Below are positions 1 to 57,586 of a DNA stretch of 57,586 nt, one piece after another. Source of the DNA: an uncultured bacterium (GTDB lineage Bacteria > Patescibacteriota > Patescibacteriia > Patescibacteriales > UBA12465); assembly GCA_903945435.1 (NCBI GenBank), contig CAJAVM010000021.1, positions 1-57,586 on the forward strand. The letters are read 5' to 3'. The position numbers and the translations under genes were made by a program. Below the pieces are notes generated by a model. That model saw only the letters and a list, made by a program, of their open reading frames with translations, was not told where the DNA came from and made no database searches. How positions within the stretch are numbered: position 1 is the first letter of the stretch; each line of letters begins with the position of its first letter.

Positions 1-87
1 ATTTCCCTACTCGTTTTAACTTGAGTAAAGAAATTTTATTTTAATAAATTTTTTAATTAATTTATTTTTACATCAAGACTAAATCAA

Positions 88-1476
88 TTAAAATTTTTCG
101 CTAAAGAATTTTTTTAATTCAGAAATTTTTATTCTTTGCTGTTCCATCGTATCACGATCGCGAACAGTAACTTCTTCATTTTCTAAAGTATCAAAATCGA
201 TTGTTAAACAATATGGAGTCCCAATTTCATCCTGACGACGATAACGTTTTCCAATATTACCATTATCATCAAACTCACAGCGCCAATCTTTCTTTAATTC
301 ATCAAAAACGGAGCGCGCTTTTTCCACTAATTCCGGCTTATTCTTTAACAATGGAAAAATAGCAATTTTTATCGGAGCTAACTTCGAAGATAGAGCTAAC
401 ACGATTCTCGAATCTTCTCCAATTACTTCTTCTTTATAAGCTTCACTAAGAACTGCTAAAAAAGTTCGTCCTACACCAGCAGAAGTTTCAACAATATGAG
501 GGATAAACTTTTCATTGGTCGTTGGGTCAAGATAGCTTAAATCTTTTCCAGAAAATTTACTATGCTGAGTTAAATCATAATTACCGCGAGCATGCACGCC
601 TTCCAATTCTTTAAAACCAAAAGGGAAATTATATTCAATATCATAAGCTTCCTTGGCATAAAAAACTAAATTTTCATGTTTATGCCATTTCAAATTTTCA
701 GGTTTAATTCCTAAATTAAGATAAAAATTAAATCTAGTTTCACGCCATTTTTCAAAATGAGCCATATCTTCTCCCGGTTTTACAAAATATTGCATTTCCA
801 TTTGCTCGAATTCACGAGTCCGAAAAATAAATTGACGAGCAGTAATTTCATTACGAAAAGCTTTACCAATTTGAGCAATCCCAAAAGGAATTTTTACTCG
901 GGCAGTATCAATTACATTTTTAAAATTAACGTATATACCCTGACAAGTTTCACCGCGCAGATAAGTCGGCTCTTTAGACCAATCTCCAGTAAAGTTTCCT
1001 AAATTTGATTGAACTAACAAATTAAAATTACGTCCCGGAGTAAAATCTTGAGCGCCGCAATTAGGACATTTAATTTTCTGCTTATTATCTTCAAAAATTT
1101 TATTAATTTCATCCTCACCCATTTTTTCATCAGCAAAAATTCCAAATTCTTCTAATAATGAATCCAATCTCAAGCGACTGTGACATTTACGACATTCGGT
1201 TAATGGATCAGAAAAACCCTTAACATGACCAGAGGCCTCCCAAATTTTAGGGCTCATAAAAATAGCGGAATCAAGCCCAACAATATCATCACGCAATTGA
1301 GTCATAGCCTTCCACCATTCCTTCTTTATATTATTAGCAAGCTCAACGCCATAGGGTCCGAAGTCATAAACAGCGGTAAACCCATCGTAAATTTCTGATG
1401 AAGGAAAAACGAATCCTCGACGTTTAGCAAGAGACACAATATTATCCATTTTTTTATCTGTTTCTTTTTTCTGCAT
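88..1476 (-). CDS. glyQS: glycyl-tRNA synthetase, alpha2 type
   Basis: KRRGFVFPSSEIY, YLRGETCQG, GKAFRNEI, FRTREFEQME, IGKRYRRQDEIGTP; start placed at ATG 1476 to avoid overlap with argS. Confidence 0.96.
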   Translation of the reverse strand: MQKKETDKKMDNIVSLAKRRGFVFPSSEIYDGFTAVYDFGPYGVELANNIKKEWWKAMTQLRDDIVGLDSAIFMSPKIWEASGHVKGFSDPLTECRKCHSRLRLDSLLEEFGIFADEKMGEDEINKIFEDNKQKIKCPNCGAQDFTPGRNFNLLVQSNLGNFTGDWSKEPTYLRGETCQGIYVNFKNVIDTARVKIPFGIAQIGKAFRNEITARQFIFRTREFEQMEMQYFVKPGEDMAHFEKWRETRFNFYLNLGIKPENLKWHKHENLVFYAKEAYDIEYNFPFGFKELEGVHARGNYDLTQHSKFSGKDLSYLDPTTNEKFIPHIVETSAGVGRTFLAVLSEAYKEEVIGEDSRIVLALSSKLAPIKIAIFPLLKNKPELVEKARSVFDELKKDWRCEFDDNGNIGKRYRRQDEIGTPYCLTIDFDTLENEEVTVRDRDTMEQQRIKISELKKFFSEKF

Positions 1477-1486
1477 ATTTTTATAA

Positions 1487-3184
1487 TTACATTTCTTCAA
1501 GGGCTTCTATCCCCAAAACATCAAAACCATTATTTAAAACTTGGGAAGTTGCTCTAATTAAAGCCAACCTAGCTTTTTTAATTTTTTTATCTGCTTTTAA
1601 AATATTAACCGTGTGATAATAATCATTTGATAACTGTGCAAGCTCAAATAAATACTTGGTTAGCTCGCTAGGGTTCTTTTTGTTGTTAGCTAATATAATA
1701 ATTTCTGGGTATTTAGCAATTTTCATTAATACTTCCTTTTCTTTTACTTCGTTTAAGCTAGAAAAATCTGTTTTACCAAGCAAAGAGACTCCACTTTCTT
1801 TTCTTAAAATACTTTTTAGTCTCGCATAACTATATTCCAAATAACAAGCCGTATAGCCATCGAACTTCAAAGCTTCATCAATATTAAAAGTAATAATTTT
1901 ATCCGCCCCAACTTTTAACATCTCAAACTTAATAATTGCGATTGAAAGTACATCAACGACCCTTTTAATCGCCTCATCATTCCAATCTTCATGTTTTTTT
2001 CTAGTTTCCTCTTCAATACGAGCACGAATTTTAACTTTCAAATCTTCATAAGTAATCACATTTCCAGTACGAGAAGACATCATGCCTTCTGGCAAGGTAA
2101 CAAAATCATAAGGTAGATGAGTAAGTTTTTGTTTATAGCCTAAAAGCTGTAAAACCTTAAATAACTGCTTAAAATGAAGACTCTGACGAACATCAACTAC
2201 ATAAATTGATTCCTCTAAATCATAAAGACTAAATTTATTTACCGCTAAAGCTAGATCGGCGACAGGATACAATGCGGTTCCGTCTGATCTAATAATTGGA
2301 AGAACGCCTAAATCATACTGCTCTAGATTAGCAATAACCGCCCCATCACTTTTTACTAGGATTTCTTTATCTAACATAGACTGAACCATAATCAAACCTT
2401 CATCGATTACTTCGTTCTCGTAAAAAATGCGTTCAAATTTAATTCCAAGCTCCTTATATATAGAGGCAAAATATTCAATACTCCAATTTCTAGTTTCTTT
2501 CCACAAAGCATAGTTATCTCCCTGACGACTTTCAATTTCCTGCATTATTTTAGTAACTTCCAGCTTATATTCCGGCCTATCAACTAATTTTTGACTAGCT
2601 TCGGAATAACATTTGCCTAATAAAAATCCCTTAGGTTCATCTAAATTTGCATAAGAATGATTATTTTTCCAATTCCAGATTGTTTTAGCGACATGAATCC
2701 CAAAGTCATTAATATATGATACAGGAACTGATTTAAAACCATTAGCACTTAATAAACGACTAATTGCATCACCATAAGAAATATTACGTAAATGGCCAAC
2801 ATGATATTCTTTGTGAGTATTTCCATTAGAATATTCGATCATTATTCCTTTTCCCTTACCAAAAGAATTCTCGCCATACTTATTTTTTTCTTTTTTAATT
2901 TCATTAATTACTGAAGTAGCTAAATAGGTTGGCTCAATAAAAAAATTCAAATACGGACCGACGGGCTTAACTTCTACAAAAAATTTACTAAGCTCAGCAT
3001 CTTCTTTAATCTCATCAGCCCACGTCACAGCTAATTCAACTGGTGTTTTCCCTTTTTCTTGAGCTATTTCAAAGCAAGCCAAACTCAAATCGCCAAAATC
3101 AGAGCTAGGCGGATATGAAAAAATAAGCTTTTGCGAGCCCAACTTATTAACAATCTTGTTCTTAAGGTCTTCTAAACATGTCAT
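1487..3184 (-). CDS. argS: arginyl-tRNA synthetase
   Basis: EYSNGNTHKEYHVGHLRN (HIGH), MSSRTGN (KMSKS-like), YLEYSYARLKSIL, C-terminal EEM. Confidence 0.96.
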   Translation of the reverse strand: MTCLEDLKNKIVNKLGSQKLIFSYPPSSDFGDLSLACFEIAQEKGKTPVELAVTWADEIKEDAELSKFFVEVKPVGPYLNFFIEPTYLATSVINEIKKEKNKYGENSFGKGKGIMIEYSNGNTHKEYHVGHLRNISYGDAISRLLSANGFKSVPVSYINDFGIHVAKTIWNWKNNHSYANLDEPKGFLLGKCYSEASQKLVDRPEYKLEVTKIMQEIESRQGDNYALWKETRNWSIEYFASIYKELGIKFERIFYENEVIDEGLIMVQSMLDKEILVKSDGAVIANLEQYDLGVLPIIRSDGTALYPVADLALAVNKFSLYDLEESIYVVDVRQSLHFKQLFKVLQLLGYKQKLTHLPYDFVTLPEGMMSSRTGNVITYEDLKVKIRARIEEETRKKHEDWNDEAIKRVVDVLSIAIIKFEMLKVGADKIITFNIDEALKFDGYTACYLEYSYARLKSILRKESGVSLLGKTDFSSLNEVKEKEVLMKIAKYPEIIILANNKKNPSELTKYLFELAQLSNDYYHTVNILKADKKIKKARLALIRATSQVLNNGFDVLGIEALEEM

Positions 3185-3320
3185 AGCTTTTTAATATCAT
3201 TTATTGAGTCGTAAATCCTTGGTAATAATATTGAATTATGTTATAATAATAACAGACTTTATTAACTTTTTCAATCGACTATAATAAATTAGTCGAACTA
3301 TAAAAATAGCTTTTAATTCT

Positions 3321-4301
3321 ATGTTTTCTTATCGCACAATTTTAAAACAAGCTTGGAATATCGCCTGGAAACACAAATATCTGTGGTTATTTGGCCTATT
3401 CGCCTCCATCGCTGCCGCGAGTGGTTCTTTTGAATACCAACTTTTAGCCAACAGCTTCCAAGCTAGTGCCCTAGAAAATTCATACTACCATATAAACAGT
3501 ATTGTGCTAGTAGGAAAAGCGATTGGGGCATTTTTTATTGGATTTGTAAATCTATTTTCATATGATTTATTAACTATTATTAATACTCTCACGGTGATTA
3601 TAATCACTCTTACTTTAATAGTAACTTTCGTCTGGCTATCTATATCTTCACAGGGAGCCTTAATAATTAGTGTTAAGAAGCTCTTAACAGCTAAAAAGAA
3701 AGAGGCCGTATTAAATATTAGAGAAAATTTAGTAAGAGGTCATGAAGTATTTTGGCCAGTTCTAGGACTAAACATCTTAATTAAAGTCCTGATTGGCCTA
3801 ACTCTATTTATAATGGGTGTCCCTTTATTATTTTTAGCAGTAGACGGCTCCGCCTATTTAGCGATAGTATATACCTTAGCTTTTATAATCTTTACTCCAA
3901 TTGCAATCTCTTTATCTTTAATTATAAAATACGCCATTGCTTTTAAAGTCCTAGATCATGAAAATTTCTCCAACTCTCTTAAAAAATCTATTAGTCTATT
4001 CGGGAAGAATTGGCTTATTAGTTTAGAAATGGGAATTATTTTATTTATCATCAGTTTCTTGGCAGGGCTAGGTTTACTAATTCTAATTGCTATCTTTATT
4101 TTCCCGTACATTGTATTTGCAATTAACTACGGCTTAGCCTGGTTAATCGTAATACTCATGATATTAGCATTAACATTAGTACTTTTTGTTGGTTCTCTTT
4201 TAACTACTTTTCAAATATCTTCTTGGACCAGTCTTTTCCTTGAATTAAAAGAAGGTCGTGGCGAAGCTAAGCTTGAAAGAGCCTTCAAAAAAAAGAAGTA
4301 G
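3321..4301 (+). CDS. multi-pass membrane protein of unknown function
   Basis: About 7 hydrophobic segments; N-terminal YRTILKQAWNIAWKHKYLWLFGLFA. Confidence 0.8.
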   Translation: MFSYRTILKQAWNIAWKHKYLWLFGLFASIAAASGSFEYQLLANSFQASALENSYYHINSIVLVGKAIGAFFIGFVNLFSYDLLTIINTLTVIIITLTLIVTFVWLSISSQGALIISVKKLLTAKKKEAVLNIRENLVRGHEVFWPVLGLNILIKVLIGLTLFIMGVPLLFLAVDGSAYLAIVYTLAFIIFTPIAISLSLIIKYAIAFKVLDHENFSNSLKKSISLFGKNWLISLEMGIILFIISFLAGLGLLILIAIFIFPYIVFAINYGLAWLIVILMILALTLVLFVGSLLTTFQISSWTSLFLELKEGRGEAKLERAFKKKK

Positions 4302-4304
4302 GCT

Positions 4305-7300
4305 ATGAGTAAGCTGGACTCCATTGAAAATTTGATAAATCCGACAGGCGACGAAGAAAGCGTCGCCGGTCTTTTTGCTAAGAAAGAAGAAGAAATAAAA
4401 ATTAAAGAATTAGAAAGGCAGACCCAAAGAGACGCCCAGGATTTAGGCCTAGACTATGTTAGTTTAGTAGGATTTCCTATTAGCCCCGAAGCGCTGGCGC
4501 TAATTCAAGAAGCAAGGGCAATAGAATTAAAAGCTATTTGTTTTTTTTATGATGGAAAAAATATTCGTCTAGCTTGTTTAAACCCAACCACCGAAGTAAT
4601 GGATGAAATGCAAAAATTAAGTAATCAATATTTTGCCGACGCTAAACTTTATTTAATTTCGGAAAACAGCTTCAACCGTGGAATAGAAATATACAGATCA
4701 GTCCCAAAAGTAAAAAAGTATGATAGCGGAATAGAAATAAGCCCTGCTCAACTGGAAAAATTTAAAGATGACATCGCTAGTTATAAAAATTTAAACGACA
4801 AGATAAACGATGTTAATATTACTGATATCGTTACATTAATCTTGGCCGCTGCCATAAAAGCCGGAGCAAGCGATATTCACATCGAAGCTGAAGAAAAAGG
4901 CGTAATAATAAGATTAAGACTAGATGGAGTTTTGCAAGAAGCCGCAATTATTAGTCGAGAAAAATGGCATAAAATAATTTCTCGTTTAAAAATTCTTGCT
5001 CGAGTAAAAATCAATATCGAGAATAAGCCTCAAGATGGCCGTTATACCATTTATCTAAAAGAACGACGTGTTGATGTGCGCTGTTCTTTTTTGCCAACCG
5101 CTTACGGAGAAAGCGTAGTGATGCGCCTATTAGACTCTAAGGCCGCTTCTTTAAATATAGAAAATTTAGGCATTAGACCGGAAGTTCTTCCTGCCTTAAA
5201 AAAGGAAATTGCAAAACCAAACGGATTAATTTTAACAACTGGACCAACAGGAAGCGGTAAAACAACAACTTTATATGCTGTTATAAATAATCTCAACCAA
5301 CCTGGAACAAAAATTATTACTCTTGAAGACCCAATTGAATACCAGTTATCCGGAATCAACCAATCACAAGTAGACAGTAAACATGGCTTTAGTTTTTCTG
5401 AAGGATTAAGATCGGTTTTGCGCCAAGACCCAAACGTAGTTATGGTTGGAGAAATTAGAGATTTAGAAACAGCGGAAATTGCTATTCAGGCTTCTTTAAC
5501 TGGCCATCTTGTTTTATCAACTCTACATACTAACGACGCCTCAGGTGTAATTCCAAGACTAATCGATATCGGCGTTAAGCCTTATTTTCTTGTACCATCA
5601 ATCAACGCCGTGATTGGACAGCGCTTAGTGAGACGCCTTTGCCCTCATTGCCGAAAAGAACAAATTCTAACCCCAGAAGAAGAGGAGGTTATTCATAAAA
5701 TTTTAGCAGTCATCTCACCCAAGACTGGAATTAATATTCCATCAACGCTTCCGATCGTTCATCAATCAGGTGAAGGCTGTGAATACTGTAATTTTACAGG
5801 CTACAAAGGACGCTCTGGCATTTTTGAAGTATTTACGATGAGTGATAATATTAGACAATTAACAATTGACCAGGCTCCATCATTTAAGATTCTACAGCAA
5901 GCAATTGAGAATGGAATGATTACCATGCTCCAAGATGGCGTCTTAAAAGCTTTAGAAGGTGAAACTAGTTTAGAAGAAGTTTATCGAGTAATCGGAAATT
6001 TTGATTATGTAAATGAGCTTTACGATATTGTAATTTCTCAAACTATCGGTCGTGGAATAAAAATCAGCCAAGAACAAATGACTGAAGCCGTTGAATTAAG
6101 CAAAAATATTTTAGATATCAGTGTCCAGGCCAAAGAAATTCCAACATCTAATCTCATTGAATTAACAATGGCTTTAGCCGCTTTAAGGGAAGCGGGCGAT
6201 GTTCATATCGAACCAACAGCCGATGATGTAAAAATTAGGTTTCGTATTGACGGAATATTACATGATATATTTTCTTTACCAAAAACAAGCTACTTGCCAC
6301 TTCTATCGGAAATAAAAATATTAGCCGGAACACCAACTAATGTTAAACGAGCTACCTTCGATGGACGCTTCAGTGTATATCTACCAAATCATAAAATTGA
6401 TTGCCGTATTTCTATTATTTCTGGAGGCTATGGGGAAACTATTGTTATTAGAATGCTTACAACCGAAGCTGCAAATTTAGATATGATTAAGCTAGGAATC
6501 ACTTCCGTGACTTTAGGATCCCTAGAATTAGCCATGAAAAAAAATAAAGGAATTATTATTACTACTGGTCCAACTGGAAGCGGTAAAACAACTACCCTTT
6601 ATAGTATTTTAAATAAATTAAATAAGCCTGATGTTAAAATTATTACCGTCGAAGATCCAATCGAATATCAACTTCCAGGTGTAATGCAAACTCAAATTGA
6701 TGAAGCTAGTGGCTACACCTTTGTTTCCGCTATGAAATCCCTACTCAGACAAAACCCAAACATCATGATGATTGGTGAAATTAGAGATAGCGAAACTGCA
6801 AAAATTTCCATCGAAGCTGCTATGACCGGACATTTGGTTTTATCGACTATCCATGCTAATAGCGCCGCTGGAGCTATTTCCCGCTTTACCGGTTTGGGAG
6901 TAGAGAAACAAGCATTAGCCAATTCAATAGAATATACTATCGGTCAAAGATTAGTACGAAAAATTTGTCCTTATTGCAAACAAGTTAATGGAACTTCCGT
7001 TGAAGATTTAGATAAAGTAAAAAACATATTAGCCAATATAAATAATCCAGCCGTAGTTATCCCGCAAGAGTTGATTTTCTACAAAGGAATTGGCTGCGAA
7101 AAATGTGGCCAGTTAGGATATAAAGGAAGACTAGGTTTATATGAAGCAATTTCCATGACTCCAGCAATTCAAAAAATCATTCAAAGCGATAAGACGACTG
7201 ACTATGAAATTGAACAAGAAGCTATTAAAAACGGCATGATAACCATGCTCCAAGACGGTATAATTAAAGCTCTAGCCGGAGAAACGACCTTAGAGGAAGT

Positions 7301-7316
7301 TTTTCGCGTAATATAA
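4305..7316 (+). CDS. pilB: GspE/PilB-family pilus assembly ATPase with two tandem ATPase modules
   Basis: Two copies each of DIHIE/DVHIE, GPTGSGKTTT, EDPIEY, LRQ[D/N]PN..GEIRD, TGHLVLST.H, and a tetracysteine Zn motif. Confidence 0.9.
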   Translation: MSKLDSIENLINPTGDEESVAGLFAKKEEEIKIKELERQTQRDAQDLGLDYVSLVGFPISPEALALIQEARAIELKAICFFYDGKNIRLACLNPTTEVMDEMQKLSNQYFADAKLYLISENSFNRGIEIYRSVPKVKKYDSGIEISPAQLEKFKDDIASYKNLNDKINDVNITDIVTLILAAAIKAGASDIHIEAEEKGVIIRLRLDGVLQEAAIISREKWHKIISRLKILARVKINIENKPQDGRYTIYLKERRVDVRCSFLPTAYGESVVMRLLDSKAASLNIENLGIRPEVLPALKKEIAKPNGLILTTGPTGSGKTTTLYAVINNLNQPGTKIITLEDPIEYQLSGINQSQVDSKHGFSFSEGLRSVLRQDPNVVMVGEIRDLETAEIAIQASLTGHLVLSTLHTNDASGVIPRLIDIGVKPYFLVPSINAVIGQRLVRRLCPHCRKEQILTPEEEEVIHKILAVISPKTGINIPSTLPIVHQSGEGCEYCNFTGYKGRSGIFEVFTMSDNIRQLTIDQAPSFKILQQAIENGMITMLQDGVLKALEGETSLEEVYRVIGNFDYVNELYDIVISQTIGRGIKISQEQMTEAVELSKNILDISVQAKEIPTSNLIELTMALAALREAGDVHIEPTADDVKIRFRIDGILHDIFSLPKTSYLPLLSEIKILAGTPTNVKRATFDGRFSVYLPNHKIDCRISIISGGYGETIVIRMLTTEAANLDMIKLGITSVTLGSLELAMKKNKGIIITTGPTGSGKTTTLYSILNKLNKPDVKIITVEDPIEYQLPGVMQTQIDEASGYTFVSAMKSLLRQNPNIMMIGEIRDSETAKISIEAAMTGHLVLSTIHANSAAGAISRFTGLGVEKQALANSIEYTIGQRLVRKICPYCKQVNGTSVEDLDKVKNILANINNPAVVIPQELIFYKGIGCEKCGQLGYKGRLGLYEAISMTPAIQKIIQSDKTTDYEIEQEAIKNGMITMLQDGIIKALAGETTLEEVFRVI

Positions 7317-7320
7317 ATAT

Positions 7321-7896
7321 ATGATAGATAAAAAATTTTTAGAAACTTTAAAGAAAGATTACCAAGCGAATGAAAGCGAAAGACGTCAAATAATTAGCGC
7401 CTCTAATAATATTTTATTTGAAGCAAAAAAAATAATCTTTTCTTTACAACGCCAAGATTTTAAAACTGCAGAAACTAAAATAACAGAACTAGAAAAAATG
7501 TTTGTAAATCTAGAAAGTAGATTTGGAGCTGAAAGATTAAAAAAAGAAGGCGCGTATAAAGCAGCCGCTGAAGAATATCTAGAAGGTAAAACTTTTTATT
7601 TAGTAATCAAGAAAAAAGATATTACCGCCGTTAAAGACTTACATTTAGATTATGAATCTTATTTAGGAGGTATTTGCGATTTAATTGGGGAAATGGTTCG
7701 CTACGCAACTAATCAGGCCGCTAAAGGAAAATTTTCTGAAGTTGCAAAAATTAAAAAAGCCGCTGAAGATATAATGACCCAACTGATAGACTTTGATATG
7801 ACTGGATACTTGCGAACTAAATATGATCAATCAAGAGGGCATCTCCGCAAATTGGAACAAATGGCTTACGAAATCAAACTTAGAGTCGGAAAATAA
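7321..7896 (+). CDS. translin/TRAX-family protein
   Basis: All-helical, with EEYLEG and YLGGICDLIGEMVR motifs and C-terminal LRTKYD. Confidence 0.8.
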   Translation: MIDKKFLETLKKDYQANESERRQIISASNNILFEAKKIIFSLQRQDFKTAETKITELEKMFVNLESRFGAERLKKEGAYKAAAEEYLEGKTFYLVIKKKDITAVKDLHLDYESYLGGICDLIGEMVRYATNQAAKGKFSEVAKIKKAAEDIMTQLIDFDMTGYLRTKYDQSRGHLRKLEQMAYEIKLRVGK

Positions 7897-7901
7897 ACCA
7901 T

Positions 7902-8402
7902 ATGATAATTGCAATTATTTCCGACATCCACGATAACCTCGTAAACTTGGATAAATGCCTTATCTGGTGTAAAAAAGAAAAAATAAATACTATAATTTGC
8001 TGTGGCGACGTTTGCAATTCCGATACTTTAAAATTTCTCTCTGCTAATTTTGGTGGTGAGATTTTTTTAGTAGACGGTAACGGAGAAACTTTTACCGAAT
8101 CGGATTTAGAAGGATTAAAAAATATAAAATATCGTCAAGAAATTGCTGTTGAAAAAATTTCTGAACTTACTTTAGGATTTTGTCATCAAGATCGTGATAT
8201 CGAAAAAGTTATCAAAAAATCCGGAAATCTTCCGGACTTTATTTTTTACGGACACAGCCATAAACCTTGGCTAGAGAAAAAAAATGGAATGTTTATCGTT
8301 AATCCAGGCAATATCTCGGGGACTTTCTTCCATGCGACATTTGCAGTTTTAAATACTAAAACTAAAAATTTAGAATTAAAAATTATCAGCGATTTAATTT
8401 AA
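7902..8402 (+). CDS. metallophosphoesterase, YfcE/MJ0936 family
   Basis: ISDIHDN, CGD, GN, GHSH, NPG motifs. Confidence 0.9.
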   Translation: MIIAIISDIHDNLVNLDKCLIWCKKEKINTIICCGDVCNSDTLKFLSANFGGEIFLVDGNGETFTESDLEGLKNIKYRQEIAVEKISELTLGFCHQDRDIEKVIKKSGNLPDFIFYGHSHKPWLEKKNGMFIVNPGNISGTFFHATFAVLNTKTKNLELKIISDLI

Positions 8403-8433
8403 ATCTTGAATCGCAAAATATACCATCTATCCG

Positions 8434-10920
8434 CTACGCCTTTCTCAAATATTCTCCGGTAAAGCTATCTTTACTTTGCGCGATTTGATCAGGCGTTCCT
8501 TCGGCAACTAAATAACCACCACCTTCTCCGCCAGTTGGCCCCAGGTCGATTACCCAATCGACCGATTTTATTATATCGATGTTATGTTCAATAACTAAAA
8601 CTGTATTTCCTTGGTCGACTAACATATTTAAAACTTTTAATAATCTATCAATATCATCAAAATGCAGGCCAGTTGTTGGCTCATCTAAAATATATAAAGT
8701 CTTTCCAGTTGAACGACGAGAAAGCTCGGTCGCTAATTTAATACGCTGTGCTTCACCACCAGAAAATGTAGTTGCGCTCTGACCAAGCTTAATATAACCA
8801 AGGCCAACCTCATCAAGAGTATTAAGTTTTTGCAAAATCGCAGGAATGCCTTTAAAGAAAGCCCTGGCCTCACTAACTGTCATCTCTAAAACTTCATAAA
8901 TATTTTTCCCTTGATATAAAACTTCAAGAACTTTCGGCTTAAATTTCTTTCCGCCACAAACTTCACAAGTTAAATAGACGTCAGTTAAAAATTGCATCTC
9001 GACTTTAATCACACCATCACCAGCACAATTTTCACAGCGACCACCAGGAACATTAAAAGAAAAATGACCAGCTCCAAGTCCTTTAACACGGGCCTCTGGT
9101 AAATCAGCAAACAAATCACGGATATTCGTAAATAATCCCGTATAGGTAGCTGGGTTAGACCTCGGAGTTCTTCCAATCGGAGATTGATCAATATCAATAA
9201 CTTTATCAATAAATTCTAAGCCTTTTATTTCTTTGTGAGCCCCTGGTTCAGTCTTAGCACGATAAAATTTCTTAGTTAATGCATTAGCTAAAATATCATT
9301 CATTAGAGTTGATTTTCCCGAGCCAGAAACACCCGTAATAGCGATTAGCTTTCCTAAAGGAAATTTAACGTCAATATTTTTTAGATTATGTTCTCTAGCG
9401 CCAACTATTTCTAAAGTTTTTCCTGAACCCTTTCTGAATTCTTTTGGTATTTTTATTTTTTTAGCACCAGAAAGATAAGCGCCAGTTAATGATTCTGGGC
9501 ATTTTTTTATATCTTCAGGGGTTCCAACAAATAAAATATGACCTCCGCTCTCACCAGCTCCAGGACCGACATCAACCAAACAATCCGCCGCCATCATAGT
9601 CGAAGCATCATGCTCCACAACAATTACCGTATTCCCATTATCACGTAAACTTTTTAAAGTATTAATCAGTTTATCATTATCTTTTTGATGTAGTCCGATA
9701 GAGGGCTCATCAAGAACATATAAAACACCGGATAAAGCTGAGCCGACTTGTGAAGCAAGTCTTATTCTTTGTGCTTCACCACCAGACAGAGTAACTGCCG
9801 AACGTGATAAAGTTAAATACCCCAAACCAACATCAGACAAAAAGTCTAGATTTTTAGAAATTTCTTTCACGATTGGGCCCATAATCAGGGCCTGGCCATT
9901 GAATAGTTTAGAATTTTTAAACCAACCGATAAATAAATCTTTTAACTTATCAATGCCTAATTGTGAAACTTCAAAAATAGAAAGACCGCCAACCTTAACC
10001 GCTAAAGCTTCAGACTTCAATCTCGCTCCATGACACATTGGGCACAGAGAACTTCGCATTATTTTTTCAATTTCCTGTTTTACAAAACTAGATTTTGTTT
10101 CTTGATATTTGTTTTCTAAATATTTAATTACACCTGAAAAATAATCATCACCATTTAAAATAATTTTTCTAATTTCTGGGGTTAATTCTCTTAAAGCGAT
10201 CCTCAAACTAAAACGATGACGAGAAGCTAAATTTTCTAAATCTAAAAATAATCCGTTACCACTTAAGTTAGCATGCGATAAAGGTTTAATAGCTCCCTCT
10301 AAAATGCTTAAATTTAAATTAAACACTAATTCTGAGTCAATTTCCATTTTAGTCCCCAAGCCAGAACAGTCAGAACAAGCACCATGGCCAGAATTAAATG
10401 AAAAATCACGCGGCTCTAAATCAGCACGTCTATATCCACAATCAGCACAAACAAAAAACCGTTCTATTTTTGAAGACTTTACTGGTTTACCAGCAATTAC
10501 CTTAGCAATTTTCTTCTCTTCAGCTGATTTATTTAATTTAGTACCGCATTGAGGACAATATGGCTGGCCACATTTTGAATATAAAAGACGTAAATAATCA
10601 TAAATTTCAGTAATAGTTCCAACGGTAGAACGCGGATTAGAACCAACGGTTCTTTGATCAATAGAGATTGCGGGTGATAAACCCTCAATCATATCAACGT
10701 CTGGCTTATCCATTAAACCAACGAATTGGCGTGCATAAGACGAAAGGGACTCAACATAGCGTCTTTGCCCTTCCGCATAGATAGTATCAAAGGCTAATGA
10801 TGATTTTCCAGAACCAGAAAGACCAGTAAAAACAACTAATTTATCTCTAGGGATATCTAAATCAATATTTTTTAAATTATTAGTACGAGCCCCGCGAATT
10901 TTGATAAAATTAACTGCCAT
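8434..10920 (-). CDS. uvrA: excinuclease ABC subunit A (short form)
   Basis: [56 protein letters not shown]; start placed at ATG 10920. Confidence 0.93.
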
Positions 10921-11040
10921 AACAAATAAATTATAATTAATGTTGCAGATATTATAGACAAAAATTAACAAAAAAACAAGACCCAGGGAATATGAGTCTT
11001 AAGGCTTCTAACAACAACTAATTTTTAATATTAAAATAAA

Positions 11041-12081
11041 CTAAAAAATTGGATAAAAAAACTTAAAGAAATTAATTAATAACCGATCATTAAATTTGAT
11101 TTTTGTTTTATAATCCGGATCAAAAGGTTCCGCTTCTCCCTTCCAGGTTTCAATAATTTTTTTTAAATCAGCCACTAAATTTTTCTGACGAGAAAAAATC
11201 CCAACTTCAAAATTCCAGCCAAAGGAAAGTATGTCCATATTTTGAGAACCAACCAACCCCTCAACATCATCAATTAACATCAGTTTAGCATGATTCATAG
11301 TCTTAGTCATAAAAAATTTCACTCCGATACCAGACAATCTGCAACAATTAAGATAATTAATTTTATTGAGAGGTTTAATATCGGTATCGGCTGGAATAAT
11401 AATTTCCACTTTTACTCCACGACGGCAAGCATCATCAAGAGCAACTATTAACCAACGTGGTGGTAATAGATAAGGAGTGACGATTTGAATTAAAAATTGA
11501 GCTTCGGATATTTTTTGTTTATAATAATTATTCAAATAATATAATTTACTAGTTCCACGCCAATTATCCATAATTCTTGATTGAATTCGGCGAGAGAGAG
11601 GCGTAGAACTAAATCGTAGAATTGATTCACGACGACCGCCGCACTTTTTATAAGAATTAGCAAAAGACTTAAAAATTAGTTTTACTGCTCCGCCCTCTAT
11701 TTTAATCTGCAAGTCGCGCCAATTTCTAATTTTTTCCTCAATATTAACGCCACCTAAAAAAGCGACTTTATTATCGATAATTAATATTTTTCGATGAGTT
11801 CTCTTTAACCAATGACTAAAAAAAATAAATTCTGCTCCAAGATCACGTAATTCTTTAATCATCTCCGGTCTTAAAGAAGAACTTCCATATGAATCAGCAA
11901 TAATAACAACTTCGACCCCACTTGATGCCTTACTTTTTAATAGACTAAAAAAATTATGAGTCTCGCTGGTATCAACGGATAAAATGTACATCTCTAGATA
12001 TATTGATTTTTCCGCCTTAGCCATGGCTTTAAACATTCCATCCCAGGCTTTATGAGAAGTTGTATAAAGACGATACTTCAT
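11041..12081 (-). CDS. phospholipase D / cardiolipin synthase-like protein
   Basis: Two HKD motifs (HRKILIID, HAKLMLID), WRD, TPY. Confidence 0.88.
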   Translation of the reverse strand: MKYRLYTTSHKAWDGMFKAMAKAEKSIYLEMYILSVDTSETHNFFSLLKSKASSGVEVVIIADSYGSSSLRPEMIKELRDLGAEFIFFSHWLKRTHRKILIIDNKVAFLGGVNIEEKIRNWRDLQIKIEGGAVKLIFKSFANSYKKCGGRRESILRFSSTPLSRRIQSRIMDNWRGTSKLYYLNNYYKQKISEAQFLIQIVTPYLLPPRWLIVALDDACRRGVKVEIIIPADTDIKPLNKINYLNCCRLSGIGVKFFMTKTMNHAKLMLIDDVEGLVGSQNMDILSFGWNFEVGIFSRQKNLVADLKKIIETWKGEAEPFDPDYKTKIKFNDRLLINFFKFFYPIF

Positions 12082-12891
12082 TTAATTTAATAACTTCTTA
12101 ATTTCTGAAAGATTTTTTTCTGCCTCCTTGCGACCAATATTAATCATCTCTTTGACAATATCGCTAGAAAAGTATTTTTTAAGACTAATATTCTGAACAT
12201 AATATGAAGTATCAGGGTTAATAACTACATCAGCGTCTTTAATATCATGCTGGGAAAGATTATATAGAGCAATTCTAGTGCTCCTCAAAGCAACTTTAGT
12301 AAAAGTAAACTTTTTCTCAATAAATTCATTCTTATGATATAAATTTACTGCAATTACTTTATCAGCACCTAAACTTTTTAAAGCCTCGACTGGGACAGGA
12401 CTACTCAGAGCACCATCGATATAACGACGACCGTGGTGCTTAACAGGTTCGAATACTATTGGAACTGATGAACTTGCTCGAACCGCAGTTGATAGCTTGC
12501 CTTCTTGAAAAACAAAGGGTTCACCATTTGCTAAATCAGTTGCAATAATTCTCAGAGGAATTTTAGCATCTTCAAAAATATGACGACCAAGTAAGGTTTC
12601 TATAATTTTTTCATATTTACGACCACTCACTAGCCCTCCACGAAAACCAAAATCGGAAATACCAATAATACGTCCCTTTTGTTTATCTAATAATTTTTCT
12701 TCCAATCCTTTTATTTCGCGATTTAAAGAATAGTAAGCGGCTGCCAAAGAGCCAATAGATGCACCGCTAATATAATCAATCGGAATATTATTTTCTAACA
12801 ATACTTGCATTACTCCAATATGCGCAAATCCACGAAACCCTCCTGAACCAAGAGCTAAACCAATTTTTTTTCTTTTAATTTTATTTTTCAT
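12082..12891 (-). CDS. patatin-like phospholipase (RssA-like)
   Basis: GSGGFRG, GASIG (GxSxG), DGA. Confidence 0.9.
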   Translation of the reverse strand: MKNKIKRKKIGLALGSGGFRGFAHIGVMQVLLENNIPIDYISGASIGSLAAAYYSLNREIKGLEEKLLDKQKGRIIGISDFGFRGGLVSGRKYEKIIETLLGRHIFEDAKIPLRIIATDLANGEPFVFQEGKLSTAVRASSSVPIVFEPVKHHGRRYIDGALSSPVPVEALKSLGADKVIAVNLYHKNEFIEKKFTFTKVALRSTRIALYNLSQHDIKDADVVINPDTSYYVQNISLKKYFSSDIVKEMINIGRKEAEKNLSEIKKLLN

Positions 12892-12957
12892 AATATAAAT
12901 ATTCTTAAAGTATAACAAAAAATCGCTCATAAAGCGACTGCAAAAAATTTTAAAAAT

Positions 12958-12994
12958 AAGTGAGGCCGCCTTCGATTGAAAGCGGCCTCATTTT
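12958..12994. terminator. putative intrinsic terminator hairpin
   Basis: tgaggccgc/gcggcctca stem at the end of the kinase gene. Confidence 0.6.
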
Positions 12995-13682
12995 AAGCAA
13001 ACGGTATTTTAACGATAAATCTCGTTCCTCCTTCAAGAGGTTCGTAATCTATAGTTCCACCGTGAGCTTGAGTGATAAGTTTAGCACCATAAAGACCTAA
13101 GCCTGTTCCCTTTTTTTTGCTAGTCGCGAATTGTTGAAACAACTTGTCCCTCATGTCTTCTGGAACCTTTCCATAATTACTAAAGCTGATGCATAATAAT
13201 TCATCTGCTTCGTAAATATTGACACTGATTTCAGAATCTTTATTTGGAGAAGCTTCGCTTGCATTTCGCAGTAGATTCATTATCAATGAAGAAAATAGAC
13301 TGTCATTAATTACTATTTCCTTTTGTAAAAAACCAATACCCACAACATCGGCACCATGTTTTTTTAAAGAAAATAGTAATTTATTGCCAACCCGGAGATT
13401 AAAAAAGATTTTTTTAATCTCTTCCCTTAATTTAATGATATTAATGGGCACTTTCTTAAGAGATCCCTGTCCTTTTTCAATCTTCTCAAACAATAGGTAG
13501 TCCTCTATCATTTTCAGGACTTTTTTACTATCATTATTAATTAATAATAAAAACTCACGAGTAACCTCGGGAGGAACTTGTTCTTCCAAGAGATACTCCG
13601 ATGTTGCGACCAAATTTGCTACGTGACCGCGCAAATCATGATGCAAAATACGCATCCAATTTTGAATACCATGCTCTTTCAT
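12993..13682 (-). CDS. histidine kinase core (HisKA + HATPase) with no sensor domain
   Basis: HDLRGH H-box, NLLRNASEA N-box, GTGLGL G2 box. Confidence 0.88.
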   Translation of the reverse strand: MKEHGIQNWMRILHHDLRGHVANLVATSEYLLEEQVPPEVTREFLLLINNDSKKVLKMIEDYLLFEKIEKGQGSLKKVPINIIKLREEIKKIFFNLRVGNKLLFSLKKHGADVVGIGFLQKEIVINDSLFSSLIMNLLRNASEASPNKDSEISVNIYEADELLCISFSNYGKVPEDMRDKLFQQFATSKKKGTGLGLYGAKLITQAHGGTIDYEPLEGGTRFIVKIPFA

Positions 13683-13882
13683 AATAAGAATTATTTTGGT
13701 GAATATTAAAATTTTCAAAGTACTAACAAATGGTATCATTAAAATATAATTTTGTCAACTGATTGACCGATATAATTTGCTATGATGTAATAAATGCAAG
13801 CTAAAGTTAGCTAAACTCGACCCGCCGAGTAACGCGGTTAATGTTCTTTATAAACTTTTTAAACTAACAGGAGATTATTATC

Positions 13883-14647
13883 ATGAACAGAGATTCACAC
13901 ACCGTAGCTGCCAGTAACTTAGCAGCTCTGCAACAAAACCCCTATCCGGGAAGAGGAATTGTAATGGGAATGGACCAAACCGGTCGATACTTAGTCCAGA
14001 TATACTGGCTAATGGGACGTAGCCCTAACAGTCGAAACCGTATTTTCGTGCATCACCCAAATGGAGCCTTGGAAACCGAATTTGCCGATCAAAGCCAAGC
14101 CCAAGACGCTAGTCTTACCATTTATACGGCAATGGCAGAAAAAAATTTAAAATTTGTGGTAAGCAATGGACATCAAACAATCCCCGTTTTGGATGGAAAA
14201 CCTGGTTGTGGCTTAAACAAGCTGCTACTGCCTTGGACCTACGAACCGGATGCTCCAAATTTTACTAACAGGATCACAGCCGTGTTTGATTTGAACTATG
14301 AGTACGAATTTAACGAAAACGAATTTACTGCCGAAATTGGAGTACTCACAAAGTCATCTCTCGATGAACAATGTTCCAGATCAATTTTCAAGATGCCAAT
14401 CCATATGCCCGGCTTCGGTTACTGCGTAACTACTTACTCAGGAGATGGTAATCCTTTGCCTCCATTTGAGGATGCTCCGTACTTATTACCCCTTATCGGT
14501 GATATTAAAGAAATCGCAGGCACAATGTGGGGTGCACTCAATCTCGATAACCGCGTATCATTAGCTGTTAAATTTATTGATACCACAACCGGAAAATCTG
14601 AAATTACCGTCATCAATAAGTATGAGCAGGTGTTATCGGGAGTTTAA
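13883..14647 (+). CDS. IMP cyclohydrolase-like protein (PurO-like Ntn fold)
   Basis: NPYPGRGI, MGRSPNSRNR, YEPDAPNFTNRI, TTYSGDGNPLP; SD aggag upstream. Confidence 0.8.
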   Translation: MNRDSHTVAASNLAALQQNPYPGRGIVMGMDQTGRYLVQIYWLMGRSPNSRNRIFVHHPNGALETEFADQSQAQDASLTIYTAMAEKNLKFVVSNGHQTIPVLDGKPGCGLNKLLLPWTYEPDAPNFTNRITAVFDLNYEYEFNENEFTAEIGVLTKSSLDEQCSRSIFKMPIHMPGFGYCVTTYSGDGNPLPPFEDAPYLLPLIGDIKEIAGTMWGALNLDNRVSLAVKFIDTTTGKSEITVINKYEQVLSGV

Positions 14648-14669
14648 AAATTCACAAACAAAACAAATC

Positions 14670-14706
14670 AAAAACCCCATTAGACAATCTGTCCTATGGG
14701 GTTTTT
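14670..14706. terminator. bidirectional terminator between convergent genes
   Basis: aaaaaccccat...atggggttttt. Confidence 0.75.
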
Positions 14707-14718
14707 AAGTTGTAAATA

Positions 14719-15261
14719 TTAATAAATATAAGTTTTACTCGGTTTAGTATCTAATACTTTTTTTAAATTCCAACCAGGGATTTCAAAACCATAAGAGATA
14801 ACTAATGTTTCTGGTTTTAAATTTTGTTTTAATTTTTCAGAAATTTTTTTCATAATCATTGAATTCAGGAAAATAAAAATTGCATCTGCGGCTTTCAAAT
14901 CTTGTTTAAAAAAATCATGATTTTTAATTATTACTCGGCTTCCTTTGATAAATTTATTCATTTTAGCCTTAAAATAGGGATACAAAGCTAATTCATAACC
15001 GATAGCCTTTAAACCTTTTTTCTCGGCTAAAAATAAAAACCGGCCATCTCCACAACCTAAATCGTAAATTAATGAGTGTGGCGGTAAATTAATTAATTCT
15101 AAAATTATCTCTAAATTATTGGCTGGTGTTTTTACCCAGGGAACTAAAGTTTTTAAATTAACATAAATCATGTTAAATCCAAACAAAACGACCGCAATGG
15201 CTCCAATTATAATAAAAGTAAGAACAATTATCAAAAATGAAATAAAAAAGATAGCTGTCAT
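14719..15261 (-). CDS. membrane-anchored class I SAM methyltransferase
   Basis: N-terminal TM, VPWVKT, DLGCGDGR. Confidence 0.85.
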   Translation of the reverse strand: MTAIFFISFLIIVLTFIIIGAIAVVLFGFNMIYVNLKTLVPWVKTPANNLEIILELINLPPHSLIYDLGCGDGRFLFLAEKKGLKAIGYELALYPYFKAKMNKFIKGSRVIIKNHDFFKQDLKAADAIFIFLNSMIMKKISEKLKQNLKPETLVISYGFEIPGWNLKKVLDTKPSKTYIY

Positions 15262-15578
15262 ATTTTTTTAAACGTTTTATCAAGACATCTTTCAATATAA
15301 ATTTTACGCCACCAAAATAATCCCAAATATAAGCCACCACCAAATCCTAACAATATAATAGCAATCTGCACTATCGGAGGCAAAGCGCATCCACCATAAA
15401 ATTGAATGATTATATTTTTGTTAAAACTCCAGCGTAAATAATTAAGCTCAATTAACGCGTGCAGATTAAAACTCAGTAAAAGACCCAAAGTTATAAAAGA
15501 GGCTAAATAAACTAGCTTTTTTATTTTTGTAGGCTTGCCCACTTTGCTAAAAATATTTTTAGAACTAATTTTTATCAT
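15258..15578 (-). CDS. small two-TM hypothetical protein
   Basis: Two hydrophobic segments; translationally coupled to the methyltransferase. Confidence 0.7.
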   Translation of the reverse strand: MIKISSKNIFSKVGKPTKIKKLVYLASFITLGLLLSFNLHALIELNYLRWSFNKNIIIQFYGGCALPPIVQIAIILLGFGGGLYLGLFWWRKIYIERCLDKTFKKI

Positions 15579-15585
15579 ATTCTTT

Positions 15586-16353
15586 TTAATTAGGTCGATA
15601 AATGCGTTTTTCGGTTATAACCAAAAAAATATTTAAAAATATCAACCCAACGATTACCCAAAAACTAAAATTAAATAAAAATGACCAAATCGGATGACCA
15701 ATCTGAATTATTTTAATATCGTTAATATAGATGATTTCGCAAGCGCCGGCACCAGAGTCCTTTCTGGTCAAGCTTGATTTCAGGCTAAATGAACTAGGAT
15801 CATAATCACTTACTTTGCCGACTTTATTAGCCTCAACATTAACTAAATAACCAGAAATTAAAACTTGATCACTAGTTTTAATATTATTAATTACTGACAA
15901 AACTTTAGAGTCATTAGCAATTAAATGATTATTGGATATTGAATCAGGATTTATTACAGCTTCTCCTCGCCACTTATAAAAACAAAAACGCGAGTCTTGA
16001 GAAAAGGAAAGATATTTATTTTGATAGCTCTTATTTTCTAAATTATCGCCCCAAACTAAACAAAGATCTACTGGGAAAACACTGTCTGAGTTATAAATAC
16101 TAAAAAGGCGATAATCCATTCGATGAACAACTAAGGCTTGGATTTGATATTCAGCTATTGGTGTTAAGACATAAGCAAAGCCATCTTTAGAAAATTTTAT
16201 GGGCTCATTATTATCAACTGTATTTTGCAATGGTGCCTGTAAAACTTCCGGACGAATCTTATCAACAGTCCTATAGTTATTTTTTAAAAAATAAGAAATA
16301 ATTAAAACAAACAAAAAAACCAATAATAAAAATTTTCTTAATTTTGGATACAT
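15586..16353 (-). CDS. hypothetical membrane-anchored protein
   Basis: N- and C-terminal TM; PVDLCLVWG, SNNHLI, RKDSGAGACE. Confidence 0.75.
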   Translation of the reverse strand: MYPKLRKFLLLVFLFVLIISYFLKNNYRTVDKIRPEVLQAPLQNTVDNNEPIKFSKDGFAYVLTPIAEYQIQALVVHRMDYRLFSIYNSDSVFPVDLCLVWGDNLENKSYQNKYLSFSQDSRFCFYKWRGEAVINPDSISNNHLIANDSKVLSVINNIKTSDQVLISGYLVNVEANKVGKVSDYDPSSFSLKSSLTRKDSGAGACEIIYINDIKIIQIGHPIWSFLFNFSFWVIVGLIFLNIFLVITEKRIYRPN

Positions 16354-16422
16354 AAGTTATTAATTCCAAACTAAGCACTTTTTTATTATAACACATTAGC
16401 CCTTATTATAACGAGAGAAATT

Positions 16423-16446
16423 AAAAAATAGGCTATTAACCTATTT
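16423..16446 (-). terminator. putative original terminator of tRNA-Glu, displaced by the island
   Basis: Minus strand aaatagg-ttaatag-cctattt plus T run, directly after the gtagtc core. Confidence 0.6.
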
Positions 16447-16499
16447 CTAAAGTGTAGTCTTAAAGTCGCAAGTTTCCGAAAAAATTGGTGAAATTATTG

Positions 16500-16528
16500 G
16501 GGAAATTGAGAAATGGGCGGAAGTTTTG
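16500..16528 (+). repeat. 29-bp direct repeat, copy 1
   Basis: gggaaattgagaaatgggcggaagttttg; 27/29 identical to 17658-17686. Confidence 0.9.
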
Positions 16529-16552
16529 GAGTGAAAGATTTAAATGGATATT

Positions 16553-17455
16553 TCATTTGTTAGTTATTATTGCTGATAAATTTGTTTCCCAATCATCGGG
16601 GAAACCCATTTGTCTAACGTTAATTTTGTATTCATTTATATATTCTTTTAATTTTTCTAGCCAAGAAGATGTAGGATTAATTTCGTTTAGTAATATTTGT
16701 AATACAACTAAATAATTATAAAGCCTTTTATTACCTTTGTTAAAATATTTTCCGTATAAATTATGCCCCATTTTGGGAGTGTACGTTAATTCTCGGCTCC
16801 ACAATCGAGAGTAATGTGCACAATGATTTCTTAATAAAGAAGAACAAAGTAGCCAACTAGTTATGAATTGTTCATCTTCTCCAAAGGATCTAGAGATTTT
16901 GTTTCTGAATTCTTTTTTTAATGATTTACAAATATAAACGCACTGCCCAAATGAAAGAATTTCTAAGGCCGTCCAAATGGGAGGCAGCGTTGGTTCGGAA
17001 TAAGTCTCTTTATAATGTTGTATGCTTAACTCTCTACTTTTATCGACTTCGTCAGTTATAAAATATATAATTTTCAAATGATCTTCTTTTTTGCCAAAGA
17101 ATTTTTCCTCTAAGTACCAATGAGAATTATTTTCTTCAGTAGATAATGCATAAGCCATTCTACATTTGAAAGATTTTTCTATTCTTTCTAGCAACTCCAG
17201 TAAAAGAAATCTCGACTTATTATCAAATACATAAATTCTTAAAACATCTTCAAATTTAATTCCTTTATAAAACTGGTTATCTTTTTGATAATGTTTAAAA
17301 TATATTGAAAGATGGTAATAGCTTAAATTTTTTAAATAATATTTCAGCTCATCTTCGCTTTCTACTATTAACCCCCGGCTTTTTAAAAGACCAACTTGTT
17401 CGTCAAGAGTTAAAGGTTTTTTATCAAATTTTTGCTTAATATTAGATTCTATCAT
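16553..17455 (-). CDS. abiF: Abi-family (AbiD/AbiF) HEPN ribonuclease
   Basis: KPLTLDEQVGLLKSRGL, SYYHL, PPIWTALEILSFG, RNHCAH (Rx4H); start placed at ATG 17455. Confidence 0.88.
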   Translation of the reverse strand: MIESNIKQKFDKKPLTLDEQVGLLKSRGLIVESEDELKYYLKNLSYYHLSIYFKHYQKDNQFYKGIKFEDVLRIYVFDNKSRFLLLELLERIEKSFKCRMAYALSTEENNSHWYLEEKFFGKKEDHLKIIYFITDEVDKSRELSIQHYKETYSEPTLPPIWTALEILSFGQCVYICKSLKKEFRNKISRSFGEDEQFITSWLLCSSLLRNHCAHYSRLWSRELTYTPKMGHNLYGKYFNKGNKRLYNYLVVLQILLNEINPTSSWLEKLKEYINEYKINVRQMGFPDDWETNLSAIITNK

Positions 17456-17516
17456 ATTTATCCACAATCCTTTGTTGTGCTATTGTGAGAATTAATGTAT
17501 ACTTTAGTTATCAATA

Positions 17517-17567
17517 CCTATCACGCCTCTGGGCTGCAAAGCCCATGCGAACCCGATGGGTTTTTTT
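17517..17567 (+). ncRNA. abiF-motif-like structured RNA (candidate antitoxin)
   Basis: cctatc/gatggg outer stem, tgggct/agccca inner hairpin, T7 tail; ttgtgc-17-tatact promoter at 17475-17503; strand inferred from promoter and tail. Confidence 0.65.
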
Positions 17568-17605
17568 ATACTCAAAAAATAACCCAAAAATTTAATATTG
17601 ATTAA

Positions 17606-17634
17606 ATAATACAACTCAAAATCTAAATAGTCAA
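17606..17634 (-). promoter_or_regulatory. sigma70-like promoter for abiF
   Basis: Minus strand ttgact-17 bp-tattat. Confidence 0.55.
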
Positions 17635-17657
17635 AATTTTGACGGGATTATTGGGGT

Positions 17658-17686
17658 GGGAAATTGAGAAGTGGGCGGAAATTTTG
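17658..17686 (+). repeat. 29-bp direct repeat, copy 2
   Basis: gggaaattgagaagtgggcggaaattttg. Confidence 0.9.
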
Positions 17687-17766
17687 AGGTAGTTACCATT
17701 TTAATATAATTGATTTTTTTGGTATTTCATGGTATTTTTTGAGTTATATTAAGGATCATAAATATT

Positions 17767-18633
17767 ATGAAAAAATTATTTTTGCTTACAATCATAATTA
17801 TATGCACACCTTTGCTCTTAGCCGGTTGTAGCTATAAAATTATTGAAGATAAAACTACAGATAAATCTGCGATTATTGAAAGTGGCACACAAAACCAGCA
17901 AGACCAAATCAACACTTTAAAGAAAGAATTGGATGATTTAAAGAAACAGGGATTGCAACAAGAAGACCCTTCAAAACTAACAGAAACTCAAACAAAAGAA
18001 CTATCATCTATTATTTCTGGATGGAAAAATAGAACAGCTTTCTTGACTTGTTCTTGGCTTGATTCATCTACAAATACTACGCAAACTCAGACGGCAACAG
18101 CCTATATCGGCCACTCCACTAGTGGCAAAATAACAGCGATAACAAATAGGCATGCGGTTTTGACAGATAACGGAAACTTAGTTGATAGTTGTGTAATGTC
18201 GATGCCGGGGAATAAAAATTCTATTTATATATCTTCTTCGGACATAAATTTACATCCAGACAGCTCAATTGATGCGGCCAGATTTTTTCTTGATGAAAAA
18301 GATAGTTATTTATCTTCTCTCACAAGAAAAAAAATTTGTTTTCAGTTGCCAGATATAAAAGTAAATATTGGCGATCAGGTGGTTATTCTTGGGTATCCTG
18401 GCATTGGCTCTCAGAAAGATATTACAGCAACTGATGGTATTATTTCTGGATATGATTATCCCTATTATGTTACTTCTGCAAAAATTGACCACGGCAACTC
18501 TGGGGGGCTAGCGATTTTAGTAAAAGGAGATTGTTATCTTGGCGTGCCCTCAGGGTCAGTTGTTGGATCAATGGAGTCTTTAGGTAGAATTTTAGAGGCA
18601 AGCGCCATCCAGTCTACTGCACAAAATCAATAA
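17767..18633 (+). CDS. lipoprotein with trypsin-like serine protease domain
   Basis: Lipobox LLAGC, short coiled coil, TNRHAV (His), IDAA (Asp), GNSGG (Ser). Confidence 0.85.
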   Translation: MKKLFLLTIIIICTPLLLAGCSYKIIEDKTTDKSAIIESGTQNQQDQINTLKKELDDLKKQGLQQEDPSKLTETQTKELSSIISGWKNRTAFLTCSWLDSSTNTTQTQTATAYIGHSTSGKITAITNRHAVLTDNGNLVDSCVMSMPGNKNSIYISSSDINLHPDSSIDAARFFLDEKDSYLSSLTRKKICFQLPDIKVNIGDQVVILGYPGIGSQKDITATDGIISGYDYPYYVTSAKIDHGNSGGLAILVKGDCYLGVPSGSVVGSMESLGRILEASAIQSTAQNQ

Positions 18634-18634
18634 A

Positions 18635-19183
18635 ATGAAAAACGATTGTATTGAATTAAGTAACGAATATAAATTTTTTGAAAATCTTATTATAGATGTT
18701 TTACTGCGTAGAGCCGTTCTAAAGAAATTTGAGGAAAAAATAAAGAAAACTAATTTAACCATAAATAATGGCATTATTTCTTTAATTTGGTATGGATATG
18801 TTATTTCTCAATTAAGTGATTGTAGAAAATTTTTTGACAAGGATAATAATGCCCATAATTTCAAGTTTGTTGCACGACACGTTAAAAGTGTGACTCTGCA
18901 AAAAGAACATCATCGTTTATTTAAATTTTGGAAAGAAAGTGGTTTGGAAAACTTTATAAATAAATACCTGTTACACGCAGATAAAAGTGCAGGGAGCCTT
19001 GATAATAAGGCATTGCCAAAAGACATAGATAAATTTATTAATCAATTAGAGATATATTTTAACAAGATAGGTCAAGAATTAATTAGTGACTATTCCGGTG
19101 TTAGCAATCAGCATTATAAAAGCTACCTGCAAGAAAGCTCGGAAGGAGCTGAAATATTTTTTAAAGAAATTAAAAAAATTTAA
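18635..19183 (+). CDS. hypothetical protein, possibly AbiU2-like HEPN
   Basis: Helical; RKFFD and INKYLLHAD resemble AbiU2-type motifs. Confidence 0.45.
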   Translation: MKNDCIELSNEYKFFENLIIDVLLRRAVLKKFEEKIKKTNLTINNGIISLIWYGYVISQLSDCRKFFDKDNNAHNFKFVARHVKSVTLQKEHHRLFKFWKESGLENFINKYLLHADKSAGSLDNKALPKDIDKFINQLEIYFNKIGQELISDYSGVSNQHYKSYLQESSEGAEIFFKEIKKI

Positions 19184-19210
19184 GATATTTCGATTGATAT
19201 ATCAAAAGTT

Positions 19211-20764
19211 ATGATTAGAATAAATAAAGAAAAATATTTAAATATTTTATTACTTGGATTTATATTGGTATGTATTTTAGCTATTTTTTGTTATGTAAAA
19301 ATAAAAAGAGTCGAAAAAATTGAGGATAATAAACAAAAAGTAATATTAATAGATAGCCAGGGGGAGGGAGGCAATCTTAGAACTACCCCAAATTTCTTAT
19401 TTAATGATTATGAAAATCTAGATCGCAAGATGAGTGGTCAGAGAACTATCGAGGAAATCAAAGCTAAAGAAGCATTAAAAAATGATAATGGAATAAGAGT
19501 TGAGCTTATTACTGAAAATTTCAGTAAATTTCCAGAACTAGCAGGATACTATTTACCGATAAATATTATTGACGCCACCTCGAGTCTGGATATTGATAAA
19601 GATGGAAAATTAGAGGAACTGGTTTATTACAGTTGCCCCGGTTGCAATGCGCCTTCAAGAAACGTTGATATAATTAAAGACGGAAGGATAATATTTTCTG
19701 CTCATGGTGGTAGTTTAGAGTTAAAAAATAATAATGAAGATAAACCAGGGTTTGTTTTGTCTGATGTAGGCTTAGTATTACCGAGGCCAGAAGGTTACAC
19801 AGAAATTAAATTTAGATTAAACTCTGATAGCGAATATGTTCCTTACGAAGAACGAGATATAAGATATAGCGCTGTTACTGATGATGCGCCTGCTAATGCT
19901 ATACCAACTAGCGTTGAAGAATATTTTTCGGCTACTAATGCGGCTAACGCCTATTTTGAAAATAATATAAAAGAAAATTATCAAAAGAATGGAGTAAATT
20001 TCAGTAATGTATATGATTACGCATCTTCTTCTGAAGAAAACGAGAAACTTGAAGTTAATAGCGGAAAATATTTAGTAAAAATTACCACCAACGGTTTATC
20101 TGGCGAGCCTGGTTCCGACTTTGATTATGAAGTTAGTTTATTAAATAATCAAAAAATTGTAACTTCGAAAAATATTTCTGGTAGTAAACCAGTCGGTATT
20201 TACCAAATAAAATATGGAACGGATAAAATAATTAATTTTGTTCAGGATTGGACTGGAGGCGCTCACTGTTGTTTTTCATTAACATCGGTATTATCTAGTG
20301 GAACGAGAATATTTTTTGGTGGAAATCTGTATAGAGGGGACTCGGATGTAGTAGCGGCAGATAGTTTTTTTATTAAGGATGATAAATTATATTTTTATAC
20401 CTATAATACAGATTTCGCTTATTTCGAAAGTTCATATGTCGGGTCTCAGGCCGCATTCATTCCTGTTATTTATAGAATAGACGATTCAGGCAAATTTATT
20501 TTAGCTACCATGGAGTTTAAAAATATATATAGTGAGATGGCTAAAATTGTAGCCAGTGGACTTGATATAAAAAAGAATAATAATATAATTAAAGACAAGG
20601 AAATGGTTCTGCCAGAATTAATTTATTGGCTGCAGGCCAGTCTCATAGCTGATAATAAAGAGGCTTGGTCACAATTTGAAAATTATTATAATAATTTTAC
20701 AAACAACGAGCCAGGTTACAGTGAAGTCAAACAAAAAATTAAAAACAGTCTTCTTAATTTTTAA
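19211..20764 (+). CDS. membrane-anchored extracellular hypothetical protein
   Basis: N-terminal TM; DIDKDGKLEE Ca-loop-like motif, CPGC, WTGGAHCC. Confidence 0.75.
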   Translation: MIRINKEKYLNILLLGFILVCILAIFCYVKIKRVEKIEDNKQKVILIDSQGEGGNLRTTPNFLFNDYENLDRKMSGQRTIEEIKAKEALKNDNGIRVELITENFSKFPELAGYYLPINIIDATSSLDIDKDGKLEELVYYSCPGCNAPSRNVDIIKDGRIIFSAHGGSLELKNNNEDKPGFVLSDVGLVLPRPEGYTEIKFRLNSDSEYVPYEERDIRYSAVTDDAPANAIPTSVEEYFSATNAANAYFENNIKENYQKNGVNFSNVYDYASSSEENEKLEVNSGKYLVKITTNGLSGEPGSDFDYEVSLLNNQKIVTSKNISGSKPVGIYQIKYGTDKIINFVQDWTGGAHCCFSLTSVLSSGTRIFFGGNLYRGDSDVVAADSFFIKDDKLYFYTYNTDFAYFESSYVGSQAAFIPVIYRIDDSGKFILATMEFKNIYSEMAKIVASGLDIKKNNNIIKDKEMVLPELIYWLQASLIADNKEAWSQFENYYNNFTNNEPGYSEVKQKIKNSLLNF

Positions 20765-20793
20765 AAAATATTTTATTATTAGCATATATTTTT

Positions 20794-20988
20794 ATGTTTA
20801 TCAATGTTTTAAAAATGACTGGTGCCACTCTATTATTAATTATGGTTTTTTACTATTTAACTGGTGCGTTATCAATGTTTGGTGAGGAGATTAAAGCATT
20901 GGGCGGCGTTGTTTCTCTGGGTTTAATAATTTATCTTTGGATAAAAGCATATCAAAGAATATTTAAAAAAGAAGTGAAAAAAGTTTAA
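20794..20988 (+). CDS. small two-TM protein
   Basis: 64-aa ORF with two hydrophobic helices and a basic tail. Confidence 0.55.
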   Translation: MFINVLKMTGATLLLIMVFYYLTGALSMFGEEIKALGGVVSLGLIIYLWIKAYQRIFKKEVKKV

Positions 20989-21018
20989 ATTTAATTAAAT
21001 TATCCAATAAATCCGCCA

Positions 21019-21047
21019 TTGATTTCACCTCCAATTTATGCTATAAT
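21019..21047 (+). promoter_or_regulatory. sigma70-like promoter upstream of the rep leader
   Basis: ttgatt-17 bp-tataat with extended -10 TG. Confidence 0.65.
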
Positions 21048-21199
21048 ACTCTCATAGACTTATGAAATAATAATAAAATAATCTATGGCGGGGAGACAAA
21101 CCTAGCTAAGGCTAGTCAGATTACAGACATATATATAAAAATTGCAGTCTTCAAATAAAATAATCATGAGCAAAGTCTAAATCTTTGCCAACTCAACTT

Positions 21200-21241
21200 A
21201 AAACACGAGCAATATATCCGGATATATCGCTTGTGTTTTTT
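21200..21241 (+). terminator. terminator/attenuator hairpin in the rep leader
   Basis: aaaacacgagc-aatatatccggatatatc-gcttgtgttttt followed by a T tract. Confidence 0.65.
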
Positions 21242-21314
21242 GTTTGGCCGAGTGGTCTATTCTCATAAGACCAAAAATACCCCTTTTGTTCCTTTGAGGG
21301 GTAGAACATATTTT

Positions 21315-21457
21315 GACCGGTCGCCCCCCGTTTTTTTCTTTTTTTGGCGACATCCCCTTGGGGGAGTCGAAAAAAGAAAATGGGGGCGGCTGGTTATTGA
21401 GATTTAAGACGAAGAAGTGTGCCCTGTAGCCCTATTAACTTGACTATAGGCACACTT
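21315..21457. other. candidate double-strand origin (two hairpins)
   Basis: GC-rich inverted repeat at 21315-21395; hairpin aagtgtgcc/ggcacactt at 21415-21457 with aacttga in the loop. Confidence 0.5.
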
Positions 21458-21471
21458 AACGCCGTAAGCAT

Positions 21472-22275
21472 ATGGATTTACCAATCCGAGCTTATCGGCA
21501 CAAACTAATCAGATCTGGCGATATAATAGAAATCTATTATTATGAGCAAGCGATTAGAGTTGGGCATAAGAGAAAAAAGAGAAAACAAAAAAGACCAATG
21601 CCCAAAGTTGAAGTCGTTAAAAGCGAAGAAGAAAAAGAGCAAGAAGAGTTTAAACAAGTGGTAAAAAGTGAGTTTTCATTAAGACGGACAAAAGCGAACA
21701 TTGTCCGATTAGTTAATTCAAACCCAGAGCTAAAAGTATTTATTACTTTAACATTTGATGATAGCAAATCAAAGACTGGCTCATTTACCGATATCAAAGA
21801 ATGTAATTTGATATTTTCTAACTTTATTAAAAGACTAAAAAGGTTTTATCCCGATTTACTCTATTTAGCCGTACCAGAGTTTCAAGGAGATTATTACTTT
21901 AAGACAAAAATAAAGAAAGAAAACGGCGGAAACGTTCATTACCATTTGCTCTCTAATTTACCATATACAGCTAGCAGTAGGCTGGAAGAAATATGGAGCT
22001 ATGGTTTTATTAAAATCAACAATATCCGCCACGTCTCTCGTGTTGGTTTATATGTTGCTAAATACATTGCTAAAGAATTGTTTGACGGAAGACTCTCCTG
22101 TAAAAAGAAAATCTTTTATTCTCGCCGACTCAAAAGACCGGAAATTGTCGTCAGTGCTATAAAAGTACGGCAGTTTATAGATAGTCTAGAATCGCCATCT
22201 GAATTATTGGTCGATAAGTGGTATAAGTCCGACTTTGTCGGCAGAGTTAGTTATCAGCTCTATAAAAACGGATAG
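21472..22275 (+). CDS. rep: rolling-circle replication initiator (HUH endonuclease)
   Basis: Motif I FITLTF, motif II VHYHLL, motif III YVAKY. Confidence 0.85.
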   Translation: MDLPIRAYRHKLIRSGDIIEIYYYEQAIRVGHKRKKRKQKRPMPKVEVVKSEEEKEQEEFKQVVKSEFSLRRTKANIVRLVNSNPELKVFITLTFDDSKSKTGSFTDIKECNLIFSNFIKRLKRFYPDLLYLAVPEFQGDYYFKTKIKKENGGNVHYHLLSNLPYTASSRLEEIWSYGFIKINNIRHVSRVGLYVAKYIAKELFDGRLSCKKKIFYSRRLKRPEIVVSAIKVRQFIDSLESPSELLVDKWYKSDFVGRVSYQLYKNG

Positions 22276-22325
22276 CAAATGTCTTCTTTGAAAGTGCCTT
22301 TGATTTAAACATATCCCCCAAAGAT

Positions 22326-22493
22326 ATGTTGAGTTTAGAAGTTATCAGAAAAAATCTTGGCATTCATGCTAACGATTATTCTGAAGACGAGATTATCGCT
22401 ATTAGGCGAGATATCTATCAGTTGGTTGGTTTGGCTTGTAAGTACCATTATCAAGATAAATCTAATAATAATTTAATATTGAATAAATCATAA
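22326..22493 (+). CDS. 55-aa ORF upstream of the recombinase
   Basis: MLSLEVIRKNLGIHANDYSEDEIIAIRRDIYQLVGLACKYHYQDKSNNNLILNKS; below the ORF-track cutoff. Confidence 0.65.
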   Translation: MLSLEVIRKNLGIHANDYSEDEIIAIRRDIYQLVGLACKYHYQDKSNNNLILNKS

Positions 22494-22511
22494 TATATGC
22501 TAATATCTCTA

Positions 22512-22655
22512 ATGGACACAATTTACACGAATTATAACAACCATTCTCAATCATAATGACGACAGGTTTGTCGTTTTGATATAAAGAGAGCAGTGGCTGT
22601 TTCAGTTATACTTCGTATAATTGTGTCCAACAGTTTCACTGCTCTCTTTTTATTT
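22512..22655 (+). promoter_or_regulatory. structured leader/attenuator of the recombinase
   Basis: Interleaved inverted repeats tggacacaatt/aattgtgtcca and aaagagagcagtg/cactgctctcttt plus T tract. Confidence 0.65.
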
Positions 22656-22670
22656 ATTAACCTTAATTCT

Positions 22671-24194
22671 ATGCCAAAAGGAATTATATATTATCGGGTC
22701 TCAACCGAAGACCAAGCTCAAAATGGAGTCAGTCTTGAGCAACAGAAAAAAGCCTGTCTTGAGTATGCTCTTAATCACGATATAGAAATCACAAAACTAT
22801 TTCATGATGATGGCGTATCTGCTAAAACTACTAACCGCAAAGGACTGCAGGAATTATTAAGTTATTGCCAGAAAAATTATAGAAATATCGATTCAGTTAT
22901 TGTTTATAAAATAGACAGGCTCTCTCGTAATGTAAAAGACTACGCTACTATTTTAATGGCTCTTGAAGAATTACAAATTAAGTTTATCTCTGCTACTGAA
23001 ACGGTGGACAAAACACCAAGCGGAAAATTAATCGGCACTATTATGGCGTCATTTGCTCAATTTGATAATGATGTGAGAAGTGAAAGAGTGTCTTCCTGTA
23101 TGCTTGAGAAAATTAAACAAGGCATTTGGTGCTATAAAGCTCCTCTTGGTTATCTAAATAGCCGAGACGGTCAAAATAGAGCCGTTATAACGATAGATAA
23201 ACCAAGATCCGAGATTATTCAAATGGCGTTTAATAAATTCTCTAGCGGTGCTTATAGAATGGAAGAAATTAGACAGCTAATGATTAAAGCCGGATTCAAA
23301 TCTTGGAAGAATAAAGAACTAACTAGCCAAACTCTATTTAAAATATTAACCGAGAAATTCTATTTAGGAATAATGACTGTTAAAAGTGTTGAATATCAAG
23401 GCACTCATAAACCATTAATAGACGAATCAACTTTCTATAAATGCCAAAGACTAATTAAAACAGGAAACAAGGGCGACAATATTTCAGCTAGTACACCTAA
23501 TGAAACTTTTCCGCTCCGTCATTTTATATTATGTCCGCATTGTAATCGTCCAATAACCGCCTGTATGTCTAAAAGCAAAAGCGGAAAGCTATATCCGTTT
23601 TATAAATGCTATAACAAGGACTGTAAGGGCTTAAAATCAATTTCCAAAGATAAGTTAGAGGGAGAATTTTTTGATTACCTTATGAAAATAACGCCAAGTG
23701 AAAAGGCTTTAATGCTTTATAAAAAAGTCTTGCAAAGTGCAATAAAAGATATTAGTAGTTTATCAGTTGATAAGATTAAATTAGCTAAAGAAAAATTAAT
23801 AGAACTACAAAACGAAAAAGCCAAGCTAATTGAAATGAAGAAAAAAGAATTATTGGATGATGAAGATTTTAAAGACGAGATGGAAAAAATCAAAAACACT
23901 ATTTCAAATCAACAGGCTATCGTTTACGATCAGCCTAACTTGAATTTTAATATTACCAAAGAAGTAGATAAGGTCTTTAAAGTGTTAAGTAATCTTCCGG
24001 CTCTGTATAAAAAAGCCGATTATCAAGATAAATTAAAATTACAGAGTTTGATTTTTACCGAAAAACCAACTTTTAATTTTTCAATAAATCAAACACCTAA
24101 AATTTCACTAATTTTACAAAACAAAAGAGAACTAGCAAGTGCTAGTTCCCCGATAGTAGTCCCTAGGGGAATCGAACCCCTGTTAACAGGATGA
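22671..24194 (+). CDS. large serine recombinase (integrase)
   Basis: YYRVST (catalytic Ser), DDGVSA, DRLSRN, recombinase domain, CPHC..CYNKDC Zn ribbon, coiled coil; start placed at ATG 22671. Confidence 0.93.
   Translation: MPKGIIYYRVSTEDQAQNGVSLEQQKKACLEYALNHDIEITKLFHDDGVSAKTTNRKGLQELLSYCQKNYRNIDSVIVYKIDRLSRNVKDYATILMALEELQIKFISATETVDKTPSGKLIGTIMASFAQFDNDVRSERVSSCMLEKIKQGIWCYKAPLGYLNSRDGQNRAVITIDKPRSEIIQMAFNKFSSGAYRMEEIRQLMIKAGFKSWKNKELTSQTLFKILTEKFYLGIMTVKSVEYQGTHKPLIDESTFYKCQRLIKTGNKGDNISASTPNETFPLRHFILCPHCNRPITACMSKSKSGKLYPFYKCYNKDCKGLKSISKDKLEGEFFDYLMKITPSEKALMLYKKVLQSAIKDISSLSVDKIKLAKEKLIELQNEKAKLIEMKKKELLDDEDFKDEMEKIKNTISNQQAIVYDQPNLNFNITKEVDKVFKVLSNLPALYKKADYQDKLKLQSLIFTEKPTFNFSINQTPKISLILQNKRELASASSPIVVPRGIEPLLTG
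24123..24150 (-). terminator. element-supplied replacement terminator for tRNA-Glu
   Basis: gaactagc/gctagttc hairpin followed by ctcttttg on the minus strand, inside the recombinase CDS. Confidence 0.55.
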
Positions 24195-24228
24195 AAACCT
24201 GACGTCCTAACCACTAGACGAAGGGACC
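24157..24228 (-). tRNA. tRNA-Glu (TTC)
   Basis: ggtccct/agggact acceptor stem, anticodon loop ttttcat, gttcgattc T-loop; CCA not encoded. Confidence 0.93.
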
Positions 24229-24323
24229 AAATATGAATTGGCGAAAATAAAAATCTAATCTCTTAGATTTAAATCCATTTTATATAAAAAACCTCATTAT
24301 GTCAATGTTAATATTAATCTAAG

Positions 24324-24360
24324 AAAAAAGCCCCGGTTACCATGTGATAACCGAGGCCTT
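24324..24360 (-). terminator. terminator of the carbamoyltransferase operon
   Basis: cggtta/taaccg hairpin with an A run on the plus strand. Confidence 0.6.
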
Positions 24361-24370
24361 CAATAATACG

Positions 24371-25252
24371 CTATTCATAGCGTTCACGTTGTTGCTTCTT
24401 CTTATTGAAGCAGAAAGAAAGCTTTGAAACAACATGAGCAATGTCATGATTGTTCAAATCTTGTAATCTCCGATTTAACAATTTTGGGTTAACGTTCAAA
24501 CTTTTAACTGTTACAAATTCTTCAAAACCCATACCCTTGTGCTTTTTAGCTTTTTTGTTTACTCCCTCTAAAACTTGTACAAGCACAAACTTCAAATCAA
24601 CCGTAGGGGATTCAACAAAAAATTCGGCAAGTTTGTACAAAATAGGATGGGGCCTTTCTTTAGCTGTTAAATACATAACAACTGAACGCTCCCCTTCTTT
24701 GGGGAAGAAAGATTCCCTCTCAATATTCTTCACAAAATGAACATCGAACTTGGCTTGAGTCATCAAGCTAGTTTTGTTGAAATTGCTATCACCGATGCGA
24801 GAAGAACAATTTTCGTAGTACCTTCTTCCAATAATCATACTAACGATTTCCAATCCTTCAAAAGCATAGATTAATTGCAATAATGGCTCCAGAATACTGT
24901 AAGGAGGATTCATAACCAGCTTATTAACTTCTTGAGGCCATTCAATGTCGAGAGCTGAGCCCCAGATGACAGTCAATTGGTCTGGATATTTTTCTTGCAA
25001 TTCAGTCATGATACCTTCAAACCTGGTATCTAGCTCAATAACTGTAAGCTGTGCTCCTTTCAAAAGGATTGCTTCAGTTAACTGGCCAGGGCCTGGTCCT
25101 ATTTCCAAGACATGGTCTTGTGGTAGGACGTTAGCCGCTATCATAACTTCTTCAATCACCTCAGGGTTAACCATGAAGTGTTGATCCTTAAAATTACTAT
25201 CAGGCGTGATATCAAACCGTTCCAGTAATTTGATTAATTGTTCCTTGTCCAT
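24371..25252 (-). CDS. divergent KsgA/Erm-family RNA adenine methyltransferase
   Basis: DQHF, LEIGPGPG, IELD, NPPY; C-terminal half diverged from typical RsmA. Confidence 0.8.
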   Translation of the reverse strand: MDKEQLIKLLERFDITPDSNFKDQHFMVNPEVIEEVMIAANVLPQDHVLEIGPGPGQLTEAILLKGAQLTVIELDTRFEGIMTELQEKYPDQLTVIWGSALDIEWPQEVNKLVMNPPYSILEPLLQLIYAFEGLEIVSMIIGRRYYENCSSRIGDSNFNKTSLMTQAKFDVHFVKNIERESFFPKEGERSVVMYLTAKERPHPILYKLAEFFVESPTVDLKFVLVQVLEGVNKKAKKHKGMGFEEFVTVKSLNVNPKLLNRRLQDLNNHDIAHVVSKLSFCFNKKKQQRERYE

Positions 25253-25255
25253 TAT

Positions 25256-26083
25256 CTAATCTTTTATGCGTTTTACATAATAACCTATATGCAGTACTAC
25301 TTTCCAAAGCAGAAAGTATAACATTAGACTCAAACCACCCTCTTTATAAGCTGTTTTAAACCGACTCTTACGGTCAGTACAGAGAGAATGAATATCGTCT
25401 AAGAGGACACTCGGGATACGAAGTTTTTTTTGTTTATCTTTTGCTCCGTTTCCTTTTCCGATTTTAAAAGCAATTCTCAAATCATGAGCAATGCTTTCGC
25501 CACCATGTTGTATTTTTTCATCCAAGATAAAAAATTTTAGATTAGCTTTATGTAGTCTAATTGATAATTCTCCATCTTCGCCCCAAGCAACGACTTCATC
25601 AAAAAAGTATCCACCAATTTTTTGGCTAATTATTTTTTTAAATGAGAGTCCTGGGCCAAAGAATTTTTCTCCGTTATCAAAAACCTGATGAAACAATCTC
25701 CGGCATTCCGATACTAGTCTTTGTCGATAACTATCAAAAGAAAAAGCGACTTGTGCTTTCACAATTTCATATTCATCAAGTTTAAGACATAAATTATTTA
25801 GAAGCCCCGGTGCAAATAAGCAATCGGAATTAGTTAAAACTACTTTTTCATAAGTAGCCGCGCTAATTCCAATATTAAAAACTTTTGCTAAATTACAACC
25901 AGGACCATCTAAATAAATCGGTTTACACCTTTTATCATTTTCAACAATCTTGATAACTTCCTGAGATGGAAAATTATTTAAGACTACAACGACTTCAGCA
26001 ATAACATCGATGCTTTGAAGACATTCTCTAATCTTTAAATCTTTAGATACTGGAATAATAACGGAGAGATTAATTTTCTTCAT
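25256..26083 (-). CDS. GT2 glycosyltransferase
   Basis: SVIIP, NSD (DxD-like), WGED. Confidence 0.85.
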   Translation of the reverse strand: MKKINLSVIIPVSKDLKIRECLQSIDVIAEVVVVLNNFPSQEVIKIVENDKRCKPIYLDGPGCNLAKVFNIGISAATYEKVVLTNSDCLFAPGLLNNLCLKLDEYEIVKAQVAFSFDSYRQRLVSECRRLFHQVFDNGEKFFGPGLSFKKIISQKIGGYFFDEVVAWGEDGELSIRLHKANLKFFILDEKIQHGGESIAHDLRIAFKIGKGNGAKDKQKKLRIPSVLLDDIHSLCTDRKSRFKTAYKEGGLSLMLYFLLWKVVLHIGYYVKRIKD

Positions 26084-26096
26084 TGATTACTCCTCT

Positions 26097-26780
26097 CTAT
26101 AAATTTAACAATTTGTGATTAACCTTAATCACTTGAAATACTTCAACATAATCTCCTTTTCCGGAAACAACTCCTCGAAAACGATTTAAACCCAGCATCG
26201 CGTCACACCAGTTTTTTTGCTGTAGTTGAGAATTATAGATTGCCATAGCCGATTCTTTAAGCGAAATGAACTTGGTAATATCTACGGAAAGTTGATAAAT
26301 TTCCATAGGACGCCAAACTTCATAACCAAGAATCAATTCTGCAGCGGAAGCTTTATTTCCTAATTCAGGAAAATAATCTGATGAAGAAATCCACAAAGCT
26401 TCTTGAGCAACAGAATTAACAAAACGATGTTCACTATCACCATCGTTAATGTTAGGAATATAGACAATATTAGGGCGGACTGCACGCAAAGTGGAAATTA
26501 AAGATGCTACCACGGTCTCAGGATTGGGGAAGCTACGATCTTGAAAATTTAATTCAATAATCTTATCTACTCCCAATATTTTACCGGCTTCAGCTGCTTC
26601 TTTTTGAATAACTGCTACTGCTTCTTTTTTATCGCTCAGCCAAGGAATTCCTGACCAGCCAGAAGCAAAAAATACCACAGTTACTTCATTCCCCATGCTC
26701 TTTTGGAGACAAATGCTCCCTCCACATCCAATAACCTCGTCATCATGATGTGGTGAAATAACCATAACTTTTTTATTCAT
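26097..26780 (-). CDS. PIG-L/LmbE family N-deacetylase
   Basis: SPHHDDEVIGCGG, DSEH, YEVW, KESAMAIYNSQ. Confidence 0.88.
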   Translation of the reverse strand: MNKKVMVISPHHDDEVIGCGGSICLQKSMGNEVTVVFFASGWSGIPWLSDKKEAVAVIQKEAAEAGKILGVDKIIELNFQDRSFPNPETVVASLISTLRAVRPNIVYIPNINDGDSEHRFVNSVAQEALWISSSDYFPELGNKASAAELILGYEVWRPMEIYQLSVDITKFISLKESAMAIYNSQLQQKNWCDAMLGLNRFRGVVSGKGDYVEVFQVIKVNHKLLNL

Positions 26781-28462
26781 TGGCTTCTTTTTTTGATTAC
26801 AAAAGATTCAATTGCCAACACGTCCATACCGGTTTCAAAAAAAGTGCTCAAAGCATGAGCCGGAGTACAAACAATTGGCTCTCTTTCATTATTAAATGAT
26901 GTGTTCAAAACAATGGGCACGCCAGTTAACATTTGGAAGTTGCTCAATACGTCATAGAAATTTTTATTTAGAGCCGATGTTACTGTTTGAGGCCTAACCG
27001 AGTTATCAATATGAACTACGGCTGGTATCAAACTTGTCTTCTCAGCTTTCACAAAATTTCTAAATAACATATAGGGGGAGTGAGTCGGTAAAATAAAATA
27101 ATCATCATTTTCTTCGGCTAAAATTGCTGGGGCTAAAGGTCTCCACAACTCTCTGGATTTGATTTTATTAACAATCGTGTGATTATCAATTTTTCTCGGA
27201 TCAGCTAAAATACTTCTCCCTCCCAATGCACGAGGCCCAACTTCCATTCGGCCTTGAAAATAACCAACTATTTTACCCTGAACTAAATGCTTTGAAACTT
27301 CAAAGTTTACGTCCGATGATTCAGTAAAATTAATTCCTGATTTTATTAAACATTCACGAACTTCATCGTTGGTAAAACCAGGCCCTAAATAAGGACTAGT
27401 AAAAAAATTTACTGGTATAACATCGAGCATAGAGACTGCAGCGCCTAAAGCCACTCCGCTATCGTTAGCTGCCGGGTGGACAAAAACCTGTTCGGCTATT
27501 TTTCTTTCCATCAGCATGCCATTAGCAGAACAATTGAGCGTCGCTCCTCCAGCTAAACAAACCTGTTTAGCACCGGTAAGAGTAAGAGCGGTGTGAACAT
27601 ACCACATATACATCTTCTCAAATTCGAGTTGAATGGAAACCGCAATATCTTTTTCTCTTGCACCAAATGTGGGATTAGATTCAAAGCTTCCGTTCATTTT
27701 GTTAAACGAATAAGGAGCATTAATCTTATCGCCCCATTTTTTTACAAACACATCTACCCAATAGCGAATCATTGCTTCTTCCCAGTCTAAAATGTAATTC
27801 TGTTCTAATTTCATTTGAGAGAGATGAGAAGAAATTAAACTCGCGTCCCCAGTAAAGAAAACCGGATTATTACCATGACTGGCTAAACCCATTAATTTCC
27901 CTGCGTGATGGCGACTAAGTCCAATATACTCGCAAGCGGCAGCATAAAAGAATCCTGGCGAAAAAGGAACATTACAGGCTAACATTTTTTTAAGTTTACC
28001 TTGTTCTCCTTTGTAGATACTAACCGCGGAATCTTCCCCAGCGCCATCTAAAACAACGACTGCCATAGTCTCGTCATTAGAACGAGAACAATAAGCACTC
28101 GCGGCATGAGCGAAATGATGATCAACAAATTCGATAGGAATGTGTTTTGTTTTATTAGGGTAATACTTCTTGGGAAATAATATTGCATTCAAATCGCTTT
28201 CGCTAAAATCAAAGCTTCTCCCATGAAGTTCATGCAAAAGGGGTAAATTCCACCCCCAAGCAATCAAATCTACATCATTTGGCGATACATTCGCCGCCTG
28301 CAAACAGTAAGCAATCGAGTTCTTTGGCAAACAATCAAAAGCATGTTTCTGACGAGTAAAACGCTCTTCTTCAACATAGGCAATTAACTTACCATCTACA
28401 ATGATACAAGCCGAAGCATCATGGCTTCGCTCTATCCATCCATTAATTCCTACAATAATCAT
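26777..28462 (-). CDS. NodU/CmcH/TobZ-family carbamoyltransferase
   Basis: EEERFTR, HHFAHAASAY, DGAGE, GKLMGLA, GPRALGGRS, NTSFN; SD gaaaggag before ATG 28462. Confidence 0.93.
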   Translation of the reverse strand: MIIVGINGWIERSHDASACIIVDGKLIAYVEEERFTRQKHAFDCLPKNSIAYCLQAANVSPNDVDLIAWGWNLPLLHELHGRSFDFSESDLNAILFPKKYYPNKTKHIPIEFVDHHFAHAASAYCSRSNDETMAVVVLDGAGEDSAVSIYKGEQGKLKKMLACNVPFSPGFFYAAACEYIGLSRHHAGKLMGLASHGNNPVFFTGDASLISSHLSQMKLEQNYILDWEEAMIRYWVDVFVKKWGDKINAPYSFNKMNGSFESNPTFGAREKDIAVSIQLEFEKMYMWYVHTALTLTGAKQVCLAGGATLNCSANGMLMERKIAEQVFVHPAANDSGVALGAAVSMLDVIPVNFFTSPYLGPGFTNDEVRECLIKSGINFTESSDVNFEVSKHLVQGKIVGYFQGRMEVGPRALGGRSILADPRKIDNHTIVNKIKSRELWRPLAPAILAEENDDYFILPTHSPYMLFRNFVKAEKTSLIPAVVHIDNSVRPQTVTSALNKNFYDVLSNFQMLTGVPIVLNTSFNNEREPIVCTPAHALSTFFETGMDVLAIESFVIKKRSQ

Positions 28463-28666
28463 GGTTATATCTCCTTTCAATTTTAATTATTACTCATATA
28501 ATTGTTAACGTGCATTAATATAATTTTCCCTTATATTAACTAGTTACCCTACCATCAATTGTAATATTAGTCAACACAAAAAAATCCCCCAGAATTCTTT
28601 AAACTTAGTTAAATTATTAACTCAGTTCAAGTAATCCGGAGGATAAAGTAGTGAAAAAAATAATTA

Positions 28667-29338
28667 TTAAATTGATAAAATACGCTCTGGGGAAACCACG
28701 CGATAATTGTACTCTCCGTGCCACACGTTACCATGTCGCAGCGGCTCTGCTCCAATCCGTAAACCGCCAAAGTAAACATAAACACCAGCAACAATGAAGT
28801 CATTCTCTGGTTTAATTATGTTAACTGGAGTAGATTCATCCTTTTTAATAAGAAAAAAAGTTCCGTTACCATTTTGTCTCAACCAATCAGGATATACTTC
28901 ACAAAATTCAATGACTTGATTTTGCGAAAGCCATTTCTCATTCCAGTTTCCTGGTAGAGCACTAAAAATATCTAGCGCCGTTCCTTTCTTAATCATTTCA
29001 TGCACTTGGATGCTTGTTTCAAGAGTAGAAATACCTGGATTATTTGTTCCCCATTTAACAAAATCCTGGTCAATACACTGCACAAAAGTCTTGTCGGCGT
29101 CATAAATAAGACGACTACCATCCAAGGCTCTTAGTGCTAGGGAGCAATTACTAGAAATTAGTCGAAGAATTTCTCCGGCAACTTGAGAGGTAATTCTTCT
29201 TTTTAAAAAGTCATCTAATTCCTCTTCCGTAGAGTAAATTAATTTCTGGAGAGCTTTGTAAAACAATGATTCTCCATCTTTAATTTTCTCAACAAGCATC
29301 TCGTTGATAAGGCCAAACTCCGTGTTTTCCATTTTCAA
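28667..29338 (-). CDS. hypothetical protein
   Basis: 223-aa ORF followed by a long terminator-like hairpin (about 28578-28644). Confidence 0.75.
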   Translation of the reverse strand: MKMENTEFGLINEMLVEKIKDGESLFYKALQKLIYSTEEELDDFLKRRITSQVAGEILRLISSNCSLALRALDGSRLIYDADKTFVQCIDQDFVKWGTNNPGISTLETSIQVHEMIKKGTALDIFSALPGNWNEKWLSQNQVIEFCEVYPDWLRQNGNGTFFLIKKDESTPVNIIKPENDFIVAGVYVYFGGLRIGAEPLRHGNVWHGEYNYRVVSPERILSI

Positions 29339-29365
29339 TTTTGTTGTTAAGGTGTGGTGTTTATT

Positions 29366-30040
29366 TTATTTTTTCTTAGTAGACTTTAAAATTAATTCTT
29401 TTCTTTCTGATTTCCAAATTATTTTATGCAATTGTATGCCAATGCGTACCTGTAAATCATCCTCCAATACCCATTTAGCTAACTTGTCAGCTTTTACTCC
29501 TCCAATCGGAGAAAAAATAATATTAGTTTTACCAACAATATTATATTTAGCAATTACATCTTTAGCAAACTGATAATCAAGCCTGCTCTTCATAATAAAC
29601 TTAACCTGGTCTTTTGGTTTAAGCGCTTTTAAATTATCAAAATGCATACTCTTATGCATCAAGGAGCTGGGGCATTTAATATCTAAAGAATAGAGAACAT
29701 TATTAGAATTAGGAAATTTTGTAATATCCATCGATCCGTTAGTTTCAATATCAATCTTAAAACCAGCTTTTAATAAATCCTCCATTAATATTTTAGTATT
29801 GACCTGGCTAAGTGGTTCTCCGCCGGTAATACAAATAAACTTTACTCCTTGTAATTTAGATTCTTCAACTAAATTACTAATACTAATCGACTCCCCTTTG
29901 CCATAAGCATATTTAGTATCACAATAGGAACAGCGTAAGTTGCACCCAGCTAACCTAATAAAAAACGTAGGTAAACCAGAATGAATACCTTCGCCCTGAA
30001 TAGACTTAAACTTCTCAATGATGTTAATTGTTTTTTCCAT
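29366..30040 (-). CDS. queE: 7-carboxy-7-deazaguanine synthase (radical SAM)
   Basis: SIQGEG, CNLRCSYCDT, TGGEPL, ETNG, QLHK. Confidence 0.93.
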   Translation of the reverse strand: MEKTINIIEKFKSIQGEGIHSGLPTFFIRLAGCNLRCSYCDTKYAYGKGESISISNLVEESKLQGVKFICITGGEPLSQVNTKILMEDLLKAGFKIDIETNGSMDITKFPNSNNVLYSLDIKCPSSLMHKSMHFDNLKALKPKDQVKFIMKSRLDYQFAKDVIAKYNIVGKTNIIFSPIGGVKADKLAKWVLEDDLQVRIGIQLHKIIWKSERKELILKSTKKK

Positions 30041-30374
30041 AGTATGTTACATAACTATCGGGGGTCTCCCAAAGTTCTATTTTATAAATAGGCAAATCTT
30101 TTTCTAAATGTTCCCAAATCCATACAGCCATATTTTCTGCGGTTGGCTGTTTAATTATATCGTTAATATAACTATGATCTAAAATATCCAACACCTTCTT
30201 CTCAACTATCATTTTAATAGCACTGAAATCAAAAACCATTCCTGATTTTTTATCAACATTTCCTTTTAAAGTCACATTGAGTAAGTACGTGTGTCCGTGT
30301 AAAAACTGACACTTTCCTTTATAATTGATTAGCTTATGGGCTGAATCAAAAGAAAACTTTTTAGTTATCAACAT
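30024..30374 (-). CDS. queD: 6-carboxytetrahydropterin synthase
   Basis: FDSAH, CQFLHGHTY, LDH, PTAEN, WET; start placed at ATG 30374. Confidence 0.93.
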   Translation of the reverse strand: MLITKKFSFDSAHKLINYKGKCQFLHGHTYLLNVTLKGNVDKKSGMVFDFSAIKMIVEKKVLDILDHSYINDIIKQPTAENMAVWIWEHLEKDLPIYKIELWETPDSYVTYYGKNN

Positions 30375-30387
30375 ATTAATTTCTTTT

Positions 30388-31161
30388 TTATTTTTCATTG
30401 ATAATGATGGCATAAGCGTTATGACTATGAATTGATTCAAAACTTAAACATTTAATAATATAATCTTCGACTCGTTTATCTTTTCTTGCCCAAACTCCAA
30501 TTTCTCTTACAATATCTTCTACAAACATGGGATTCTCATACATTTTTTCCGTAACATATTTCTCATCGACGCGTTTTAATAAAGAAAATAATTCACAGCT
30601 AGAACTTTTTTCAATTACTTTTATTAATTCATCGATATTGATATATTGATGAGATTTAATTCGTAAAGAAACTTCTGCTCTTTGATTATGAGCTCCATAA
30701 CGACTAATCTCCTTGCTGCAAGGACATAATGTAGCAATCGGGACCTTCACTTGAAAGTAGCTAATAATTTGATTTAACTCAGTTAATTCGTATTCGATTT
30801 TACATTGATAACTCATTGAAGAAGGTTTTCCAGATACTGGTGCTTTTTTGTTTAAAAAATATGTAAAATCAAAACTAATCTTTGAGGTTTTAGATTCAAG
30901 TTTATTTTTAATATTCTTTGAAGTAGCGATTAATAATTTTTCATTCAACTCCTTATCTTTAATTTGATAAGCAATTTGAGAAAACCGACTCATGTGAGTT
31001 CCCTTTAGGGTCGCGTCCAAATCTACTCCCATAGCCACGGTCGCAACTATTAATTGTTTTTTGGCGCCAGCACCAAAAAACAGAGGAATATTTACACCCG
31101 AGATACCAACTTCACTAATTTTTAAATTCCGACTATCTTTTTCTTTTTGAATATCTTTCAT
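30388..31161 (-). CDS. folE2: GTP cyclohydrolase IB
   Basis: GTHMSRF, TLCPCSKEIS, GAHNQR, FVED, ESIHSHNA. Confidence 0.94.
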   Translation of the reverse strand: MKDIQKEKDSRNLKISEVGISGVNIPLFFGAGAKKQLIVATVAMGVDLDATLKGTHMSRFSQIAYQIKDKELNEKLLIATSKNIKNKLESKTSKISFDFTYFLNKKAPVSGKPSSMSYQCKIEYELTELNQIISYFQVKVPIATLCPCSKEISRYGAHNQRAEVSLRIKSHQYINIDELIKVIEKSSSCELFSLLKRVDEKYVTEKMYENPMFVEDIVREIGVWARKDKRVEDYIIKCLSFESIHSHNAYAIIINEK

Positions 31162-31177
31162 ATATTTCTATATAAAA

Positions 31178-31612
31178 TTAATTTAAATCTTTAGATAAAA
31201 ACATGGCGATTTCGTTGCCGGTATTATCATAATACCGATCATTAAAACCGCAAATTCTAAAACCATTTTTTAAATAAGCAATTAAAGCATTGCTTAAAGA
31301 AGGTGCCTCAGCCATAACCGTTCTCGCTTTAATAGCCTTAGCTTCCTTAAGAATTTTTTTAATCAACTGTGTTCCATAACCATTTTTCCGAAAATTAGGA
31401 TGAACAAATATATCTATTACTGAGGCGGAATTATTCCAGGCATAATAATGAAAACCGCTAAATCCAACAATCTTATTCTCTTCGACTCCTACATAAAAAT
31501 AGTCATGACTACCTTCAATAATCTTTTTAAAATCTCTAATCTCTTTAAAATATTTATCATTCAAACGGTTAATTTCCGGGAGGTCTTTAATTGTTGCTCT
31601 TAATATTTTCAT
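31178..31612 (-). CDS. GNAT acetyltransferase
   Basis: VHPNFRKNGYG acetyl-CoA motif, YLKNGF. Confidence 0.88.
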   Translation of the reverse strand: MKILRATIKDLPEINRLNDKYFKEIRDFKKIIEGSHDYFYVGVEENKIVGFSGFHYYAWNNSASVIDIFVHPNFRKNGYGTQLIKKILKEAKAIKARTVMAEAPSLSNALIAYLKNGFRICGFNDRYYDNTGNEIAMFLSKDLN

Positions 31613-31616
31613 AAAT

Positions 31617-32021
31617 TTATATTAATTTTTCTATTGCCGAAAAATAGACTCTATTAAACCACTCTACCGTATCCAGTTCTATAATTTCTCTTAATGTAAA
31701 AAATCTTATCTCTTGCCCCTCTTTTAAAAATATACTTTTTATATCGCCCTTATAAAGCAGAGAATAAATAAAATGGCGATATATTTTGTTGTCTCCCGTA
31801 TCTTCAATTTCGTTAATAAATATCGGGTCTATATCTAAACCAAGCTCTTCCTGAACTTCTCGTTTTATACATTCCAGGGATGATTCGCCTAACTCTTTAC
31901 TACCACCAATAACTCCCCATTTTGCGGAACCGTTAATCTTAGGGTTTTTATCTCGTAATTGCAATAGTACCCGATTTTTATCGTCTAAAATTAAAACTTC
32001 GCACACTTCTATAATTTCCAT
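31617..32021 (-). CDS. NUDIX hydrolase
   Basis: GGSKELGESSLECIKREVQEELG Nudix box. Confidence 0.92.
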   Translation of the reverse strand: MEIIEVCEVLILDDKNRVLLQLRDKNPKINGSAKWGVIGGSKELGESSLECIKREVQEELGLDIDPIFINEIEDTGDNKIYRHFIYSLLYKGDIKSIFLKEGQEIRFFTLREIIELDTVEWFNRVYFSAIEKLI

Positions 32022-32022
32022 C

Positions 32023-33192
32023 TTATTTTATAATTACTCTATCAATCTCTAACTTCCTTCGCTCGACAGCATGGAGAGTATTAATAGATAAATTATTATA
32101 AAACACACTTAAATAACCGGGAACAATATCTAGAGATTTTTCTACTGCGATAATAAAATCTAATTTATTATTTCTAGCCATCTTACCAGCTTTAATTCTA
32201 GGAATCCAAACATTTTTAATTAATCCAGCCGGATCTTTGAGCGGATTAATTTTTACTTTTCCCTTTAAATCATAGCCTCCGGCTAATAAATAAACCGCCC
32301 TCTTAAGACAAGCATCACATTTACCACAACCACCGCCATAATAACAAGTAATCGTATCAAACGGACTAATTTTATATTTCTTTTCCCAATTTTTACGCCA
32401 ATATGAAATTATTTCAGATTTTGAATAAGCCTTAAAAGGCGAACCAGCTTTAATTATATTATTAGATTCTAGAGAGAAGAAATAAGAGGCTTTATCAAAA
32501 AAATATTGACTCTTATCCTTATTCTTACGAAAACCCATTTCATCTTTATGGGCACATAAATAAATATATTTTTTTGACAATTGAGAAAATTTTAAAATTG
32601 AATTTGCTAAACTTAAAAATAAAAAATTTCTTCCAGGAATAATAAAATCCCAATCTTTCCATCCGCGTAAGATATCTTTCTTCAAATTAATTTTTAAAAT
32701 TAACGGTTTGATCTTTAGCTTACCAGCAATTTTGTTGACTGCCTGATGCTCGGCGCTATTATTTCTTTGACCAAAATCTAGCCATAAAGGTAGAACCTCA
32801 ATATTTTTATCAAAAGCATAAAGTAGTCCAGCTGTACTATCCAGCCCGCCACTAAAATTTAACACCGCCCCAACATTTTTTAATGTATCAGTATTATAAT
32901 CAGAATTTTTAATTAACTCTGGAGCTGCTTTTAATTGTTTTAATCTAATATTGAATTTCATCGGCGCAATCCGATGATTTATAATATATGAGAGGAAGGA
33001 ATTTAATTTATTAACATTAATTTTTTTAGAGAAAATATCATTCAGCAATATACCATTACTTTTATTATATCCAGCTAACACGGTTAAGATAGCTAACTTA
33101 GTAAAATTATCCAAGAATACACTATTAAAACCGAGGCTTTTACTATCTATCAATATATCTCCCTGAGTTTTTTTGATGTTTCCAATTTTCAT
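32023..33192 (-). CDS. queC: QueC-family ATP pyrophosphatase with N- and C-terminal extensions
   Basis: SGGLDS PP-loop, FGQRN, IPGRNFLF, CYYGGGCGKCDAC Zn site; 389 aa. Confidence 0.8.
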   Translation of the reverse strand: MKIGNIKKTQGDILIDSKSLGFNSVFLDNFTKLAILTVLAGYNKSNGILLNDIFSKKINVNKLNSFLSYIINHRIAPMKFNIRLKQLKAAPELIKNSDYNTDTLKNVGAVLNFSGGLDSTAGLLYAFDKNIEVLPLWLDFGQRNNSAEHQAVNKIAGKLKIKPLILKINLKKDILRGWKDWDFIIPGRNFLFLSLANSILKFSQLSKKYIYLCAHKDEMGFRKNKDKSQYFFDKASYFFSLESNNIIKAGSPFKAYSKSEIISYWRKNWEKKYKISPFDTITCYYGGGCGKCDACLKRAVYLLAGGYDLKGKVKINPLKDPAGLIKNVWIPRIKAGKMARNNKLDFIIAVEKSLDIVPGYLSVFYNNLSINTLHAVERRKLEIDRVIIK

Positions 33193-33193
33193 A

Positions 33194-33913
33194 TTATTTT
33201 TTTGCTATCCACCACAAACGATGTGTTCGTAAAATGATTCCTCTTTTTTGATGCATTAATTCAATCTTTCTTAAATATTGTGCATCTTGCTTTTTATCAA
33301 AGTCGGCAATAATAGGCGTTCTTTCTAAAGTTCTTATTACGGCATTAGTAGAAGAAAATCTCTGATAATATACAAAGTCTTCCAATAAAACTTTTTGAAG
33401 TTTAAACTTATCAAACAGCTTTTGTACCGATTCTCTTTTTTTTATAAAGTATGGAAAATTTTGACCTCGATTAAAAATCTTTTTTAATTCTATTTTATCA
33501 GTTTCACCAATAGTCTCTTCAATTAAGAGTCCATTCTTTTTTAAAACCCTCAAAGCCTCTTTAAAAAAAAACGAGTTGGCGGATACTGGGCCACGAGAAC
33601 TATAAACAACATCAAACGTCTCGTCTTTAAAAGATAACTTTCGACCATCTTGAATTTTAAACAATACATTTTCTATATTTTGATTCTTTTTATCTTTATT
33701 GGCAGTTTTGATATAATCTACAAAACAATCAACACCAATTATTTTTTTACAATAGCGAGATACTTGGATTGTAAGCTCACCAGATCCGCAACCTAAATCC
33801 AGAACAACAAAATCTTTCTTAATATTTTTAATTAATAATTTAAAAAATACTGGCTTATTACCCGCAACCACCTTAGCACCTGACTTAAACTTATACCTAC
33901 TAAATTGTTTCAT
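33194..33913 (-). CDS. class I SAM methyltransferase
   Basis: VLDLGCGSG, FDVVYSSRGP, LRVLKKNG. Confidence 0.88.
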   Translation of the reverse strand: MKQFSRYKFKSGAKVVAGNKPVFFKLLIKNIKKDFVVLDLGCGSGELTIQVSRYCKKIIGVDCFVDYIKTANKDKKNQNIENVLFKIQDGRKLSFKDETFDVVYSSRGPVSANSFFFKEALRVLKKNGLLIEETIGETDKIELKKIFNRGQNFPYFIKKRESVQKLFDKFKLQKVLLEDFVYYQRFSSTNAVIRTLERTPIIADFDKKQDAQYLRKIELMHQKRGIILRTHRLWWIAKK

Positions 33914-33940
33914 CTTATATTACACAAAATAATTAGCTCA

Positions 33941-33969
33941 ACCATACAACAAAAAGTTATTTCTGTCAA
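33941..33969 (-). promoter_or_regulatory. sigma70-like promoter of the deazapurine operon
   Basis: Minus strand ttgaca-17 bp-tatggt. Confidence 0.55.
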
Positions 33970-33972
33970 AAA

Positions 33973-34563
33973 TTATAATTTATCATTATAATTTGTGACC
34001 ATCATGTCTGCTAAATTGTAGACATTAACAAAACGACTATCTTCTGAAGCGTTATCACCTTCTTCATAACCTAGCTCTACACCATATACCGCGAACTTCT
34101 CATTAGATATCCAATAGGCCCCACTAAAACTACAGGCGGTTCCGCACTGAGTGACCACATAGACCTTGTTTATTTTTAAGTCCCACAAAGAAACCGTCAT
34201 ATCCGGTTCGCTAGTAGATATTTCTAAAACATGAGTACCATCTGGGCTGGTTTTTATTGTCTCTTCATAGGAGGGCGGGTCTGACTTAAAAAATATAGGG
34301 CTACCATCAACCTGGAAGTAGGGATTAACAACAGATAAGCCTGCATCATCAGCCATATTGATCAAAAATAAATCAGCTAAAGAAAATTCTCGGCTGGAAA
34401 TCAAATGATATTTATCGGCCCCTGGTAATTCAGAGAAATCTCGATTTTGTAGTATTTCGATTGAGGATTTCGGAATTTTAATTCCATCTTTATAAAAAAA
34501 GACGAAAAATAGTATTCCCGTCGCAAAAATTACCACCAATAATATTTTAAAAATATTTTTCAT
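33973..34563 (-). CDS. membrane-anchored hypothetical protein
   Basis: N-terminal TM; SPDG and beta-rich segments, CGTAC. Confidence 0.7.
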   Translation of the reverse strand: MKNIFKILLVVIFATGILFFVFFYKDGIKIPKSSIEILQNRDFSELPGADKYHLISSREFSLADLFLINMADDAGLSVVNPYFQVDGSPIFFKSDPPSYEETIKTSPDGTHVLEISTSEPDMTVSLWDLKINKVYVVTQCGTACSFSGAYWISNEKFAVYGVELGYEEGDNASEDSRFVNVYNLADMMVTNYNDKL

Positions 34564-34633
34564 ATCATTATCTATTATCTATTTAAATAATAGCACTATT
34601 TGTCTTTTTTCAAAAATAACCTACAATACATAT

Positions 34634-35680
34634 ATGTATATTTTGGGTATAGAAACTAGTTGCGACGAAACCGCCGCCTCAATAATTAAAGCCGACAAAA
34701 AAACCGGCAAGGTTATTGTTTTGTCTAATATCATTTCTTCGCAAATAGAAATTCATCAAAAGTATGGAGGTGTTGTTCCGGAGGTTGCCGCCAGAGAACA
34801 CGTGCTTAATATTTTACCAGTTATTGACGAAGCTTTATCTAAAGCAAAAATAAGTAATAAAAAACTAGATTTAATCGCTATAACCAAAGGGCCCGGACTT
34901 ATCACATCTCTCATGACAGGAATGGAGACTGTCCGCACGCTAGCTTTTGCTTGGGATAAACCAGTAATTGAAGTAAACCACATTGAGGGTCATATTTATT
35001 CTAATTTTATAAATCCAGAAAGTAAGATTAATTTTCCGGCTATTATTTTAACTGTTTCTGGAGGACATACCAATTTAGTTCTCATGGATAAAACTAGAAA
35101 GATAAAAATCATTGGCGAGACTTTAGATGATGCCGCTGGTGAAGCATTTGATAAAGGCTCAAAAATGATGGAGCTCGGATACCCTGGCGGTCCTATTATC
35201 TCCAAGTACGCTGAACAGTATCAACAAAAAAATGTTTTAAACAATGTTAGTGATATCAAGCTTCCTCGCCCAATGTTAAATTCCAATAATAACAACTTCT
35301 CTTTTTCCGGCCTCAAGACAGCCTTGCTATATCAATTACAAAAAGATGATAGCTGGACCAAACGCATAGATGAATACTGTTTTGAATACCAACAAGCAAT
35401 TATCGACGTACTAATAGGTAAAACTATAAAAGCAGCTCAAAAAACTGGCGCAAAAACTGTGATGCTCTCTGGGGGAGTAAGCGCTAATCGCGCCTTGCGG
35501 GCTTGTTTAAAAACGGCAGTAAACCAAAAACTTACAAAAGTAAATTTTCTAGTTCCCGCACATGAATATACAACTGATAACGCAGCCATGATTGCAACCG
35601 CTGGATTTTTTACTTCACTAACAGGTAAATTAACTAATTTTACTAAATTAAGAGTTAACCCCAGTTTACAACTTAAATAA
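34634..35680 (+). CDS. tsaD: tRNA t6A threonylcarbamoyltransferase
   Basis: LGIETSCDET, GGVVPEVAAREH, NHIEGH, SGGHT, DDAAGEAFDK, TDNAAMIA. Confidence 0.96.
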   Translation: MYILGIETSCDETAASIIKADKKTGKVIVLSNIISSQIEIHQKYGGVVPEVAAREHVLNILPVIDEALSKAKISNKKLDLIAITKGPGLITSLMTGMETVRTLAFAWDKPVIEVNHIEGHIYSNFINPESKINFPAIILTVSGGHTNLVLMDKTRKIKIIGETLDDAAGEAFDKGSKMMELGYPGGPIISKYAEQYQQKNVLNNVSDIKLPRPMLNSNNNNFSFSGLKTALLYQLQKDDSWTKRIDEYCFEYQQAIIDVLIGKTIKAAQKTGAKTVMLSGGVSANRALRACLKTAVNQKLTKVNFLVPAHEYTTDNAAMIATAGFFTSLTGKLTNFTKLRVNPSLQLK

Positions 35681-35717
35681 GATAAGCTAAAATCCAATTA
35701 TTGATATCATGAGGTAT

Positions 35718-35794
35718 GGCTTGATGGCGAAGTGGTCTAACGCTGCAGTTTGCAAAACTGCCATTCGTGGGTTCGACTCCCACTCAAGCCTCCA
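35718..35794 (+). tRNA. tRNA-Cys (GCA)
   Basis: Anticodon arm gcagt-ttgcaaa-actgc, gttcgac, encoded CCA; terminator at 35795-35824. Confidence 0.94.
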
Positions 35795-36005
35795 AAAAAC
35801 CCTTAATTTTTATTAAGGGTTTTTGTTTACTGTCACCAATTATATTCACGGCTAAAACTTGACGAAACCTGTGGATAACTTGTGTTACAAGTGCATAAAT
35901 TCATTTTTTTAGTCTAAGATATAGTGGACTTAACTTTTCAAATTTTTAGAATATTGATTAATATTAGCTAAATATTATAAAATAATGGATTTAAGTCCAC
36001 AATAC

Positions 36006-36034
36006 TTGACCACTATTTTTTAAAGTGCTATTAT
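36006..36034 (+). promoter_or_regulatory. sigma70-like promoter
   Basis: ttgacc-17 bp-tattat with extended -10 TG. Confidence 0.65.
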
Positions 36035-36039
36035 TATAG

Positions 36040-36378
36040 TAGGTTCTTTAACTAACTCCTTACATCCTTATGCCAATGCTGACGTGGCAAGGAATCCCCG
36101 AGCAATACAAAACTAGCGTGCTAATAAAAAAGAAATAAGATTTAATAAAAGTCAAAAAGAAATTTTTACTAAATCTCATTGAAAATTAGCAAAAATAATT
36201 AAAATATTAAGTTTTAACATGCTAGGAGTTGGTACAAGATACGCTCTTAAGTCAGCAAGTAGCTTCAAATTCCCTAATGATACCAAAAAATGTGCATCAT
36301 GAGGGATGAGGCTCAGACGATGGCCCAGTATTTATTAATTTTATATAATAAAAAGAGGCCCGTTCTGGGCCTCTTTTT
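36040..36378 (+). ncRNA. candidate large structured ncRNA (raiA-like)
   Basis: Promoter, several long-range stems, a 7-bp loop pseudoknot and terminator aaaaagaggccc/gggcctctttt; no credible CDS. Confidence 0.6.
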
Positions 36379-36451
36379 ATTTTCAAAAAACTCCTGTATA
36401 TTAGAACCGTAATTGATGAGCCTTTTATAAGTAGGCTCCATTCTAAAAAAT

Positions 36452-37516
36452 ATGGCATTATCAATCGGAATTGTTGGCCTGCCTAACGTGGGCAAATCAA
36501 CTCTATTTAACTTATTAACCAAAAAGGGCGTTGAAGCGGCTAACTATCCTTTTTGTACCATAGACCCAAATGTTGGCGTGGTTAAAGTCCCGGACGCTCG
36601 CTTAGAAAAACTAGCCGAAGTTTCTAAACCTAAAAAAATCATTCCCACGACTATTGAGTTCGTTGATATTGCTGGTTTAGTCGCTGGAGCAAGCAAGGGC
36701 GAAGGTCTAGGGAACCAATTTCTTGCTCATATCAGAGAGTGTAATGCGATTTGTGAAGTAATTAGAGATTTTAAAGATAAAAATATTATTCATGTTAACG
36801 GGAAGATAGACCCCGCTGATGATAAGGAAACAATTAACATGGAGCTCATCTTTGCAGATTTAGCAACCGTTGAAAAAAGACTAGATAGAATGAGACGCGA
36901 TGTGAAGAGTGGTGACAAGGAAATTAAAAACAACTTGATAGTACTAGAAAAAATCTTTGCTCAACTCAGCGCCGGGAAAGCAGTAAGAGAATTAGAATTC
37001 GAAGAAGAAGATTTAGTCTTTGTTAAAAGTTTAAGTTTATTAACAATTAAACCAATTCTCTATCTTCTAAACACCGATGAAGAAACAGCTGGCGATGTGC
37101 TTCCAGGGACTAATGAAGAAATCATCAATGTCAATGTAAAACTTGAAGAAGAAATTGTTAATTTACCAGAAGAAGACCAAGCAGAATATATTAAAGAACT
37201 CGGGCTATCACAAAGCGGGCTTGATAGACTTATCCAAAGTGCTTACAAACTACTTGGCCTAGATACTTTTTTTACAACTGGACCAGATGAGACTAGGGCG
37301 TGGACTATCAAAAAAGGCTCTAAAGCCCCTCAAGCCGCCGGAGAAATCCACACTGATTTTATTAAAGGCTTCGTTCGTGCTGAAGTTATTAACTGGGAAA
37401 AGTTTATTGAATGTGGTTCAGAAGGAAAAGCTAAAGAACTGGGCCTGATGAAAATTGAAGGCAAGGAATACATTGTACAAGATGGTGATGTCTGTAATTT
37501 TTTGATTAATAAATAA
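36452..37516 (+). CDS. ychF: redox-regulated ATPase YchF
   Basis: [41 protein letters not shown] domain. Confidence 0.96.
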
Positions 37517-37534
37517 GCTTTCAAGACAATACAA

Positions 37535-37565
37535 AAAAACCGCCCCTACTTAGGGGGCGGTTTTT
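37535..37565. terminator. bidirectional terminator
   Basis: aaaaaccgcccct...gggggcggttttt between convergent genes. Confidence 0.8.
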
Positions 37566-37586
37566 AAATTGAATTTAATATAAGTA

Positions 37587-38780
37587 TTATTCTTTTTCCA
37601 GTACTACTATTTCTCTAAATACTTTTTGGCCTGGTCGGCCATAGATAATAGTATCTCTTCTAGTTGTTGTTTTTTTTATAATATCATTATCTCTTAAAAA
37701 TTCCGGTAAAAAATTAATAACTTTAAAACCATTAAAATTAGGGGTTATCGGTTTATTACCATAAAACACAGGCCAAATCATTACAACTCGTCCTCCTGGA
37801 ACTAAAACTTCACAAAACTCTTTTATCGCTCCAGTATATAAACTATTTAATTCTTTAATAATTTGTTCGAAGTCTATCTGGCCTCTTTGTGGACCGAGGT
37901 AAGGCTCGGTAACAATTGCGTTTACGCTTTCCGCTTTAACAAACTTAGATAAGGCTAAAACATTTTTAACTAAAAACTTAAACTTAATATCGTTCAATTT
38001 ATATAATTCTTTCATCCAAGAAATATTTTTTTTCGTATCTTCAATAGCTCTAATCGATAAATCGGAACCAAAAATATTTTTATAACCCATAATGATTGCC
38101 TCACTTAAGATTGTTCCAGACCCGCAAAAAGGATCAACAATCAAAGCATCCTTGCTATTAACTTGAGCTAAGTTAATCATAATTTGAGCTAGCTTAGGTG
38201 GTATCATTCCTGATAAATCGTCTCTTGCTGGACGACCAAAATCACGAAGCGATAAATCTTTAAAAGGTTGGACCGCTAAAGTCTCGCCAATAAAGATTTT
38301 ATTTTCATGTTCTACTAAAATAATTTCAATTCCTCGAGTTAATAACTTATTTTGAGCAATTACAACACTAGATAAAGTTTTTTCGCGACTGACAACAAAA
38401 CGTGAACTCACATTTTCTTCACTAAAATGTTTTTTTAATCTTAAGCCTAAATCTTTTTTATCAAATACTCTCGCTCCATAATCAGAAAAACCAAAGTTAA
38501 ATTTACCTTCACGACTCGCTTGTTTTTTAGAATCAGCTAAATCAATTACATTCTGCAAAATAATATCTCGTCCGAATGGAGCTGATAATTCCTCACGGAT
38601 TATTCCTATCTTAATAGTTCCTCCTAAATTAGTAATTAAAGTTTCTGGATTAATTTCGGCTGAACTTTCTACAATTAAAAAATCAGCGGCTACCAAAACA
38701 GCGTCTTTAACATCCATCAGTGAAGCAAGTTCAGCAATAGATAAGGCTGTATTATTTCCTAAAACAAAAAAGTATTTCAT
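37587..38780 (-). CDS. Trm11/TrmG10-like tRNA guanine-N2 methyltransferase
   Basis: GMIPPKLAQIMINL, DPFCGSGT, TEPYLGP; THUMP-like N-terminal half. Confidence 0.75.
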   Translation of the reverse strand: MKYFFVLGNNTALSIAELASLMDVKDAVLVAADFLIVESSAEINPETLITNLGGTIKIGIIREELSAPFGRDIILQNVIDLADSKKQASREGKFNFGFSDYGARVFDKKDLGLRLKKHFSEENVSSRFVVSREKTLSSVVIAQNKLLTRGIEIILVEHENKIFIGETLAVQPFKDLSLRDFGRPARDDLSGMIPPKLAQIMINLAQVNSKDALIVDPFCGSGTILSEAIIMGYKNIFGSDLSIRAIEDTKKNISWMKELYKLNDIKFKFLVKNVLALSKFVKAESVNAIVTEPYLGPQRGQIDFEQIIKELNSLYTGAIKEFCEVLVPGGRVVMIWPVFYGNKPITPNFNGFKVINFLPEFLRDNDIIKKTTTRRDTIIYGRPGQKVFREIVVLEKE

Positions 38781-38835
38781 ATAAAACTATCATAACCCGC
38801 CCTCTTGCTTTTTGCAAATATCTATGTTAAAGTCC

Positions 38836-38985
38836 TTATACAAATAAATAATAACGATATCTTTCCCATGTTTCAGCCTTGTTGCTGAAATAATTCTGCT
38901 AATACTAGTAGAATTAAAGGTATTCTAAGCCCCAAAGGTTCTTGGAATACTTGGGGATTTTATTTAAATATCGGATTTTGTATAA
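38836..38985 (+). promoter_or_regulatory. multibranched structured leader upstream of rpsF
   Basis: Closing stems ttatacaaa/tttgtataa, cgatat/atatcg and ttccca/tgggga enclose three hairpins. Confidence 0.55.
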
Positions 38986-39044
38986 TTTAGCGATTTTTTA
39001 AAAATCGTTTAAATTGGCTTTATCCCTTAAGTATTATAATAAAT

Positions 39045-39569
39045 ATGTCTAAGACAAAAAAATCAACTATTGGTCATTATGAAATGCTTTTCATTATGCC
39101 AAACAAATTTACCGAGGACGAAGCAAAAACAGTCATTGAAAAAGTTGAAAAGACTATCGCTGATGGCAGTGGTCAAATCACTTCTCGTGAATACTGGGGC
39201 AAAAAGAAGCTTGCTTACGAAATCAAACACAACTCTTATGGCTATTATAGCCTTTGCGAGTTTGATTTAGAAAAAAATGCTTTAGCTGCTATTGATCAAA
39301 GCTTACGTCTATCAACCGACGTTCTTCGTCATCAAATCATCATCAAAAAATCAAAAACTGAAGAAGAGCTTGCTCATGACAAGAAAATTAACGAAAAAAT
39401 TGTCGCTAAAAAAGCCGAAGAAGAAAAAGAGGCCAAGTTGAAAGAAAAGAAACAGGCTGATACTCCAGAAGCGACTCCTAAAGCTGCTCCTAAAAAGGAA
39501 AAAAGAACTGATATGAAAGACTTGGACGAAAAATTGGAAGGCATTTTAAGTGCTAAAGATTTAATTTAA
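39045..39569 (+). CDS. rpsF: 30S ribosomal protein S6 with charged C-terminal extension
   Basis: YEMLFI, WGKKKLAYEI, VLRH. Confidence 0.94.
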   Translation: MSKTKKSTIGHYEMLFIMPNKFTEDEAKTVIEKVEKTIADGSGQITSREYWGKKKLAYEIKHNSYGYYSLCEFDLEKNALAAIDQSLRLSTDVLRHQIIIKKSKTEEELAHDKKINEKIVAKKAEEEKEAKLKEKKQADTPEATPKAAPKKEKRTDMKDLDEKLEGILSAKDLI

Positions 39570-39618
39570 TAATCCTGCTTCCGCCGCTTGCGGCTGGACT
39601 TAGGATTTGTCCAACAAT

Positions 39619-40056
39619 ATGAATTTAAACAAAGCCATGATCATCGGCAATGTAACCCGTGATCCTGAATTGAAAAATACCCCATCTGGACAAAGCGTCG
39701 TTTCTTTCGGAGTTGCAACTAACTTGGTCTGGACTGATCAAGGAGGCCAACAACAAAAGAAAACTGAGTTTCACAACATAATCGCCTGGAGAAAGTTAGC
39801 TGAAGTTTGTGCTAAATATTTAAAAAAAGGTTCAAAAGTTTATATCGAAGGTCGCCTACAAACAACTGATTGGACCGGACAAGATGGTGTAAAAAGATAT
39901 AGAACCGAAATTGTTGCTGAGAATATGATTATGTTAGATAGCAAAATGGGCGGAGCTCCAAGTGGACCTTCAATGTCAGGCCCTAGCGAAGAAATCATCG
40001 AGATCCCTGAGGATCCCATGGAAGAGGAAATACGCGTTGAAAATATTCCTTTTTAA
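39619..40056 (+). CDS. ssb: single-stranded DNA-binding protein
   Basis: LNKAMIIGNVTRDPE, KGSKVYIEGRLQT, C-terminal IPF. Confidence 0.96.
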   Translation: MNLNKAMIIGNVTRDPELKNTPSGQSVVSFGVATNLVWTDQGGQQQKKTEFHNIIAWRKLAEVCAKYLKKGSKVYIEGRLQTTDWTGQDGVKRYRTEIVAENMIMLDSKMGGAPSGPSMSGPSEEIIEIPEDPMEEEIRVENIPF

Positions 40057-40068
40057 TAATTAATAAAT

Positions 40069-40281
40069 ATGAACAATAAGAAAACAAAAGAATGCTACTT
40101 TTGCGTTAATAACCTAGAAGTAGATTATAAAGATACCAGAACTCTAAAACGTTTTATTAACTTTTACATGAAGATTCTTCCTGGAAAAAGAACTGGCGTT
40201 TGTGCTTGGCATCAAAGAAAATTAGCAACTGCTATTAAACGTTCTCGTGTAATGGCCCTTTTATCTGCTACTCATAAATAA
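40069..40281 (+). CDS. rpsR: 30S ribosomal protein S18
   Basis: CYFC, DYKD, KILP..RTG.CAWHQR, AIKRSR. Confidence 0.94.
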   Translation: MNNKKTKECYFCVNNLEVDYKDTRTLKRFINFYMKILPGKRTGVCAWHQRKLATAIKRSRVMALLSATHK

Positions 40282-40298
40282 GCTTAACGATAAAACCT

Positions 40299-40859
40299 AT
40301 GCTAAATTTTAACGAAATAAAAACCGGCAAGGTAATTAAGTTAAACAGCGAGCCTTACGTTATTATTAAAACTGATCATCATAAAACAGCTCGTAGCGGT
40401 TCAGTTTTGAAAATTAAATGCCGCAACTTAATTAACGGCAATATCTTAGAAAGAACTTATCAAGGAGCAGAAAAGGCTGAAGAAGGTGATACGGAAACAA
40501 AAAAAGCGAACTTCATGTACAAAGAAAAGGAGGAAGCTTATTTCATGGATAATGAGAGTTACGAACAATTTAATCTACCGCTCGAAGAAATCGGTGAATC
40601 TGCTAAATTTTTAAAGGATGGAACTGATGTTGATGTTCTATATTTCGAAGGTAGGCCAGTAACTATCAGCTTACCTATTAAAATGGAATTTAAAGTTGTT
40701 AGTGCCCCACCTAGTGTTAAGGGTAATTCTGCCGGTAATGTAAACAAACAGGTAGAAATAGAAACCGGAGCTTTAATTAACGTCCCTTTATTCATTGATG
40801 AGGGTGATGTTATTAGAATAAACACTGATACCGGAGAATACGTGGAAAGAGTAAGTTAA
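40299..40859 (+). CDS. efp: elongation factor P
   Basis: FMDNESYEQ, KGNSA, ETGA..VPLFI, GEYVER. Confidence 0.95.
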   Translation: MLNFNEIKTGKVIKLNSEPYVIIKTDHHKTARSGSVLKIKCRNLINGNILERTYQGAEKAEEGDTETKKANFMYKEKEEAYFMDNESYEQFNLPLEEIGESAKFLKDGTDVDVLYFEGRPVTISLPIKMEFKVVSAPPSVKGNSAGNVNKQVEIETGALINVPLFIDEGDVIRINTDTGEYVERVS

Positions 40860-40962
40860 TCTTCACATAAAACAAGAACACTTCCACCACAAGGAGGTGT
40901 TTTTGTTTATTTTTGTTTAATTAGCTCAAATGGTATAATAAAAATATAATCAAAATGCTTTT

Positions 40963-42342
40963 GTGATATCCGTCTTAATTTTAGCTTTAATATTTTTTAC
41001 GGTAATAGCGAGCCTGCGTACAGACTTAGCACTCTTTTTTATTGTTGCTCTACTTCCCTCATATTTAATTCGCTTTAGCACTTTTGGCATACCTTTTACA
41101 TTTTTAGAAGCGATGGTTTTAATCAGTTTCGCGGCTTGGTTTATCAAAAATGTTTTTCCGAATTTTAAAAATTGGCTACAAAACAGACGACAGCGCGTCG
41201 CCTACCCATTTGGACTCGAAATAATTGCAATTATTGTAATTTCATTTATTGCTGTTGGGGTAACAGGATTCAATACTAGTGCGATGGGTATTTGGAAAGC
41301 TTATTTTTTTGAACCGATTCTAGTATTTATTTTAATTTTAAATGTTTGGCCACAAGAGAAAGGGAGAAAAAAAATAATGACTGCTCTTCTCATCGGGGCT
41401 GTCGGGACAGCTCTTGTCGCTCTATTCCAACAAGCGACCGGCTTATTTATTTTTAATAAATTTTGGGCAGCCGCGGAAACAAGACGCGTTGTTTCTTTTT
41501 TTGGATATCCTAATGCAGTTGGACTTTTTCTAGCACCACTAGTAATGATTTTTTCGGGATGGTTATTATCTATTAAAGAAACAACCATCAAAAGTTGGAT
41601 ACACAGAATAATAATCGGTCTCACTATAATCATCTCTTTATTAGCAATTTACTTTGCAAAGTCTGAGGGAGCCTTGGTTGGTTTGATTGCGGCTATATTC
41701 CTATTCGGCATCTTCGCCAGCAAAAAATCAAGAATCATTTTCATTGTCGGAGCGGTATTAGTAATCGTAACAACTCTCTCGGTACCAAAATTAAAAACAT
41801 ATGCTACAGAAAAAATATTACTCCGTGATTTATCCGGTGAAATAAGACAAAGGCAATGGACAGAAACAATGATGACTTTCAAGGGCTGGAAAATAGTAAC
41901 TGGAAATGGTTTAAGTGGTTACCCAGCGGCCGTACAACAATATCATCAAGAAGGAATATTTTTTAATCGCGATAACATAGAAAATTTTGATTCCAAGTTA
42001 TACGGAAGTGCGGAATTACGTGCTAAATATTGGCAACCAGTAGAAATATACATGTACCCTCATAATATTTTCTTAAACTTTTGGAGCGAACTAGGAATAT
42101 TTGGATTAATCATATTTGTCTGGCTAATTGCTAAATATCTAGTCATATCTTTAAAAATAGCACTTCCAAAAAATGGACCAAAAAATTATTTAGCCTTAGG
42201 ATTGTTTAGTGCAATGATAGTTATAGTTATCCACGGGTTAGTCGATGTTCCTTATTTTAAAAATGATTTATCAATAATGTTTTTCATTTTTCTAGCTTTA
42301 CTAGGCTCGCTAATGTTAGATAATCAAATAAAAAAAATATAA
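40963..42342 (+). CDS. O-antigen ligase family membrane protein
   Basis: Multi-TM; FFGYPN, KSEGA, PHNIFLNFWSELG. Confidence 0.85.
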   Translation: MISVLILALIFFTVIASLRTDLALFFIVALLPSYLIRFSTFGIPFTFLEAMVLISFAAWFIKNVFPNFKNWLQNRRQRVAYPFGLEIIAIIVISFIAVGVTGFNTSAMGIWKAYFFEPILVFILILNVWPQEKGRKKIMTALLIGAVGTALVALFQQATGLFIFNKFWAAAETRRVVSFFGYPNAVGLFLAPLVMIFSGWLLSIKETTIKSWIHRIIIGLTIIISLLAIYFAKSEGALVGLIAAIFLFGIFASKKSRIIFIVGAVLVIVTTLSVPKLKTYATEKILLRDLSGEIRQRQWTETMMTFKGWKIVTGNGLSGYPAAVQQYHQEGIFFNRDNIENFDSKLYGSAELRAKYWQPVEIYMYPHNIFLNFWSELGIFGLIIFVWLIAKYLVISLKIALPKNGPKNYLALGLFSAMIVIVIHGLVDVPYFKNDLSIMFFIFLALLGSLMLDNQIKKI

Positions 42343-42352
42343 ATATAATAAT

Positions 42353-43078
42353 ATGAATGCAGTTTTACAAAAAGTAATCGCTGATAGCGGCTTAGCCTCC
42401 AGACGAGAAGCGGAAAAAATGATAAAAATGGGCTCAATTAAAGTTAATGGTAAACTAGCTATCTTAGGAGATAGAGCTGATATAACCAAAGACATTGTTA
42501 CCTTTCGAGGAAAACCATTACCGCAATCCGTTGGTAAAATTTATATTAAACTAAATAAACCTGTCGGATATACCTGTACTAACCGCTCATTTCCTGGTGA
42601 ACAAAATGTTTTTCAGCTTATATCTTTAAAAGATAGATTATTTTCTATTGGCCGCTTAGATAAGGATAGCCGTGGAATAATCATTTTAACCAATGATGGC
42701 GATTTGGCTCAAAAAATTTCTCATCCGAAATTACAGCATGAAAAAGTATACGAGGTTAAACTTTTCCAACAAAGAGGTGAGGATTTTTCTGAATATGAAG
42801 GAAGACAAATTGCCTATCTACTAACCAAAGGGGTTGAAATCGGAGAAGGAGACGGAATAGTAAAAGCAAAAAGAGCTGAATATTTACAAGATAATCATTT
42901 TATCGTAACCTTAGGCGAGGGGAGAAAAAGACAAATCAGAAGAATGTTCGGTGGCTTAAAATTAAGGGTTGCTGATTTACAAAGAACTAACTTCGCTGGC
43001 ATTGGACTAGGTGGGATTAAAGAAGGCGAATGGAGAAATTTAAGTCCTCAAGAAGTAGAAAAATTAAAAAATAAATAG
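42353..43078 (+). CDS. RsuA/RluB-family pseudouridine synthase
   Basis: S4 domain SRREAE, GRLDKDS, EGRKRQIRRM. Confidence 0.92.
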   Translation: MNAVLQKVIADSGLASRREAEKMIKMGSIKVNGKLAILGDRADITKDIVTFRGKPLPQSVGKIYIKLNKPVGYTCTNRSFPGEQNVFQLISLKDRLFSIGRLDKDSRGIIILTNDGDLAQKISHPKLQHEKVYEVKLFQQRGEDFSEYEGRQIAYLLTKGVEIGEGDGIVKAKRAEYLQDNHFIVTLGEGRKRQIRRMFGGLKLRVADLQRTNFAGIGLGGIKEGEWRNLSPQEVEKLKNK

Positions 43079-43083
43079 AACCG

Positions 43084-43171
43084 GGAGACGTGGCAGAGCT
43101 GGTTGAATGCGCCACACTCGAAATGTGGTATACCAGAAATGGTATCAGGGGTTCAAATCCTCTCGTCTCCG
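43084..43171 (+). tRNA. tRNA-Ser (CGA)
   Basis: ggagacg/cgtctcc, anticodon loop ctcgaaa, long variable arm; terminator at 43179-43204. Confidence 0.94.
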
Positions 43172-43253
43172 CAGACGCAAAAGACCCTAACAAGGGTCTT
43201 TTTTATTTGAACTAAACGTTTCTTGATGATAATATAAAAGAAATAATAACTAT

Positions 43254-43751
43254 ATGTCCAAAATAACAATTAGATACCAGTTAGTTAAGGATGCTAAAAG
43301 ATTTTTTGAAATTTTAAATAATCCTAACTTTATTTATTTTTCAGTTACTGTAAATTCCATTGCTGATGAAAAAAAGATATTAAAAGAAAATCCGAAACGT
43401 AGAAAAAATAACGAGTCCTGGAATTATTCTATTCTCTATGATAACCAAGTGGTCGGTGGAATCGGAATAAGAATTAACCAAGCTCGAAAATTTACTGGAG
43501 AGATTGGTTATTTTGTTGATGAGAAATATTGGGGAAAAGGAATAACGACGGAAGCAGTTAAGCTAGCCGAGCAAGAGGGATTTAAAAAACTCGGCTTAAC
43601 CCGAATAGAAATACTAATGCAACCAAAAAACAAAGCAAGCGAAAAAGTTGCTATAAAAAATGGTTATACAAAAGAGGGTAAATTAAAAAAAGCTATTAAA
43701 GATAAAAACGGCATTATGAAAGATGCATTTTTGTATGCTAAAGTTTTATAA
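43254..43751 (+). CDS. RimJ/RimL-type GNAT acetyltransferase
   Basis: EIGY, YWGKGITTEA, NKASEKVAIKNGY. Confidence 0.9.
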   Translation: MSKITIRYQLVKDAKRFFEILNNPNFIYFSVTVNSIADEKKILKENPKRRKNNESWNYSILYDNQVVGGIGIRINQARKFTGEIGYFVDEKYWGKGITTEAVKLAEQEGFKKLGLTRIEILMQPKNKASEKVAIKNGYTKEGKLKKAIKDKNGIMKDAFLYAKVL

Positions 43752-43753
43752 AT

Positions 43754-44173
43754 ATGAAAAAGAAAATTAAACTTCCACACGATAATGCTTATACTAGGCT
43801 AGCGCCCTCTAAAATACAGGGTATTGGAGTTTTTGCAATCAGAGATATACCTAAAGGCGTAAATGTTTTTGAAGGAGAAACAAGTAAACTAATTTGGTTT
43901 AGTAAAAAACAAGTAGATGGTCTCGAGCCGGCAATAAAAAAGTTGTACGAGGATTTTTGTATTTTGGAAGGAGATAATTATGGCGCGCCAGATAACTTCA
44001 ATAATATTTCTATCGGCTGGTATTTAAATCATAACTCTAAAAATCCAAATATTATTTGCAATTCAGACTGCGAATATATTTCTAAACGAAAAATACTTAA
44101 AGGCGAAGAACTAAGTGTTAATTATTCTAGTTTCGCTGATAACCATGCGCATCTAGCAAAAAATAGAAAATAA
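43754..44173 (+). CDS. SET-domain protein
   Basis: GIGVFA.RDIPKG, YLNHN..PN, GEELSVNY. Confidence 0.88.
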   Translation: MKKKIKLPHDNAYTRLAPSKIQGIGVFAIRDIPKGVNVFEGETSKLIWFSKKQVDGLEPAIKKLYEDFCILEGDNYGAPDNFNNISIGWYLNHNSKNPNIICNSDCEYISKRKILKGEELSVNYSSFADNHAHLAKNRK

Positions 44174-44219
44174 AAAAGCTTCGTGTCCAACATTAGTTGT
44201 TGAAAACGAAGCTCTTTTT

Positions 44220-44792
44220 TTATCCCACGATGAGAAAATATAGGTGATGGTTTTTTATCACCCAATCATAAATTGTACCCAGCATGAGCCCATGTTCGGT
44301 ATCCCTACTCAAACTTGGAAAAGATTTAATTGCTCTCCCTAAAGAGTTATACTCTCTAGTTGCGAGAACAAAAAAATCTTGTTGGTTCAGAAAATCTTTT
44401 TCCTGAACTGCTATTTGAGCCAACATACTCAGTTCAATAATTCCGGCCGCTTCTTTTTGATAAGCAGCTAAGAGTTCATAAACTTTGGTCATGTCTGGAT
44501 AAGGCAAAGCTTTATCTTCCCACAAATCAACTAGCGATAGTTTCACTCTTCGAGTTCCTCTTTTAATGGAGTTAACTTTAAAAAGATCCTGATTATCAAC
44601 TAAATCAATTACGGGCAGCAAAGCGCCAAGCGTGGTCTTACCATAATCAATGGTAATGACTCTCTCCCAAACAACTTGCAGTTTGGGTTTTAAAATTTGG
44701 ACATAGTCCAATTGAGGAAACTGCTGTTTGCGAATAACAGCTGGTAAAAAACTTGCTTTGTTCATCTTTACGATTTTAAAATTAAAGGACAA
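44220..44792 (-). CDS. hypothetical protein
   Basis: 190-aa ORF ending at a shared hairpin (44172-44220); start uncertain. Confidence 0.6.
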   Translation of the reverse strand: MSFNFKIVKMNKASFLPAVIRKQQFPQLDYVQILKPKLQVVWERVITIDYGKTTLGALLPVIDLVDNQDLFKVNSIKRGTRRVKLSLVDLWEDKALPYPDMTKVYELLAAYQKEAAGIIELSMLAQIAVQEKDFLNQQDFFVLATREYNSLGRAIKSFPSLSRDTEHGLMLGTIYDWVIKNHHLYFLIVG

Positions 44793-44888
44793 TTATTTTA
44801 ACGCGACTACTATCTTACCCTGTTAGCTAATATTTGTCAATGTAAGACAAATAAAAACAACCTAACGATATTAGGTTGCTTTACAATG

Positions 44889-44962
44889 CGGAACGGAAGG
44901 GACTCGAACCCTCGACCTCCTGCGTGACAGGCAGGCGTTCTAACCAACTGAACTACCGCTCC
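44889..44962 (-). tRNA. tRNA-Asp (GTC)
   Basis: ggagcgg/ccgttcc, cctgc-ctgtcac-gcagg. Confidence 0.95.
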
Positions 44963-45149
44963 TTATATTTTTTGAAAAAGGCTTACTCAACAGTAAGTCA
45001 CAGAAAAAGCATAGCAAAAAGATTATTATTTGTCAAAAGGATTATGCCCTATAAAAACTTGCAAAAACAAGGGGTATATACTATAATTTAAACAGAACTA
45101 GAAAGATTTAGTTTTTTTAATTTACGCTAGTATAGAAAAAATAAACGAT

Positions 45150-45539
45150 ATGTCTGCGGAAAATAAAATCAGCCAAACAACAATTGAGGAAATTAAAGCC
45201 TCTCTTTTAACACAAAAAAAACAAATTTCAGAAGATTTACAAGATGTTTCTAAGATTGATAGTCATGAAGCCGATAATTTAGGTGCTCAATTTCCTGAAT
45301 ATGGCGATAAACCAGATGAAAATGCTCAAGAAATTAGTGATTTTTCTACAACCGTAGCTACTCAAAAAATATTAGAAAAAAGTCTAGAAGATATCAATAA
45401 AGCTCTAGAAAGAATCGAGAAAGGTACTTATGGTACCTGCAAATACTGTGGAAAATTAATTGCTGAAAAAAGATTAATGGCTAGGCCGACTGCCGGTGCC
45501 TGTGTAGCCTGTAAAACAGAGCTTCAAGAAAATGAATAA
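45150..45539 (+). CDS. TraR/DksA C4 zinc-finger protein
   Basis: ALERIEKGTYGTCKYC...RLMARP...CVAC. Confidence 0.9.
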   Translation: MSAENKISQTTIEEIKASLLTQKKQISEDLQDVSKIDSHEADNLGAQFPEYGDKPDENAQEISDFSTTVATQKILEKSLEDINKALERIEKGTYGTCKYCGKLIAEKRLMARPTAGACVACKTELQENE

Positions 45540-46020
45540 ACCTATCCTCAAAAAATACTTTACCGATATAGCTATTATACTAATAATAGCTATATTTTTT
45601 ATTGCCGATAGGTTATTTAAAGCTTTAGCTCTAAATATTAAAAGCGAAGACGCAAAAATTATTATTGACCCAATATTTCTTTTTAATTTTACCGAAAATA
45701 GAAATATTGCCTTTTCATTACCATTTAGCGGGCCAGTGCTTAATATAGTGATTATTTGCTTAATATTAGGTATAATATTTATAATAGGTCGCTTAATCTT
45801 TAGAGCCAAAAAGCTAACTTTAGAGGCCATGATATTGACATTTATCTTATTTGGTGCTATAAGTAATATAGTTGATCGTCTGCAATATGGCTTCGTAATT
45901 GACTATCTAGAAATAAAAAATTTCACAATTTTCAATTTAGCCGATGTCATGATTAGTGGCGGAGCATTATTTCTAATTCTTAAAAATTTTCAATCCATTA
46001 AAAAAGGCTATGATAAATAA
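45532..46020 (+). CDS. lspA: lipoprotein signal peptidase II
   Basis: N.NIAFS, GAISNIVDR, VIDY, FNLAD. Confidence 0.92.
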   Translation: MNKPILKKYFTDIAIILIIAIFFIADRLFKALALNIKSEDAKIIIDPIFLFNFTENRNIAFSLPFSGPVLNIVIICLILGIIFIIGRLIFRAKKLTLEAMILTFILFGAISNIVDRLQYGFVIDYLEIKNFTIFNLADVMISGGALFLILKNFQSIKKGYDK

Positions 46021-46702
46021 ATTAGAAAGATACGAAATGGCTGAAAATAAAGCTGTCGCAAACGGTAATATTTTTGAAGCTGAAATGGTTGGAACGGCGA
46101 ATGGTCGCTCATATAAAGAAAAAGCTTACGCCGCACTATATCCTGAAAAATGTAAAACAGATAATTTGGATAATGAAGAACTTTTTGAAAAAATGTTACA
46201 AATCAGAGAAGATGCTCAGACTGAATTTAGAGATACAATGAATTTTAATAAAAAAAGAATTTCTCTTGATAAGGCGATGGAGCTCGTAGAGAAATGCCAA
46301 ACAAGCGACCCAGAAAATCCTACCCGCCTATTTGCCAACAAGTTATATCAAGCAGTAAAAAATAGATTCGTTAGCGATAAATATATTTTAAAATTTTTCT
46401 CGGCTGCTGGAGGTACGCATCTTGATGTCTCCCATGGAATAGATTGTTACTTTAAACTATACGACAAGAATACTGGAAAAGAATTAACCAGAGCAACAAT
46501 TGATATAACTCAACATCCAAAAAACGATTGGACAAAATCCGATGTCTTACTATATGTCGCCAAAGAAGATTCTGATAAATTAGATAATAGCCGTGGTAAC
46601 AAAAATTTCGATGCTAAATTTCTACAAGAAATAGTTGAAAAAGAGGCGGAAAAAATAACCGATGCGATGATAGAAAATTTTCAAAAAAGAATTAATATAT
46701 AA
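46010..46702 (+). CDS. hypothetical protein
   Basis: 230 aa; LDVSHGID..IDIT is weakly reminiscent of a PD-(D/E)xK core. Confidence 0.7.
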   Translation: MINKLERYEMAENKAVANGNIFEAEMVGTANGRSYKEKAYAALYPEKCKTDNLDNEELFEKMLQIREDAQTEFRDTMNFNKKRISLDKAMELVEKCQTSDPENPTRLFANKLYQAVKNRFVSDKYILKFFSAAGGTHLDVSHGIDCYFKLYDKNTGKELTRATIDITQHPKNDWTKSDVLLYVAKEDSDKLDNSRGNKNFDAKFLQEIVEKEAEKITDAMIENFQKRINI

Positions 46703-46739
46703 TCATAGTTCATTAGTACAAACCAATAAATAACATACC

Positions 46740-47084
46740 GTGACTCAGAAAATTGATTTAATTGGCGCGACCAAAAAACCGCCAAAAATTAGCCAAGCTG
46801 AATTTGACAACCTAATAGAACAGGTAGTTTACAGGCCATTAACTTTTCCTAAAGCGGTTTCTTTATGCTTCTGCAGACAATGCGGATCACATGGAGAAAT
46901 TACTCAGGAATATGCTAAAGGACTTGCGAAAATACTATTTCTATTCGGCGAAGAAACAGCCGTGGATGTAGAAAATTCAAAAGAATTACGTATGCACTAT
47001 TTTGTAACTAACCGTTGCGAAATCTGTTTTTGTGAGGAAATTCCGCTTTCTGTGGAAATTCACAAAATCGATTTTAAAGCCTAA
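46740..47084 (+). CDS. hypothetical Cys-rich protein
   Basis: CRQC and CEIC pairs. Confidence 0.6.
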   Translation: MTQKIDLIGATKKPPKISQAEFDNLIEQVVYRPLTFPKAVSLCFCRQCGSHGEITQEYAKGLAKILFLFGEETAVDVENSKELRMHYFVTNRCEICFCEEIPLSVEIHKIDFKA

Positions 47085-47139
47085 GTTAAATATGTCTAAA
47101 CCGATATATAATCGGCAAAAAAAGGGTTAAACTTCGTGT

Positions 47140-47574
47140 TTAACCCCTTTTTATTTTTATTTTTCTAGATGATTCAGAAGTATTTTCTATATATATCCTA
47201 ATAATTTTTTTAGGTAAAATCGATTCTACTTTTTCAACCCACTCAATCGCCGTTACCGTATCTTTTGCTTTTAAAAATTCATTAACACCAAGAGCAATCA
47301 AGTCTTTTTCGGATGAAAGACGATAAGCATCAATATGACAAAATTCTTTTACTATAGATTTTGGTTTTGTTTTATATAATTTTAAAATATTAAAAGTCGG
47401 GCTATTAACTTGCATCTTTACTCCTAATCCCTGCGCTAAGCCCTGCAAAAAAGTTGTTTTCCCGGCTCCAAGATTTCCATACAAAGCAAAAATTTCTCCA
47501 CCTAAACAAGTTTGGCCAATTCTAAAACCTAAATCAGCAGTTTCTTTAAAATTGTTAGTGACCATCTTTTCCAT
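47140..47574 (-). CDS. tsaE: t6A biosynthesis ATPase
   Basis: GNLGAGKTT, SPTF, HIDAYRL, IEW. Confidence 0.95.
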   Translation of the reverse strand: MEKMVTNNFKETADLGFRIGQTCLGGEIFALYGNLGAGKTTFLQGLAQGLGVKMQVNSPTFNILKLYKTKPKSIVKEFCHIDAYRLSSEKDLIALGVNEFLKAKDTVTAIEWVEKVESILPKKIIRIYIENTSESSRKIKIKRG

Positions 47575-47624
47575 ATTTATATAAAAAATAAAAAACAGAC
47601 GTCGAGCGCCTGTCTTTTATAATG

Positions 47625-47698
47625 TGGGCGCACAAGGATTCGAACCCTGGACCCCTTCGGTGTAAACGAAGTGCTCTAACCAGCTGAGCTATGCGCCC
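47625..47698 (-). tRNA. tRNA-Val (TAC)
   Basis: gggcgca/tgcgccc, cttcg-tttacac-cgaag. Confidence 0.95.
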
Positions 47699-47733
47699 TC
47701 AAGCGGCTAAGCCGCAATCTTCAAGCGAACGGT

Positions 47734-47820
47734 TGGTGGGCGAAAGAGGATTTGAACCTCCACAGCCTTGCGGCCACAAGCCCCTCAAGCTTGCGTGTCT
47801 ACCAATTTCACCATCCGCCC
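47734..47820 (-). tRNA. tRNA-Leu (GAG)
   Basis: caagc-ttgaggg-gcttg, variable arm, encoded CCA. Confidence 0.95.
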
Positions 47821-47841
47821 ATAATCTTCCTAAACGGTCGA

Positions 47842-48168
47842 TTATTTAACTACCTTTTCTTTTAACTTCTTCTTATATCCGGAACGAAGATAATATAATT
47901 TTGCTCTTCTTACTTCCGCTTCTTTCTTAATTTCAATTTTAGTAATTGTAGGAAGGTTTAATGGAAAAATTTTTTCTACACCAATACCATCGGAAACTTT
48001 ACGCACAGTAATAGTCGCCCCAATTTCTTTATTGTGCTTACGAGCAATAATCATTCCTTCAAAATATTGAACTCTTTCTTTTTCGTCGCCTTTTGAATTA
48101 AGCTCTTTAATCTTTTGATAAACCCTGACGGTCATGCCCGGTTTTAATTCCATTTTAGTTTCAACCAT
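47842..48168 (-). CDS. rplS: 50S ribosomal protein L19
   Basis: PGMTVRV, FEG, TVRK..GIGVEKIFP, RRAKLYYLR. Confidence 0.96.
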   Translation of the reverse strand: MVETKMELKPGMTVRVYQKIKELNSKGDEKERVQYFEGMIIARKHNKEIGATITVRKVSDGIGVEKIFPLNLPTITKIEIKKEAEVRRAKLYYLRSGYKKKLKEKVVK

Positions 48169-48249
48169 ATAGTTGGTAAATATATAAACGAGACCTATTA
48201 AATCCCGTTATTTTACTTTTAATTTTATAAATCTTGTCTAATATTATAA

Positions 48250-48819
48250 TTAATTTTTGGATATGTCAAGATTTTTCTGAACAAAGTCGTAAACGGACTG
48301 AAAAACCTCATCTTGTGTCAAATTTGTAGTATCAAAATAAAAATCGTAATTACTTACATCATTTACATCTATACCGTAATACTTCTTATATCGCAACTTA
48401 TCGCTCACCAAACGCTTTCTGAGACTCTCCTTTACATCTTCTATGCTTTCAATGTTATTATCTTCATTTCTATCATTTTCTTGCTGTAAATGGCCAAAAA
48501 CTCGCCTATTTCCTTCTTCTTCAGTTACGTCAAAATACAATTTTAAGGAATGGGGGATTAAAAACCAAGACGTCCGACCTTCAATAATAAAATTATCTTC
48601 TGTTTCTCCTAGCTTTTTCTGATATTCATCGACTTCCTGGTCAGTTTGAGGGTCAGTTTCGCCTAATTTATTATACTCCGCTAAAGTCATTCCTCTTTTT
48701 CTAGCAGCCTCACGCCTTAATCCGCCGATATAATAACGTGGCCAACCGAGTTTTTCGGATAGTCTTTGAGCAATAGTACTTTTACCGGAACCATGGGCTC
48801 CACTAATTGAGATTATCAT
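48250..48819 (-). CDS. cmk: cytidylate kinase, archaeal-type
   Basis: ISGAHGSGKST, IIEGR, RYKKYYGID, YD..FDT. Confidence 0.85.
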   Translation of the reverse strand: MIISISGAHGSGKSTIAQRLSEKLGWPRYYIGGLRREAARKRGMTLAEYNKLGETDPQTDQEVDEYQKKLGETEDNFIIEGRTSWFLIPHSLKLYFDVTEEEGNRRVFGHLQQENDRNEDNNIESIEDVKESLRKRLVSDKLRYKKYYGIDVNDVSNYDFYFDTTNLTQDEVFQSVYDFVQKNLDISKN

Positions 48820-48954
48820 ATAAATTATATTAGCCGATTACCTTTCAAAAATCAATAAATTAACTTATAATAAAAATAGTTATAGGCCTTAGGCCATTTT
48901 TGATTTTAATAAATAAGCTTTTTCGTCTTTAAGACGATAAAATTCTCTTTTGAT

Positions 48955-51900
48955 ATGTATTTAGAAAAACTGGAAATTCAAGGATTTAAATCTTTTGCCA
49001 ATAAAAATAAATTAATCTTTTCCGGAATTCTCGCTGATAAACGCCGAGGACTGACAGCTATTGTTGGCCCTAATGGTTCGGGAAAATCAAATGTCGCCGA
49101 CGCAATCCGTTGGGCGTTAGGAGAACAAAGCTTAAAAACCTTAAGAGGTAAAAAAAGTGAAGATGTTATTTTTTCTGGCTCCGATCAAAAAAGCCAATTA
49201 GGTTTAGCCGAAGTCTCTCTTATTTTAAATAATGAGGAATCAGTAAAAAAGAATGCTGAAATGCCTAAAGCAATCGAAAAAGAAAGTGATCTTGATCAAA
49301 TAATTAATAGTTGCTCCGAAATTGTTGTTACTCGTCGTATTTTTAGAAATGGAGATGGCGAATATTTATTAAACGGCAATCGGGTTCGATTGTCTGATAT
49401 TCAAATGCTCCTTGCCAAAGCAAACTTCGGGCAAAAAACTTACAGTGTTATCGGACAAGGAATGGTTGAAAATTTTTTAAGCTCCACTGCGGCCGAAAGA
49501 AAAGATTTTTTTGATGAAGCAACTGGCGTGAAACAATTCCAAATTAAACGTGATTCTGCTTTAAATAAATTAGAAGCTAGCTATGAGAACCTTCAACAAG
49601 TAGACATGCTTCTTATTGAAATCAGACCGAGGCTTAAAAGCTTAACTAGACAAGTTGATAAGCTTAAGCGTCGCAGTGAAATAGAGGGCGAATTAAGTAC
49701 TGCTCAGTTTAATTACTATGGTTTTTTGTGGCAGGATATAAATAAAAAACTAGATGCTCTAAACTTACAATTTTTAGAATTAGATAAAATAAAAATTGAA
49801 CATGAACGAAAATTAGAAAAATTAAGTGCTGATTTAAATAAAATTAGAACAACTGATAATTTTCGCGAAATCAATGAACTCCAGCCAAGGCTTCGAGATT
49901 TAGAAAGTCAGAAAAACCAATATCAAAAGAAGTTGTCCAAATTGCAAGCGGAAATGGAGGTCCAGCTTGAATCCCAAGGTCAATTTGATGTCTCTTGGTT
50001 AAATAATAAAGCCGGGGAACTAAGTGCTGAATTAGAAAATATAACTTTAGAAATTAATTCGCTAGAAAAGAGTCGTCCAAAATTAGAAGAAGATGCTCTT
50101 AGCTTAGAATTATCGGAAACCAACAAAGAAATCACTACCTCTGAAGAAATAAGAAGAAACATCAGCCGCCTAGAAAATGAACAATTTAATTTTAATAGAC
50201 AGATTAATAAATTAGAAGCTGTTTTAGAGGCTAATCTAGAAGCTCAAGGACAATTTGATGTTTCCTGGTTGAGCGGAAAACAAGAAGAATTATTAATTGA
50301 GTTTAAAAAAATAACCGAGGAATTAGAGACTCTTCGTCAAGAAAATAATCGTACAGAAAGCGATGAAATGAGGAGTAAGCTTAATAAAATCCAACAAGAC
50401 TTAAGTGCTTTAAATAGTGAACTATCTGTTATTAATAATAAAATAAAAACAGCCGCTAAATCAGGAACTAAAGATGAAGAAATTAGTAAGATTATTGATG
50501 AGTTCTTACAAAAATTAGATAGTATTAATACGAAGGCAGATTTAGAAGAAATAAAAAAACTAATTGCTGAGGCTAAAAAAGATTTTCAAACTAAAATTAA
50601 AGCAACCCTTACCGGAGAAAGCGATGAGGACTCTAAACGTATTCAGGAAATTCAGCAAACAATTATTAACCTTACTGATAAACGTCAAACGGTTAATAAT
50701 CAGCTTAACGAGGAATTATTACGACTTTCAACTATCAACGAAAGGTTGCGTATGACTGAAGAGAAAAAAATTCAGGCGCAAAGAGAACTAGAAGATATAA
50801 AATCAAAACTAGAAAAAGCTCAGGTTAAGTTTGATTCTGGAAAAATAGAAGATGAAAAAAATATTATTTTCAAAAAATTATCAGAAATAGAAAAGGAAAT
50901 AGAAAAATTAAAAACATCTTACAGGGGAAATGTGCTCCAAGAAAAGAAACAACAAATATTAGAAAAGGTACAAGCTTGTCGCCTTAAAGATTCTTCTATT
51001 AATGAAAGAATGCGATTGCTACGTGATAAAAAAGATCAAACTGAACAAGAAATTTTTGATATCAAAGGAAAGATTGCTAAAAGCGCGGTTAAATTTGATG
51101 CTTCGGCTATTGAAACGGAAAAAAATGAACTCAATAAACTAATTGAGGATGTTAACCAAGAAATGAATGTTATTACGATAAAACTAGAAGCCCTAAATCA
51201 AGCTAAAGAAAAAGAAAAAGGCCAAATGTTTGAATGTCAAAAAAATATTCAATCATTACAACAAGAAATAAACTCCATCTCTTCTAAGCTAAGTGATTTA
51301 AAAGTCAGTTCTACTAGACAAGAAACTAAGCTGGAAGATTTAGAAAATAATATTCGTAATGATGAATTAAATATTAGCGATATCAAAACACACAAAATTG
51401 ATGGGGAGTCCGCTGATTTAGAACGTTGGCAAAAAATTCTTAACAATAGTAAAACTCAGTTAGAGCAGATTGGCGGCATTGATCCAGAAACTGAAAAAGA
51501 ATATGAGGATACTAAAACTCGTTATGATTTCTTGAGTAATCAAACTGATGATTTAAACCAAGCGGTGAAATCTTTAGAACAGGTCATTTACGAACTAGAC
51601 ATGAATATTAAGGGAAGATTTGATCAAGAATTTAAGATTATTTCTGAAAAGTTTAATGATTATTTTAAAATTTTATTTAATGGTGGCTCTGCTAAAATTT
51701 CAAAAATATTAATTGAAGATTTAGAAAAAGAAGACGCTAAAAATAATGCTGCTAAAACTGAAAGCATGAACCAAGGCCTTACTGTAGCAGAAATAGAGAT
51801 GAAACAAGCTGCAGAAGAAAAAATGAAGAAAATTAAATTTCTCAAAAAATATAATGCTGTTGGTTTAGCTGGCATAGAGATTCAGGCCACCCCTCCAGGT

Positions 51901-52218
51901 AAAAAAATTCAGGCAGTTACTATGCTTTCTGGGGGAGAAAGAGCTTTAACGGCGATTGCGTTAATCTGTGCTATTATTAGCGCTAATCCATCACCTTTCG
52001 TTGTTCTTGATGAAGTCGATGCGGCTTTAGACGAATCAAATTCCGAGCGCTTAGCTAGAATTCTTGATGACTTATCAGATAAAACTCAATTTATTGTAAT
52101 TACTCATAACCGCGCCTCTATGCGCCGAGCCAGTATTCTATACGGTGTTACTATGCAATCTGATGGTGTAAGCAAGCTGCTCAGCGTTAAACTCGACGAA
52201 GTCCAACAAGATAATTAA
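48955..52218 (+). CDS. smc: SMC chromosome segregation ATPase (no recognisable hinge)
   Basis: GFKSF, GPNGSGKSN, IGQG Q-loop, LSGGE, LDEVDAALD, ITH. Confidence 0.92.
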   Translation: MYLEKLEIQGFKSFANKNKLIFSGILADKRRGLTAIVGPNGSGKSNVADAIRWALGEQSLKTLRGKKSEDVIFSGSDQKSQLGLAEVSLILNNEESVKKNAEMPKAIEKESDLDQIINSCSEIVVTRRIFRNGDGEYLLNGNRVRLSDIQMLLAKANFGQKTYSVIGQGMVENFLSSTAAERKDFFDEATGVKQFQIKRDSALNKLEASYENLQQVDMLLIEIRPRLKSLTRQVDKLKRRSEIEGELSTAQFNYYGFLWQDINKKLDALNLQFLELDKIKIEHERKLEKLSADLNKIRTTDNFREINELQPRLRDLESQKNQYQKKLSKLQAEMEVQLESQGQFDVSWLNNKAGELSAELENITLEINSLEKSRPKLEEDALSLELSETNKEITTSEEIRRNISRLENEQFNFNRQINKLEAVLEANLEAQGQFDVSWLSGKQEELLIEFKKITEELETLRQENNRTESDEMRSKLNKIQQDLSALNSELSVINNKIKTAAKSGTKDEEISKIIDEFLQKLDSINTKADLEEIKKLIAEAKKDFQTKIKATLTGESDEDSKRIQEIQQTIINLTDKRQTVNNQLNEELLRLSTINERLRMTEEKKIQAQRELEDIKSKLEKAQVKFDSGKIEDEKNIIFKKLSEIEKEIEKLKTSYRGNVLQEKKQQILEKVQACRLKDSSINERMRLLRDKKDQTEQEIFDIKGKIAKSAVKFDASAIETEKNELNKLIEDVNQEMNVITIKLEALNQAKEKEKGQMFECQKNIQSLQQEINSISSKLSDLKVSSTRQETKLEDLENNIRNDELNISDIKTHKIDGESADLERWQKILNNSKTQLEQIGGIDPETEKEYEDTKTRYDFLSNQTDDLNQAVKSLEQVIYELDMNIKGRFDQEFKIISEKFNDYFKILFNGGSAKISKILIEDLEKEDAKNNAAKTESMNQGLTVAEIEMKQAAEEKMKKIKFLKKYNAVGLAGIEIQATPPGKKIQAVTMLSGGERALTAIALICAIISANPSPFVVLDEVDAALDESNSERLARILDDLSDKTQFIVITHNRASMRRASILYGVTMQSDGVSKLLSVKLDEVQQDN

Positions 52219-52310
52219 TAATTTAGAAAAAATTTAACCCCTATTTATCAGCCATAAATTATAATAAAACCGTCCTCATTGGACGGTTTTTATTTTTAAT
52301 TTTTACACCG

Positions 52311-53834
52311 ATGGCTATAAAAATATTATCCGCTGCTATCACTGGTATAGACGCTAATATAATAGAGGTCGAAGCAACTTCTGGCGGCGGTGACTTTGGA
52401 CAAATCACAATTGTCGGTCTCCCAGATACCGCCGTCTCTGAAGCAAAAGAGAGAGTGCGGAGCGCTCTTTTCCATGGCGGATTAGAGTTTCCTAAAAGAA
52501 AAATAACGGTCAATCTTGCTCCAGCAGATTTGAAGAAGAGTGGCCCAATTTACGATTTACCGATTGCTATCAGCATCCTCTCTTTAAAATATAAAATTAA
52601 TTTTGATTTTAATACTTGTTTAATAGTAGGAGAACTATCATTAACTGGAGATGTCAGAAAGATAAAAGGAATAATCCCCATCGCCATTAAAGCCAAAGAG
52701 TACAATTTAAAATATTTATTCATCCCAACAACTAATGCTCAGGAAGCCAGCTTAATAAAAGATATAACTATTTTTCCTATAGAAAATCTTCGCCAATTAA
52801 TTAATCATTTGAATGGAAAAAAATTAATATTGCCTTTTATTCCGCAAAAATTATTACTCAAACACTCTCCCAATATAGACTACGCTGATGTTAGAGGCCA
52901 GGCTAAAGCCAAAAGAGCTTTAGAAATTGCAATTGCTGGTGGGCATAACATATTATTAAGCGGCCCTCCGGGAAGTGGAAAAACTATGCTCGCTAAAGCA
53001 ACCAGGAGCATTTTACCTCCTTTATCAGATATGGAAAAACTAGAAATATCAAAAATATACAGTGCTGCTAGCAATATGCAAAATCATAATCTTGATTTAT
53101 TATTTGCTATCCAACAACGACCTTTTAGAGCTCCTCATCATAGTGCCTCAGCAGCAGCCTTAATTGGAGGCGGTAAAACATTCCGGCCCGGAGAAATCTC
53201 GCTTGCTCACCTAGGTATTTTATTCTTAGATGAATTTCCAGAGTTTTCACGTTATGCCCTTGAAAGCTTACGCCAACCACTAGAAGAGGGAAATATTACT
53301 ATCAGCCGTGCAATGGGCAACTTGTATTTACCAGCTAGATTTATTCTTATCGCTGCTATGAATCCTTGTCCGTGTGGCTTTAAAGGAATACAAGGAAAAA
53401 CTTGTACTTGTAGCTTAGAAAAAATTAATAATTATCGGCGTAAAATATCTGGTCCAATTCTTGATAGAATAGATTTACATGTCGAGGTTACTAGTCTCAA
53501 TATTCAAGAATTAGAAATAAATATTGAACAAGAAAAATCGAGCTTAATTGCTGCTCGAATACTACAAGCTAGAAAAATACAGACTAATCGTCTACACCGC
53601 CTTTCCCCTGCACTCAATTCATCATTATCATCAGGGCAAATCAAACAAATGTGTTATTTAGATAGCGAAGGGGAACAATTTATCACTGAAGCGGCTAATA
53701 ACTTAGATTTTTCAAACCGCTCTTATTTTAAAATTTTAAAGGTGGCCCGGACTATTGCTGATCTAGAAGGAAAAATAAGAGTGCAAAAAAAACATCTAGC
53801 CGAGGCTTTACAATATCGGCCCAAATTAGAGTAG
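52311..53834 (+). CDS. comM: YifB/ComM Mg-chelatase-like AAA+ ATPase
   Basis: VNLAPADLKK, GPPGSGKTM, PFRAPHH, GEISLAH.G.LFLDE, NPCPCG. Confidence 0.93.
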   Translation: MAIKILSAAITGIDANIIEVEATSGGGDFGQITIVGLPDTAVSEAKERVRSALFHGGLEFPKRKITVNLAPADLKKSGPIYDLPIAISILSLKYKINFDFNTCLIVGELSLTGDVRKIKGIIPIAIKAKEYNLKYLFIPTTNAQEASLIKDITIFPIENLRQLINHLNGKKLILPFIPQKLLLKHSPNIDYADVRGQAKAKRALEIAIAGGHNILLSGPPGSGKTMLAKATRSILPPLSDMEKLEISKIYSAASNMQNHNLDLLFAIQQRPFRAPHHSASAAALIGGGKTFRPGEISLAHLGILFLDEFPEFSRYALESLRQPLEEGNITISRAMGNLYLPARFILIAAMNPCPCGFKGIQGKTCTCSLEKINNYRRKISGPILDRIDLHVEVTSLNIQELEINIEQEKSSLIAARILQARKIQTNRLHRLSPALNSSLSSGQIKQMCYLDSEGEQFITEAANNLDFSNRSYFKILKVARTIADLEGKIRVQKKHLAEALQYRPKLE

Positions 53835-53905
53835 AGTAAAAACTCCAAAAATTGGAATAATCACTCAGTATGCGTTATAATAAGAACAGATAAATAAACA
53901 AAAAT

Positions 53906-55285
53906 ATGTTCAAAAAAATAACCGCTCTATTTTTATTGGCTATCGTTTTTCTTACATCTGGTTTTGGTTGTAAAGTACAAGATCAGACAACGGCTGCCGC
54001 TCTTAAGCCAATAACTATAACCTATTGGCGCGTATTTGATGGTCCAGACGCCTTTGACGAAATTATCAGAAATTATAAGGCTCTACACCCTTTTGTTAAT
54101 ATTGTGTATCGCAAGCTACGTTACGAAGAATACGAAACAGAACTTTTAAATGCTTTAGCAGAAGATAGAGGCCCGGATATTTTCTCGGTCCATAATACTT
54201 GGGTCATGAAGTACCAATCAAAAATCGCGCCAATGCCTGAAAGCACGACTATTGCCTACATGGTTACTAAGGGAACAATTAAAAAGGAAGTAGTTCCAGA
54301 AGTAAGAACGACTCGGAGTTTAAGTCTTAAGGAAATAAAAGATAATTTTGTTGATGTAGTCGGAAAAGACGTTGTCCTGGACGACGGTAAAGTTTACGGG
54401 CTCCCTTTATCGGTTGATACCCTAGCTATGTTTTACAACAAAGACTTATTGAATAATGCAGGGATTAGTGAAACTCCAAAATATTGGAATCGTGATTTTT
54501 TACAAGCAGTTAAAAAATTAACCAAGCAAGACCCAAAAAGAGGCTTAATCCAATCTGGAATTGCCATGGGCGGTAGCTCCAATATTGAAAGGTACAGTGA
54601 TATTTTAGCTGTCCTAATGATGCAAAATGGGGCGACTATGATTGATGAAAATCGTCGTGTCTCGTTTCAAATGGTCCCAGAATTTGCCAAAGAAACTAAC
54701 TACAACCCCGGACTTGAAGCTCTAAGATTTTATACAGATTTTGCTAACCCAACAAAAGAGTCCTATACCTGGAATGGCGAACTCAATAATTCCTTAGAAA
54801 TGTTTATTGGCGGTAATTTAGCAATTATGTTCGGCTACTCATATCATATCCCTCTTATCAAAGCGGGCGCTCCAAAATTAAATTTTTCAGTTGCTAAATT
54901 CCCCCAAATTGAAGGAACTCCTCCAACAAATATTAACTTCGCTAATTACTGGATTGAAACTGTTTCTAAAAAAAGTATATACACAAATGAGGCTTGGGAC
55001 TTTTTACAGTTTATGACTAAAGAAGAGCAAGCTAAAATATATTTAGAAAAAACCAAAAAACCGACCGCTCTTAGATCGTTAGTCGCTAATCAAAAATTAG
55101 ATGATGAGATTGGCGTTTTTGCTGATCAAGTTTTAACAGCTAAAAGTTGGTACAGAGGAAAAAATGTAATGGCCGCTGAAGATGCCGTTAAAGAAATGCT
55201 AGATGCCGCCCTAATTAGCACTAGTGAAAAATTACAAAAAATAATTAATACTGCCGCTGCTAAAATTCAACAAACTATTAACTAG
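53906..55285 (+). CDS. extracellular solute-binding lipoprotein (sugar-ABC type)
   Basis: Signal ending GFGC; GPDIF, LPLSVDTLAMFYNKD, AWDFLQF. Confidence 0.85.
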   Translation: MFKKITALFLLAIVFLTSGFGCKVQDQTTAAALKPITITYWRVFDGPDAFDEIIRNYKALHPFVNIVYRKLRYEEYETELLNALAEDRGPDIFSVHNTWVMKYQSKIAPMPESTTIAYMVTKGTIKKEVVPEVRTTRSLSLKEIKDNFVDVVGKDVVLDDGKVYGLPLSVDTLAMFYNKDLLNNAGISETPKYWNRDFLQAVKKLTKQDPKRGLIQSGIAMGGSSNIERYSDILAVLMMQNGATMIDENRRVSFQMVPEFAKETNYNPGLEALRFYTDFANPTKESYTWNGELNNSLEMFIGGNLAIMFGYSYHIPLIKAGAPKLNFSVAKFPQIEGTPPTNINFANYWIETVSKKSIYTNEAWDFLQFMTKEEQAKIYLEKTKKPTALRSLVANQKLDDEIGVFADQVLTAKSWYRGKNVMAAEDAVKEMLDAALISTSEKLQKIINTAAAKIQQTIN

Positions 55286-55294
55286 GTACTACAT

Positions 55295-55750
55295 ATGTTT
55301 AAAAAGATTTTTTTTGCCACAATTTTATCCGGAATTTTATTTATTAATTTAACGGCGGTCGGCGCTCAGAATAGTTCTTCTACGGGAATTGTCCCGGTTG
55401 CCACAGGAGAACAATCACCTTTATGCAGAGCACCAGAGGGTTCGGGTCTAGATGATAAAACTTACTGCGGAGATTACGCAGTAGAAGATTTTACCGCGCT
55501 AGCAATTTTAATTTCCAAATGGATACTCGGTATAGTTGGTTCACTTTCATTGTTTATGTTCGTCTACGGCGGTATTATGTTTTTGATCTCAGCCGGCTCT
55601 AGTGATAAGATAGGTCAGGCAAGAAAAATATTAGTCGCCGCAGTTATTGGCTTAATTATTGTATTCTCCAGCTGGCTAATTATTAAATTCGTAACTGAAA
55701 ATCTAGGAGCAAAAGAGAAATATCAATTTAACGGAACAATAGTAGACTAA
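55295..55750 (+). CDS. CPR-type pilin-like protein (TrbC/VirB2-like)
   Basis: Signal peptide, Cys pair, GIVGSLSLFMFVYGG...SAG...A+K.L..AVIGLII. Confidence 0.75.
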   Translation: MFKKIFFATILSGILFINLTAVGAQNSSSTGIVPVATGEQSPLCRAPEGSGLDDKTYCGDYAVEDFTALAILISKWILGIVGSLSLFMFVYGGIMFLISAGSSDKIGQARKILVAAVIGLIIVFSSWLIIKFVTENLGAKEKYQFNGTIVD

Positions 55751-55796
55751 GCTAAAGCTTTAATTAACTTTTTGCACGATTTAAATCTATAACCCC

Positions 55797-56456
55797 ATGG
55801 TTGTTTTTACACCAAAACGAATAATTTCCGAAAATAGTTTAGGAGAAGAATTAAGACGCATTAGAAATTTTCGAAATTTAAAAATTGATGATATTGCTCA
55901 TAAATTAAATATTCGAAAAGAATATTTACTAGCTATCGAAGAGGAAAATTTAGATTCTTTACCAGCCGGATTATATGGTAAAAATTTTTTAAAGCGATAT
56001 ACTGCTTTTCTAGGAGTAGACCAAAAGTTAATTAATAAATTCTTACAAGAAACTACTAAGGAGCAGCTGCAAGAAAATCCGTTCTCTCAAAAAATATTAA
56101 AAAAAAGTAAATTTTTAATCTTTCCTAAAATAATTAGAAACTTAGCTATTGGGTTCGCTGTTCTGATTTGTTTCTTATACCTACTGATTTATTTTAAAAA
56201 AATTATTTTACCACCAGATTTAACTATCGAACAACCTGATCGTAATTTGATCATGAAGGAGTCCATCATTTTAGTAACAGGAACAACTGAAAAAGAGGCT
56301 GAAGTGAAAATCAATGGTGAGCTTGTTTTAAATAATAATAATGGATATTTTTCCCAACTAATAAATCTAAAAAAAGGAGTTAATAGTTTAGAAATAAGTG
56401 CAAAAAAGAAATATAGTCGAAATAATATAATAATCAGACAAATACTAGTAGAATAA
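55797..56456 (+). CDS. RodZ-like HTH membrane protein with Ig-like C-terminal domain
   Basis: LGEELRRIR, YLLAIEE, LP...YGKNFLKRY, TM segment, LKKGVN. Confidence 0.85.
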   Translation: MVVFTPKRIISENSLGEELRRIRNFRNLKIDDIAHKLNIRKEYLLAIEEENLDSLPAGLYGKNFLKRYTAFLGVDQKLINKFLQETTKEQLQENPFSQKILKKSKFLIFPKIIRNLAIGFAVLICFLYLLIYFKKIILPPDLTIEQPDRNLIMKESIILVTGTTEKEAEVKINGELVLNNNNGYFSQLINLKKGVNSLEISAKKKYSRNNIIIRQILVE

Positions 56457-56469
56457 TAAATAAAAGCAT

Positions 56470-57021
56470 ATGATTGAGATTAAAAAAACTGCTCTATTTG
56501 ACATTACTGCGATTTTGAATAAAATAGCAGTAGAAGAAAGACAAAGGGTAGCCGAACTTGGTTGTGGTAATTTTGGCTTTTTTACCTTTCCTTTGGCCCG
56601 ATTAGTCGGCCGTTCTGGAAAAGTGTATGCTGTTGATATTATTAAATCGACATTAATTGAAATCAAAGATAGGGCTACTAAAAATAATCTTCCCCAAATT
56701 ATTCCGATTTGGAGTAATCTAGAAGTTTTCAAAGCAACTAATATCGACGCTAGCAGTCTAGATAGAGCATTACTAATTAATGTTCTACACCAATCAGATA
56801 AAAGAGCAGAGATTATTAGAGAGGCTACGAGAATGCTAAAAAGAAATGGTCGGTTATTAATAGTAGAATGGAATAGCGCTGACTCCCCGTTGGGGCCCAA
56901 ACCAGATAAAAGATTAAAAATAGAATCATTAAAATCGGCAGTCACCAAATTAGGCCTCAATATACAAGAAGAGTTTGTAGCCGGCCCCTATCATTACGGT
57001 TTAGTTTTAATTAAATTATAA
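56470..57021 (+). CDS. class I SAM methyltransferase
   Basis: AELGCG.FGFF, VYAVDI, LKRNGRLLIVEW, PLGP. Confidence 0.88.
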   Translation: MIEIKKTALFDITAILNKIAVEERQRVAELGCGNFGFFTFPLARLVGRSGKVYAVDIIKSTLIEIKDRATKNNLPQIIPIWSNLEVFKATNIDASSLDRALLINVLHQSDKRAEIIREATRMLKRNGRLLIVEWNSADSPLGPKPDKRLKIESLKSAVTKLGLNIQEEFVAGPYHYGLVLIKL

Positions 57022-57026
57022 AAAAT

Positions 57027-57410
57027 ATGAAAAACCTTTTCACGTGGAAATACTGGTTTACCGTTAATCCGGGAATCGCTTCCTCTACAAAAATCAATAT
57101 CTTAATGGGATTGCTAGCCTTATTACTTATACTTGCGATAGCAGCCATTCTTATTAAAAAACATGGTGGTATTTATAAAGGTCTATGCAAAAAGGTGTAT
57201 AATTTTGCTTCAACTAATTTTATTGTTAGCTTAATTATTCTTTTCTTTAATTACGAAAACGTCCCATTCTTCTCTTCTCGCATGTGGATTGGTTTTTGGG
57301 CAATAGAGATGATAGTCTGGTTATTCTTTATTATCAAGAATGCTAAATCGATCCCTCAAAAGAAAAGGGCACTAGACGCAGAAAAGGAACTAAAAAAATA
57401 CTTACCATAA
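57027..57410 (+). CDS. three-TM hypothetical protein
   Basis: Hydrophobic segments, ENVPFFSSR, C-terminal KYLP; hairpin at 57436-57463. Confidence 0.75.
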   Translation: MKNLFTWKYWFTVNPGIASSTKINILMGLLALLLILAIAAILIKKHGGIYKGLCKKVYNFASTNFIVSLIILFFNYENVPFFSSRMWIGFWAIEMIVWLFFIIKNAKSIPQKKRALDAEKELKKYLP

Positions 57411-57473
57411 ATAAAGAAATATCAACCAAAATAATAAAGCCTCGAAATTAAAATCGAGGCTTTATTTAATAAT

Positions 57474-57586
57474 ATGCACAACTTACAAATTGGAAAATTT
57501 GGAGAAAAATTAGCTTGTAACTATTTACAGGGTAACGGATATCAAATTATTAATCGTAATCAAAAAATTAAAAGATTAGAGCTTGA
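57474..57586 (+). CDS. yraN: YraN-family nuclease, partial (runs off the window)
   Basis: MHNLQIGKFGEKLACNYLQGNGYQIINRN...EL. Confidence 0.85.
   Translation, partial: MHNLQIGKFGEKLACNYLQGNGYQIINRNQKIKRLEL

Follow-up and report, generated by a model that had tools for sequence, protein, structure and literature searches.

Among the described systems closest to the locus presented here, QatC of QatABCD and Cap9 of type IV CBASS serve protein deazaguanylation. A separate logic is followed by the aminoglycoside, bacillithiol and mycothiol pathways, in which a glycosyltransferase is followed by a PIG-L/LmbE deacetylase and by an ATP-dependent ligation to the freed amine, with TobZ performing carbamoylation; MshB/MshC, BshB/BshC and the sugar steps of streptothricin are the corresponding amino-sugar parallels. 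RoyL (roseomycin A) is described as a QueC-derived deazapurine amide-bond synthetase that joins amino acids to adenylated 7-carboxy-7-deazaguanine (CDG) (bioRxiv 10.64898/2026.04.15.718813), and in the reported crystal structure QatC grips QatB through its C-terminal helices (PMC13279940).

The window, that is, the whole stretch of 57,586 nucleotides that was analysed, contains at 24371-33913 one accessory island whose 12 genes form two compact blocks, one of which encodes an extended QueC homologue, here called QueCx. Carriers of the island are ultra-small bacteria (Patescibacteria), among which it is rare and patchy. Its genes and borders are as follows:

24156-24228, minus strand: tRNA-Glu(TTC), left border of the island
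24371-25252, minus strand: KsgA/Erm-like N-methyltransferase paralogue (293 aa), the island's last gene; Pfam RrnaAD 96.9 bits
25256-26083, minus strand: GT2 (GT-A fold) glycosyltransferase (275 aa); Pfam Glycos_transf_2 28 bits
26097-26780, minus strand: PIG-L/LmbE-family N-acetyl-sugar deacetylase (227 aa); Pfam PIG-L 81.4 bits
26777-28480, minus strand: O-carbamoyltransferase of the TobZ/NodU type (567 aa); Pfam Carbam_trans_N 138.5 and Carbam_trans_C 209.5 bits
28667-29338, minus strand: hypothetical protein (223 aa) inside the island; no family match
29366-30040, minus strand: QueE-type radical SAM enzyme (CDG synthase); Pfam Radical_SAM 57.3 bits
30024-30440, minus strand: QueD, 6-carboxytetrahydropterin synthase; Pfam PTPS 125 bits, TIGR03367 105.3 bits (cut-off 89.25)
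30388-31161, minus strand: GTP cyclohydrolase FolE2; Pfam GCHY-1 272.7 bits, NF010200 253.4 bits (cut-off 215)
31178-31612, minus strand: GNAT N-acetyltransferase (144 aa), clade-specific; Pfam Acetyltransf_1 57.4 bits
31617-32021, minus strand: NUDIX hydrolase (134 aa); Pfam NUDIX 49.7 bits
32023-33192, minus strand: QueCx, QueC-family PP-loop ATPase (389 aa); Pfam QueC 79.7 bits
33194-33913, minus strand: SAM-dependent methyltransferase (239 aa), the island's first gene; Pfam Methyltransf_31/25/11, 59-66 bits
33973-34563, minus strand: native membrane-anchored hypothetical protein (196 aa), right border, outside the island

In the closest relatives without QueCx (G010, G005 and G004), the tRNA-Glu is separated from TsaD by 125 bp or by a single native gene; thus, 24229-33972 is one 12-gene insertion, whose genes are either all there or all missing. 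Homologues of the 196-aa border protein (44% identity) sit between tRNA-Glu and TsaD in the island-free G004 and G005, and genome G013 shares the gene order of the window across 24156-40956. The insertion lies at a tRNA, beside a serine-recombinase/Abi_2 element. An earlier, sequence-only reading took 29366-33969 for the operon and so covered only half of the island, which runs from 24371 to 33913. The two blocks are spaced 186 bp apart and their G+C differs (about 0.30 at 29-34 kb, about 0.37 at 25-29 kb), two features that count against reading the island as one unit.

For the half that it covered, the gene assignments of that reading are borne out: the stretch 29366-33913 contains seven minus-strand ORFs arranged head to tail, each name backed by Pfam and NCBIfam, with intergenic gaps of 1, 1, 4 and 16 bp in order, followed by two overlaps. 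The listed TTG start of QueD overlaps FolE2, and the true start is probably downstream. QueE matches TIGR04349 (219.9 bits) and TIGR03963 (207.2 bits), both under their cut-offs; the NCBIfam matches of the GNAT protein to RimI and streptothricin acetyltransferases are weak, all below cut-off. An Rfam scan of 23500-35000 gave only a tRNA family at E<=1, so that a preQ1 riboswitch is absent there, as had been stated. The single promoter proposed for the operon is left unconfirmed: although TTGACA-17-TATGGT is matched at 33969-33941, promoter-like matches are no commoner in the region (40) than in shuffles (43.5, sd 7.4).

The remaining genes are mostly sugar enzymes. The carbamoyltransferase finds TobZ as its best match in the PDB (7.2e-109, residues 7-564) and also matches TsaD weakly, and the nearest solved relatives of the PIG-L protein are diacetylchitobiose deacetylase and BshB, both GlcNAc-glycoside deacetylases. 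The AF2 model of the GT2 (pLDDT 86.6) shows a generic GT-A fold (WrtF, Z 21; TarP/TarS, about 18.8), and GT2 N-termini enter the first strand directly, with no free glycine tail. The KsgA/Erm-like methyltransferase scores 99.7 bits for ksgA (cut-off 171) and 86.3 for Erm (cut-off 212) and has both GxGxG and the N-x-P-(Y/F) motif intact; elsewhere in the genome, contig C1 encodes a canonical KsgA (205 bits). The 223-aa protein has no matches in Pfam, NCBIfam, PADLOC or PHROG, its look-alikes in the Atlas are Minisyncoccota hypothetical proteins, and it stands beside QueCx only in the window and in the close relative L010.

Central to the island is QueCx, which reaches 69.5 bits against TIGR00364, under the cut-off of 150.3. 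Its QueC domain spans residues ~105-300 of 389, and the protein is therefore extended at both ends. The AF2 model (pLDDT 92.6) aligns with QatC at Z 24.3 (rmsd 3.4 A over 319 residues, QueCx residues 5-363), ahead of Cap9 (Z 15.5) and QueC (Z 14.6 and 14.3), and shows the QatC architecture with its extra N- and C-terminal domains; sequence models of QatC give E 3e-4 and 18 bits (cut-off 280). QueCx retains the ATP loop (SGGLDS), RN loop (IPGRN) and zinc site (four Cys) of QueC, whereas YPDC is replaced by x-x-D226-K227 and YxQxHxxE is altered to F-x-Q-x-N-x3-E. E. coli QueC reportedly cannot support Q formation without Y131, a residue of YPDC (PMC13329287). Since QueCx keeps most of the core motifs and no other QueC homologue is encoded in the genome, QueCx may yet be a preQ0 synthase.

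A total of 43 deduplicated QueCx loci were compared, 21 of which are well flanked (3 kb or more to either side) and come from diverse Patescibacteria; many contigs are short and loci are related, so that the counts are not independent. Well-flanked loci encode PIG-L (17/21), GT2 (16/21), the carbamoyltransferase (14/21), the KsgA/Erm-like methyltransferase (13/21) and BpsA_C (12/21), and 18 of the 21 have either a Vut_1 transporter or de novo genes (FolE/FolE2, QueD, QueE). QueCx is accompanied by de novo CDG genes or by a Vut_1 importer, and it travels with GT2, PIG-L, the carbamoyltransferase and the KsgA/Erm-like methyltransferase, all of which lie outside the range of the sequence-only reading. 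The methyltransferase and GNAT that this reading had put forward as que partners are instead confined to one sub-clade (SAM methyltransferase homologues beside QueCx in 5/43 loci, GNAT in 6/43), the former being a predicted clade-specific tailoring enzyme; NUDIX homologues occur in 10/43. The sugar module is not universal, as four well-flanked loci (L011, L017, L037 and L043) are without GT2, PIG-L and carbamoyltransferase. Across loci, no unknown protein was found to be conserved beside QueCx, and the operon of L014 contains an MFS transporter. Fusion proteins read under table 11 (among them P0055, P0056, P0059 and P0067) join a GT-A-like domain to QueCx (819-846 aa; L037, L039, L040 and L043), QueCx to His_Phos_1 (579-580 aa; L042, L050 and L051) and GT2 to NUDIX (431 aa; L026). 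Because the fused GT-A-like domain has no detectable similarity to the GT2 of the window, the fusions tie QueCx to glycosyl transfer generally, not to this gene.

Taken as a whole, there is about an even chance that the island encodes a dedicated pathway, independent of tRNA queuosine, to a 7-deazaguanine glycoconjugate in which the base is predicted to be joined to a carbamoylated amino sugar. From the established enzymology of their families, FolE2, QueD and QueE would convert GTP into CDG. QueCx would then adenylate CDG and, in the manner of RoyL, Cap9 and QatC, transfer it to an amine rather than end at preQ0. Such a role as CDG-activating ligase, to which the retained ATP and RN loops and zinc site of QueC, the QatC-like extra domains and the lost YPDC point, is put forward tentatively, at somewhat less than even probability. 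Family chemistry and conserved synteny suggest that GT2 would install an N-acetyl-hexosamine, PIG-L would strip the acetyl group and free the amine, and the TobZ-like enzyme would O-carbamoylate the sugar; the freed sugar amine would be the most economical acceptor of CDG, although the product might alternatively be a huimycin-like N-glycoside of preQ0. The KsgA/Erm-like and SAM methyltransferases, GNAT and NUDIX may subsequently modify this product or shield the producing cell. The QatC-like fold could point to a protein substrate instead.

That QueCx is still a preQ0 synthase in a huimycin/dapiramicin-type route is rather unlikely; in such a route the SAM methyltransferase would O-methylate preQ0, GT2 would N-glycosylate the 2-amino group with GlcNAc, deacetylation and carbamoylation would follow, and the KsgA/Erm-like methyltransferase and GNAT would confer self-resistance. 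The preQ0 core genes, a PF08241-type methyltransferase and a glycosyltransferase reproduce the logic of huiB-huiG, QueCx has its SGGxDS motif, RN loop and zinc site intact, and in Kutzneria a carbamoyltransferase gene, reportedly dispensable for huimycin, directly follows huiG (PMC7439116). Nevertheless, HuiG is given as PF13439 (GT4), not GT2, in bioRxiv 10.64898/2026.04.15.718813, the SAM methyltransferase is restricted to those five loci, QueCx falls under the QueC equivalog cut-off without YPDC, and its persistence in Vut_1-importer cassettes of genomes lacking QueD (absent in 3/7 other QueCx-carrying genomes) is hard to explain if only preQ0 is made. Ordinary preQ0 supply for tRNA queuosine, with QueF unassembled or too divergent and the neighbours unrelated, is improbable. 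The seven genes would feed Tgt, QueA and QueH, all present elsewhere in the genome, and QueCx as the sole QueC homologue also speaks for this reading; the only TGT-family match is a canonical Tgt on a different contig (TIGR00430 341.9 bits, above cut-off), and QueF was not found genome-wide, in keeping with the claim that the window holds no Tgt, DpdA or QueF. However, among 41 genomes of the order, Tgt occurs in 39, the QueCx cluster in 2 and QueF in none, so Tgt is independent of the cluster and a housekeeping Tgt does not explain it. Moreover, 4 of the 7 other QueCx-carrying genomes lack a TGT-family gene, two Vut_1 transporters elsewhere in the genome could salvage precursors, and the 12 genes are gained or lost en bloc and recur with sugar-tailoring genes in distant lineages. 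The sequence-only reading had treated preQ0 use by a canonical Tgt elsewhere as weighing against a new system; such a Tgt exists, yet independently of the cluster.

A Qat-like or CBASS-IV-like role, in which QueCx would deazaguanylate a protein in defence or regulation and the island would supply the CDG that the host cannot, has little probability. It is favoured by the entire QatC architecture, C-terminal helices included, by the F-x-Q-(x)5-E motif, which is the Cap9 variant described in PMC13329287, and by the rare, patchy placement at a tRNA beside the serine-recombinase/Abi_2 element; QatA, QatB, QatD, CD-NTase and Cap10 are all absent, the QatC sequence models stay far below cut-off, the conserved partners are small-molecule sugar enzymes rather than an unknown protein, and the GT2 N-termini offer no glycine tail. 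Of the two outcomes first proposed, an undescribed tailored deazaguanine pathway bypassing Tgt, DpdA and QueF is supported, while the defence-related one has only the QatC-like fold behind it. Equally doubtful is a reading in which RNA or a cell-envelope glycan is hypermodified, with the KsgA-like enzyme, the Kae1/YrdC-type carbamoyltransferase and GT2 acting on a polymer and not on a free metabolite. The N-x-P-(Y/F) motif of nucleic-acid amino-methyltransferases, the weak TsaD match and the wall-teichoic-acid enzymes TarP and TarS among the GT2 fold neighbours are consistent with it, and the cassette without base-insertion enzyme (4/7 holder genomes have none at all), the MFS transporter inside the L014 operon and TobZ, a small-molecule enzyme, as best carbamoyltransferase match argue against it.

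When the proposed glycoconjugate pathway is set beside known systems, huimycin (huiA-huiG, Kutzneria albida) and the proposed dapiramicin clusters share with it a GTP cyclohydrolase, QueD, QueE and a QueC homologue. The huimycin cluster and the island also each have a SAM methyltransferase and a glycosyltransferase, with no nucleic-acid insertion enzyme, and the carbamoyltransferase gene adjoining huiG (PMC7439116) has a TobZ-like counterpart in the island. They differ in host (actinomycetes, Patescibacteria), in glycosyltransferase (PF13439/GT4 for huimycin, GT2 here), in the PIG-L deacetylase and KsgA/Erm-like methyltransferase that the island adds, in its QatC-shaped QueC homologue of 389 aa without YPDC, and in the LuxR regulator, not seen in the island. 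RoyL, as described in its report, resembles QueCx as a divergent QueC beside CDG-forming genes and uses adenylated CDG and a non-ammonia amine, the chemistry proposed for QueCx; its clusters carry ATP-grasp, TauD and desaturase genes in place of sugar enzymes, and the likeness is one of description, no QatC-like extensions being mentioned for RoyL there. Like QatC, QueCx is extended by a beta/alpha part at the N-terminus and by helices at the C-terminus (Z 24.3), and it has a Cap9-like F-x-Q-(x)5-E variant (PMC13329287), while QueCx retains the RN loop and zinc site; the VPxRN-type loop is kept in QueCx but reported lost in QatC, and QueCx neighbours are CDG-synthesis and sugar-tailoring genes instead of Qat or CBASS partners. 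Compared with the canonical preQ0 pathway, FolE2, QueD and QueE are typical of their families and the gene for QueCx is linked to queD and queE, whereas QueCx itself departs from canonical QueC in length (389 against ~220 aa), sub-equivalog score, altered YxQxHxxE and missing YPDC, and the cluster does not co-occur with Tgt, nor is QueF found. Finally, the GT, PIG-L deacetylase and TobZ-like enzyme of amino-sugar pathways recur in QueCx loci together with an ATP-dependent ligase-type enzyme, but in the island the ligation would fall to a member of the QueC family, with a nucleobase as the acyl group.

The seven ORFs of the que block all lie on the minus strand between window positions 29366 and 33913, according to the ORF listing, and they are packed as tightly as the sequence-only reading had described: the first four gaps measure 1, 1, 4 and 16 bp, and at the last two junctions the genes overlap. 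The gene names proposed there are each backed by family searches: FolE2 passes the cut-off of its NCBIfam equivalog model (253.4 against 215), QueD passes as well (105.3 against 89.25), and QueE reaches 220 and 207 bits on two QueE models, each score lying below its cut-off. The extended QueC, here called QueCx, is clearly atypical, with 389 residues, compared with about 220 expected of canonical QueC, and a QueC domain at about residues 105-300; it scores 79.7 bits on the Pfam QueC model, 69.5 on TIGR00364 (cut-off 150.3) and 44.7 on NF008317, far under the cut-off of 378. The only Rfam match at E<=1 in 23500-35000 is a tRNA, and the region therefore holds no preQ1 riboswitch, in agreement with the sequence-only reading. 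Promoter-like matches in the region show no enrichment (40, against 43.5 with sd 7.4 in shuffles), which leaves the single promoter of that reading a mere candidate. Downstream of the que block, the same strand carries five further genes, which end next to a tRNA gene.

Genes of the island downstream of the que block, with the bordering tRNA gene
28667-29338, minus strand: hypothetical protein, 223 aa
26777-28480, minus strand: carbamoyltransferase
26097-26780, minus strand: PIG-L deacetylase
25256-26083, minus strand: GT2 glycosyltransferase
24371-25252, minus strand: RrnaAD-family methyltransferase
24156-24228: tRNA-Glu, after the RrnaAD-family methyltransferase

The extent of the island was assessed by comparison with relatives. 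In one genome of the order (G013), collinearity with the window extends over 24156-40956, with 83-86% identity. TsaD was located in 24 of the 26 genomes of the genus, the genome of the window (G000) included, and its flanks were compared in six close relatives. In G010, TsaD lies 125 bp from tRNA-Glu, and in G005 and G004 the only gene between the two is a homologue of the 196-aa membrane protein encoded at window 33973-34563; the 12 genes of window 24229-33972 thus represent a single insertion or deletion with respect to the nearest relatives. In the remaining three genomes (G017, G015 and G007), TsaD was seen without a tRNA-Glu match, two of them stopping at a contig end, and these are uninformative on the border. 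The 196-aa membrane protein was considered as a cluster member and rejected, since relatives that lack the island have it as a native gene. G+C content differs between the two halves of the island, which are separated by a gap of 186 bp (28481-28666): it is about 0.36-0.38 in the carbamoyltransferase, PIG-L and GT2 block and about 0.29-0.31 in the que block. Searched against PADLOC and PHROGs, the island proteins gave generic domain matches only, and the matches of the 223-aa protein in the ESM Atlas were exclusively hypothetical clusters.

Beyond the same tRNA-Glu lies a mobile element (window 16553-24194) that encodes Abi_2, a trypsin-like protein, a Rep protein (REP_ORF2-G2P) and a 533-aa large serine recombinase, the 3' end of whose gene overlaps the tRNA. 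An 87-bp remnant of the recombinase is found at the tRNA-Glu of G005, and G017 carries Rep and recombinase genes about 14 kb from TsaD; a search for direct repeats that could mark the attachment sites of the element returned AT-rich chance matches only. Further away, at window 11041-12930, genes for PLD-like and patatin-like phospholipases are adjacent; the PLD gene is present in G010, G005 and G004, and the patatin gene was seen in G010.

From the structural perspective, the AlphaFold2 model of QueCx, built with 22 homologues, is confident (pLDDT 92.6, pTM 0.91). In a VIA-align search, its closest match was QatC (9y02_B), with Z 24.3 and an rmsd of 3.4 A over 319 residues (model residues 5-363), followed by Cap9 (Z 15.5) and QueC (Z 14.6 and 14.3), while other PP-loop enzymes scored less than 10. 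The extensions of QatC have their counterparts in the model, in its N-terminal strands and helices and in its C-terminal helices; according to PMC13279940, the extensions of QatC are required for defence, their C-terminal helices forming the QatB-binding surface. At the sequence level QueCx is nearer to QueC and Cap9 than to QatC (profile E-values of 1.8e-19 to Bacillus subtilis QueC and 0.004 to QatC).

The catalytic signature used for comparison was taken from PMC13329287, in which canonical QueC corresponds to PF06508 cluster 1. The SGGxDS loop is kept as S114-G-G-L-D118-S119, invariant in the 22 homologues, and VPxRN is kept as I-P186-G-R188-N189, with P, R and N invariant. The zinc site is retained as four invariant cysteines (C283, C289, C292 and C295), with a spacing of C(x)5CxxCxxC as opposed to C(x)8CxxCxxC. 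The YxQxHxxE motif is altered to F140-G-Q142-R-N144-x3-E148, with His replaced by Asn and one residue added, and this F-x-Q-x-N-x3-E arrangement has the spacing of the Cap9 variant as defined in PMC13329287. YPDC is lost: when the profile is aligned with B. subtilis QueC, x-x-D226-K227 stands in its place; the same source describes the Y131A variant of YPDC as giving no Q formation. For the deazapurine amide synthetase RoyL, a preprint (bioRxiv 10.64898/2026.04.15.718813) reports that Tyr41, His45 and Glu48 touch the incoming amine and that Arg104, Asn105 and Asp132 touch the adenylated 7-carboxy-7-deazaguanine (CDG). By analogy, these contacts may map onto the YxQxHxxE, RN and D positions, in which case QueCx would keep the contacts to CDG-AMP and have a changed amine pocket. 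A complex prediction of QueCx with the GT2 of the window scored 0.01, which counts neither for nor against binding.

Regarding the partner enzymes, the carbamoyltransferase aligns with TobZ over its full length (7.2e-109). Among proteins of known structure, the PIG-L protein is closest to diacetylchitobiose deacetylase and BshB, which remove acetyl groups from GlcNAc glycosides. The GT2 model shows a generic GT-A fold, and since its neighbours in a fold search are also generic GT-A proteins whose Z scores differ by no more than about 2 units, they give no clue to the acceptor. The RrnaAD-like protein scores between the KsgA and Erm models, under both cut-offs; it retains the SAM loop together with the N-x-P-(Y/F) motif of amino-methyltransferases, whereas its C-terminal part is distinct. 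It is a paralogue, because a canonical KsgA (205 bits) is encoded on contig C1 of the genome.

The most likely reading of these data is that FolE2, QueD and QueE make CDG, which QueCx then activates, and that deazaguanine chemistry is coupled to a sugar derived from GlcNAc, giving a putative product. This sugar would be both deacetylated and carbamoylated. In the preferred version of this scheme, QueCx would ligate CDG to the amine freed by PIG-L. The model for such a step is the logic of mycothiol and bacillithiol, in which ligation takes place on an amine freed by a deacetylase.

The QueCx family is small. A word-indexed search found 48 homologues of the full-length type, with 37-100% identity, together with four distant QueC proteins, and a profile search run exhaustively against 1.84 billion cluster representatives yielded no more than 44 at E<=1e-30. 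Among 400 evenly sampled other genomes of the phylum there was no match at E<=1e-20, and the ESM Atlas gave QueC-family clusters only. Pattern scans identified eight loci in species genomes, labelled Falkowbacteria, Saccharibacteria (two), Gracilibacteria, Woesebacteria (two) and Patescibacteria (two), and 56 in metagenome contigs. After leaving out eight distant QueC-like loci (L066-L073, about 25% identity), two loci with fragments of less than 100 bits (L064 and L065) and 12 near-identical duplicates, 43 loci remained; the 21 that are flanked by 3 kb or more on both sides constitute the well-flanked set.

Within these 21 loci, the counts of which are descriptive and do not serve as statistics because the loci are mutually related and many contigs are short, PIG-L is found in 17, GT2 in 16, the carbamoyltransferase in 14, an RrnaAD-like methyltransferase in 13 (leaving out the canonical KsgA of L013), a BpsA_C aminopropyl-type transferase in 12 and SAM decarboxylase in eight. 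Any of FolE, FolE2, QueD or QueE occurs in ten and the transporter Vut_1 in eight; de novo genes or Vut_1 are present in 18/21. Four loci (L011, L017, L037 and L043) have no GT2, PIG-L or carbamoyltransferase. The seven-gene order MTase-QueCx-NUDIX-GNAT-FolE2-QueD-QueE is a feature of one sub-clade, whose QueC-like proteins are 52-85% identical to that of the window; it is kept in L010 and L020 and partly in L011, L019, L025, L032 and L041. Homologues by sequence of the window's NUDIX, GNAT and MTase, which are found in this sub-clade, amount by contrast to only 3, 3 and 2 of the 21 well-flanked loci and to 10, 6 and 5 of all 43. Pfam also detects unrelated NUDIX genes in L013 and L016.

Seven other species genomes with a QueC-like gene, of unstated completeness, were surveyed: a TGT match is present in three and missing from four, and QueD is present in four and missing from three. 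The cassettes of the genomes without QueD contain Vut_1 and/or a 108-aa T-fold protein with weak similarity to QueF and FolE, and the cassette therefore makes or imports a 7-deazaguanine, QueCx being always kept. T-fold proteins of 108-110 aa, with weak QueF-II/FolE similarity (26 bits), accompany QueCx in seven of the 43 loci (L013, at 15491-15817, L012, L015, L022, L029, L047 and L048), most of which have Vut_1 and are missing queD and queE; the protein may process an imported precursor of the preQ0 type. Both Woesebacteria cassettes (L016, 15017-16790; L017, 15073-17122) encode two APH-family kinases. Three more enzymes are encoded in L017, namely a DegT aminotransferase, an FAD oxidoreductase and another nucleotide-sugar transferase in addition to the first, and they suggest that the sugar differs in this lineage.

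Several fusions are seen in the loci when read with the standard code, and also among the cluster representatives. An N-terminal GT-A-like region of about 440 aa is fused to QueCx in L037, L039, L040 and L043 (819-846 aa); by BLASTP, this region has no significant similarity to the GT2 of the window. QueCx carries a C-terminal histidine phosphatase in L042, L050 and L051 (579-580 aa), and GT2 is fused to NUDIX in L026 (431 aa). Two apparent fusions in L014, RrnaAD-QueE and X-carbamoyltransferase, were rejected as artefacts of reading with code 25, the TGA codons being real stops. The record of L014 is titled Gracilibacteria; the standard code reads cleanly, TGA terminates genes, and the organism appears not to use code 25 despite its label.

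In terms of significance, 7-deazaguanines occur as bases of tRNA and DNA, in a small number of antibiotics from actinomycetes and, as has been known since 2025, as tags on proteins in phage defence, and the island would add a fourth setting. The pathway would be compact and horizontally moving, in bacteria whose genomes measure about 1 Mb and which, apart from it, do no more than salvage the precursors of queuosine. QueCx would bridge the metabolic enzymes and the defence enzyme QatC, and the island would lend itself directly to studying how an enzyme built on the QueC scaffold comes to use larger amines in place of ammonia as its nucleophile; a bioactive product would bear on how episymbionts treat their hosts. 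A bolder proposal, which we consider improbable, is that QueCx founds a third branch of 'deazaguanylating' QueC enzymes and joins CDG, by way of a free amine, to an amino sugar that is deacetylated and carbamoylated, and polyamine-extended in other lineages, to give a nucleobase-aminoglycoside hybrid of ultra-small episymbiotic bacteria, with the Erm/KsgA-like methyltransferase, the GNAT and the APH kinases of Woesebacteria providing self-resistance against a ribosome-directed compound. If true, Patescibacteria would gain their first known specialised pathway to an antibiotic.

Of the other explanations, an ordinary supply of preQ0 for tRNA is less likely. The assembly of the window (0.98 Mb, 97.4% complete) does encode Tgt, QueA and an epoxyqueuosine reductase. 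The sequence-only reading had seen no Tgt, DpdA or QueF in the window and had named a canonical Tgt elsewhere, if it accounts for preQ0 use, among the things that would count against a new pathway. The single TGT-family gene, on contig C8, is a canonical Tgt (345.7 bits on Pfam; 341.9 on TIGR00430, the tRNA guanosine(34) transglycosylase equivalog, cut-off 306.75). The genome has no other PF01702 match, no DpdA was found in loci L011-L017, and there is no PF14489 or TIGR03139 match for QueF, a missing match not being proof of absence. In a set of 41 genomes of the order that contains G000, 39 have Tgt, none has QueF and two (G000 and G013) have a QueC-like gene; the presence of Tgt therefore does not tell against the cluster, which is not co-distributed with Tgt either in the order or in the seven other holder genomes. 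No TGT-family gene lies beside QueCx in any locus (INDEPENDENCE from nucleic-acid insertion). QueA is encoded on C24 (439.3 bits), QueH on C23 (204.1 bits) fused to a WecA/MraY-like transferase, and two Vut_1 (YhhQ-type) transporters are present; the sole other PF06508 match, at a sub-threshold 21.4 bits, is a 372-aa ORF on C3 that we take to be MnmA. The lineage looks like a salvager of queuosine precursors, with the cluster as a rare extra. The QueH fusion is itself unusual: in a 521-aa ORF (locus L006, 1495-3060, minus strand), QueH forms the C-terminal part, and the N-terminal 330 residues constitute a polyprenyl-phosphate sugar-phosphate transferase of the WecA/MraY type with many membrane helices.

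Modification of a polymer and protein modification of the Qat type are likewise less likely than the proposed joining of deazaguanine to a sugar. With QatABCD, the island shares the QatC architecture of QueCx, a QueC core with N- and C-terminal extensions, although the sequence models for QatC score low (NF041925, 18 bits against a cut-off of 280; PADLOC QatC, 17.7 bits, E 3e-4). In 24371-34563, neither qatA (KAP ATPase), qatB nor qatD (TatD) was detected with Pfam and PADLOC, QatB having no Pfam model and being judged solely by the lack of a conserved unknown neighbour beside QueCx. The type IV CBASS components CD-NTase and Cap10 (TGT-like) are likewise missing among the QueCx neighbours, and the match to the PADLOC 'QueC' model, at 63.3 bits, is due to nothing more than the shared core. 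Chief among the alternatives is a product like huimycin, an N-glycoside of preQ0 whose sugar is modified afterwards. The preQ0 core genes (here FolE2, QueD, QueE and a QueC homologue) and a PF08241 methyltransferase (Methyltransf_11, 59.2 bits here) are common to the island and huimycin-type clusters, and in Kutzneria, according to PMC7439116, a carbamoyltransferase gene follows huiG, though it is dispensable for huimycin. In the preprint, HuiG is a PF13439 (GT4) enzyme, whereas the island encodes PF00535 (GT2), and no regulator, such as the LuxR regulator of huimycin-type clusters, is found in 24371-34563. As for toyocamycin- and tubercidin-type clusters, no island protein matches PF00156, the phosphoribosyltransferase that makes the nucleotide, and NUDIX is common to the island and the tubercidin family as the preprint (bioRxiv 10.64898/2026.04.15.718813) lists it.

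The rule applied in the same preprint set aside clusters in genomes with a tRNA transglycosylase; it would rule out the genome of the window, and the family would thus have gone unnoticed. Patescibacteria, carbamoyl and deacetylase appear zero times in the main texts of this 7-deazapurine genome-mining preprint and of the QueC-family network paper (PMC13329287), both from 2026, the supplements of which may list such clusters. Literature searches for 7-deazaguanine with a carbamoyltransferase and QueC led to unrelated papers, and of those listed for deazaguanine in Patescibacteria none deals with such a cluster, judged by titles and the openings of abstracts. As kinds of system, deazapurine clusters with tailoring enzymes are known, and so are ligases derived from QueC; what is new is this combination, the QatC-shaped enzyme and the hosts.
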